Below are positions 1 through 64,000 of a stretch of 64,000 nt of DNA, piece by piece. The translations under genes were made by a program, and so were the position numbers. A model generated the notes under the pieces. The model was not told where the DNA came from and searched no databases. It saw only the letters and a program-made list of their open reading frames with translations. The DNA is taken from the NCBI RefSeq assembly GCF_031769215.1, contig NW_026781988.1, positions 310,001-374,000 of the forward strand, given 5' to 3'. The DNA comes from Ylistrum balloti (lineage: Eukaryota). The number at the start of each line of letters is the position of its first letter. The stretch's first letter is position 1.

Positions 1-1589
1 ATCACTTTTTAAGTTTAAGATCCAGAATTATTACACCATTCTAGGAATATATCATGCCGATTCTAAAAAGCAATATATATATTTGTGTATGTCATTATGT
101 TATTTAAAGTGTTAAAATCTATACTCAATATGATTAGAACAACCCACCTTGACTTGCATGTTGAGATCTCAGGTATAGTGTACTGTGGATCACGGTGACG
201 ATTGGAGACGTTAGTGATCAAAGCTGAATAATAATCAGAAATTATAGTTGAATTCTTTTTTTATACCCAGAATAACAAATCCCTGGCACTACAGGTGAGT
301 GATTTGATCGACCAATCAGCGGACAGAATTACGGCCATCGTCGCTGACATGTACTCATCTCCTTGTGAACTTACCTGTCCCGGTGTCTCGTAGTGCTCTA
401 GCACGTTTCTGCAAGATACACGTAATTATTTGATTGGTAAGGTAAACAGATTTATGGAGTTAATCTAATTTACCAATTAATTATTGTCTAAACAGAATGA
501 TTAATCACTCTTGTTGTCACACCTAAATAGTGACCACCGGTCAGGCACGTGCGGCAAAATTTCGTGTGATGGATTTCACTCGAACTCATCAAAATCACTC
601 ACGGTTTCATAAATGGTATATGACACGAGTATTCAAATCAAAGTCAATATAACTAAACAATGATAATAAAAAATAGAAATTAAACAATTGTCTGTCAATT
701 TTTTCTTGAATTTGAAAACTTGTGTGATGTGTTTCGGAGTTAAAATGTTTATTTTTTAAGGGAAATGTCATTTTTAATCGGTAAAAATGAATTTCTGTGG
801 TCCATCTTTCCCCGAAAAGTCAATATTTAATTTTTTAAGTTTGAAACTTTAATAATATATTTGATATATGATGCAACCCGTTGAACATTACCAAATTATA
901 TAAACCAATTTTAATACAGGTCCCTTCCTCGGTGTATTTTAAAGATGGGTCCTATTGGAACACTTTAAAAACTGTACACGTGGAATTTTACTTTTCAACA
1001 CCATATCAACCAGCTTAATACGGGAACATAGGAAACTTGTATTTACGTTTTAAAAGACTACATATCGAAGAAAGTAAAAATCTGTTTGCAATTTTTTGTG
1101 TTAAAAATCTTTCCCTATATCACATGGGGGTAGTTTTTTTCGATGTTATCTCCTGCTGTTATTTTCGTCCGTGTCTTCTGTCATTTTGGTTAATGAAGAT
1201 ACCAAATAGCATTGCTGCCCCCAATGTAATTTTTGTGGTACCTCTTACTTCATATACTATTTATCTATTCTTGGTTTCCGTAGTGACATCTGTTCTCATA
1301 CGACCTGACTGTTCAATAGCATAAATTAATTTTTGAAAATCCCCAAAACATCTGAACGTCTTCTCTTTCACTCGAAATTTCTTTTCTATTCTAAAATTCT
1401 GTTCCATTTTTCAATTTAATAAAGACAAGTTGTAAACAATATGTGTAGTTCATATTAATATTTCTTAATTTTTCATTAATTTAATTTCTGTACAAAGTTT
1501 ATCATGAGTCTGTTAATTTACAGTGTCGTTGATTTTAATCACAATCCGACCTGGGATCATCTAGATTAGGAGTCATTCTGAAGTTATCT

Positions 1590-2000
1590 CATTTCAAAAT
1601 ATTTTATTCTCAATACATATACATTACAATAATTGAATTTACAAAAGAAAGTACAGTATATATGTATTAACAAAAGGAATTAGACAACAGGCGTATAGCC
1701 TATATAAGTATTTTCCTACAAGTTACCGGAACTGTTTGTTTTATTTTAGAGTATAATATAAATTAAGGACGGAAGCTGAGAAGAATAATGAGCATAAATA
1801 TGAAAATAAAAACACATTCTCACTCATTCTCATACATGTACTATAAATGAAATTCAGTTAGAACTTGCAATGATAATTTTACTTGAGATTTACAAATCGT
1901 TTAGTTTTTTTAAGATAGGAGCTAGTATTCTCAAGTATTCACACCGTCAGTCTACCAATGACACGATATAATAAAACTTGAAGATTCACAAACCCGAGAA
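1590..2000 (-). mobile_element. Possible decayed 3' end of an old LINE
   Basis: Minus strand shows a hairpin AGGC-TATAC-GCCT (~1689-1701), then AATAAA (~1603-1608). Upstream is a stop-ridden frame with weak resemblance to the LINE C-terminal cysteine motif (ICKSQV...ENE*ECVLFS). Confidence 0.3.
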
Positions 2001-3519
2001 GGTTATAGATAGTGGTAATGTGATGCCTGTAATTTACATGAAGGGGACATTGGAAGAAGTAATGTACCAGGATTGGTATGAACAAAAGTTATGATAATAC
2101 TGAAAATAGTGTATTCTGTTTCTTCAATAAAAGACACATTTAAATTGAAGCTGTATCTTCATTGTTTTGTTTTTAAAATGGATTTGCTCCGCTCCCCCCC
2201 CCCTCCCCCCATACTCCCCACTATCGCAGTTTCATTTCATTTCAACGACCTATATAAATCTTCAACAGTGGTGGTTATAAATATCAAAAGTATGTATTTA
2301 ATTCTACTGCTTCATTTACTGAAATGCTGCAAACCATGGATTCCTATCAATAAGTATGGCACGCATATCTCGTTCCCTGTAGACGTGACAGTTACAATCA
2401 GCAAACATCAATCCCACGATACAATAAATATTAAGAACATTTCAAATACCAGCTCTAGCTGATATTATCGTTTTATAGAAATTTTTACTAGGCTATTGTT
2501 CATAAAGGACTTTTTATCAAAATGAAATATATAGGATGATTACGATCTATGACAGAAAGCAATAAACCCACCCCTCACACCAGAGAACATGTAAGTTATG
2601 ATAACTAGAATAAAAGAATTATAAATAAGGTGTAATGATATATAGTAATGTTATATATTCTGTCTTGTCCAGTAGAGAGATTTGAGAGTATACCAATCAA
2701 AGATTTTATTAAATTACAAAACCAAGATTCAGTGAACTGAGAACAGCTCACCCTTCCAGTATACTACACCTAATTTGTGGTTTATCCAAGCTTCCGATAT
2801 ATTGATTTACAGGGACAGATCGAAGAGATCGATCTCTATCTACTACACATACATATATATACGTATATTATTTTGAAATATATGTTTTTACCTTAACAGA
2901 TCTACATAAACGATACTTTAAATTTTTGGACAGTTAACACTGATCACCAACATTACCAAGTGAGAGAAATAATCTAGTTTTAAGAATTTCGACAATGTTA
3001 GTTAAACTTTGAATACTTTTTGTAAATAAATATTTACATCCAAGTTATGGGATATTTACTGGTGACACTTTGGCTGTCAGAAATTAGATCATATAAAAAA
3101 CTGTTCTAGGTTTTAATAGAACACAGAACATAAAGGTGTGTATTTTTTGACGTCAGTAACAAAACTGACCATTATTTTAGTCTCCAAGCTTGACATTCAG
3201 TTTTGTGAATACGAGAAACACACACTCCTCTGCTCTTTACCTCAGGGATTACCAAAACGAACATGCTTGTTTTTGTAGATGATCGTTTAGTCTGTTGATA
3301 CTTGTGTGTTTATGAGTAGCTAATTATACATATTTCATTGCACGTGTATTATATTGCGCGTGAAACGACGAGCAACGCAATGGGAATAGCTCATAGGGAA
3401 ACAAAATTGTTTTTCTTCGCTATGGAAGCGAACCGAAGCTGTTTCGTTCGAGTGTGAAATTGTTGGACTGATTAACCGTCCCTCGCTGTAAGGTCTAGAA
3501 ATCTCCGTACCTAAACCCA

Positions 3520-3833
3520 NNNNNNNNNNNNNNNNNNNNNNNNNNNNNNNNNNNNNNNNNNNNNNNNNNNNNNNNNNNNNNNNNNNNNNNNNNNNNNNNN
3601 NNNNNNNNNNNNNNNNNNNNNNNNNNNNNNNNNNNNNNNNNNNNNNNNNNNNNNNNNNNNNNNNNNNNNTCNNNNNNNNNNNNNNNNNNNNNNNNNNNNN
3701 NNNNNNNNNNNNNNNNNNNNNNNNNNNNNNNNNNNNNNNNNNNNNNNNNNNNNNNNNNNNNNNNNNNNNNNNNNNNNNNNNNNNNNNNNNNNNNNNNNNN
3801 NNNNNNNNNNNNNNNNNNNNNNNNNNNNNNNNN
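3520..3833. other. Assembly gap (N run, interrupted by 2 called bases at 3670-3671)
   Basis: Seen directly. Confidence 1.
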
Positions 3834-4802
3834 TCTTGTTAATACAAATTTGTAAAATCTCTATCGGACAAGGACTTCATACACGTTTGAATACTTGTGC
3901 CTAATCCTCTTGTATATATTGATACAAATAAAATATGTTTTAATGAAAGTGTCCGTATGTCCGTTCATATGGTCCCTTACTTGTGTGTTGTCCGTCTTGA
4001 GTAAGTCTATACATGTATATATTATGCCGGTAGTTCGTGATGTCCTGGTATTCTCACAACCTGGAGTAATCTTACGGTTATTTGTGTTGGTTAACCGGAT
4101 GCATCCCTTAAAAAAAATAACATCATATGTTACAAATGTAAGGTCCGTTCATCTCTCATTTACACTTGTGTGCTAGTGAACGAACAACGCAAGACACACC
4201 CATGACAGCATTAGTCTTCGATGGAAAAGAAGCAGAGACTGGTGAGAAGTAAAGAGAACATAAACATGAGGGAAACAAAGGGAATTAGGATATCAAGAGA
4301 CCGGAAGAAATTAAGGCTGTAATTTAAATAAGACACCTACTTGCCTGGTTTATAGCCCGTCAATTGTCAGTCATTATATGGCGAATATCCATCTAGTTGT
4401 TAGTGGCTCTGTAACCGAACATTGCGGAAGGCCCGTCGCATGTCATTAAGAGCTGCTTCTCGAGTTAGCCATATCCGGAGTCGGTTTCATGATTAGTTTT
4501 CACTTTCCAGGATTTTTTTTAGCTCTAAGTTATCTATTTCCGGTCTCCGGTCAACAATGATGTTTAAAAGATAAACACGGTAGTTCTGTAATCCATCTTT
4601 ATTAACTATTACATAACATGAAATAGGACACACTGCCTAAAAGTTTATCAAGAAGACGCAAATGTTCAACTCCTTGATTCACGGTGTGATTTTTTTTAAA
4701 TTTGTTAAATGTGTTTTTTTAGCATAAATGTTAAATAAGACATACACGAAAAACCGACGTGTACCGATATGTTAAAATCATGTACGCCATCATCATGTAA
4801 TG

Positions 4803-4868
4803 GTCGGATGGCGCAGTGGTAACGTACTCGTCTTTCGCTTAAACGTCCGGGGTTCGATTCCCTGAACA
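4803..4868 (+). mobile_element. tRNA-derived SINE head or tRNA pseudogene
   Basis: Pol III A box TGGCGCAGTGG (4809-4819) and B box GGTTCGATTCC (4851-4861) at tRNA-like spacing. No convincing cloverleaf or anticodon arm. Confidence 0.6.
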
Positions 4869-5109
4869 CTCATCGAAAGGTTGGTTCAGATTTTGCTGTT
4901 TCAGATCCATCTCGAGCACGAACAACCCATACAATATGGCGACAGACAAAACAGAACAAAACAAAAAGAGATGCGCTGTGAGTATTAAAAATGCAGTGGA
5001 TTGTAAGATTTGGAAGGGGATTCAGAAGGAAAGCTGACTTAAGAAAAGGAGAGATTGGTTGGTAGCTGTAGCTCTTCTGTCCTTGATTATTGTCCCGCAC
5101 AAGTTGATG

Positions 5110-5340
5110 CTGTTTTGTGTTTCCTAGCTTATCCTTTTGGACAACCTCTGTATATTCCCGAGTAAGATGTTAATCGCTTAGTATCCCTCAGCAAGACTCT
5201 TGTTATATCCACACGTGATGAAGCGTCTTAGTGAGCGAGACTATTTGTCGTCATGTTGCTAACCGCCATTGGCGCAAAGGATTACTGAGAATTCCATGTA
5301 ACAATTTTATGACTGATAGTATGTCTGAACATTATCACAT
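5110..5340 (+). repeat. Dispersed repeat, copy 1 (related copy at ~18421-18645)
   Basis: Shared blocks ACTCTTGTT-T--CACAC-TGATGAAG-GTCTT-GTGA, TGTTGCTA-CCGCCATTGGCGCA and ATGACTGATAGTATGT. Confidence 0.75.
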
Positions 5341-6016
5341 TTTATTTAAGACGTGATATCATAATATCTCTTTATTTCTACAGCTACATTTATTCACAGT
5401 GGAAAAATGAGGCGACAATTCCCTCTTTTTAATCTATCGATTCCTCTGATTCAAACGTATTTTATTTGTTCAATATAACAAATGGGATTTTATTTGTTTA
5501 AATGGGATAAGTCACAAGTTATCATAATTTAGAAATGCCTTAAAAAGAAAGAAAGAAAGAAAAGAAAACAATTTCACGTAGATCTACAACAGAATACACT
5601 TTTATCAAATTTAATTTGCTACATGTATACATTTAAGATGAAGAGATCAGAAAACAGAATAACTTCAGGGAAAAAGTTAGAAAGAGAAGAATATAGAAAC
5701 ATGACTTACTGAAGCTAAGATATAAACAGATGACTTAAAACTGATTACTGATTTAAATAAAAGTCTAAAATGATTGAAATATATTTGGGTTTTGCTCATC
5801 GGTTTTAAGAGCCACTAATAAGGATTTTATTATGACAATACATTAACGAGAAATGTTATTAAATAAAATGTCATGCTGCCTTCTATTTTACCTACCGGGA
5901 ACGCGTAAGGGCTAACAAAATAGAAAGTTCATGTTAATGGCAATTCACGTGAATTTTCTATATTGTAAGCTCTAGCGCATACCCGTTAAGTGAAATATTT
6001 ATTTAAACTTACATTA

Positions 6017-6559
6017 CTGAGAGAACTGAGACACCAATAGTATTACAGTACTGAGAGAACTAAGACACCAAGTGAACTACAACACCAATAGTATTACAGT
6101 ACTGAGAGAACTGAGACACCAAGTGAACTACAGCACCACCTGAGAGAACTAAGGCACCAAGTGAACTACAACACCAATAGTATTACAGTACTGAGAGAAC
6201 TAAGACACCAAGTGAACTACAACACCAATAGTATAACAGTACTGAGAGAACTAAGACACCAAGTGAACTACAGCACCAATAGTATTACAGTACTGAGGGC
6301 ACTGAGACACCAAGTGAACTACAGCACCAATAGTATTACATTACTGAGAGAACTGAGACACCAAGTGAACTACAGCACCAATAGTATTACAGTACTGAGA
6401 GAACTAAGACACCAAGTGAACTACAGCACCAATAGTATTACAGTACTGAGAGAACTAAGACACCAAGTGAACTACAGCACCAATAGTATAACAGTACTGA
6501 GAGAACTGAGACACCAAGTGAACTACAGCACCAATAGTATTACAGTACTGAGAGAACTA
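6017..6559. repeat. 51-bp minisatellite, ~10 copies
   Basis: Unit CTGAGAGAACTGAGACACCAAGTGAACTACAGCACCAATAGTATTACAGTA. Explains ORF 6161..6643. Confidence 0.97.
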
Positions 6560-9088
6560 ATCAAAGGCCACAGTGGGCGTGGCTGTCTATATACTTTAAT
6601 GAATCAGTTTTATCACCTAATACGAAACCTCCACACCAGTTAACATAAAACAGAATTTATTGATGAAGGTGGTCAAGCGTAACCGTCGATCTATTTATAT
6701 ACCACTGTGTCGGACAACAAGCACCACAGGAGATAATTTCTAGAAGAAAAAAAGAAGTACAGAGGAGACTATTGGTTATCTAGCCCCCTACAATTTGTTG
6801 AGGATAAACTGACGGAAACAACGGGTGATGTGATATTTCAGTGTGGGCACTGACTTCTCTGATGCTCTCTATTAACTTCTAATGATAGACATTTGTTCAG
6901 AAATAATGTAAAGCTAGAGCTGTGGCTATGATTACAGACAGTACTCGTTAATATATCATACACACAATTATCGTTTCCAGGACAGTGGTTCTCTTTCGAT
7001 AAGTGTACATGTACGTAAAATCTCACTACAGTATCCCTTGTGTCAAATCAAACCAAAGAACCAGTGATAAATCACCAAATCTCGCTTGCTCTAATCGCTG
7101 TGATATTTAGGCTGGACCCCACGCCACCGATCTCTGCCATGTTTCCTAACAGCTGTACACTGCATCCTCAGCGCAGCTCAACTTTGTTACATTTTGGCGT
7201 TGTCATGGTAACTGATGACGGTAGTGTAGACTTTTTATGGTTTTTGAGACTGAGAGCCTCGGTTTTGGATTCTGATGGACTGCGTGCCCTCGCGTGTGAC
7301 TACGGAACGTGGATGAGTGACTTTTTAACTCATGTGTGTAGATTAACATGTGTGTCACACACTAGGACGCACACACAGTTTCCTCCTGGACTTCTGATCA
7401 TATCTTGGACACACTTACTCGGAGACTAGACCTATCGGTAAGATATTTACAGAGTTTTTTTTTCAGCGTTGTACATATATAAGTAGTAACAATGTAACGT
7501 ATTTTAGCGTGTCTCCAGATGTGGCCTTTCTGTAATTTGGAACCACTTCCTATATGTACATGTATTTGTTACAGGTGCCATGTAGAGTCGACGAACTACA
7601 CATGTGGCTGTGTATGGGACGGACTTTTTACGAACTCTTTATTTACGTCAGAAAAAAATGTTGACATTGACGACCATGAAAGGCATCGCGTTGACATTAA
7701 GTTCTGTTTGTTTTTTTTGTTGTTCCGGTTGCTCTAGAATGCTGTGGTAACTGTAGGATATTTTAACACATAACCAATCAACGGCTCATGTATCGTTCTC
7801 TTTGGGATCCGTCGGAAATCCAACATGGCCGCCTTAATCTCTGATTGGCTGGTACAGTTTTTTCTAGCTCTTATCTGCAGATCAAAGCCTGGGCACTTTT
7901 CGGTTCAAAATTTGATTTGGCCAATCAGGCCTTCATTTTCGTATTTTCGTCATTTTTTTCGTCTTTAACCAAATTTAGTTAATATACTATTTACGGTCCC
8001 AACTGTATTTTCCGTGACCAATTTCCGACTGACTTACCAGATAGATAGACCCTAGGCTCTTGAAAATATATCTTTGTTGTAATTCAGTTTTGCAGAATAA
8101 GACCCTTAAGGGTTCTACACTTAACTCTCCTATACAATCTAGCTTTAACATCTTGTACATACGTAACATCAATGGAGAGGTTGCCATAGTTACGTCGATG
8201 AGTTGTGGGTACATATGTACCAAGTAATGCTGCATACTTTGTGATTGATGTACTAACGCTAGGTAGCGCTAGGAATCAAACCCGGGTCATCTGATCTAAA
8301 TCATTCGATAGAAACTTTGAGTGGTCACCAGAGGTCCCAGGTTCGATCCCTTACAGAGAAAAAGTAAACGAAAAGACCTGTTCACAAATGGCACACATGT
8401 ACATTTAAGGAGAAGGAAATACCCTAACCTTAACACTTATCGCTAAATTGTTCCGCTCAGATGTCGACAGAGAAGTTTAAGGACGAGTTTCCAGTTCATG
8501 TCGGTGAAGCCCAGTAAAACTATAAATACTTGCCGAATCTGAGCCCATTGTATCGGTGAAACTTTTATTTATTTCATTCAACAGAGTCATTTCTAATGGG
8601 CAAATTGAAAAAAATTCTTTCCAGCAACTTATCATAGATATCTTAATTAATTGGTCACGTGACCGTTATTTCCACCCTACCAACCATCAAATCTCGTGCC
8701 GATCAAGGACGGCAAAGTTTGCCAAAAACATTGTTATCAAGTAGCTATGAAAATAATACAGTGTCGAATTTCGTTGTTATTTTGAAAATTATCTTGAAGA
8801 GCCCTGTTAAAGACAATCTCCAAAGTAGTAGGGTTCCAAATTTAATATATACGTTTTCCTTCACTGCCTTATCTCACGACTATCCACAGATTGGTTGCAG
8901 ACGAGAAATCTCTTCTTTTGAAGGTGAACGTATCACACCAAAATCAAAGGCTCTATTCAACACGTTGTCGTTTGTGCAATTATTAACATAAAAGTTTAAA
9001 CCAAAATCATTAAGGAATATCTACATGTATATTTACACTAAAACTGTAAACTCATAAGTGTGTTTTACCTGATTTGTACGAGGGTTTG

Positions 9089-10004
9089 TTTGTACGTGAG
9101 TGTATTTGTACGTGAGTATATTTGTACGAGAGTGTATTTGTACGTGAGTGTATTTGTACGTCAGTATATTTGTACGTGAGTGTATTTGTACGTGAGTATA
9201 TTTGTACGTGAGTGTATTTGTACGTGAGTGTATTTGTACGTGAGTGTATTTGTACGTGAGTGTATTTGTACGCGAGTATATTTGTACGTGAGTGTATTTG
9301 TACGTGAGTGTATTTGTACGCGAGTATATTTGTACGTGAGTGTATTTGTACGTGAGTGTATTTGTACGTGAGTATATTTGTACGTGAGTGTATTTGCACT
9401 TAAGTATATTTGTACGAGAGTGTATTTGTACGTGAGTATATTTGTACGTGAGTGTATTTGTACGTGAGTGTATTTTTACGTGAGTGTATTTGTACGTGAG
9501 TGTATTTGTACGTGAGTGTATTTGTACGTGAGTTGTACTTGAGTGTATTTGTACGTGAGTGTATTTGTACGTGAGTATATTTGTACGTGAGTGTATTTGT
9601 ACGTGAGTGTATTTGTACGTGAGTGTATTTTTACGTGAGTGTATTTGTACGTGAGTGTATTTGTACGTGAGTATATTTGTACGTGAGTTGTACGTGAGTG
9701 TATTTGTACGTGAGTGTATTTGTACGTGAGTATATTTGTACGTCAGTATATTTGTACGTGAGTGTATTTGTACGTGAGTATATTTGTACGTGAGTGTATT
9801 TGTACGTCAGTATATTTGTACGTGGGTGTATTTGTACGTGGGTATATTTGTACGTGAGTATATTTGTACGTGAGTGTATTTGTACGTCAGTATATTTGTA
9901 CGTGAGTGTATTTGTACGTGAGTGTATTTGTACGTCAGTATATTTGTACGTGAGTGTATTTTTACGTGAGTGTATTTTTACGAGAGCGTGTTTTACGTGG
10001 GTGT
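9089..10004. repeat. 16-bp minisatellite, ~55-57 copies
   Basis: Unit GTGAGTGTATTTGTAC with variants. Explains ORFs 9052..9399 and 9794..10006. Confidence 0.97.
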
Positions 10005-11845
10005 GATGTATACGATATTTTGTCTCAATGACTTAAATGATTACAGCAAGTGTGGCAACACTACTTAATGACCTCAATCGGCTTTAGAAATGGAGTGTCG
10101 ATGATTTTCACTGTTCAAAAGATTAATAACTGTTTGTTTTTGGGAAACAGTTTCTGACCTTTCTGTAAAAACCATCAGTGAAAAACAGTTCTGAAGACAA
10201 GTGCCAGAAAGACGGAAAGGTTCAACACCAGATTAAGTGGGGACCGTATTTTATCAAAATGCCGACACCTTTCAGAAATTTAAACGAGAAACGCCCTATT
10301 TTTGACGATGCTACAGACTGTACACATGAGGACAGAGTAAAATATTGTAAACTCTTGAATGTTAATGGTAAACACGTACTATATCACACAAAGAAACCAT
10401 ATCCTAATGGTTTAGTTATAATGTAAGTCTTTCGAAAAAGTAACTTGATGATCAGAACGATACTGTAAGTTTCGTCGATTCAAGAGATGCGCTTCACCGC
10501 TATATCTGTTTATCTCACGGCGACCTTCACAAAAGGGCCTTTTTTTCAAATAGAAATTTTCCAACACATTAAACATTTGTTTTTTTTCTGCGTGGAAAAG
10601 TGTTATTTTGCATAACGTTTCCACAACAGGGACATTAGCTTGAAGTAGACATGGTCGTTAAAATACATCTAAACTACGTTTTATAAGAAAAAAACTTATT
10701 TTAGTCAATTAGTGTAGTTAAGTTCACAAAACATTTTCCTTTTATTGTTTAAAGCACGCTGCTGTTCTAGCCCTTTCACAAGTAAATTGTTTCGCTGAGA
10801 ACAAGTGTTATTCAATTTTGTCAGTATTCATTATACGCACACGTAAGAAATAATTTTTGCTTGAAAACAAACTACTTCTCCTTTCGAGATGGATTCAGGA
10901 TGATCATCTCCCTCGGTATCAGCAGAAGACCGGCACACAGATAGATGTTTGTTTCAGTCATACCAACTTACGTAATAAGGAAATCAACACAGGCGGCAAG
11001 AAGGCCGTGAGAAATTGACATCGTTCCATTGAATATTTCGAAGCTTCAGGGACTGGTTTTGTATAAAAGCGGTTATCTTTTATAGAAAAAAATCCAGACA
11101 ACATCTGATTACGAGTGAACACTAAATTAACTATGGATGTTTATTGTTTATGTACAGTAGTAAGCATTGCACTGTACAAAGCCTTGAGAGAGCAAACCCG
11201 TAAAATTTTGAATATCTATTATTACAAGCGATGTATAATTATGTATCTTACCCAAACGAAAGGCCAAACTTTCCCAAGTTGTAGTTAGTTCATCATCTGG
11301 TTTCTTGGTTACGAATTTTTTCATTACAGTTTGTCATATATGTCGCGTGGGACCCTTACCCCCTCTTCCTCATCGCCAGAATGTCAACGATAGTTTGTGA
11401 GCGTGTCTTGTTTATCAACCCTCTCGTGGTGAAAAAGTCGGTGTGGGTGTCCGAATGTTGTCTGGTTTTGGAAAATGTGGGAGCTAATCCCATCATTGAC
11501 GTAGAAACAACCCCCCCCCCTCCCCGGCCACATGGAGGGGTAAAGGGATGGGTGGGACCTACGAATCATGTTATAATTCTTAATTCCATCTGACTATCTT
11601 AATCCTTTCATCTAATCCTATTTGTCGGTATTATTGCACAAACCCTTCACAGAATCTGATTCTCGCAGTCGATAAACAGCATGTTATATATACTTAATAC
11701 CAGAAATACTCATCTAGTACAGTGTTTACATTGCCAAATCATTTAATATATATTCTGTTTGAAAGTAAATTTATCATTCTTTACTAGATAAAAAAATGAA
11801 TATGTGGTACATATCACCGGGTGTGAACGGGTCATGGCACAACAC

Positions 11846-11926
11846 GACCTGTGGCGCAGCTCCCTGGCGCTAGGCGCTTCGTGAAACAACATGACCTGTG
11901 CCGCAGCTCCCTGGCGCTAGGCGCTT
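11846..11926. repeat. Short tandem duplication (~46-bp period, 2 copies)
   Basis: GACCTGTG(G/C)CGCAGCTCCCTGGCGCTAGGCGCTT occurs twice. Confidence 0.85.
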
Positions 11927-14105
11927 ATAAAGGGTATGATTGAGGATGATTAAACACTAGTGACCACACCCGCCTTTCATCAAGATAGGCAGTATTTAAC
12001 TCCATTATCGGAACAGGTACGAATTCAGATGTCCGAAAATGTGAATATTGGGTTATATTTGTCATGCGAAAATCGATGTGCGTTTTTTTTTTACTATTTT
12101 TACCAAAATATATCTTTTCCCAGATCAAGAAAAAACCTGAAATCTTGTTCGCGAGTCCTACAGGAAAGTGGTGAATCAAGTCAAAATTCACAAATTTGAA
12201 ATCTGTGACTTGTGATCATTTCCTGCAGACTGCCCACGAATACCAAAGTCATACTCAAGAGTTGATGAAGTTATTAACCAAATCACGCTTGTCAACTACT
12301 GCGTCAAAATATAGTCCATGTGCTACATTTCTACAAAATGTTATATAATGCTCCGTATTTCAGCTTAAATGCACATATAAAGATAATGAAGTATATTAAA
12401 ACACACAGAAGTATCTAATATTACATTAAAATTGGTTTTATATTAAATGATGTCTTACATCCGCGAAAGAATTGTTAAACACGTGGTACCATTAGTAGTT
12501 ATAGAATGTGTACGCTGTGCGTTGTGTCGAGGTAAAATGTTGCGATATGTTATGAAAACGAATTCTATTTTTAGTTTTACACTGGATAACAGTTGGGCTG
12601 GCTGGTGAAGCCATCTCGTTCAGTAGGACTGGTGCCGATGAATGGCTCGTTACCCTAGCATGGGGCACTGCTGGCACAGTGGAAACTCCGACTTCTCTGT
12701 ACAAACCTGTTGATAGATAAATATAAATGTCAAAAGTTACGGTACAGCAGTGTGTCTGAAGATTAGAGATGATACGGTACGGTAGATTGACGCTCGTTAC
12801 AGTATGGACCGTTAAGGTGTCTGTGTCCAAGAGATTCGGATGTTATTATGACCAGTAATTCCAGATAGTCTACATATCACTACCATACTATCCGATTTCT
12901 ATAGCTTATCGCACTATTGCCAATGTTACTGGGTGAAGCTGTACTTTGTCCTGCCTTAGTAGGTTAGACTTTGATATACTTTTTATTTTCACAACAGTCC
13001 AAACGAGATGTGCCGTATACCATACTGTCCAAACATGTATAAGGACTTAAGTTAAATAAACTTCAAAATTATACAACACTCATTTACGAAACTCTGAAGT
13101 ATAACCGAATTATTCATGCAAGCGTTTCTCAATATCAAACCAAAGTTTAACTCGACAACTCTTCCAGTGCCATAAAAAATACGATAAAATACTACATATG
13201 TTCGTGATTCTAATAGTTGACTTTCGGGCTAAGTATCCTTAAAATTGCTCCGCTGTTATCACAGAACAGTAATTTTCCAGTTGATTGTGATCATTACACG
13301 TCATTTCGTGTACGATAAGAGAATTAACTTTCAACTGATCGTTGATGACATAAAAAGTTCCTGTACACGGCACCTTTACAAACAGGAGGACGATAACGAT
13401 CGAATTTGGTTAGAGTTTGACCTGTGACTAACATGCATGATGTGAACCGACAGCGACATATCTTTATACGCTCTCCGTAACGATAGAGACCTTTCATATA
13501 CACGTAAATGTCGTATGCTTCAATCTCGGCTCCTCGATGAATGTCAGAAACTCCTAGTCACTTGAAAACTGTGGTCTATAAACCTACCTACCAGTCTGAG
13601 TTGATTACTAGTATACACCTCTTGAAACGCGCCTGTTGTCTTCTTCAAAAATCCATTCGTTGAGAAGTGGTTATTACCATGCAAGCACTCGTTATTTTAG
13701 AATTTGCAAACATTTCTTCGAAAAAAAGTAAGCCTCTAGAGTATTTTTGTAGCGTTTGTATGAATTGCATTCCATACAGCGGAATTTCATCTGGATACAG
13801 TTTGTATTTACAAAGCATTACGTAAATTACGTAAATGTAATGATCGGAATGTGGTTCACCACACAGCCGTCGAGTGCCAGTCTTTTCCTTCGTTCTACTT
13901 CTGTAGAATTTGGCAGGCATGGGTTTCGGTAACTGGCGTTAATTTTCTCCAGGTTTGAAACCTAAATGCTGTGTGAAGATGTTAAGTATCATTTCGTGCG
14001 AGGTTTGTTTAATTAGTCTCTCGTTCGACTCAGAAGTCAGATCGGAACTCGTGTGTCACCACCAACAAAGCATTGATGATACAAACTCATTACCTACAAC
14101 GAGTT

Positions 14106-14194
14106 TATAAAAAGACAAAGAGTAAACGTGAGAAAGAGAGAACTTTTGAGATCTGATGATGTACATTACGCCAAACTTGATGTTACAATGAGAG
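14106..14194 (+). promoter_or_regulatory. Candidate TATA box and first exon of the tetraspanin gene
   Basis: TATAAAA at 14106-14112 and donor AG|GTGGGT at 14195. ATG AGA G (14188-14194) spliced to the acceptor at 16819 gives an in-frame extension MRASFEI before MAVDGC. The acceptor TTTCCCAG| at 16818 implies that some upstream exon exists. Confidence 0.4.
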
Positions 14195-14476
14195 GTGGGT
14201 CACGTGTGGGCGTATTCCGCTGACATTCATAATGAAGAGTGTAGAATTATGCAAAGGTGTTTTTTTCTCTCAATGATTGAAATTGTAAGAAACGAGTGTT
14301 TTCAACATGGGAACTGCAGATTTGACAGCAATTTTCGGTATATGTGTCACATTCAATGAGCGTCTAAAAGGAAAAATAAACCCAATGAAGATTTTGCAAA
14401 AACCACACAAGTGAATAGTATCTTTAATGCAAATTTAGAGTCCGATACAGTTAGAGCCAAACCACGAATCAAACTG

Positions 14477-15524
14477 CATCATACAGCTTTTCCGTCCTTC
14501 TAGAACTCGTCAGTGAAGCTACATCATACAGCTTTTCCGTCCTTCTAGAGCCCGTCAGTGATGCTACATCATACAGCTTTTCCGTCCTTCTAGAACTCGT
14601 CAATGATGCTACATCATACAGCTTTTCCGTCCTTCTAGAGCCCGTCAGTGATGCTACATCATACAGCTTTTCCGTCCTTCTAGAACTCGTCAATGATGCT
14701 ACATTATACAGCTTTTCCGTCCTTCTAGAGCTCGTCAGTGAAGCTACATCACACAGCTTTTCCGTCCTTCTAGAACTCGTCAGTGATGCTACATCATACA
14801 GCTGTTTTGTCCTTCTAGGACTCGTCAGTGATGCTACATCATACAGCTTTTCCGTCCTTCTAGAGCTCGTCAGTGATGCTACATCATACAGCTTTTCCGT
14901 CCTTCTAGAGCTCGTCAGTGATGTTACATCATACAGCTTTTCCGTCCTTCTAGAGCCCGTCAGTGATGCTACATCATACAGCTTTTCCGTCCTTCTAGAG
15001 CCCGTCAGTGATGCTACATCATACAGCTTTTCCGTCCTTCTAGAACTCGTCAGTGATGCTACATCATACAGCTTTTCCGTCCTTCTAGAACTCGTCAGTG
15101 ATGCTACATCATACAGCTTTTCCGTCCTTCTAGAGCTCGTCAGTGATGCTACATCATACAGCTTTTCCGTCCTTCTAGAGCCCGTCAGTGATGCTACATC
15201 ATACAGCTTTTCCGTCCTTCTAGAACTCGTCAGTGATGCTACATCATACAGCTTTTCCGTCCTTCTAGAACTCGTCAATGATGCTACATCATACAGCTTT
15301 TCCGTCCTTCTAGAGCTCGTCAGTGATGCTACATCACACAGCTTTTCTGTCCTTCTAGAACTCGTCAGTGATGCTACATCATACAGCTTTTCCGTCCTTC
15401 TAGAACTCGTCAGTGATGCTACATCATACAGCTTTTCACACAGCTTTTCCGTCCTTCTAGAACTCGTCAATGATGCTACATCATACAGCTTTTCCGTCCT
15501 TCTAGAGCTCGTCAGTGATGCTAC
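14477..15524 (-). repeat. 45-bp satellite, 23 monomers; hammerhead-derived with mutated core (GGAA-AAGCUG instead of GAAA-CAGCUG)
   Basis: Reverse-complement unit CATCACTGACGAG(T/C)TCTAGAAGGACGGAAAAGCTGTATGATGTAG. Same family and flanks as 27541-28616, inverted. Explains ORF 14469..15632. Confidence 0.95.
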
Positions 15525-16832
15525 GGGCCTAAATTTCGAAGCCGATGAGGTGACTGAGGAAAATTCAAAGTGATCAAGATCTAGAGGGGAGGTGCACTTA
15601 CCCCAAAATTCAATTAATTCCTTAATTTTCATTTACCGATAATTTCATAACGGTGTCAAGAACATGTATATAATTTGTCTACGCGTGCGTGTGTAAACTG
15701 TATAAGGATAGGAGGATATTATAGACCCCTGTTTCATAGACTCATCATCTGTAGGACTCTCATCCTAGCACTTAATGTCCACTCAGGATCACAAACGGCC
15801 GTTCATATTTATGTCGAATAAATATGATTCCTTTTATCTACCAACCATGACCACAGGCTTATTTCGCAGTAGATAGAATACAATGACAATGACAGAACAT
15901 ATTTATTGCGAAAAAAACCGTTATTTAGAATTGTAGAAGAAAAACAATCAAAAAGTTCTACTAATAATGAAACGCGATGTTTATAGACAATTCTGCAATT
16001 TGTAAAGTTGTATCACAACAGGCAAGCTAAACCCATTTTAAGTAAAATTCCTGAAAATATTGCCGTTTCAAATCACAATGCATTGTAAAATACATAATAT
16101 ATTGCTAGATATAAATACGCTTTCCTACAACATTCAATATTGTAAGATATACGTCAGATACACTACAATTGGTAACGTTTGTCTCACAACTGTGTTGGAA
16201 TAGTGTTGTTAATTTCTTACATTCGATATGTACATGTTTGTCTCCTGTACGTTCTGTGTGTAATCTTCACTACTGATACACAACAGTATTCGATGTCCAC
16301 CAAAACGTTTGAGTTGCTCTATCGCATCCTTTTGCTAATGGTAAAGTCACGTGCATGTTATACACGTGTAAGGCACCTGCATGGGGCTTATTTATACCTT
16401 GTAATAAACCCATTTTACGAGTTCGACTGAGAAAATGAGATAATGCTGTTTTCCGATGGAAACTCGTTTTATTAAGATATTGTTTGGATACTTACGCCTA
16501 GAGCTGGAAACATACATATACAAAGTATCTTTTAAGAAATCTCTTAGCAGCAAATTGGCCTCGCAAGTTGGCTTGGAGTCACAAAAAGGCGCCAGCCCTG
16601 TACGTATCTGGGAAGACTCATCTTTGTATGAGGTCATTGAACTTCTAATATTATAAACCCTATTTTATATTTGCTATCCTGCTATTTCAACAAATTCACT
16701 AAGCGTAATCTTAAAGTTTTGTAGTGTGCTGTCGCTTTGCCAGATACCTTCCTTATCTTGAACACTGTGGTTTCCTAGCCTCAATGTATGGTTTATCTTT
16801 TTTTTTATTATTTCCCAGCATCCTTTGAAATC

Positions 16833-19800
16833 ATGGCGGTGGACGGTTGTGGGAAGTTTCTGAAGTATTCCATGTTTCTGTTTAACATCGTCATCGTGGT
16901 AAGTATTTGACACAACTTACATAAACTTTGTAACGCGTTTTGTAAATTTGTTTGTGATACGTGTTACAAAGGATACCTTGGTAACTGTTCCCATCAGTAA
17001 CTAGTACAAAAACCGGCAAAGCCATTTGGAGCGAGCGTAGTATTCCTACTTATATCTTTCATTTTGCGACAATAATAATTACACCTTAAGTTTAAGGAAA
17101 TCATCCTTCCTTTAATATTCTATTTATTGTATTTCTGGCTAGTCCATTGTATTTCTGGCTAGTCCATTGTGGTTCTGGCTAGTCCATTGTGTTTCTGGCT
17201 AGTCCATTGTGGTTCTGGCTAGTCCATTGTGTTTCTGGCTAGTCCATTGTATTTCTGGCTAGTCCATTGTGTTTCTGGCTAGTCCATTGTGGTTCTGGCT
17301 AGTCCATTGTATTTCTGGCTAGTCCATTGTGTTTCTGGCTAGTCCATTGTGGTTCTGGCTAGTCCATTGTATTTCTGGCTAGTCCATTGTGTTTCTGGCT
17401 AGTCCATTGTGTTTCTGGCTAGTCCATTGTGGTTCTGGCTAGTCCATTGTATTTCTGGCTAGTCCATTGTGTTTCTGGCTAGTCCATTGTGGTTCTGGCT
17501 AGTCCATTGTATTTCTGGCTAGTCCATTGTGTTTCTGGCTAGTCCATTGTGGTTCTGGCTAGTCCATTGTGTTTCTGGCTAGTCCATTGTATTTCTGGCT
17601 AGTCCATTGTATTTCTAGCTAGTCCAGTGTGGTTCTGGCTAGTCCATTGTATTTCTGCCTAGTCCATTGTGGTTCTGGCTAGTCCATTGTGGTTCTGGCT
17701 AGTCCATTGTATTTCTGGCTAGTCCATTGTATTTCTGGCTAGTCCATTGTGGTTCTGGCTAGTCCATTGTATTTCTGGCTAGTCCATTGTATTTCTAGCT
17801 AGTCCAGTGTGGTTCTGGCTAGTCCATTGTATTTCTGGCTAGTCCATTGTGGTTCTGGCTAGTCCATTGTATTTCTGGCTAGTCCAGTGTGGTTCTGGCT
17901 AGTCCATTGTATTTATGGCTAGTCCATTGTATTTCTAGCTAGTCCAGTGTGGTTCTGGCTAGTCCATTGTATTTCTGGCTAGTCCATTGTGGTTCTGGCT
18001 AGTCCATTGTATTTCTGGCTAGTCCATTGTGGTTCTGGCTAGTCCATTGTGGTTCTGGCTAGTCCATTGTATTTCTGGCTAGTCCATTGTGTTTCTGGCT
18101 AGTCCATGGTGGTTCTGGCTAGTCCATTGTGGTTCTGGCTAGTCCATTGTGTTTCTGGCTAGTCCATTGTATTTCTGGCTAGTCCATCGTATTTCTGGCT
18201 AGTCCATCGTGTTTCTAGCTAGTCCATTGCATTTCTGGCTAGTCCATTGTGGTTCTGGCTAGTCCATTGTGTTTCTGGCTAGTCCATCGTATTTCTGGCT
18301 AGTATTTCTGGCTAGTCCATTGTATTTCTGGCTAGTCCATTGTGTTTCTGGCTAGTCCATTGTGTTTCTGGCTAGTCCATTGTATTTCTAGCTAGTCCAT
18401 CGTGTTTCTGGCTAGTCCATTGTGTTTTATTGTATATCGTTTATCCTTTCGGATTATCTCTGTTTACATATACTAATCGCGTAAACTTGTTCAGTCAAAC
18501 TCTTGTTGTATGCACACATGATGAAGAGTCTTGGTGATCGAAATTATTTGTTACTATGTCCGCAGTGTTGCTATGTCCACCATGTTGCTATCCGCCATTG
18601 GCGCATAACATAACATCTTCATGACTGATAGTATGTGTGAAATTTTTCATTTTTTTTTTCGCGTGTTATCCTTAGGCCTTAAGCGGCCCCGTGGGTCTGC
18701 TCGAGCTATGCTCGCGATAGAATTGTTTGAGTTTTTACTTCTCCATAGTAATAACAATTTCAACAACATCACGAGCTCTTTGACATAGATCATGTGTACC
18801 TGTGTTATTGAGTATTATTTTTAATTCACCATTATGTGGAGTTGACACGATGTCAAAATGTTGAAAGATTCTACACATATACCTATGTCGATAGGGTTAG
18901 CGCGAGGTTGAAAGCGATTCTTGAACAACTGCAGTCTTCAAGGGAGATCGGTATGAAAATTCCTGACTTTCATCCTTCTACCGAAATAATTACCAGCTAT
19001 TTTTGAGGATTGACAGAAACATGCAGTATTGTAAACATAGATGTTTTTTTTTTTTGTTACAGATAGCGGGTTGTTGCTTAGTAGGGTTTGGTATCTACAC
19101 AAAGACCAATCATGTTGGAATAACACGTGTATCATCTGTTCTTGGCGGTAATCTCGTCGTCACCCTTTCCCTTCTCCTCATCATCGCCGGAGCCATCGTC
19201 ATCCTTCTCTCTTTCCTTGGCTGTTGTGGTGCCATCAAGGAAATTCGCTGCATGCTAGTAACTGTGAGTATGACATGGCTGTAAGTTCCTTTAAGTGACA
19301 GGCTCGCTGTCATTTCCCATCCATTCTATGTATGATTTCTTTGCATTCCTCTATGTCAATATGACGTCACTGTCAGCTAACCTCTTTTAGTGCCAGCCTC
19401 GGTATCTCCCTTTTATAAACTAGCCGTCTACATCAAAATGACGACACTACATGTTAGTGACAGCCTCGCTGTCATGTTTAATATGTTACTTTCAACTTTC
19501 CGTTGGCAAACTTCTGCGTCAGAATGATGTCACTACATGTTTGTGACAGCCTCAATATCATGTTAAATCTGTCAATGAAAACTTTTCGTTAGCAGTCCTC
19601 TGCGTCAATGTGACGTCACTACATATTTATGACAGCCTCGCTTTCATTTTTAATCTGCCAATGTAAACTTTTCGTTTGCAGTCCTTTGCGTCAATATGAC
19701 GTCACTGCATGGTTTTGACAGCCTCACTATCATGATAAATCTGTCAATGAAAACTTTTCGTTAGCAGTCCTCTGCGTCAATGGGACGTCATTACATGTTA

Positions 19801-22800
19801 GTGACAGCCTCGCTATCATGTTTAATATGTTACTTTAAACTTTCCGTTGGCAGTCCACTGCGTCAATATGACGTCACTGCATATAAGTGACAGCCTCGCT
19901 ATCATGTTTAATATGTTACTTTAAACTTTCCGTTGGCAGTCCTCTGCGTCAATATGACGTCACTACATGTAAGTGACAGCCTCGCTATCATTTTTAATCT
20001 ATCAATGTAAACTTTTCGTTGGCAGTCCACTGCGTCAATATGACTTCACTACATATAAGTGACAGCCTCGCTATCGTTTCAGAGTCTGTCGCGGTAAACA
20101 ATTAAAGGCTTTCCGCTGTCTGACCTTTATGTCGGCTAAAGAAGTTAGTCTGGTCCCAGGTTATCTGTGCTAAGACGATTAATCACTTGAGAAAATTCTG
20201 GGTTTTCTAACCTCACGCTATGTAGACGAAGGATATAAACGATTCTATTTATATATCATTACTCACCAACAATTGATGGTATTAAGGTAGTTTGGGAATT
20301 GACTGAGAAATCAATCAAGTTGCATTCTTCATTCCTATCTTATAATCAACAAAATGTAAAATTGAGTTTTTCGATAATTATGGTAACTGTATAGCGTATA
20401 GAGTAAATAAGTAACAGACCTTTCCATTAGGAGGTGGGGGGTGGGAGTGGGGGAGGGGGTGGGGGTGGGAGTGGGGGAGGGGGATGGGGGTGGGGGAGGA
20501 ATTTGGATCAATCTGAGACCACTGATTGATAAGCTTATTTTATCATGCTGACAACAAAAATACTTTAATTTGCTTAACAGTTACTCTTCCATCATGCCTA
20601 ATTCAAATTATGTATATTACTGTAGACGGATTTTATATAAGTGAGCAATAATTCAATTTTGGTAGTATACTTATTATGTATTGAATGTATTGTATATACG
20701 ACTGAAAAAAGTATTTGCTGAGCAGAAAACACAAATAATAGACTTTACACTCCAATATCACGTTTGTTCGAACTTTCCAGCACAAACATTAATTTATCAC
20801 CAAGAATCTCCATGATGGCCAAATTGGCACCCCACCTTTACCGTCAACTTTTCATATTTCTGTTACAGTTTTTCGTGTTGCTGTTTGTGATGTTCATGAC
20901 ACCCCACCTTTACCGTCAACTTTTCATATTTCTGTTACAGTTTTTCGTGTTGCTGTTTGTGATGTTCATAACACACCACCTTTACCGTCAACTTTTCATA
21001 TTTCTGTTACAGTTTTTCGTGTTGCTGTTTGTGATGTTCGTCGGTTTCGTGGTGAGCGCAGTACTGGTGTATGCATTCCGGGCAAAGGTACGTGAATCCA
21101 TGTGACATTTAAAAAGGCTGACGTTGAACACTAGTTTGCTACAATAGATTGTTTGAGCGTTAGAATGTTTGAACACCGGAACATTCACCTCTATGGAACA
21201 CTTGCTGGGTTTTCAGCTTGAAAACAAACACTACGTTAGGACCAAACATTACGTTTGCTGATGAAAACTGTTCTAGACTGTTTTCCACTATTGTGTTCTT
21301 TATGAGGTTTAGATATATGTCTACTTAACAGAATGGATTTATTATCGATAAGAACAGGCAATATCATGTTATATACCACTTGGATATCAAGGTCAAGTCT
21401 CAAGAGAAGGTCATAATGCCATGTATCACATAAACTTCAAGTTCAAAATCCAATGGTATACATTTATGCAAATCTATGTTTACTGTTTATGAAACAGTTG
21501 GATGGACCTCCTTTGAAGTTCTATCAACTTTTAACAATGATTCATTGACATGTTCTGAGAAGAAATCCGGAAACTAGAGACTAACGTTTAAACTTGTTGT
21601 TATACAATGTGTTTATATCTTTTACTTCAGATAGAAAAGTACACTTTAGAGCACCTGCGTGGGTCACTGTACAACGACTACGGGTTCGAACCCCAGGTCA
21701 CTGAGGCATGGGACTCCATGCAACAGATCGTAAGTACTCTGTTCAATGTCAAGATCACGCAGATTATTAGTACAAAATCTAATGTCAAGGTTACAGACTC
21801 GTACGCTTTGTGTAGATGAGTATCACAGGAATCAAGACTTATTGTATTTAAGTAAGGGCACGGTAATAGGAACTTAGATATATCAATCAATTATAACATT
21901 TAGCTATTCTGGGTCACAGGAAACCGTAAAAAGCTCTGAGACATGGGATAAGTTCAAGGTCAGGTAGACCAGTCCTTTATAAAGCAGCGCATGCTATCTT
22001 TTTCAATTCAAGGTCAATGAAAGTTTTCATCATGATTTTTTTTTTTTTTCGGATTCGTTTGTGCGTATATGGAACAAATGTATCTGTGACATAAATATGC
22101 ATAATTTTTGTAACAGTTTAAATGTTGTGGAGTGGAAGGAGACGTGAACTCCACCAGTTCCTGGGCCTTTTACAAGAAGCACTCGGCGTGGTTCCTTAAC
22201 CAGACAGGTATATCTCTGAAGCATGTTTAGCTATATCTGAATTTTGAAATCTGAACTCTAATAGCCCATCAGATCTCTGGCGTGGGTAGATGGTACGACA
22301 TGACTTGATGACTTGATGGAAAGCTAAGTATACTGTATATATCGTCCGTTATCTGATCGTTCACATCAGTCTTTGATAAATCAATTAATCTTGTATTCTT
22401 GCTACATACATAATATTCTGATATGAGTTGATTATATCTTTCCTTCTGATGTAAGATTTTGTTAAAACCGCCACAGATATCTTGATGACGCTGTATAGAT
22501 AATGACCATTGTGTGTCTTCAATCAACAGTGTGTAGTGTATTTAAAACAGACTAAGTGGCCTTGCCGGAGGTGCAGATCAAATAAAAATATGTTTTTTTT
22601 TATCCCTAGACTGTTAAATGTTTATGATGTGAGATTATGAAGAAAGTGTGATAAATTATCTTTTTGGCAGCAGGAAGTAAATGTTATCGGAAACAAAACT
22701 CTCTTTCAATCTGTTTTTCTTGGCTGTGTTATTATTAAGTTAAATGACGGATGATGAAATATAACCGCAGTCAAACCAGCTAATTTTATCTTTTATACTT

Positions 22801-25446
22801 TGTAATGATATATATATAAAAAAAATTGTCGTTTCACGACTCACAAGACCATCAGTGAATCGAAGTTATAAGGTCAACGTCGCAAACCAAGGTCAAAAGT
22901 CAAGACCACGGGAACTGTTTAACATTATGTAATAGCAAAATAAGTTTAAGGAAACCGTCATATCAAATTATTGGACCATGATGGCATAGATACACGTGTC
23001 TATTTAACCGACATTCTTTAGAAACTGTTTGAAAACTCTAAATCCGTGTTCCTATTAAGTTCTAAGGTAGACTAACATTAATAATGACGTCACAATAATA
23101 CTCGGATGTCTTACGACACAAGCCAGATAGGTGATAATGTCGTTATCAATGTCTGATTCACCAATCCCTACCGCTGACTACTCCAATCAACCAACCCCGA
23201 CCCATCCCCGTCCCCCACCCATCACCCGACCCATCATCATCACCATCAGTATCCCGATGACCCGATTCATCTCCATCCTCATCCCTACCCAACCTCATCC
23301 CCGACCCCTGACCTCTCCCCATTCCCGTCATCATCCCCATCCCTGGCCTATATCTTATATTGACTCCATAGCCTAATCCAATTCTTATTTTTGGCTAAAC
23401 CACGTTTAAACTTAAAACAGTGATACAAAAACGTAAATATCCGATTTAACTTCTGCTAGTATAAAAGATGATGATAAATCTGATTGACAGCTCCAATCAA
23501 GTACGTGCCGGACAGTTGTTGTGCTGACCCAACCAGTACCCCTAACAGGACCATGTGTATAGGCCAAGCCCTCCGCAATATCGCCCCGGCATATGGACCA
23601 CCTGTCCCTCCGGAGAAGAACAACAACCAAATGTTTGAAAAGGTATCTCACACAAGAAAAACTTACCATTAAAAGTACAGACTCGTGGTTTGTACAGAGA
23701 GAGGTATGTCAGTCATGACGCCAGAACAATGTTACACGTTAGACATTCTCTCTGAGGGCGACAGGCACTCTGTTCTACCGATATGCACAGTGTAATATGT
23801 CTACTTTTGGCCACCTCTAATATGTTACCGTGTACCATCTGTACTTTTAATCATTCGATATTGAATAATATTAACGTTTAGTTTGGTTCTGAAAAAAGAA
23901 GTGAAAGAATTGTAATATATTTGCGATATAGTCATAATGGAAGTCGGGGAAGCACCAAAGTCAATGTAGGATTACAGGGGTAGATCATGTGATGTCCCAG
24001 AGATGACGTCATTAAAATCATGACGTGGAACCTTATAAAACTGTTGCTTTATAAGTGACATACATACATAAGATGGCGGAAACACAACGACTTTGAGGAA
24101 GTTGACGGTTGTCAGTGTCAATATGGAAGATGACGATATAAAATAGACTAGGTGTTTATACTATTCCATAATGTCACTATTTACATAGACGTAATTGCTA
24201 CGCCATCTTGCAGGTCATCATGGTGCATGGACGGATTGAATCAGTCGGTATATGAGTGTATTACAAGTGTTCCCAATTTAACTTAAAGTAAAAACCAAAA
24301 AATTTCATTATTCTGACACCATCTTCCAGCTAAGCATTAGTTGTACAGTGATTGCATCAATCGAAATAGCAGTGTATTACAAGCGTCCATAATTCAACTA
24401 ATATAAAAAACGTGTGAAGCAATTTACGGAAATAGACCTTATTTTTTCGCTTTCATTTTGCTCTGAATGAACATTCAATATATCTGGTTGTCTGTGTTTC
24501 CATTCTGTTGGCCGGCGATCTGCAGAAAAAAGTGTACTTGATGTGTAACCTTTACACTCTGCTGAAGTCCGTGACAATGAGATGTAGACATGCCTGAAAC
24601 CCGACAGTATCAGAAAGTCATCCAAACAGCAGTTAAAATAGCTCGGTTATTTAATCATATGATTGCCGACATTCGCTTTCCTTCCAGGTCAATGAGTGAA
24701 AATGTTGCGGATCCACTCTTAGCCTTTTACATAGCTAGTGTTTGTTGGCATAGTTTTCGTATTTTTTGTTCACTTTTCCCGGTAGTTTGACTCTGTCTGT
24801 CCGTTGTTTTACTCATTCTTAAAAGTGTAACTGAATATTTCCATAGAAAAATAACCCAATACCTACTTGTACTCAATAATTCTATATGCAGTTCAGCTCA
24901 ACATTGTCATTGTTTAGGTCGAGACAAAATTGATGTCATAATACAGCACATTGAGTTGTGTATAGTGATTTATTTTTTATGTATTTATTTATTATTTACT
25001 TTATTTATTTATTTATTGTTTATCTATTATTTATTTATTTTCAGGGATGTTACACACAGCTGGAAGGGTTTTTATCGGAAAATATAAAAATCTTGCTGGG
25101 GGTGCTTTCGGGAATAGCGTTTGTTATGGTAGGTATATATAAGTGATAGACAGCTACATATTTCAGTATACATAGCATATACAGCAAAATACATTGAAAA
25201 AGAATATAATGACTACTGTGCATACATATTTCGATTGCATCATGCTTTAATAGTTTTTTTTTATTTTAACATTTGAACGATCTATCATTTTGGCATTGTT
25301 TCAATAAATTTCATAAATTTCTTTCATCTGTTCGCAAGTTGAGATCCACCTGTGACAATCCTAGTGTTTATCTTTTACAGATACTGGGGATGGTATTTTC
25401 TGTTTGTTTGTGTCGACGGATACAGGACGATTTTTATTGTGATTGA
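16833..25446 (+). CDS. Tetraspanin (6-cysteine EC2 type), 277 aa, 8 coding exons
   Basis: Exons 16833-16898, 19063-19263, 21013-21087, 21631-21729, 22117-22207, 23491-23642, 25045-25128, 25381-25446. All introns GT-AG with compatible phases; 834 nt open to TGA. Four hydrophobic helices, GCCGAIKE, CCG, PDSCC, GCY and a C-terminal CLC are tetraspanin hallmarks. Subfamily not assigned. Confidence 0.95.
17126..18427. repeat. 20-bp minisatellite, ~65 copies, tetraspanin intron after first coding exon
   Basis: Unit TTCTGGCTAGTCCATTGT(AT/GT/GG). Confidence 0.97.
18421..18645 (+). repeat. Dispersed repeat, copy 2 (related to ~5110-5340), abutting the 20-bp array
   Basis: Same conserved blocks as copy 1. 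Confidence 0.75.
19355..20075. repeat. 86-bp diverged minisatellite, ~8 copies, carrying TGACGTCA palindromes
   Basis: 86-bp period seen at 19690, 19776, 19862, 19948, 20034. Perfect TGACGTCA at 19362, 19611, 19697, 19869, 19955. Confidence 0.9.
20430..20499 (+). other. G-tract repeat, potential G-quadruplex
   Basis: More than ten runs of 3-6 G with 1-3 nt spacers. Confidence 0.75.
20829..21039 (+). repeat. 72-bp triplication of the tetraspanin exon-3 acceptor plus first 27 exon nt
   Basis: TTTCTGTTACAG|TTTTTCGTGTTGCTGTTTGTGATGTTC occurs with exon starts at 20869, 20941 and 21013. Confidence 0.95.
23160..23345. repeat. C-rich low-complexity tract in a tetraspanin intron
   Basis: Repeated CCC/CATCCC/GACCC units. 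Confidence 0.8.
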
Positions 25447-25944
25447 TGAAAAGTGGACACGTGTACAGAAATATAGAAAACCTGGAGGGGTATCGAACAG
25501 AAGTCTCCTGTAGTTATCTACGAAGAACTTTGTGTAGTCAGCGATAGAAGAGTACCGAAGTCGAAGTCGGTCCTAAACGTAACAGAGTGACACAATGAGA
25601 AAGATTTCATAAGGGTGCATGCCGAACAAAAGGCCCTAAATATTTATATGACTGTTAATGTAAACACACGAGGGACACCGGATGTGTAAATACCCTTGAG
25701 GAACATCGAACAGTCACAAGAGTACATTGCGCCCTGCGAATGTACCTTGTACCTTGTAAGTACACAACGGAGTAGTATCGAAAGATCAATAAGAAAATAC
25801 ATATACGTACTTTGAAATGAGGCAGAAAATTACATCATGCTTTTTTGTTGATGACGCTATTTTCTACAATATTGTGTTACAAAATGATGACACTTTTATC
25901 TCGACCCTTGGCTTTTAATAACTATTTCAGAAAAAAACCCATAA

Positions 25945-27333
25945 CGTGCAGGATACATAAATATTTTAGTGATATTTTTCAATTTGGAACTTCCATACAC
26001 ATTATTTAATTCCTAACTAAATTTAGGTGGGTGAGAGTATTCTTGTAGTATGGAAACCGATTTAAGGCGGAATGTTCCATGTTGTACTACTTACAGTTAC
26101 AAAAGAGTTCTGTAAACTGTAATACTGCATTGTAAATCAGTATATGACACTTTTTAAACATATTTATTGACACATGTAACACTGCAGTGATTATTTGATA
26201 ATTAACGAGTTGTTGCGTATAAGGGGAGACAACGCCGTAGACTACCACTAATGGGTCGGTTAGCCATTGTATCATGTCTTCCAAACATTGTCTTTTTCCC
26301 GCATCCTCGACCCCAAGTGAAAAACGATAGTGTGATTTTCATGTGGGACCGAAGATGTTGAAATACTTTAGCACCACGATCCCACAGGGACCTGGCACGA
26401 ATGTCCAACTCTATGGTCCAAATTTATGTATTATTAGTAAACGGACAGTGAGAGTAGGCTTCCAAGCCGAGTCCCTGTGGGATATGGTATATTACTTGCG
26501 AATCAGAACAGTATCTAGTTGTTCTTGCTGAATATTATCAGTTTTTTTTCTTCTGGGACAAAACTTTGATCTAGTGGTTTACGGCTACTTGTGTTTCGGT
26601 AACCGATACAAAGTCTCGTGAACCAAACGTGCATTGGACGAGAGTAGAGATACGTATGGCAAGGTATTGGGGAATCAGTGGCTTATTCTTCATGGTGTAA
26701 TTTTTGTATATAAATGTAAATTTGTTCCTTGATTAAATTGTCTGTAGTGCATTGACTATTAAATACAAAGATGTACTGAATAAGATTCTTATCGTCATAT
26801 CTCGTTCTAGTACAATTTTATAAGATAGTATCCTTGTATTTTGGTATTGATGCCCCTGTTAGAAACGCGTAGGAATTTCCAACATTAATGTAGGTAAAAC
26901 AATTTTAGTTTGCAAAAAGGACAGAATTCGACATATGTGGCTTTTAGAACTGTTTTCAATAACGTCTAACTACTAGTGTATACAATGCAATTTATGAATG
27001 AAATGTGATATTGTGAATTATTGTGATGAATATTATTGTGTGTTTGTAAATCGTGCCCTGCACGTGATTGAGTGCCTTTTTGGTTTTGTACTATATCTTG
27101 TGGCGAGACAAGCTGCGTGATGTCATTAAAATGTGTGCATCGTCATCAAATTCTGTGTTGTTTATCCGATTCGCATTACCTACATGTTCAGCCCTATTTA
27201 CATATGTCATTTATTTTATATAGATCAAATCATTTTGTTGTTCTACAGTTACATGAATATTTAATTATAGAAACCGAATATATTACCTCATTACCAGCAG
27301 ACACCTGACCACATGACTCCAAGTCTTTGGGTT
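25945..27333 (+). repeat. ~1.35-kb duplicated block, copy A (copy B 37181-38515)
   Basis: Collinear similarity from GATACATAAATATTTTAGT to CTCCAAGTCTTT(G/C)GG. Each copy lies upstream of one DNase I gene. Confidence 0.9.
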
Positions 27334-27540
27334 TTTCCGCAAAATTTACTTCTTTCAGCAAGACACATGTTCATACATTTGAGCAACAAACCGAACGCCC
27401 CGGGGATAAGCTGTTGTTTCAAAAGTTAACGTGTCAAAATGATGCAGTCTGTCTCTCAGTCATGCTTTCCACAAAGCTATCTTTAAATTTCTTTGCATTT
27501 TCCTAACTTGCCTCTTAGGCTTCAAAATGTACGCCCTTAG

Positions 27541-28616
27541 CATCACTGACGAGTGGTAGAGGGACGAAACAGCTGTATGATGTAGCATCACTGACGACTC
27601 CTAGAAGGACGAAACAGTTGTATGATGTAGCATCACTGACGAGTGGTAGAGGGACGAAACAGCTGTATGATGTAGCATCACTGACGACTCCTAGAGGGAC
27701 GAAACAGCTGTATGATGTAGCATCACTGACGACTCCTAGAAGGACGAAACAGTTGTATGATGTAGCATCACTGACGAGTCCTAGAAGGACAAAACAGCTG
27801 TTTGGTGTAGCATCACTGACGAGTCCTAGAAGGACAAAACAGCTGTTTGGTGTAGCATCACTGACGAGTCTTAGAAGGACGAAACAGTTGTATGATTTAG
27901 CATCACTGACGAGTCCTAGAAGGACGAAACAGCTGTTTGGTGTAGCATCACTGACGAGTCCTAGAAGGACGAAACAGCTGTATGATGTAGCATCACTGAC
28001 GAGTCCTAGAAGGACAAAACAGCTGTTTGGTGTAGCATCACTGACGAGTCCTAGAAGGACAAAACAGCTGTATGATGTAGCATCACTGACGAGTCCTAGA
28101 AGGACGAAACAGCTGTTTGGTGTAGCATCACTGACGAGTCCTAGAAGGACGAAACAGTTGTATGATTTAGCATCACTGACGAGTCCTAGAAGGACGAAAC
28201 AGCTGTTTGGTGTAGCATCACTGACGAGTCCTAGAAGGACGAAACAGCTGTATGATGTAGCATCACTGACGAGTCCTAGAAGGACAAAACAGCTGTTTGG
28301 TGTAGCATCACTGACGAGTCCTAGAAGGACAAAACAGCTGTATGATGTAGCATCACTGACGAGTCCTAGAAGGACGAAACAGTTGTATGATTTAGCATCA
28401 CTGACGAGTCCTAGAAGGACAAAAAAGCTGTATGATGTAGCATCACTGACGAGTCCTAGAAGGACGAAACAGTTGTATGATGTAGCATCACTGACGAGTC
28501 CTAGAATGACGAAACTGTTGTATGATGTAGCATCACTGACGAGTCCTAGAAGGACGAAACAGCTGTTTGGTGTAGCATCACTGACGAGTCCTAGAAGGAC
28601 GAAACAGCTGTATGAT
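27541..28616 (+). ncRNA. Tandem array of 24 x 45-nt hammerhead ribozyme monomers
   Basis: Monomer CAUCA-CUGACGA-GUCC-UAGAA-GGAC-GAAA-CAGCUG-UA^UGAUG-UAG matches the hammerhead consensus (C3UGANGA9, G10.1-C11.1, G12AA, A15.1-U16.1, H17). Eleven monomers have an intact core. Catalytic activity untested. Confidence 0.85.
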
Positions 28617-31479
28617 ACAGTTTGATTAACTGTATGGCTCTACTGTAAATTTGTATCAAAAAGTACTATTCATTTGTGTGTCGTTTGTACAATCTTCGAA
28701 ATATTCATCACTCACGACACCATTTTCTACTAAGAATGACGTACAACGTTCTGTCATCTGCAGTAAAGCCAAGTTCTATTCACATTGAGAAAAGTATGGA
28801 CACAGACGGTTTTCTGAATTCAATGTGATTTTCTTAAAAATTACACTCAATTACATATGATTGAGGGAATGAAAAAATTGGTATGACTTCATACAGACAT
28901 TCTCTGTACTAGCTGTAAGGATAAGAAAAATAGATTACTGCATGTTTGAAACTCTCTGAAATGGATAGTCACTCGCTTGCTATTAAGTGAAGATAATGAG
29001 TGTACAGGTCACCTTACAAGCATAGGATAGTGGGAATGTCTCTTTAGTAGAGTGTCCGGCTACAGAGCACAGGGTCGTTATTTCGGTGGCAAGGTATTTT
29101 TCAATAATCCTTTAAATATCAAATATCGTACCATTTACCATTCCAAAGGTAGAAGCTACAGGATATTGAGATGCTTCCTTGGAGATATTAAGCTTGGGTT
29201 GTTGTTGTCATCGAGGTCGGAGACTTTGTGAAGGAGGAAGTAGTGTAGAGAGAAGTTGAGAATGCAGGGAATTTACCTTTGGTTCAACATTACAGCCTAC
29301 AGACCGAAGGGTCGCTAGGTCGAACGGTCCAACGGTGGCAGATTGTTTTCGTTACTTCCTCCTAGTGGCCGAATGCCGAATTTTTAACACCATGCTACAT
29401 CATATTAGCTGTATAATGCAGTTTAATTCATTGTCTTGTCCTGTCTTACCATATCTTATTTAAATATGTTTTAAACAGTGCCATTAAATGGTGTCTTTGG
29501 CACTGTCTTTCTTTCCATAGTTTACAATTTTATATTAATAATAAATTTTAATTTGTGACTTAACTATTTCATACAATTGTTATTTATGATAAAACGCGGA
29601 ACTATACTACTGGCTGACGTCAGCATTAGGTTAAGCGGTTTAAACGATGTAATCCTGATTTCTTTCTATTGTTTTTAGAGATATTTGAGAACGGAAATAT
29701 GGTTAAAAGAATATGTTACCAAATGTGGTTTACAGTTGATATGAAGCCAGGAGGAAGATAAAAAAAACGGACACCATGGATATTTAAATGGGACCATATT
29801 TAAAGGCTTTTTTTTTTATAAATATACTTGTTTTGTATAATGAACCTTGAGAAAAATACCCTTGTGTCACATTGTTGTGTAATTATATCTCAGTTCCTTG
29901 TTACAGTAAGATAAGGGACATTGTGATTTTTAAATTCCTTTTATCAGTCACCAATCCGAGTCTGGTGTTACAGTCTGGTCTTGCGCATTGGCTCACTGTA
30001 GAGATACACTTTCCAAGCATTTCGAGCGCACATACGCCGGTAAGTGTAAGTCCAATTTCCATTTGTTGTACAAATATCTACCTGTATATATACAGATCCT
30101 TCGGGTGCATTGCTATAGTGTTAGCTGACAATTTATAATGTTATCAACCAAATTGCATTTGAATTCCCAGGGTGGTAATGTTGTCCACGATACATTAAAC
30201 AATATACCTCGAAGTCACCTGAATTTTATACGTAAAGATCGACTGAAAAATTACTCTATACAGTGTTTAATGATCAGCTATAATACAGGGAAGATAAATT
30301 TTACACATACAAAAGAAACGAAGATATTATCATGTATTGGAAAAATGATATTTAAAGCACATATAATTCTGGAAAGTTTAAAGATAAAATGAGTTTTGAT
30401 GATAGGTGCTGCTAGGAAAGGGGTGTGTAGTTCTTGAATATTCCCTTGTATATTTGATCAATACCGCAGTTGTCTTACACTCGGATCTCAATACTGTCTA
30501 GGGACAGGAAGCGTTCTCTGCTGTTAGCCAATTTCTTTTTACTATGCTTACATGAGATACTGATAATTCACTCCGTACAGTCTTTATCATATCTTCCATA
30601 TGCTTTACTCAAATATTATGATCAATTATTCATATACTTCTGTTTAATCCTTGACAGAACGTAATTCAGAAACACAGAATTCATACTTCTCGTTAGATTA
30701 GGTGGTGTGCAGAAAGTTGTTCAATATCGCATATCCAAAAGACACTTCAAGGGAGGAGCGGATGTTTAAGAACGATCAAAAGCATACGGTCGTCATTGTG
30801 AATTCATTTAGAAAAAGTCTATATCCGTGCGCGATATGAAGCTATACGCGTTTGATTCTGCACTGGTTGCGTTGTTGAATACCTTATTCTCGTTTGACAA
30901 CGTGACGTAATTTCTTGAATTGGGCTCGATAAAATATCGGGTGTCGTCGTCGTCGTCTTCTGAAACACATGGTCTTATTCTCCTCATACAATTTTCGCGG
31001 GTTTCCAAGTGATTTTTTTCATATTTTGCCTGGGTTAATAAAATGTATAATCGATTTAGGATTTGAATTGAGCTTCTGTTGACGGAACTATCTTTGTTCT
31101 TTTCGAAAAACTCATCAATGGTCAGATAAACCTGGGTTATCTTGATCTAGATATGTTTTTGCACGCGACATCTGCATTGCGAACAAGGAAGTAGAACGCC
31201 TTATCTGCAAGCACATCCATATATTTATATTCAATCGAAGTGTAAAATTCGACATCTGGATCAGAAAAAATAAACTGGTGAGTTTTTTTAGAATGCCGAA
31301 CTTATTGATTAACCTGCACACGATTTTGGCCATGCTCTACGGTATCCATGAATATCTTCATTGGCGTAGCTCCTCGATATCCTAAAACTTTTAAGATTAT
31401 TTTAGCGCCAAATTTGTGTATGAAGAGGAAAACTGACAAAGTCCGAAATAAAGTTGTTGAAGTCACTGAATTCCACACA

Positions 31480-31487
31480 TGACGTCA
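31480..31487. promoter_or_regulatory. CRE palindrome in the conserved upstream block of DNase I copy A
   Basis: TGACGTCA, conserved at 40495-40502 in copy B within a near-identical ~170-bp block. A candidate short 5' UTR exon donor TG|GTAGGT follows. Confidence 0.45.
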
Positions 31488-31648
31488 CAAGGCGTCAGGG
31501 TCAAGTCCCGGATTGAAGATCACACAACTTAGTTGGTAGGTGGAAGGACTGTGATGGTATCCCTGCTTTCCCTACTTGACACCAACAAGGTTCACGATGG
31601 GTTGGTTTTCTGTTAAGGATGATGATCGATATTATCAATGTTTTTCAG

Positions 31649-34600
31649 ATGAAGCAGATGACGATGTACTTCCGGCTTGTCCTCTTGCTCTCCATAGCTA
31701 CCGTGGGACTGTGTAACCTGAAAATCGCCTCCTTCAACATCAAATGGCTCAGTGTCAACAAACTGTCCAACAACGAAACAATGACTATCATCAAAAAGGC
31801 ACGTGAGAACAGCATCATATTGCGTTGAAAACGTTTCGCATTTTACATTGATCATATCTACAAGTCACAAGACATGACATTCCCTCAGAAGTGACTTTGC
31901 GTCGTCGTTACCTCAAATTCATCTCTTAGAGATACATAATAGAACATCATTAAATAAACAGGGTAAATACACCCCCTTCCTATATTTTACATAATACTTG
32001 TTTAGAACGGTTTGTCAATTTCTTGCTCGTCTCCTGGATTTTTCATTCTTTAACCCCCCTTAACTCCCAGGAATTTTTAATGAAACTGAAGTAAAAATCT
32101 GTCATTTTGCTTCAACATTAATTTTCACCTTTTTCCAGTTTTTGGTAAGCAACCCTTGGATATTTAGAAATATGGGAATACAAGCGTTATAAATTTTAAG
32201 TCTCCATCATCACTGAAGAGTCTTAGAAAGGCTTAACAGCTGAACTATGCTGTATAATCCATGGTATATATCGCTAACTTAAACTAAATTGTAGAAAAGA
32301 ATGATATCCAAATATGTTTCTGTTACATATTACACTTATCCTCAATCTAAAATCATAATGATATTTCAATACTATACCATAACCAAACACAATCTTAACC
32401 TATTTTTGAAATTCCAGACCATGGACTGGACATGAAATAAAAATGCTGTAAATCTGCTATAGGTTATCGAGAGATATGATATAATCTCCATTCTCGAGGT
32501 GAGAGCAGACAATTCCATCCACATGCTGATGCAGAATCTCAACATGTAAGTCACCTTATTACCAAAGTTTTATCTGAAATTCTGGTCTCAAGAAGATACG
32601 CAGACAATCCCATACCTGCATTTACACCATTAAATATCAAAGATGTCGGAGACGATGCCGGTAGCATTGGTATCACTAAAGCAACTTTATTTCTTGCAAA
32701 ATTTCCATAGATAGAACTTTATTCAGAGGTCGACTACAAAACTAACTCGGATGAATTCGTGATTCGAAGGTCAAGGTCAAGGTCATAGTAGCTACATATA
32801 GAAATTTCTCAAGCACTGTATGAATTATAATACTTCCGGTAACGAAGATATATAAGTCCTTCGAACATGGGATTTTCCGGATAGAATGTAAGACTAAAAA
32901 TACTTCATGTGTTTCCAAGCGTTTATAAGATGTCAACATCAAGAGAAAATTCAATGTAAGAAGGTCATTGATATTCGAGATATAATTCGAGATTTTCATA
33001 GATAAATGCGATAGATAATGATTTTTACTATCTTCTATCTGTCGCCTAGGGATAATCGGGATAACCCGTACGGCGTAGTGTTGAGTAAGAAGCTGGGGCA
33101 TAGCGTACATTACACGGAATCGTATGCCATCCTCTTCCGGTAGGTACACACTAGTATTATCACTACGTCACATCGACGGGATCCGAACTTGTGTTGTGCC
33201 AATTATTCAGATCTCTCGAATTAATTTGAATAATTCCGAATGATTGATTGTTTGTATTTTGGTGTAGTAAGTCATAATTGTGTTTTAACGACAGAATAAA
33301 TAACGTGTTTGTACAAGAGGTATATCAGTTCCCGGATCAGGATGACGTATTTGCACGAGAACCATATGCTGTCATGTTCCATTCTCTCGACTCACGTGAG
33401 TGTTACGTTCACGACAAACCATATCTTCCAACAAGATGTCGATAAAAGTACCGTTGATATAACAAAGAACCAAATCTCCAGGTCAGATCGAAGATTTATG
33501 AGTAGTAATTAAATAATAATACATTGAATAAGTTATATTATAATAAAACATCAAGAACCGATATAACACACGCGCACAAACATTCATTTATTCCACAAAC
33601 ACATTTCCACGTGTCTTTATCATGACAACAGCCACTAAGACCTGTTGACCACCATGTTCTCTGGCTGTCTGCCATTGGTGTGTAGTACATTCAATAGTTC
33701 ATATCATAATCAATCATTGAGAGCTGACATACACACTCACAATCACCATAGTCATCCACTCCACACACACATTTCCACATGACCTTATCCTGATGACAAC
33801 TTCTACTACTGGTTGTCAACCATGTTTCTTGGCTCACTACATCTTCTTTCTTCAGGCCCTGCCAACTTTGTGTACATCGTGCTCCATACACAGCCAACAA
33901 ACACCCCCGCTGAGTTGGAACACATGGTATCTGCTTACGACAACATCGCCAATTTCATGGGGAATCAGGTAAAAATCAGGGGAAATATCAAACTTCACCT
34001 CTGTGTGATATAGGCAATGATATCTGACCCAGATAATTCGATAACTATCCGGATTTCCGAATGTTGTCAGTATTTTTTGTATCTTCCCAGAACGCGCTTA
34101 TAGCTGGGGACCTGAATGCTGACTGTCATTACCTATCTCAGACAAGCCACGACCATAACCGTCTCTACACAGACAAACGCTTCACATGGCTCATCGACAG
34201 TGACGTCGACTCCACTGTGTCTACCGGTACCGACTGCGCTTACGACAGGTATCAGTGTTGATGATACTTAGCGAACTCAAACACCGGTCTGATGATGATA
34301 TTTTTTAACTCGCATTATAGATTTATCATATCGCTGATGTTTTTTTAGATATGAAAGTTTGCCGAAAGTACTAAATGGGTTCGATCAAGAGAGATTTACA
34401 CTAAAATTACTTCGACATGATCTCTGTTCCGTCCATTTTGTTAAGGTTACACCAATAGGTTATGCACCTCCAGCGGAGAAGAGTGCTGACAACAATACAC
34501 AGTAAATCATTTCTATTGGGATTTTGAAAATTGTCGATTTATATTTAAACTTCCCTTGGTTGACATAATCGTCTCAATAATACTTGTTTATTGCTTATAT

Positions 34601-35503
34601 GAAATAGGTTCGCTACATAATGTTTTCTTGTCTTACGAAATATCAATAAGGCTTGTTGTAAATACCAACTGCTTATATCAATGTTTAAAAATTTATTTTT
34701 CCATCTCTTCTTGTCATATTTGGGTTTTTTTGTCTTGAATGATGTTATCATTTGTGAGTTGTTGATTTTTTTAAGGATTGGGGGTTGGGGGGGAGGAGCA
34801 TTGTTGTTTCTGTTTTGTTTTGTTTTTGTTTTTGTTTTTTTTTTGTTTGCTTTTGGCAGAAAGATTTTAAAAAATATAAATTTAAGTTCAATTAATTTTT
34901 TATAACAAATTAAGAAAAAAAGTCCTCAACCTGTATTTCTTTCTTTGTAAATATACAGTTCATAATATTTTGAGACTTTGTATATATCAGAAGGTCAGTG
35001 GGAGAATCTGCCTTGAGTCAACCATTTATTACAGGTTCATTGTTGCCGGGGATGAGCTGAAACAGAATATTGTACCAAACAGTGCCCGTGTGTACAACTT
35101 CCAACAGGCCATGAAGCTCACGTACGACCAAGTAAGTATAGCCATATCAAAGGAGGTCACTGTGACCTAATTCTTACAACAGCTGTCGGTAACAAGAAAA
35201 CGTCTTTGTTTATACACAATACAAATCGAAGACTACACTGTTTTTGTTTCTGTATTTTTTAAACGATACATGTAGGTAAAGAAGTGATGTTTACCTTGTC
35301 CAGCCCGGGTCTCGAACTAGCAACATCTCTTTCTCATAACGAGTTTACGGGAAATGCCAACGGTTTGTATTATAAAATTACTACCACCATTCGTTTGTAG
35401 GGAATTAGTTATAAACAAATTTTCGTAAAGCGTCGTTTTTGTTCATCCACAGACCATAACCGTGAGTGACCATTTCCCAATAGAGGTGGAAATCAGGAGC
35501 TGA
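31649..35503 (+). CDS. DNASE1-like: Deoxyribonuclease I family, secreted, copy A, 280 aa
   Basis: Exons 31649-31798, 32463-32545, 33050-33139, 33295-33395, 33856-33968, 34091-34248, 35035-35131, 35453-35503; 843 nt open. Signal peptide, LKIASFNI, RYDI..LEVR, YTESY, FAREP, LHTQP, GDLNADC, CAYDR, SDHFP. Intron positions and phases match vertebrate DNASE1. First intron is GC-AG. Confidence 0.95.
32207..32250 (+). other. Single degenerate hammerhead-family monomer in DNase I A intron 1
   Basis: CATCA-CTGAAGA-GTCT-TAGAA-AGGC-TTAA-CAGCTG. Stem II can still pair; GAAA is replaced by TTAA. Confidence 0.7.
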
Positions 35504-36472
35504 AATAAATGAGAAGAAAGACATTCCTTTCGCAAATCAGTCTGTTCACTGACATGTACATGTAAACACAGCTTATATAAAGAATCCCTTGCTACAAAAC
35601 GATGTTTTTGAGTCGTGTTTTATTTTTAAATATTTTTTTAGATAAAACGTCATATATCACTTAAATTGCCAAAACATCCAAAAATTGTACATAATCTACC
35701 CAAAAAAATGCAAACTGCCCGAAATCCCTAAGAGATCATGTCAAACTTCCATTGACAATATCGTGTCGGTGATGAAATTCCATTTTTCATTCACAGAGAT
35801 TTTATTGAAAGACAAAATGTGTATTGGGCAACTGGCTAAAGTCTCTCCCTCGTAATGCCATTCCATCTTGTTTAGCTGCTTTTTATAGCCGATTTCTGTT
35901 TCTCGTGGCCAAGAAACTTGACTTTTCCATGCAGACATTTCGTTTAGTTTCACCAATAAAAATGCTTGTCGTACTCAATACTTATTCTGAAAATTGTTAA
36001 AGTTTACCGAAAATGAAAGCATCTTTTCTTTGCTTCTCCCTGAAAGAATCGGAGATTTCGATGATGATGTCATGCGAAATGAGATTTACAATTTAACAAT
36101 GGAAAAAAAGTGTCGCAATGTGAAAATTAGACAGGTTAATCCGTTGTAATATTACCACTCTTAAAAATTTTTAAAAAACCAGACAATTAAACTAATAAAC
36201 AATAAGGGGAGGTAATGGAAATACACCCGTTTGCCCACCCGTGATCCAGGAACTATGACAACAGGACTACTGTAAATGTATTTATAAAGGTTTTATTTAA
36301 GAAAGACACGTACAAATAAAATTCACTTAGCAACAAATTACGTGAGAAATGTGTAATTTCTAGCATAATCTTTTTATATCGTGGAAAGTTTGGCTATTTT
36401 TGCGGTTGAATTCCAGTTTTAAAATCTAAAAAAAAAAACATTGAAAAATAGGACGAAGATACCTCAACTCCA

Positions 36473-36967
36473 AGAAACTTCTTCATATCTTTAGCTGTTG
36501 GTCAACATCTAGAAACTTCTTCATATCTTTAGTTGTTTGTCGACGTCTAGAAACATCTTCATATCTTTAGCTGTTTGTCAACTTCTAGAGACATCTTCAT
36601 ACGTTTAGTTGTTTTTCAACGTCTAGAAACATCTTCATATCTTTAGCTGTTTTTCAACTTCTAGAAACATCTTCATATCTTTAGCTGTTTTTCAACTTCT
36701 AGAAACAGCTTCATATCTTTAGTTGTTTGTCAACGTCTAGAAACATCTTCATATCTTTAGCTGTTTGTCAACTTCTAGAAACATCTTCATATCTTTAGCT
36801 GTTTGTCAACTTCTAGAAACATCTTCATATCTTTAGCTGTTTGTCAACTTCTAGAAACATCTTCATATCTTTAGCTGTTTGTCAACTTCTAGAAACATCT
36901 TCATATCTTAAGCTGTTTGTCAACTTCTAGAAACATCTTCATATCTTTAGCTGTTTGTCAACTTCTA
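36473..36967. repeat. 38-bp minisatellite, ~13 copies
   Basis: Unit AGAAACATCTTCATATCTTTAGCTGTTTGTCAACTTCT. Confidence 0.97.
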
Positions 36968-37180
36968 CGTTAATGCCACGAATGAAAAATTTATACTCGA
37001 TGAGAATTTTCTGTCTGGACGTTTTTGTCAATTTCATTTTATCCAATGATTGGTTTGAACGCATAGGAAATTTGGGAAATAAAGCTAAATAAAGCAAATA
37101 AAGGAACGATACAGCGAGTGTTTGTTATAAAATGATGACAATGGCTGTTTGGAACTAATCAGCAAAAAAAAAAAAAAAAA

Positions 37181-38515
37181 TCGTGCGCAAGATACATAAA
37201 TATTTTAGTCATTTACATCATTTAATTCATTACTATATCTAGCTACGGTGAGAGTAATCATATAGTATGGAAACCTATTTAAGGAGAAATATAACATAAA
37301 CCTTGTTATACTGCTTCATTCCAAAAGAGTTCTGTACAAAGAGACTTTTCAAACGTGTACAGTACATTGTGTTACATGCATTATATGATGAAACTTTTAA
37401 AAGTATTTATTGACACATGTAACACTGCAGTGATTATTTGATATTTAACTATTGAAAACATGTACAAACACTATGAGTTGTTGCGTATAAGGGGAGACAA
37501 CGCCGTAGAATATCACTAATGGGTCGGTTAGCCATTGTATCACGTCTTCCAAACATTGTCTTTTACCCGCTTCCTCGACCACAGGTAAAAAAACGATAGT
37601 GTGATTTTCATGTGGGACCGAAGATGTGTTACCCGAAGACAGAAGCATTCTAAGGCACAGGTACTTTAGCACCACAATCCCACAGGGACCTGGCACGAAT
37701 TTCCAACTCTATGGTCCATATTCATGTATTATCAATAAACGGACAGTGAGATTAGGCTTCCAAGCCGAGTCCCTGTGGGTTACGGTATATTACTTGCGAG
37801 AGTTATCTATTTTTTCTTGTAAGATAAAAGCAGTTAATATTCTTCCAGAATAAAACTACAGCAACTTTTTTCGGTAACTGATACAAAGTCTCGTGAACCA
37901 CACGTGGATTGGACGAGAATAGATACCACAGGTGGTCATGTATTGAGTAATCAGTGGTAAACTTATCTATAGAATGTGTTGTTTATAGATGTAAAGTATA
38001 TGTCTACTGAGAAATATCGTCTTATCCCGTTCTAGTACATTTCTTGTATTCTCGTACTTCGGTATTGAAACCTATATAGGAAATACATAGGATTTTTTTA
38101 ACATTAATGTAAGTAGTTCAAAAACAACAGATGTCGAATTCAGTGACATCTAAAACTGTTTTCAATGATTTCTAATTACAAGTATATTCAATGCTATTTA
38201 TGAATAAAATGTGATATTGTGTAATATAGTGATGAAGCGGCAAGACAAGCTGCTTGATGTAAATAAAATATATACATCGTTATCTAAGTCTGATTCGGAT
38301 TACAAACATAGTCGTTTTTAGTACAACATACATACATGTAAATTATGTTATAAAGATCAAAATATCATCATTCTACGTCTGATACATGGGTATTTAACGA
38401 TAGAAACCGAACGTGCTTCTTTTTATAGAAATACTACGCTCATGCACAGGAGTAGCCTACATGCATGGCAGTCAATGCAGGACCACAGCCCATCTGGCTC
38501 CAAGTCTTTCGGGTC
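37181..38515 (+). repeat. ~1.35-kb duplicated block, copy B
   Basis: See 25945-27333. Confidence 0.9.
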
Positions 38516-40494
38516 ACTTGAAAAACGTTTTATGTAAGTGATAATGGCGTTGACGGACATATAAATGGATTCTACAGTAAAAGTTTAAATATCTGTAGTC
38601 ACCATTTTACAATGTATAGTAGTAGCCTTATCTCATTTTCCTAATTTCTTAGTTAGTGTGAGATGTTGTAGTAAGCCATAGTTTGCTTGTGACATCGTGA
38701 TTGTATATAATTGTTATCTGTAGTTGAAGTCTTGTCAAAGGCACTGACTCACATCAGAGATAAGTTTCTCACGAATTGAGATGACCCATACGCCAGGGAA
38801 TGTAAGTCCATTTTCTGTTACACGCCTATATCTGTTTAATGAATCTACCGATGTACGAATCCGTCGTGTTGATTACTATTGTGATAACAAAACGGTCACA
38901 TTACACATCACATTTTAAAACTGAATGAATTACTGGGACGGCAATTTGTATACTATACAAGGCACAACATAATTCCATAACTGAAACTGTTTTTTTTTTA
39001 AATATCACCCAATAGGAATATCCGAAGGTAGAGGTTAAACGATAGGTCAATTTGTTCTCCGTTAAATAATAAAATGTAACACAGAAAATCATACAACACA
39101 AAAGATTATTTTTTGTCTCGCCCTGGACCATCTACAGTTTGGAGGGTTTGAGAGTTTTATGAAATGGATTTTCACGTCATATGCAGCCCAGATATTCAAT
39201 ATTCCCCCGGATGTATAAACCACACTATAACCCTCCTACACTCCCGGTTCCTGTCCGAGGAAGGAATTCTTCTCTATTGACAATGTACTATTGTATGTAC
39301 GCTTAGTGTTTGCCTAAGCAATATGATGATAATTCAAAAGAATTTCACCACGTGATCCTTTGTCATGTTTTTTTTTTCACCTTTTATTTTCCGAAATCCT
39401 GCGATTCGTTATTTTTCTATTCCTTAATAGGACACCTGTTAGAAAAGGAGAAAACATGCATCCCTTTAATTTAGAAAGTAGTGTGATGGCGTATTGGGAT
39501 AAGATGTTTCATAGTACATAACCATAGCCTATTTCAGAGGAACGAATATTCAGGACTGCTCAAAAGTCCCATCAACACCACTTCAGGAGCGAGAATGTAT
39601 TACCATAGTATATGCTTTATTCATCCGGTTGTGCTAAGAATAGAAGAAAGGAGTTTGGATTAGACAAGATACATCATCTAGTCAAGCAAATGATTCTTGT
39701 AAATTTTGATAATCCAATACCAATATGGTGGTCGGTATAGCCAGTGTCATCTGTTAGGTAGGACAGCATATCAGCATAATGCGCTCAAAGAAAAAATATG
39801 CGGAGGACGAAACGAAATCTATTTCAAAAAATAATAATTCTGGTTGTTATTGACTCCAATATCTTTCTGGTATACTTATGGGAACATTCTATGCCCGTTT
39901 TTTTTTTGTCTGATTTGCTTTTGTTTTCTAACTAGACTGACTTTATCAAAGAGATTTCACTTTCAGAAATATTGATGATGTGTCGACTATAGATCACAAG
40001 ATCATAGTACATCGTTACATACATATCAGAATTAAAACTCAAAGGCGATTGTTTTATTCGTATTTTGCTCTATTATTCTCATTAACATTATTAGTTAAGA
40101 TTGTTCTTATAAAAAAACTCGGCAATGTTCAGATAAACCTCTGCTGAGTCTAGATGTATTTTGAAAGTAACAGAAACAAAACACCTTATCTGCAGGCACA
40201 AACATAAAATTATGTCATTTCGAATATTCGTGTATAAAATTTGACATCAGAATCAGGAAATACAACCTTTCGTTTTTGGTTTAAGAACACCTAGAATGCT
40301 TAATTGAATCCATCAATATCTTTATTGATTTAGCTTCTCGATTACCTGTATAAATAAATAAATAAATGAATAAATAAAATGAAACTTCAATAATTTTCAG
40401 ATCACCGGTTCCTTCTCATCAAAGTTGTTTAAAGTTTATTGAGATAATAAGAAAAACATTGAAAAAGACAAAATTAAGTCGTTGAATCTACACA

Positions 40495-40502
40495 TGACGT
40501 CA
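40495..40502. promoter_or_regulatory. CRE palindrome upstream of DNase I copy B
   Basis: TGACGTCA in a block shared with copy A. Confidence 0.45.
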
Positions 40503-40664
40503 CAAGGCGTCAGGGTCAAGTCCCGGATGGAAGATCACACAGCTTAGATGGTAGGTGGAAGGACTGTGATGGTATCCCTACTTTCCCTTCTTGACATCGA
40601 CAAGGTTCACGATGGGTTGGTTTTCTGTTAAGGATGATGATCGATATTATCAATGTTCTTTTAG

Positions 40665-43600
40665 ATGAAGCAGATGACGATGTACTTCCGGCTTGTCCTC
40701 TTGCTCTCCATAGCTACCGTGGGACTGTGTAACCTGAAAATCGCCTCCTTCAACATCAAATGGCTCAGTGTCAACAAACTGTCCAACAACGAAACACTGA
40801 GTATCATCAAACAGGCACGTGAGAGTTTCAGCATTATCTTGCGTCGCAAACGTTTTGCATTCTATATTTATTTCCCAAATTTAAGTTACAAGACATCGTG
40901 CGTCATTTCCACCTCTTCACAAAAGTATTTACTACAACTGACTCTGCGTTGCTCATATCGCATATTTATCTTGCAGAGTTATATGATATGAACAAACATG
41001 GTTAATGTACCTGCCTTCCTATATTTTACCTATGTCTCATTTGTTAGGACTTTTTGTCAAGCCTTGCTCTGCTCTTGGATTTTCACTCCTTCAGTCTTCC
41101 GCATCACTGACGAGTCCTAGAAGGGCTTAACAACTGTACGCTGCTGTTTAATGCATTATACGGTATAATACTGAAACTGGAACTTGTAGAGAATGGTATT
41201 ATCTAGTCGTGTTTCTGTTGTACATATTATACTGATCCCCAAATATCATGAGACTTCTATACTATACAATTACCAAACACAATCTCAATCTTTTGTTCCT
41301 GTTGAAATGCCAGACCAATAAACTGGACAGGAAGTAAAAGTGTGCTATAAATTACATCCATGCTGAAAATTATACAAATGTATTACATAATCTCGTTATT
41401 GTAGATATTACAGAGGTATTATATAATACAGAGATATTATATAATCTCCTTCCTTGAGGTAAGGGAAGACCGTGCCATCTTCTGTTGTAGATAATACAAA
41501 GGTATGATATAATTTCCATCATCGAGGTAAGGGACGACCATGCCATCCACATGTTGGTGCAGAAACTCAATATGTAAGTCACAGACTTCACACTATAATA
41601 ATAACATCGGAATTCTGGTCTCAAAGGTCGACAATAACAATACATGTATGAGCTCGTGTTTGCGATAGTTACTTGTGCTATGAATATTCTCTGCAATGTA
41701 TACTAACGGTAACCAAAGACAGACGTAATTGCGTCTTCCTGTGATAAATGCACCTCTTAGTCAGAGCAAAGAATTTTCCCTAGAAAATACATCAAATTTC
41801 ACTTAACCAAGAATTTAAAGGTTATAGAAAGGTCAGTGAAGACAAAGACATTCTAAACAATGGGTAAACATATGCGGTTTTATTATTTATAATTGATATG
41901 GTTTATACGATAATGATATTTCCAACTGTCGTCTAGGGATAATCGGGACAACCCGTACGGCGTAGTAGTGAGTAAGAAACTGGGACGTAATGTACACTAT
42001 ACAGAATCGTATGCCGTCCTGTTCCGGTAAGTACATCCTAGTATTATCACTACGTCACATCGACGGGATACGAACTTGTGTCGCGCCAATTATTTGAACT
42101 TCTCGGCTAACATCATACTTTCGATTGACTGAAACAATAAAAAAAACTTTGGGGTTTTAAGAATCATAATTACTTTTATATAATTCCGAATGACTGGTTG
42201 TCAGTACGGAATACGAATTTGTGTTGCGCCAATTATTCAAATATCTCGGCTTACATTGTACTTTGATTTAAGAATAAGAATTACTTTTAAATAATTCCGA
42301 ATGATTGATTGTTTGTATTTTGGTGTAGTAAGTCATAATTGTGTTTTAACGACAGAATAAATAACGTGTTTGTACAAGAGGTACATCAGTTCCCGGATCA
42401 GGATGACGTATTTGCACGAGAACCATATGCTGTCATGTTCCATTCTCTCGATTCACGTGAGTATTACAATTACTATCTACCATATCTTCCAACAAGATGT
42501 CGATAAAAGTACCGTTGATATAACAAAGAACCAAATCTCCAGGTCAGATCGAAGATTTATGAGTAATTAAATAATAATACATTGAATTAGTTATATTATA
42601 ATAAAACATCAAGAACCGACATAACACACACGCACAAAAATTCATTTATTTCACACAAACATTTCCACATGTCTTTATCATGACAACAGCCCCTAGGACG
42701 TGTTGACCACCATGTTCTTTGGTTTACTACCATGCAAATGGAGCCTTGAAATCATCTTTCTCTTTCAGGCCCTGCCAACTTTATATATATTGTGCTCCAC
42801 ACACAGCCAACAGACACGCCCGCTGAGCTCGAACACATGGTATCTGCTTACGACAACATCACCAATCTCATGGGGATTCAGGTATGACGTCATATCAGAA
42901 ATTATCAAACTTTCATCTCTGTGTGCTGTTGACCAATAGAATCTTTCATCCTCTTGGTGGTAAGATAGGTGGATCTCAACCCGAGAGGAAAGATTATTCA
43001 GTTAGCAAGCACAAGGCTAGCCAATTGTTAACAATTTAAACATATTTTTCCCGGGGTTCAGATCACACTATCTTACCAACGAGGTGGTGAATGCTTGTCT
43101 TTCTTTCCTCTTGACTTTATTAGGTACTTGTGTGTGTTTTTCTTGTCCAATTGTTTCTCATCGTTGACGTGACATCAGAGAATAGTTGCTGTCAGGTTCT
43201 AGCATTGTCCTGACAGGGGAATCCCCCTGTCTAAATCTTGGGGTGCAATAAGGAAATCTTATAATGGCAGAAAGCTTGGATTTACATGTCCAGGGTAAGA
43301 GAAAATTCTATCTTATTCAGAGACTTGATGATAATCTAGATTTCCGAATGTTGCCAGTATTCTTGTATCTCCTCAGGACGCCATTATAGCTGGGGACCTG
43401 AATGCTGATTGCCGTTACCTGTCTCACACGCGCCACGACAACAACCTTCTCTACACAGACAAACGCTTCACGTGGCTCATCGACAGTGATGCCGACTCCA
43501 CTGTGTCTACCAGTACCGACTGCGCTTACGACAGGTATCAGTGTTGATGGTTCTTAGCGAACTCAGACACAGGTCTGATAGTTCTTATCTCTCATTATAT

Positions 43601-44846
43601 AATGCAGATCAGTGTCGAATGTACTTGGTTCCGAAATGGATTTTGTTAAGGTCGGCTGTTACATTAAAAGGCTATGCACCTCCAGCGAAGAAGAGTTCGT
43701 TATATAAAATGCTGACGATAGCAATAGGCAACGGTCCAATAAGGAATTATTACCAAAATGACTGAAGAGAAGTGTTTGTATTTATTTACAACACATGTTT
43801 TTGTTATTCGATCAATTTTCTTGGCATATGGAAATCGCGGGGTGATTTTTTATGATCTCCCTTGTTAGACATAGTCGTCTCCATACTGTTTTTTTTAATT
43901 TTTCGTAACAGTTAGGTCCGTTACATAATATTTTCATATCATGCAGAATATCAATCATATTTGGGATAAATCACAGCTGCTTGTGCCAGTGTTAGGAATC
44001 AAGTCTGTGTGCGTGTGTGTGTGTGTGTGTGATTGATTTTTTTCTTTTTGTTTCTTCTTTTTCAAAATCAAAATTCATTACTAAAAGTCAGATTCTGTCA
44101 TTTGCTCTGATATTGATTTGAAATTTGTTTCTGATTTGATATTTTTGATTTTTCAAAATTCTGAATTCCAGTCAAAGTTTCTTATTACGAATTAAGAAAA
44201 AAGGCCGCTATCTGTGCCTTTTCGTTTGTAAATATACAGTTCGTAATATTTTTGCGATCTTGTATATATCAGAAAGTCAGTGGGAGAATCTACCTTGAGT
44301 CAACCGTTTATTACAGGTTCATTGTTGCCGGGGATGAGCTGAAACAGAATATTGTACCAAACAGTGCCCGTGTGTACAACTTCCAACAGGCAATGAATCT
44401 CACTCCTAACCAAGTAAGTAAAACCAGCCAGTAATAATAACCTTATCAAAGGAGGTCACTGTCACCTTGTTTTACAGAGTGAAAATCCGTAAATACCAGT
44501 GTCGGTAGCCGAAAATCCTCACGTCTGCGTTTTACACAAAACAATTTGGATGTTACGTTGTTTTTGTTTCTGTTTTTCTTTATATATGATAGATAGAGAA
44601 GAGATTTTTACCCTGTTTACCTCCCAAAGTCTCGAACTAGCGATCTTTCACTTTCAAAAATAAAGACCATTACGTCCTCGTTTAAGGGAAATGCCGACGG
44701 TTTCCGAATGTATGCTAAAATTCCTACTATCAACTGTTTGTAAGGAACTTATCATAAACTTATTTTCGTAAAATGTCCTTTTTGTTCATCCACAGACCAA
44801 TGCAGTGAGTGATCATTTACCCATAGAGGTGCAAATCGGTAACTGA
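40665..44846 (+). CDS. DNASE1-like: Deoxyribonuclease I family, secreted, copy B, 280 aa
   Basis: Exons 40665-40814, 41491-41573, 41937-42026, 42356-42456, 42769-42881, 43377-43534, 44317-44413, 44796-44846. Same sizes as copy A; all catalytic motifs present (LHTQP, GDLNA, CAYDR, SDHLP). 39 of 280 residues differ from A by hand count. First intron is GC-AG. Confidence 0.95.
41101..41144 (+). other. Single degenerate hammerhead-family monomer in DNase I B intron 1
   Basis: GCATCACTGACGAGTCCTAGAAGG is a 24-nt exact match to the 45-bp satellite, followed by GC-TTAA-CAACTGTA. Confidence 0.8.
41405..41485 (+). pseudogene. Degenerate partial duplicate of DNase I exon 2 just upstream of the real exon
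   Basis: After TTATTGTAG| it encodes ILQRYYIIQRYYIISFLEVREDRAI. It starts 86 nt before the true acceptor, so it is out of frame with it. Confidence 0.8.
42950..43084. mobile_element. MITE-like inverted-repeat insertion in DNase I B intron 5
   Basis: Imperfect ~35-bp inverted repeats (CCTCTTGGTGGTAAGATAGGTGGATCT / AGATCACACTATCTTACCAACGAGG). Intron 5 is 495 nt in B and 122 nt in A. Confidence 0.55.
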
Positions 44847-45184
44847 AGCAAATGAGGTGAAAGACATTTCGTTCGCAGATCTGTCGGTTCACTGACATGT
44901 AAATACAGCTTGTATAAAGAATCCCTTACTAACAAGACGGTGTTATTGAGTCATTTGTTTATTTGTTTGTTTTTTGATAAAGGGGATGGCTGTGTGTGTA
45001 TTTGTGTGGGTGGGTGGGTGTGTGTGTGGGGGGGGGGGGGGGGGTTTAAACACAATGTGGCAACACTGAACAAGCCAAGCGAGGTACATAAAAGGTACCT
45101 CCCTTTGGCGACATTTAGTTTAAACACAGTGTCTTCCACCATGCGCTTCCCTGCCAAAACGAGGCTACAGCATTCGTATGAAAA

Positions 45185-45311
45185 GGCGCGAGGACGTGTA
45201 CACGCGAGGTGACTTCCGAAAGTTAGTTTGGCGGGAAATACCGAGTGCGTGCCATTGGCGGATTGATGTTTAATCGATCGAGGTGGAACGGCGACACACA
45301 GTGTGGTGAGT
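45185..45311 (+). promoter_or_regulatory. Candidate CpG-rich promoter and first exon of an unidentified gene
   Basis: ETS-type ACTTCCG at 45212, E2F-type TTTGGCGGGAAA at 45227-45238, ATTGG at 45254, donor TG|GTGAGT at 45306. Confidence 0.4.
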
Positions 45312-45491
45312 AACCAGCAGTGTTGTGAGGTACTCGCTAAAATTTTGTCTGTGGACTCAGAATAAAGTTTGTAAGCAGATAGCGGGGTGCGCCAAGCGAA
45401 GTAACGGGAAAAGTACCTCGCTTTATTTTCGTACCTCGCTTCGTGGGGGTGTACTCAAGGTTGATACCTCGTTTTGTAGGGTAAACGAAGG

Positions 45492-45494
45492 CAC

Positions 45495-45545
<51 letters not shown>
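45492..45545. repeat. (CA)n microsatellite
   Basis: About 26 CA units. Confidence 0.98.
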
Positions 45546-45549
<4 letters not shown>

Positions 45550-46258
45550 ACATTACACAAGTGTGATCTCTTACTGGGGAAGCGAAGTTTGTATTCATTG
45601 TGTTTTTTTCTTTTAGATAACCTGTATTACAGTGTAAGATGACACTTTCAGTGTGCGCTTACATTTTCCATGAATTATGTGTAATCGTTACAGAAGCTCA
45701 TCCTGGATTTAATTATCTGTTAGTAGCTGGTCAAAAAAAGGTAAACAGAAACAGAAAAGGTAATACATACATCTACTGTTCTTTTCACTCGCAAATTAAA
45801 AACTAATCTTTCTAGTCATTGTGTATTACATTATTTTTATAATATGTAGTCTTTGATCAAGCGAAGACCGGAAATAAAGAGTAAAATCCAATTTGCATAT
45901 TCAAATAAGTCATTTAAGTATGTTATACAATTTGGACATAGTGACGTTTTAAATGTCCCCTTTTGAGATAGACTCTCACCCACCATCCTCCCTTAAGTAT
46001 TTTTCTCATATTGGTCTCATTCTTTGACTTTATTCCTCCAGAAATGAAGAGTACATTACAAATTTATGACAAAGAATCAGAAAATTAATACAAATATATA
46101 AGGTACATACAATATTAATGACAATAAGGAATAGTACTTAGACGAAAATAGCCATGGAAAAATATATGAAATGGGAAAATAATTTAGAGACAATAATGCA
46201 AAAACTATATATATATAAGAAGTATTCCATTTGAATGCAAATAAGAACATATACAGAT

Positions 46259-48110
46259 TCACTGAAAAGTGAAATCAACAGCTTTAACCGAAAAGCAACA
46301 ACACTCGTATGCAAACTTTGTGCAATATTCTTCATCTGGGAGTAGTTCCCGTACATCGTCAGGTATGTGTCCTAACAGGATACAAATACAGTCCTGTCTT
46401 TCTAGATTATCTAGTGTGACGTACAGTTCAACGGGAAAATTGTTAACAATATTTGTGAAAAAATCATCACGCAAAGCAACCAAATCTGGATGATTACAAT
46501 CAAGTAAGCAATGTGTTATAGCGTCCGAAGACCTCATATTACATTTGGCACATAGCAGCTCACAGTTTGGACTTATTAACCATAACTTTGCCACACTACT
46601 ACAAATATGAGACTGATTCGAGGAAAGCTGTTTCCACAAAAACCACAGAGACGATGGGCGAAGTTCCCCGTGCAAATTTTGGAATCGATGAAAATCAGGA
46701 CAGCTGAATAAGCGCTCATACCATTCTGATTGTTCATGGGAATGGATGACATTCCTGACAAGAAATTTCCAATACTTCTTAGAAGGGAAAGCAGACTCAT
46801 TCAAAAACGAGTGTAAATACTCTTCTAAACCAAATTTATGAATTATAGACCAGATGTCGTATATGACTCCCTTAACACTTTTATATACACACATGTGTTT
46901 CTGAAACAACCGCAATAAAAATAGTTGTTTTACAGTGGTTGAAGATCTCAGGCGACATAGGGAACCAAAGAATTGGAGTTTAGACTGTTCTACCTTCGCC
47001 TTTAATGAAGTGAGCCCCAACATACCTAGTGCCATGTCAGAACGAGTTCTGAAAGGGAAACACTGGATAACTTTGGCACAAAAATGTTGGATGATTTCTA
47101 AACGTGACCAATCTTTTAGACTTAATGAAAACCACATTTCTGAGCCAAATAAACCGCACGGAATTGTTACTGAACGAAACAGTTTCAGGCCAATGAGGGG
47201 GTTTACCGACTTTCCTAATAGCCCTCCATTTAAAAAGGAAAAGCAAGAACTTCTAAATTTGTGGAGTATATTTTCGATATCTGGACGACCAAATTTGAAT
47301 TTGTCTAGAAATATTCCCACGTGTGTGGTATGTTGGGATTCATTCACAGCCTCACTCCCCAGATACCAGTTACGTGAGGACCTGGCAAAGCTAGTTTTTG
47401 ACTCGTTAAAAACTATAATACACGTTTTTGAGGCATTATACTTAAACCTCCATCTACAACTATACCTGTAACATATATTCATCAAAATATCCATATTACA
47501 CTTGTTAAAGGATAGAAGTACAATATCGTCGGCCTGTGTCGGGCAAGTAACGTTTACATCTTCTATCATCAGGGATACATTTGAATTACATAATTCTTCC
47601 AACAGATCGTTTATGAATAGTGTATACAGCCATGGTGATAATATACTTCCCTGCCTAGTGCCTTGCTCTATAAGGAAAGAATCAGAGACAAAACCTTGGT
47701 ATACAACCGCACTTTGCATATCATGATACATAGAAGCTAATACTTTGATGAATTTAATATCAAACTTCAGATCAGATAATTTCATAAACAATCCATTGTG
47801 CCAAACACAATCGAATGCCTTTGCTGCATCAAGAAAACAAGTGAATAATTTGTTATTTTGTTCACCGGCGTACGTGATCGCTTCATGTATCATGAAAGAG
47901 GTCATAGTGCTGCTAACATAAGGCTGAAAACCATTCTGTAGTGGATTAACGACAAAACGTTTGGTGGACTCAAGTCTCAACAGAAAAAGCTTCTCAAAAA
48001 CCTTTAAAATTACAGGCAAAAGAGATATTGCACGGTAGCTATTCGGGTCACACTTAGGCTTGTTATTGCCTTTATATAGTGTAATGATTAGTCCCTTTTT
48101 AAAGCTTAAG
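46259..48110 (-). pseudogene. LINE ORF2, reverse transcriptase and C-terminal part
   Basis: YRAISLLPVILKVFEK, LQNGF, FLDAAKAFDCV, GTRQGSILSPWLYTLFIND, QADD, HVGI, CAKC...HCLLDC. Confidence 0.92.
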
Positions 48111-49830
48111 TGAAAAACTCATGAAACATAATAGCATTAAATAATTTCGTCAAACAGTGATACAGATGTTCACCTCCATTTATGAAGTGTTCATAAACTA
48201 AGTTGTCATGACCAGGTGCCTTACCTAACGGTAATTTCTTACAAATTGCTTTTACTTCATATGCTATAAAGCTTCTGAAATGCGATGATACTGAGGGCTG
48301 ATCAAGAATAGTTTTCATTTTAGAGTCAACAAACATTTTGAAAGCGTCATCATAATCTGCGCTTTCAGATTGTTTATACAAAGATGAAAAATATGTACCC
48401 CAGTGAACTACAAGTTCTTGTGGGTTTCGGACTGTCTGGCCATCGAAAATCATCTCTGCACTCGCTGTGCCCTCACTACGTTTACAACGACGTTTTACTA
48501 GTGTCCAGAATGTTTGCTGATCTACCTCAGCCGCTTCTGCAACGTCATCATTCTGTTTCTGTAGATGTTCCTCTGACAGCCGACGATGAGCCCTACGAAA
48601 ATTGCACTTTGCTTCTTTATACAGACGAAAGGATTCAGAGTTGTCACCCCGTGGACGACCAAGCTTAACCCAGACACAACGAAGATTCCACATTTTTTTA
48701 TGTAGGTCCTTGAGTTGGCCTTTCCAATATGGTTTAAGGAACGTCCGAAATTTCTTTACAGGTAGAGATGTTAGGGAAGCCTCTTTAATCACTCCAACGA
48801 GATCAGATGTGAAGGTTTCAATTTCGTTACAAGTCGAAATATCACGTTCAACTAGACCTGAGACACGCAATAGACGTTCAACAGTATTACGATATACATC
48901 AGTGTTTCTATTGTTACCAGCTGTGATCCACTTGAAAGATGTTCTTTCCAAAGTGTTTGCGGAATTGGAGTTATGTAAAACTCCCTCTGGAGTACGTATG
49001 ACAAAGAATATGGCTCTGTGATTAGAGACGTCAAGAAAACTGTCGTCAGAAGTTTTACACTCAGTGACCAGATCAATCTTTCCTGAGTCAACCATGACGT
49101 AGTCCACTAGGGAGCATGCGGTATCGTCACCATGCACATAGGAGTTTACAGGGCCAAGGCAAGTAAACAGTGTGTTGACAGCAGTTAACTGGTTCAGATC
49201 CAAGAAATGTTGCAGAGCAATGCCTTGAGGATTCGGACCGGTACTTACACGAGGACCACTCAGAGGGGCATTAAAATCCCCTATAAATATAACCAATCCA
49301 TCTGCAGAGAGTCTTGTGTACAGTTCATCGAGCTTGTCAACATATGAGCGGAACAAGTCCATTCCATAACGCATTGTTGGAAAATACACCTGGACTACAT
49401 AAAAGACAGTATCCTCCATGACAACTTTAATTATCGCGATACGATCGTCATCAGAATCAATAACAACTGTCATATCGGATAGACGCTTGCGCCACATCAG
49501 CGCAACACCACCTTTACGCGTTCTTCTGTCAGCATGTGGATGTGAGGAGAAATCACATATAACATGAGAATCATATGAATTGTGGATGCTCTGAAATAAG
49601 TGGCTGTTTTCCTCAAAGAGCCAGTGTTCCGATATGCCACATATGTCAACATCATGCCGATTCAGTGCGTTGTGGAGATGAAATCCAGACGACATAGTTC
49701 CTGTCGCGTTCCATGTCATAATGCGGAGATTTCCCATGCATAAAAGGGTAAATAGACAAAGAACGAATCCGTTCGTATTACGGTCATTCATTTTGACCGT
49801 GCTCTTCTGTACTCTGTGCACTCTCGCCAT
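48106..49830 (-). pseudogene. LINE ORF2, apurinic-like endonuclease part
   Basis: MTWNATG, GISEHWL, KGGVALMW, GDFNA, LVDYVM, SNH, KAPGHD. Confidence 0.92.
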
Positions 49831-51279
49831 AAAACCGGGATTGACTCATCCACTTACGACATCGGACTCCCCCATGCCAGAAATCACGCGATTTTGTTTT
49901 GGATACATCACTGGATAAGATGTTGATTCGCGCAGACACGCAGTCACGCATACGACTTTTCAGGAGACGAAGAAATGTTACGTGAATAGGATCCGCAGTG
50001 ACGAAGAAATGTGTGGTCTTTCTCCTTGTGACACCAACAAAGCCGTTCATGTGCTTAGCTTCAGGTTCTTTTGGACTAGAGGAACGGCTCGGTTTTGATT
50101 CGCTTGCAGATGAGGTCACCGATTCCGCATAAGACTGTTCCTTGGGAGGACTTGGCACATGCTCTGGCATTGGCAAGTTGGATGTAGGTACAGATTCACC
50201 AGATACGACAGTCGCATTACTTTTACGCCGGAGGACACACGTAAGGATTCAACAGGTGGGGCTATGGGCTGGGTCTGTGGGTCCGATGAGATAACTTGCT
50301 GTACAGTCACAGAATCATGAACATATCTACGGATACCGTTGATCTCTTTACCCAGCTCCTCGGCAAACACTGTAATCGCAGTATCAGCACAAGACTTGGC
50401 CCTGACTGGAGCTTCGGCGACAGAATGTTCCATGTCACGAATACGCGATTTAAGAGAAGAAACACAATCTTGAATAGAATTCACAAGGGATCTGTGAGAG
50501 GTGACGTCTCTTTCAACATTATCAATCTTTTCTTGGATTGAGCGAATATCATTGCGCGCAAAGTTACCGCTTGAAAAACGAGCATCATTGACGCGTTCTA
50601 GACTTAAACGAATATCGTTGATAGACTGAGTATAACTTGAAAGTTCGACCAAAGTAGATTTACGAAATTTCTCTAGTGACAGCGTTTTGGATGAAACCAA
50701 GTGTAACCGATCAGCGAGAGACTTCGGGGCCGACCCATGTTCAATGTCATCTGCAAACACCTTGTCAATCGTCTCACAGGAGGATTTGACATTTGAGAAC
50801 AATGTCTGAATATCGGATTTCAACTGTTTCTGGTCAAGTATAACCGAATCAAGACGAGAATTAGTATTATCTTTCAGCTCATGCAATTGCTTGCGCATCA
50901 GGGCGATTTCAGTGCGAATAGAAGTGATATCATTGTTAGTGTCATCTGGAGGTTTATCGGGGACCTTTCCAAATTGTGAACGTGGTCTCTGAGAAAACAC
51001 CTCATTAACTTCACCATCGGAATCACCGTTCAAAAACTGCTGAAGAATAAAACAGTCGCGAGCCAATTTAGATTGGGCCGAACTTCTGATGGTTGATTTC
51101 CGCGATATGAGATTACTGGACGGACAACCCTTTACGTGGCGTGCCCGGTCGTGCAATACCGACCTATACCAAAGCAACTTACTCTCCGAGTTGTCAGCAA
51201 GGAGCAAAATCTTTTGCAAATACTGATCTCTAGGGAGGAGTATGAGCAGATTATCAAACTGGTCGGAATCATCTTCCAT
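49784..51279 (-). pseudogene. LINE ORF1 (coiled coil plus C-terminal RRM-like remnant), frameshifted
   Basis: 387-aa ORF with heptad-rich region, continued in ORF 49784..50176 (GFVGVTRRKTTHFFV...FWHGGVRCRKW). Position upstream of ORF2. Confidence 0.75.
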
Positions 51280-52439
51280 AACTGACTCAGAATTATTGGT
51301 GAGAACATAACAGTCAGAACGTTGTTCGCCTGGACAATCCGAATCGAGTCTTTAATTCAGTTTCATCAGGATCGTTCGAAAAGTCGCGAGCCATAACGTT
51401 GAGATACCCTTTGATGACCGTGAGGCAATTTGATCATAGAGGGTTGCAATGCGTTTATGTAAACCTTGATAGAATTACAAGCACAAATGTTCATGAAAGT
51501 CACTAGATATATAATACTATATACCAGATAAGGTCTCATATCACGCGATAAAGCTGTAAACACATGTATATGATAAACAGCAAATGACACAGTTTGTGGG
51601 AACCTATTACACAGCGTGCGCGTCGAGTAAACTAATACAGGCGTGACCAGGTAAGATTTGTAATCACGCCTTCGATAAGGAAAACCCGTCACACCCGACA
51701 GACCACACTGTCGCGTGTTGTAAAATCAAACATACAATCAAAGTTCATTATTCCAAAGGTTTTTTTTTGTAAAAAAATGTAGTCATACAGACGACCTTCA
51801 AAGCGAAAGGAACGATCTTACCAAATCTCGGGGCTCTGCAAATTCAAAAACAGACGAAGTGAGCATGAAAATGACGGAGCCCATCACGGTGGTGTTAGCT
51901 CACCGACACTCACACAATTACAAGAGTATCAAGAGTTTAAACTGTGATATCAAAAAGAAATGTATTTACAAGTGTTTAAATCAATATTTTTTTTCAAAAT
52001 GACAGATTTAGAACTGAAAACGCAAAATAAATCTACTCCGTGCTACCAGTAATTCTAAAATGTATAATATCCTATTAGATGCTGCTGTGTCTTCTGTTAA
52101 ACCCTCACATAATTGATAGAATTGTTAAATATAATTATTGATTGTTCACATTAATCGCTTAAATGTTGTTTTATCATTTGATAGTTCGTTCGTGAAATAG
52201 TGGTAATTGTGTACCTAAATGTTTCCCTGATATACTAGTGTTGTTGTAACTTTAACTGATCCGTCTTCCATATTACTTAAAACATGGATGTGATGAACGA
52301 AGACATCAAAGCTTGGATGCGTGTTACCAATTCTTCTTGGCTTGGGTGGGTTGGAATTAAAACAACACTTATCAAAGGTCTTGCGCTAATTTTCATATTT
52401 TCCAATCGTTCATATTCCATGATGGCTAATGCACAGTTA

Positions 52440-52836
52440 AACATCAACTTCATAGAAAATGGAAGGGGTGGATACCATCTTCTTCATGCAGGCTACAAGA
52501 TTTCCGTCAGGACCAGAAGTAATCAAGGAGTAAACCCTTTCCAGTTCAAGTAGTCTCCATGGGAATGCTTAGGAGCTGTGATGGGAATATGCGTGCCGGG
52601 GTCAAAGCATTTCCCAATTTTTCACAAAATTTTAAGAATGTTTCCTTTTTCATTCGAAAATTCTCATACCAATCTTCGTTAGTAAAGTCATTAAGTACGG
52701 TTCTGTCGTACCATTCAGTGGATCGGACTTTCCTTCCAATGTCCTTGATTCGGGAACATCCAATAGCTAGTCCTATTCCCAAATAGCAAGGGAATACACT
52801 TTTTCTGTTAAAATTCACCAGTCTGAATCGGTCCAT
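52440..52836 (-). mobile_element. Internally deleted PIF/Harbinger transposase remnant
   Basis: RSTEWY...FTNEDWYENFRMKKETFLKFCEKL (Harbinger N-terminal motif) joined by a frameshift to GTHIPITAPKHSHGDYLNWKG (52597->), the region following the first catalytic Asp. Confidence 0.8.
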
Positions 52837-53307
52837 CTCCTCATTTCAAATGGCAATTTGGGGATTTACTGACGGTACATAAATCTCTTATGCTCGCATA
52901 GCAAATTAACTTTTACTTATGTGTGTAAATTCACTCGTGTGTTTTGCATATATAAGCAAATTTTCGTCGTATGAGTGGGGTTATAGACTTTCGCCTTAGT
53001 CAACTGAAGGACCAATACAGAAATGGACATATTGATGTGCTCGGTTATGCTGATGCTGCTTCCCATCTACTGCATTTACAGTAAATTAGTGAAATAAACA
53101 TCATGTGTTGTATCAAAAAAGAAATATCAGTTATGAAAAATTCTGCTGTGAAAAAAAACATTCGTGTACCGAATTGAATTAATTCATTTCCTTTTGTATA
53201 GGAACACCTTTTACCTTCACGTATATAGTTTATCAATTATACAAATTGAGCTGTTACCATTGAATTACTAATAGGTGATTTTAATTCATGGTATAGAGGA
53301 TGCACAG

Positions 53308-54654
53308 TGGTAACGTGGAACGAGCGTCGGTCAGCGATCCGGGAAATGAACACCGAAAAGATTGATTGCAATGACAAATGTTTATTTACAATGATGACAA
53401 TAAAGAGATTAAATAAAAAAACCTATAATACCCACACGTCACACTAATTCACTCATTCACAAACACAATTATTACAAGTTACAGTCTGTAGCTACACACA
53501 CAACGACGAATGGGATCCTGGTACAGTTCCGGTGCAAGACGGTCGCTAACCTGCAACCACGCTCAATCCAGAGCCAAGAGGTATAAACACATCAAGCAGC
53601 ACCATGCTTGCTTGAAACGCCCAAATTGGCAAACTCACTGGTGTCCAAGACACGACAGGAAAGCTGGGATGTACACACTAGTGTCCTTGACACGACAGCC
53701 ATCCCAATAGTAGATATACTGTGACTCAGCCTCCAAGCAAGTCGCTGACCCTGGCCTACGTAACGACCCAACACATGTATTCCATGCTGACCTTGACCCT
53801 GGTGAAGAGAACTCATCCGGTCGGTCCTGACACTGGAGTCGCAATGAGTTGGCACAGCTGACTGGTCCTGGTTTGATAGCTGAGACTCCTAGTCCGTCAT
53901 GTGAAGCTACAATAATACATAGTGGAAAATAATGCTGTAGTCACACAGATTCACTCTCACCTGGCATACTAATTAACTAATAATTAATTATCAATAATAT
54001 AAATATTCATTAATATATTGTAAATATACGTAAATCAATATAATAAAGATAAAGGGATAAGTGTTCGGCTCCAAATGGCTATAAAAACACGACTAAGCAC
54101 AATTCATAGAAGTTGGCGTCTCACGGCTTCCATACTTTTTTACCCAGTGCGCGTACACACTCCAACTAACGCTATAGCTCTAGCTCAGAGCTTCCATAGA
54201 ATTTTAAAACGGACAAGAACCCTATATTTATTCAATAATTCTACACACAACAATCTATTATGTTTATATTATCTAAATACACCAGAAATCAATAGGAAGT
54301 ATGAAATTAAAATGATATAGCAGAAACACACCACAAAACAAGTGTACTAAATGTATCAACAATAGTTACGCATGATTGGAGCGCACCGACACCTCGATTG
54401 CTTGACCCGATAGATTTGACGGCATGGATAAAATAATGCCAGAAAAAAAACATATGGAAACGGAAGAAAGAAACATAACTTACCACAGTCTGTCGTCTGT
54501 GCCTTGTTCACAATATCGGAAACAGCTATATTTACATATCGGCTACACGAACTCACAAAACTGTGAACCGTAAACAAGTGTCCATTCCGTGCACAACCGG
54601 TCAAGCCCGTGACGTATATCCGCCCAGTGGTGCGGACAATTAAGAGTCCTTACA
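53308..54654 (-). mobile_element. Possible solo LTR-like element
   Basis: Minus strand begins TGTAAGG and ends CGTTACCA, with AATAAA ~75 nt from the end and an internal GTAAGT donor. No matching TSD. Confidence 0.3.
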
Positions 54655-55249
54655 CCGCAAAACAAACTCAAATTAAAACTTACCATTTATAGACAAACTA
54701 TACATGCTTACGTGACACACAGAACATCATAATACTCCTATTCAAAAGGACGTTTGAAATCTAGTGTCTATATATGTATATATACATAAATAATTGAAAT
54801 AGTTGAAAAATAGTAGCTATATGTGTACTTTCTTATATTCCTATGTTTTTCTACGATTCTATAATTGAAAAATAGAAGCTATGCGTGTACTTTCTTATAT
54901 TTTTCTTTAATTCAAAATAGTAGCTATGTTTCTCATATATATGGTATATAAGTAAGTTTTGACTGTAAATGCATTCAATGTGAAATAAAAATACACGTAA
55001 TTCTAAAACATCCAGAGTTATTTTTCTCTTGAAAGAAGGAAGTTTTATGAAGCAGTCTATAGCCTTAAAGCCCCAATATACGTAACATTCACGAAAAATT
55101 TAGTGTAGAATCACACATAATTATTGAGATATTCTCTAAGATGAAGTTAAAATTAAGTTATTCAAACAATAGTTACCATGACTTTGTGCATAAAGTATTG
55201 ATATATCAGCAGTTGAAACTCGCTATTTGTAAACACACCTCCATTTAAA

Positions 55250-55610
55250 ACACGCCGCCATCGAAATTATGATTGTTGCCGAACCACGTCGGAAATTTCA
55301 TGACCTGATCTCGCGAGAGTTGAGGATTCTACTTATAGAGGAAGCACATGCAGATATGTCTTCGGTAAGTTTTTGTTTACAAACATTGTTTGCGAAGTCT
55401 TGTCGTAGACTTGAGATATTTCTGTGATAAACATTCAGTTTTTGGGAAATTATTAGAAGGAATAATTAGTTTAGAAACGATACGACGCACAATTATAACG
55501 TAAGAATTCAGAACTGGCCTGGTGTGTGATTGGAAAAAAGGAAGGGACTGGTGAACGTCTGTACTGTGTCTGCCATGTTTACACCCGCGGAATATGCGCA
55601 TGCGCAATGT
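55250..55610 (+). promoter_or_regulatory. Candidate promoter cluster with a short ATG-containing exon
   Basis: GCCGCCAT (YY1-like) at 55254, TCTCGCGAGA at 55309-55318, ATG TCT TCG|GTAAGT at 55356-55370, TGCGCATGCGCA (NRF1-like) at 55595-55606. Confidence 0.4.
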
Positions 55611-55820
55611 CATCGCTACGAGCGGTAATGTATGAATTATTGTGGGTCCCACATTGTTTATTTTCCGATTTTTTCAATTTTTATTTAAATTGAAAACAGT
55701 TTTATTTTCTTTAATTAAAGGAAAGTATTTGTTTTGTTTCATATATTACGGGGGAAATAAGATAAAGTTTGTTTTTTTATAGTGATTTTTACGTATATTG
55801 TGCTACCTTTCACATCTCAC

Positions 55821-55898
55821 CTGGCCAAGAAAGAAGAAGACATCGACGGAGCGGCCCTGACCAAGTTGACCCAAGGACATTTGTATGGATCTCTTTGA
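55821..55898 (+). pseudogene. SAM-domain-like coding fragment
   Basis: LAKKEEDIDGAALTKLTQGHLYGSL* resembles the SAM motif E-IDG-AL--LT. Short and terminated by a stop. Confidence 0.35.
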
Positions 55899-56249
55899 TA
55901 TGGACGAGTAACCTATAGAACATCAGGATGCTTCTGTATGTTGATTAGAAACTATCTTTTGTAATGGATATTAACGCGAAGTACTAACTATGGAAAACCA
56001 CTATACGATGAAATAAACGTTTCGGCCAACCCAAGTAAACACCGTGTTTTGTCATTGTGTTACATCTCCCTCGGCAAAATTCCTAAATTTGGTGAGTACA
56101 TTTAACATGCATTAACTTCCAAAAATCATTGGATTGGGTGGTATTTGTGCTGTGAAAGTGGAAGGACGTGTTGAATTACAGCTCTGCAAAATCTGGTATT
56201 ATACACGAATGACACCCTGACATTTGAACTCTTTCTACTACTACTGGTT

Positions 56250-59200
56250 TTGGTAAGTTTTACGTCGTATGTTTCCAAGTTAAAACTTGCCGGTATGTCC
56301 GAAATTATCAGTATTTCCGCTGACGACCCTTTGAGTCGGAACCAGGCCGCTTTGTATGTACAGGACGTAATGGCGACGCCAGTAGTCGATGTAGTGGTGG
56401 ATGTTCATTCAGAGGCCAGTCTTTCCCAACACCAGTTTTTCAATACACCGCGGAAAAGAAATTTGTCTACCAGTGATATAGTGCTATGTAATGACTCCAA
56501 AAAAATAAAAACATTTCAAACAGAGAACGTGTTATTTCTCAAAACCCAACGACTCCCCATGAGGCGCCACTGTCTCCTCCCCAAGGCCAACCTGCCACCA
56601 CCCTGTCCTCTGTCACGCTAACCAATGATAGTGACATTATCTCGCTCATCAAAGACCTAAGTGTAACCATGAAGAACAATTTCGACGAAATGAGGTCGCG
56701 TATAGAAAATTTAGAGGGAAAGATCACAAAAAACGTCCTAAAAGATGTAAACTCGCGTATTGATGCTGAGATGGAAAAAATAAAATCTGACCTATCAGGT
56801 GATCTAGATGACATGCAAAGTAACGTCGAATCCCAAATATCTGGAATGTCGAAAGTCTGTAAATCTTTGCAGGTAGAAGTAAAGAATCTGTCGAGCACTG
56901 CAGACAGATCGTTGAACATTGTTATTTGGAATTTGCCCGAGCAATCCAGTGAAAATGTATCTAGGAAGGTAAACACGCTAATCAACGAAGGGCTAAAATT
57001 ACGGGACATCAGAATCAAATCGGCCGAACGTAAACAGTGTAAAAACCATAACAAAGTTGGTATAATTATTGCGCAGTGCCAAAATAAGGAGGATAAAAAG
57101 TCAAAACTCGAATCAAAATCGGCTCTACGTGACAATGATAGGTACAAAGATGTGTTTATTAATAACGACGTACCAGCGGAACAGAGGAATGTGACCGAAA
57201 ATTTAAGGAGAATTGTAAACACACTGGGTCGAGATAAACTTCAAATGAATGGTCCAGGGTAGTAAACATTACTCAGAACACTTTTGCCAGGGATTCTTAT
57301 GCAAATAAGGTGCAACGAGGGCACCGTGACCGTAGCCAATCAAATTGCAGTTCTCGTCGCCAACGGCGTAATACAGACCGCACGCGCTCACCTGTTCAGG
57401 TACATGTACAAGCCCACTCGAAGCGCATCGGCTCGGAACGGCGATCTAATAGTTGGGGAAACCATAGTGACACTTTGGAACAAACTCCGAGGAAACTCAA
57501 CAGTCATTCTCATGGATCGGAAAGGGCAAGATCTGGGAACAACCGCCGTCGATCAAGGTATAACTCACCGCGCGATAACCGTAACCAATAGGGGTCACTT
57601 CGACTGTCTCTCTGGAATATTAATGGCTGGTCAACCCGTGAAACTGACAACGCTAAATTTCGCCAGTGTGTAGTTAACGATTTTGAGGATGATATAATCG
57701 GCATATGTGAAACTTTTTTGCGAGGCGATAAGCAAATTGAAGTGCCGGGATATACATTTTATTGTCATAACGGAAACTTTCTGCATACACGAGCTAAACG
57801 AGGGTCAGGTGGAGTAGGATTTTTAGTTAGAGACGAAATTGCGCAAAGTTGTAATATCGTCATAGAAGGCAATTCGATGGAAGGTATTCTTTGGCTGAAA
57901 CTCACCAATACAGCCTGGTCATTATTCGTATGCGTATGTTACCTACCTCCGAATCAGTCTACACGTTACACAGAACCTACGGTATTCTTTAACAAACTTT
58001 TACAAGACGTCTACACGTACCAAAATGAAGGCTATTTGTGCATTTTAGGTGATTTTAATTCTAGGTGTGGCAGTCATAGTTATTATGTGGAAGGAGTCGA
58101 TGGTGTGCCCCCAAGGACTATAATAGATGACGTCACAAACAACTTTGGAGATCACTTAATCGACTTCTGTGTCGATTCAAACTTTTGTATGTTGAATGGG
58201 CGATAAAAGTCAGAGAACAACCATTTCACATGTGTATCTACAAGGGGAAAGTCCGTTGTGGATTATATACTTGTTCCGCATGACCAGTTGAACATATTCT
58301 CAGACTTTAAGGTTCATACTATGGCTAATGTTATTGCCGCCTTAGGAAGCGCCCCGGACAGTATACCGGATCACTCGTACCTCCAATGCACCGTCAAACT
58401 AGTGTCTGTAACAAAAAGCGTGGCAAGTCCTACGCCATATCATGTACCACAAAGACGTCATATTAACCGGAATAATGTACAGAACTGTCTTTCGGGTAAC
58501 GATCATATGGAAGCAGTACTCAAGACTATCTCTAAAATAGAAGAGAAAGTAAACTCAAATAAGGATATAAATGATATCTACTCTGAATTTGAACAATATA
58601 TATATTGTGAAATGGACCGGTGTGGTATGTTTACTACTGGTGATCAGGCTACAGTTAACACCAAACCATTCCGGAAACCATACTGGGACGACGTTCTTAG
58701 TTCACTATGGAGGGAAGTGCGTGATAAGGAGCGGAAATGGTTATCCTTTAAAGGTGGCGGACATCGCAAACATTTACTAAAGGTGGATTATTGCTCTGTA
58801 AGGAAACAATTCGATAAAGCTCACCGACGTTACAAACGTAACTACCAAGTGGAAAACAGCGTTCCTTAGCAGAAAAACTACAAAGTAACAGTAAACCTAA
58901 GGATTTTTGGCGCGTAATAGGCAAGATTGGAATAAAATCTGAACGTAAACCAAACATCCCAATGGAAATCATTGATGATGACGGTAATGTGGACACTAAT
59001 ATAAACAACGTCATAAATAAGTGGAGAGATGACTACAGGTCTTTATTTTCATCATCTTTATCAACACGTGATACTCTGTCTGGATACGTCCCTATAGATA
59101 CATGTATTTCTACGAACAACAGTGTGGATGTCGATGTAACTGAACTTAACTGTCCTATCGCTTACTCAGAGGTAGAGGAGGCTGTTAAACGGGCCAAATT

Positions 59201-61316
59201 AAATAAGGCGCCAGGATCAGATGATGTTCCGGCGGAAATTCTGAAAAATAATGTATGTGTAAACCTTTTATTTACGCTCATTGACAAATGTTTCCAGTCA
59301 GGTGCATCCCAAAACGCTGGAGGGAAGGAATTATCAATCCTATAACCAAACCTAATTCTACCAATCCACGGGAACCGCTAACATACCGAGGGATAACATT
59401 GTTGACGGTACCGTACAAAGTCTATTGTGATGTACTTAATAAACGCCTTACGTCATGGCTGGAAAAGCACGGTCTTATTGAGGATGAACAAAACGGTTTC
59501 CGTAGAAACAGAAGTTGCCAGGACCACATTTACTCCTTATATACAATTATTAACAACAGAAAACTAGCGAAACAATCAACTTATGCCTGTTTTATTGATC
59601 TAAGGAAGGCTTTCGATTCCGTCAACCGAGGCCTACTCCGACATAAACTTCAATGCCTAGGTCTACGAGGAGGAATTTTTAACTCGCTACGCTCGTTATA
59701 TGATGACATCAGATGTTGTGTGCAAATCAACAATCATCGTACGGAATGGTTCAACGTAGATGTCGGTTTAAAACAGGGGTGTTTAGCGTCCCCTACACTA
59801 TTCTCTATATTCATTAACGATTTGATCAAGGAGCTTCGACAGCTGAATCTTGGAATTGATGTGGATAATACAAATATTGCGTCGTTATTTTACGCTGATG
59901 ATATTGTGTTGTTAGCTCCGTCTGCTGAGAATTTACGTGTAATTAACCACGTCGGTGATTGGTGTGCAAAGTGGGATTTAAAAGTTAATTATGGAAAATC
60001 TAACGTGGTCCATTTCCGTCATATTAACCAGCCTCGCACTACATGTAATTTTACACTCGACGGTACCACAGTTACTATCTCAGACAGATATAAATATCTG
60101 GGTCTCTGGTTCGACGAACATCTCACATTCAAAGTAGCAATCCAGGAATTATCCAAGTCAGCAAGTAGAGCCTTAGGTGCCCTCACTACAAAATTCCTGA
60201 GTGTAGGAGGTATGGAATATAAGGTATTTACAAAACTTTTTGAATCACTTGTACAACCTATCTTATTATATAGAGCTGCAGTATGGGGACATACGGAGCA
60301 TCGGAAATTGAACAATATTCAAACGCGTGCCATGAAACTCTTCTTATGTGTCGGTAAACGTGCGTCAAACTTGGGTTCGTTAGGAGATATGGGATGGACT
60401 TCATTAGTAACAAAACAAAGGATGGAGGTTTTTCGTCAATACATTCGTTTACAAAATGTGGACGCAGACCGTCTTCTTCACAAAATTCATAAATGGTCTA
60501 TATGAAGAGGAAACTCGTGGGAAGCTAGAGTTAAACGCCTAGCATCAAAACTTAACATTAGAGATATCATAAACAGTGCTAATAGTAATAGGTGGAAAAT
60601 GTGTAACATCGGGCGAAGCCTTCGTATCCACGATGAAGCTGTGTGGTTCACAAAACTCTGGACAGATAAAGGAATAAATGGCAACAAACTGCGAACGTAT
60701 CGACGTTTTAAGAAAGATATGATACCCGATAGTTACGTGATGTCTATCATTCCAAGAAATTATCGTCGTGCATTGTCGCGTCTTCGTTTGGGTTGTCTCC
60801 CCCTTTCCATAGAGACAGGTCGATATACAAACATTCCTCTAGATGACCGCCTGTGTAAACATTGTGAGAGTGGTCAAGTCGAAGACGAGATACATTTTCT
60901 ATGTGACTGTCCAGTTTTTAATGAAATTAGAAGTGATCTTTTTAATGAAGCTACAGCCATTTTACCAAACTTTCCTTTATTAACTTCGTGTGAAAAATTT
61001 GTAAGGTTAATGGAGATGCCGGATATTCAGTTTTTATTAGCCAAAACAGTCTTTTTAATGCTTAAGTACCGGCGCTCACTTGTGTAGGAAATATCAGTAT
61101 ATTTTGACGAGGTCTACATGTAATTATCAATACAGGACATTATAATCGTAACTTTTATTGTTTTAACCATAACTTTAATGCTTAACTATATAGTGTCTCA
61201 TAAGCCGATATCGGCTGGGTATCACTTTTATTAATAACTGTTCAATATTGTTTTTATTACTATGTACTGTGATATGTGACACTCAAATAAAATATATTGA
61301 TTGATTGATTGATTGA
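56250..61316 (+). mobile_element. Near full-length, inactivated non-LTR retrotransposon (RTEX/CR1-L2-like; clade tentative)
   Basis: ORF1 ~56295-57591 (coiled coil, NIVIWNLPE, RS-rich tail; two frameshifts). ORF2 57592-61087 with WNINGW, GICETF, GDFNSR, VDYI, EQNGFR, FIDLRKAFDSV, LKQGCLASP, YADD, YKYLG, IETGRY...CKHC...EDEIHFLCDC. Stops at 58204 and 60503; frameshifts near 58860 and 59290. AATAAA at 61286 and (ATTG)5 tail at 61296-61316. Confidence 0.93.
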
Positions 61317-61409
61317 CTTATAGTGGTTGTCAATATTTTGCATGATTTCATAATTTTGCCTTGAGCAGTATTTTGTGTCATTACCTGCCACAGGCAAAAT
61401 GACCTTACC

Positions 61410-61605
61410 TATGTAAGTAGGCCTTGCTGGTATTGTGACTGGTATCCAATCAAATATTACAATTAGCATATGGATTTGTTAATAATTGATTAATTTCTAT
61501 GTGTAGCGAACAAAGCAAAATGAAAGGCCTTGCTGGTATTCCAATCAAATATTACAATTAGCATATGGATTTGTTAATAATTGATTAATTTCTATGTGTA
61601 GCGAA
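61410..61605. repeat. Tandem duplication, two ~80-90 bp copies
   Basis: AGGCCTTGCTGGTATT...CCAATCAAATATTACAATTAGCATATGGATTTGTTAATAATTGATTAATTTCTATGTGTAGCGAA occurs twice. Confidence 0.9.
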
Positions 61606-62661
61606 TGATGGGGAGTCTATACAGCTAGCGGCCATGTCGAACTCAGGTGGTACGTGCTATGGATTGAATGGACACCTTTTTTGATAACGGCGAGGTACAC
61701 TCATCTCAGGGGTGACATTCCCAGGACCCCTGGTTTTCTGATTATAATTATTTTGATAAGGAACAGTTATAACAAAGCGATTAACGGTGTTCGGGGCAGT
61801 CATAGAGGAAGGGTTGGCTCGGTACACACCTCCTATAAGCCACTAATAAGAGGACAAATTTGGATACGATATTGCAGGTGTTGGTTGTCGTGGAGAGTGT
61901 GTAACAGGATTTAAGACCGAACAGTGCACTCATGGGACTTGATCCCTGAACAAGGTTAGTAAGAACGGTGTGTGACAGCTCCAGGACAAATTTGAAACGT
62001 CATCTGTCATGTCACACAACTTCTATTTGTGGTGTAAAAAAAAACAGTGCATCAAAGAGCACGTATTTAAATTATATATATGTGTAGATATTTAACCAGA
62101 TTGATTAGGTAGTCGAATTTGGGAAATATGTATCTCTAGATTAATCGATTTATATTTACACTTCGTGTGTCCAGCGATGTTTATTTCTCGAGTATGTTCA
62201 CTTCCCAAGCCAATTCCAATCTATGTTTGTTTCCTTGTTGGGAGATTTAGTGTCCAGCAGCTGGATGACACTCTTCATGTGTTTGTGTCGTTAAATTAAT
62301 CACCCAGGTGTGCAAATCGTGTGTCCAGCGCTGTGTATTCCCCAAATATGTCTATTTTCGTGCTTAATGTCCGACCAAGGTGTTTTCTTGTTGAGAAATT
62401 GGCTGTTCGGGGAGAGTTTCGGACACTGTGTGACAAAATAGCTGTAAAATTAAGGTAATTAATTATTTTAAGATACTTAATTGGTAGTAATTAGTGTTAG
62501 TTAATGATATATCATTGTGGTGGAGGGATTATATTGATTATATTTTCTTCACATATTGGAACATGTTTTAGATAAGTTGGAAGTTCAATGTACTGTTACA
62601 GTTGAGCAGAGAGAAGGATAATTATATCAAATTTAGATTCTCTACATTCCAGATGGACGTT

Positions 62662-62820
62662 CACATGCATCAATCTCAATATTGGGTTGAGAGGTTTGAT
62701 AGTTTAACAGTGGTGTAGTCTATCTATCTATCCTATAGTATTGCTTTTTGTATATATATGAAAGTCTGGTTCAATCTCATAGAACTATGTCTTTATAGAT
62801 ATAATTACTGCAAGAAAAGT
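62662..62820. repeat. 159-bp direct repeat, copy 1 (copy 2 63819-63977)
   Basis: Near-identical CACATGCATCAATCTCAATATTGGG...GAAAAGT. Confidence 0.92.
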
Positions 62821-63818
62821 TGTTACAAAATTGGGTGTCAAAATTAGTGTATCGCAAGATACACAGAATGTTACAGAATGTAGTTCAATATTATTGTATC
62901 CCAGATCCCCGGCAGTCGGCGACGGGTCACCCATGGTCACAATAATTGACAGAAAAATCCACGAACGCTCACAAATATTTGAAACCTAAGTAAAACATTC
63001 CATAGATGATGACACTACTGTTACTTTACCATCAATTATAGTATAAATTAGTCGAATAACATTCAAGTAGGCCAAAAAAACGAAACGATATAACCTGGCT
63101 TCTGCTAGAAAACTAATGGCTGCCGGAGTGGGACAGAACGCGCGCTTCCACTTGTGACCTCACTACTGAAGAGCTCTGTTACAGTGCCGTTCGATGATCT
63201 CGTTCAGGTGTGTTTTTAGCGTTTTCGACAATAACTTTGGAATGCGTGGATCGTTTTCGGCGATTTTTGCGGTAAATGAACGAGCAAAGGTTATTTGATT
63301 TTATGACACATATATGACAAAGCATTCAGGTTCCTCTTTAAGTCGAGTAATCTTTGGCTGACTGTTGAAGGATTAAGTTGTAAGATTAATTTTATCAAAT
63401 ACGTAATATCAGGGGACTGGGTGTGAATTATGAATGCACCGTTATTCTGTAACTGTATTTACAGTGGTCAGCACTGCTATCTAGTAATCCTATTAGCCTA
63501 TTAACAAACTTAGCTATCTTTAGGAGCAGCGGTCTGCCATTGATGTTGCGCCGCCGTGGTAAATACAAAGCTGAAACATGAAATTCTCCCGGTACATATG
63601 TCTTAGTTCGTGAATTTGCTGAAGTCCACCCTGATATGAAATCCAACCAATGGGGTACTGGATCGTGGCATGGCCATGACCAGAGTTACTAGTTTAGGGA
63701 TAAAAAGAGGGGAGTTTTGGGGTAGGAGGGGGAGCTCGACTGGACAAGACTCAGCGACAGACTCACATTGCCAAATAAATTAAGAGACCATCTTTCGTCG
63801 TCAGCTTGTTGTGTTACA

Positions 63819-63977
63819 CACATGCATCAATCTCAATATTGGGTTGAGAGGTTTGATAGTTTAACAGTGGTGTAGTCTATCTATCTATCCTATAGTATTG
63901 TTTTTTGTATATATATGAAAGTCTGGTTTAATCTCATAGAACTATGTCTTTATAGATATAATTACTGGAAGAAAAGT
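63819..63977. repeat. 159-bp direct repeat, copy 2
   Basis: See 62662-62820; offset 1157 bp. Confidence 0.92.
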
Positions 63978-64000
63978 CTAACCATGATACTTCAAGGAAG

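Follow-up and report, generated by a model that had tools for sequence, protein, structure and literature searches.

A 45-nt minisatellite built of type I hammerhead ribozyme motifs without a spacer

Array 2, a tandem repeat on the plus strand of the window (the whole 64-kb stretch of DNA analysed here), is a retrozyme-type hammerhead satellite compacted to zero spacer, in which every 45-nt unit has the form of a type I hammerhead. Animal hammerhead repeats are understood as retrozymes, that is, as a ribozyme joined to a few hundred nt of circularising cargo; here the period is the ribozyme itself, which makes the array a limiting case of the retrozyme design. A related array on the minus strand (array 1), flanking sequences common to both arrays and two decayed solo monomers lie in the same window. 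Taken together, these features make it likely that array 2 is the amplified ribozyme module of a small, dispersed, non-coding element that bears a hammerhead and is either retrozyme-like or Penelope-related. The features are as follows.

27541-28620, plus strand: array 2, 24 type I hammerhead units, all 45 nt long; 12 canonical
14474-15520, minus strand: array 1, 23 units of the hammerhead type of array 2; all predicted to be inactive; Hammerhead_3 matches below threshold
27491-27540, plus strand: leader of array 2, about 50 nt, ending in ...GCCCTTAG directly before the first unit; also at array 1
15521-15570, minus strand: leader of array 1, from window self-blastn and flank alignment
28621-28697, plus strand: trailer of array 2, about 80 nt; also at array 1 and, weaker, at the solo monomers
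14387-14473, minus strand: trailer of array 1, from window self-blastn and flank alignment
41101-41152, plus strand: solo decayed monomer with core GGGCTTAACA and a related downstream flank, in the second copy of a DNase I-like gene
32208-32254, plus strand: solo decayed monomer with a related trailer, at the paralogous position in the first DNase I-like copy, downstream of exon 1

Anatomy and integrity of the repeat unit

Read in register from 27541, array 2 falls into 24 units of exactly 45 nt each, with no insertions or deletions, and ends at 28620; Tandem Repeats Finder reports 27538-28616 with a period of 45, 24.0 copies, 92% matches and 0% indels. The consensus is CATCA CTGACGA GTCC TAGAA GGAC GAAA CAGCTG TA TGATG TAG. 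Helix I (5-6 bp) is formed by CAUCA with UGAUG or with UGGUG (one G-U pair), the core CUGACGA is followed by a 4-bp helix II (GUCC/GGAC) with the loop UAGAA and then by the GAAA strand, and helix III consists of two pairs, A15.1-U16.1 and C15.2-G16.2, which close the self-complementary loop AGCU; the palindrome at this helix is ACAGCUGU. H17 is A or U, giving a GUA or GUU site, and UAG forms a 3-nt linker to the following unit. Cleavage is predicted 3' of unit start +36, for example at 27982 and 28252. The original prediction, made from the letters of this DNA, had described 24 head-to-tail units whose monomer is essentially a full hammerhead with these helices, a GUA site and this palindrome. 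The in-register split and Tandem Repeats Finder confirm the number and orientation of the units, Rfam and the unit anatomy confirm the hammerhead motif and place it in type I, the unit quoted for 27946-27990 is exact to the letter, and H17 does lie at both of the positions after which cuts had been placed.

Five units of array 2 match Hammerhead_1 (RF00163) in an Rfam cmscan at or above the gathering score of 34, with 34.3-36.1 bits and window-wide E-values of 2e-5 to 9e-5. At E<=1 on a 1.4-kb stretch, the same model matches about 20 units (18-20), the 15 besides the top five scoring 19-33 bits, and Hammerhead_3 (RF00008, the permuted type III form) matches at E<=1 at three positions across unit boundaries with at most 43.8 bits (gathering score 48.5). 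If up to three mismatches are allowed, the window holds 31 occurrences of the 31-nt core consensus, all of them within the two arrays, and seven units match it without mismatch. Chance resemblance was ruled out by an expectation of 0.00 such core matches over 100 shuffles and by Rfam E-values near 1e-5. A whole-window Rfam scan at E<=1 finds no hammerhead outside the two arrays, the solo copies being too decayed to score. The open reading frames of 335 aa and 387 aa that extend over the arrays were rejected as genes for a repeat protein: they are a trivial outcome of a 45-nt (15-codon) period with one stop-free frame, and their translation has no match in a collection of 5.8 billion proteins.

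Canonical units were defined by the rejection rules of Perreault et al. 2011 (PMC3088659), under which a unit is rejected if any of C3, U4, G5, A6, G8, A9, G12, A13, A14, A15.1, U16.1 or H17 is altered, or if a pair adjacent to the core is mispaired. The earlier implication that all units carry the full set of hammerhead elements stands for 12 of the 24 units of array 2; it fails for the remaining 12, which carry G12A (seven units), a G10.1C mispair (three) or a broken helix II (two). Array 1 contains no canonical unit among its 23. Nearly all of them combine A13G with C15.2A (GGACGGAAAAGC), and several add A9G or C3U. In established hammerhead biochemistry, both G12A and A13G abolish activity. 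Under the canonical rules for core and stems, half of the units of array 2 and all units of array 1 are predicted to be inactive. Mutations are about as frequent at core positions as elsewhere.

Shared flanks, solo monomers and array growth

The array, which the original prediction had called a satellite, is not a free-standing one, as leader and trailer recur at array 1 and the trailer, in weaker form, at the solo monomers. Window self-blastn aligns 27491-28697 with 15570-14387 at 83% identity over 1218 columns; both arrays begin and end in the same phase, with about 50 nt upstream and about 80 nt downstream in common. Shared sequence ends after about 1.2 kb, so the arrays represent a single array-bearing unit present twice, in opposite orientations and at a distance of 12 kb. 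The recurrence of leader and trailer around array 1, and of the trailer beside the solo monomers, suggests that the array is an expanded module within a dispersed element. The window holds two full copies of this element, from which its ends are not definable, and no precise empty site or target-site duplication can be read there, the paralogous DNase I-like segment being only about 70% identical. The trailer of both arrays starts with a short inverted repeat right after the last unit (28613-28640, and 14460-14495 on the minus strand), which at array 2 is the hairpin ACAGTT-TGAT-TAACTGT; the carrier element may have a conserved hairpin here. Inspection of the leader by eye ruled out a Pol III A/B-box promoter: there is only a weak B-box-like GGCTTCGAA, at array 1, and its spacing is wrong.

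The two arrays flank a plus-strand tetraspanin gene with exons at 19.0-25.45 kb. Array 2 is intergenic, 2 kb downstream of this gene and 3 kb upstream of exon 1 of the DNase I-like gene (31619-31828, plus strand), and its ribozyme sense is the strand of both neighbours. The DNase I-like gene region is tandemly duplicated (25999-27278 / 31094-32398 versus 37215-38411 / 40101-41288); the copies are about 70% identical in non-coding sequence and 91% over exon 1 (31460-31875 versus 40476-40896), and downstream of exon 1 both contain a decayed solo hammerhead, at matching positions. These paralogous positions indicate that insertion of a single ribozyme predates the gene duplication. LINE-like retroelements with Exo_endo_phos and RVT_1 domains lie at 46259-51279 (minus strand) and 56250-61087 (plus strand), and the Exo_endo_phos (APE) domains mark the reverse transcriptase ORFs of the window as LINEs, not Penelope-like elements. 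With both of these ORFs being APE-type LINEs, the window contains no autonomous Penelope-like partner; neither array has an ORF with reverse transcriptase plus GIY-YIG nearby, as a Penelope pseudo-LTR would, and telomeric repeat tracts are absent from the window. At least six unrelated minisatellites are present in the window, at 9072-10004, 17126-18427, 19433-20075, 36464-36967, 6009-6560 and 20828-21039, with units of 16, 20, 86, 38, 51 and 72 nt, up to 65 copies and arrays of up to 1.3 kb. The region is unusually rich in short-unit arrays, and these other minisatellites suggest that the genome readily expands short units.

Within array 2, a dead-dead-live-live-live-live pattern recurs with a 270-nt period, which is a 6-unit higher-order repeat, and unit identity peaks at lag 6 (270 nt) and at lag 2. 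The presence of A13G plus C15.2A in nearly all units of array 1 suggests that a non-cleaving variant spread through that array. A relic unit of array 1 at 14833 (minus strand) is identical to the G12A unit type of array 2, which suggests that the common ancestor of the two was already an array with dead units. Another unit of array 1, at 15430-15475 (minus strand), has a 12-nt internal duplication (GAAAAGCTGTGT/GAAAAGCTGTAT), which explains a 57-nt unit and the 57- and 102-nt periods given by Tandem Repeats Finder. From the 6-unit block duplications, the dominance of a dead variant in array 1, the shared end phases and the identical G12A unit, we infer that the arrays grew through unequal exchange or conversion of DNA, whether or not the units could cleave. 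This reading rests on a handful of variant events, which point to amplification without selection for catalysis. Judged by its core and stem residues, the ribozyme system is half decayed at array 2 and dead in array 1.

Predicted processing, related species and rival readings

A lone unit can form at most 2 bp of helix III. For a dimer, both the MFE and the centroid fold are a nested double hammerhead with a helix III of 8-10 bp (MFE -30.4 kcal/mol, z = -3.66 against 200 shuffles): the ACAGCUGU palindromes of both units pair with each other, a hairpin across the unit boundary, UG(A/G)UG-UAG-CAUCA, provides the inner helix I, and the outer helix I joins the first CAUCA with the last UGAUG. The earlier proposal that neighbouring monomers form an 8-bp helix III agrees with this predicted fold. 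For a 6-mer of the consensus, the energy is -32.5 kcal/mol if all units fold as type I monomers, -46.6 kcal/mol if they form consecutive permuted type III hammerheads with a helix III of 4 bp, -73.0 kcal/mol for adjacent double hammerheads and -93.2 kcal/mol for the nested MFE fold; the cores remain three-way junctions in all four. Every favoured predicted fold of multimers is a set of double hammerheads with an 8-bp helix III. During transcription the permuted form should be completed first, given that the boundary hairpin and helix II both form locally; in it, the core of unit n+1 would cut the site of unit n, and a site beside a dead core could still be served by the neighbouring core. According to Cervera and de la Pena (PMC4209133), the canonical type I hammerheads of metazoans show weak activity as monomers but work as tandem dimers; in vitro, cleavage by minimal and dimeric hammerheads of animals is poor (PMC4209133, PMC6765202).

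Based on the shared flanks, the variant patterns and the predicted folds, we propose the following hypothetical sequence of events, in which (i) a carrier element would have consisted of a leader of about 50 nt, one hammerhead and a trailer of about 80-110 nt; (ii) its hammerhead module would have been amplified to a 45-nt minisatellite, each unit being one complete canonical metazoan type I hammerhead; (iii) this amplification would have occurred at the DNA level, by unequal exchange or slippage, and the arrays would later have been copied as arrays; (iv) in a plus-strand transcript, the ACAGCUGU palindromes of two units would pair to give an 8-bp helix III and double hammerheads or, in the co-transcriptional alternative, a permuted type III hammerhead would form with helix I closed by the UAG linker; (v) the RNA would be cut after GUA or GUU where one of the two cores able to serve the site is intact; and (vi) the products would be multiples of 45 nt with 5'-OH and 2',3'-cyclic phosphate ends. 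The original prediction, with its 45-nt ladder and possibly tiny circles, reached too far on activity.

The RNA evidence consists of contigs assembled from related species, which carry neither strand nor read-end information and have no DNA control. RNA-library contigs of three related species (organisms C, E and F) contain the unit, presence in a library not being equivalent to transcription; the source species (organism A) is represented only by runs labelled DNA or unlabelled. In run X24 of organism C (a 173-Mb library labelled 'RNA?'), summed k-mer depth reaches up to 65,305 on the last unit, with 4,835 in the initial 47 nt of the trailer. Such a depth, on window 28575-28668, would amount to about 1-2% of all letters, comparable to the share published for mussel retrozyme circRNAs, provided that the library really is RNA. 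Run X18 of organism E, which is declared RNA-Seq, has a summed k-mer depth of about 100-150. The contigs of organism C, which have loose ends, hold a solo unit after ...TTTTGGCCCCTAA and before CAGTTAAATTCATTTTTTTGG, with flanks resembling those in the window. The contigs of organisms E and F carry head-to-tail units in which T-CCCTAA replaces TAG, with a 49-nt period (on window 27943-28306). These contigs show that the ribozyme-only tandem arrangement also exists in related species. CCCTAA corresponds to one TTAGGG telomere unit read in reverse complement; as a sign of a telomere-related module it is a lead only, being one hexamer, noticed post hoc and not found in the units of the window.

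A rival reading is that the arrays are pure fossils, ordinary minisatellites that arose from a hammerhead-bearing repeat in a genome that expands short units everywhere, never processed as RNA and with no role at the RNA level. The other minisatellites of the window (at least six, unrelated, with units of 16-86 nt) are in line with it, as are the 12 dead units among the 24 of array 2, the 23 of 23 in array 1, the decay of the solo copies and a mutation rate at core positions close to that elsewhere in the unit. A fossil, however, would not be expected to have a repeat period of exactly one whole ribozyme, as array 2 has, or seven units that match the 31-nt core consensus exactly; nor does it account for related species that keep tandem ribozymes with a different linker, or for the unit in their RNA libraries, once at very high depth. 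On balance we regard this reading as possible, though rather unlikely. If the arrays are merely decaying minisatellites, they would be a well-documented curiosity and not a new mechanism.

Two readings give RNA circles a central part. According to the more far-reaching one, the 45-49-nt unit would be a self-sufficient cargo-less retrozyme, the smallest ribozyme-only mobile unit, whose transcripts cut themselves co-transcriptionally, each new 45 nt yielding a hammerhead that cuts one period upstream; the 45- or 90-nt products, once ligated to circles, would template rolling-circle reverse transcription by a Penelope- or telomerase-like enzyme, and the CCCTAA of sister species would be left over from telomere-primed addition. 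We consider this quite improbable. The narrower one, a minimal cargo-less retrozyme with circles of 45 or 90 nt whose arrays were born or extended by rolling-circle reverse transcription with a Penelope-like enzyme, fits the canonical type I architecture of animal retrozymes, which spread via circRNAs and tandem repeats (PMC7229834), the predicted double-hammerhead geometry that juxtaposes the ends of two cleaved monomers, and the abundance of the unit in the putative RNA library of a related species. It is nevertheless highly improbable in our view: both arrays have the same leader, trailer and phase at both ends, array 1 is homogenised to a non-cleaving variant, the 6-unit block duplications indicate DNA exchange, and circular and tandem junctions are indistinguishable in the contigs. 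Barely credible is the idea that the arrays consist of stacked 3' ends, each with an extreme 5' truncation, from an endonuclease-deficient Penelope-like element (Athena/Terminon type), whose module of hammerhead and reverse-complement telomeric repeats would have been joined time and again to a chromosome end or break that later came to lie internally: such elements do use this attachment module and have been described in head-to-tail arrays of 5'-truncated copies (PMC6431247, PMC8557442), organisms E and F join units by T-CCCTAA directly after the ribozyme (in contigs with loose ends and 4-nt insertions) and the solo unit of organism C is preceded by ...GGCCCCTAA (at loose contig ends), but the linker in the window is TAG, not CCCTAA, the match elsewhere is a single hexamer found post hoc, the window has no telomeric tracts, and the conservation of leader and trailer is at odds with serial addition at an end.

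The amplified module of a dispersed hammerhead-bearing element remains our preferred reading. The arrays would offer a natural test of the minimum sequence that such repeats need to persist and spread and of double hammerheads at zero spacer, and would reveal whether cells hold 45-nt RNAs that are phased and end in a cyclic phosphate, or circles of very small size. With a half-dead array, a fully dead array and solo copies, a single 64-kb window offers a clean system in which DNA-level satellite dynamics could be told apart from RNA-level selection.

Comparison with known hammerhead repeats

Animal hammerhead repeats have been reported at 150-450 bp or about 300 bp, and the circRNAs of such repeats at 170-400 nt (PMC7229834, PMC7761336), which bears out the earlier statement that known monomers measure a few hundred nt and makes a spacer-free unit of 45 nt unusual. 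Our search of the searchable literature for all-ribozyme repeats below 60 nt, covering arrays, minisatellites and tandem hammerheads, found no earlier report, and the novelty of a 45-nt all-ribozyme satellite is therefore probable, if not certain. Identity with the Mytilus retrozyme was ruled out, as its hammerhead sequence differs (supplement of PMC7229834). The exact 31-mer has 0 matches in metagenome and viral contigs, and a generic pattern of two cores 40-50 nt apart retrieved 93 loci from public contigs, all of them coding or due to chance; these public collections are mostly microbial, and the null result therefore says little about animals.

In endonuclease-deficient Penelope-like elements and Terminons, the 3' end is a hammerhead with reverse-complement telomeric repeats directly after it (Arkhipova et al. 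2017, as summarised in PMC6431247 and PMC8557442). The same order of a hammerhead and then a reverse-complement telomeric repeat is seen only in the 49-nt CCCTAA variant of the related species. Unlike the Terminon 3' module, this variant has a single hexamer, which is absent from the units of the window, and there is neither telomeric context nor an associated reverse transcriptase.

The minimal hammerheads of Penelope elements (PMC4209133) share with the unit described here their animal type I form, the dimers expected through the helix III palindrome, and massive dispersal, mostly as solo decayed copies. However, the Penelope motif usually has no helix III and a helix II of 6-8 bp with a bulge (PMC4209133), whereas the unit has a helix II of 4 bp and a helix III of 2 bp with a tetraloop. 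Penelope hammerheads are spaced about 3 kb apart, within pseudo-LTRs on either side of an RT/GIY-YIG ORF; in array 2 the spacing is zero, and no Penelope ORF is nearby.

The closest comparators are the metazoan non-LTR retrozymes and the classical satellites, namely newt satellite 2, Schistosoma Sm-alpha and cave-cricket pDo500 (Cervera and de la Pena 2020, PMC7229834). In its helix sizes (I, 5-6 bp; II, 4 bp; III, 2 bp plus a palindromic tetraloop), the unit agrees with the canonical metazoan type I hammerhead (PMC4209133). Like array 2, retrozymes and classical satellites have type I ribozymes with a helix I of about 6 bp, a helix II of 4 bp and a helix III of 1-2 bp with a small palindromic loop, by which two tandem copies can form a double hammerhead; they, too, are non-coding and range from head-to-tail dimers to large multimers, with solo copies alongside. 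In contrast to the present unit, which at 45 nt is all ribozyme without cargo and lies well below 150-450 bp, the ribozyme of retrozymes is a minor part of a unit of that size, and a self-paired cargo forms the body of the circRNA. Retrozyme arrays are repeated whole elements, whereas array 2 lies inside one leader and one trailer. Expression as monomeric RNAs, both linear and circular, is a further trait of retrozymes; the present unit occurs in RNA-library contigs of related species, at high depth in one. What array 2 has in common with retrozymes is a short, palindrome-capped helix III in head-to-tail repeats, here in 24 copies.
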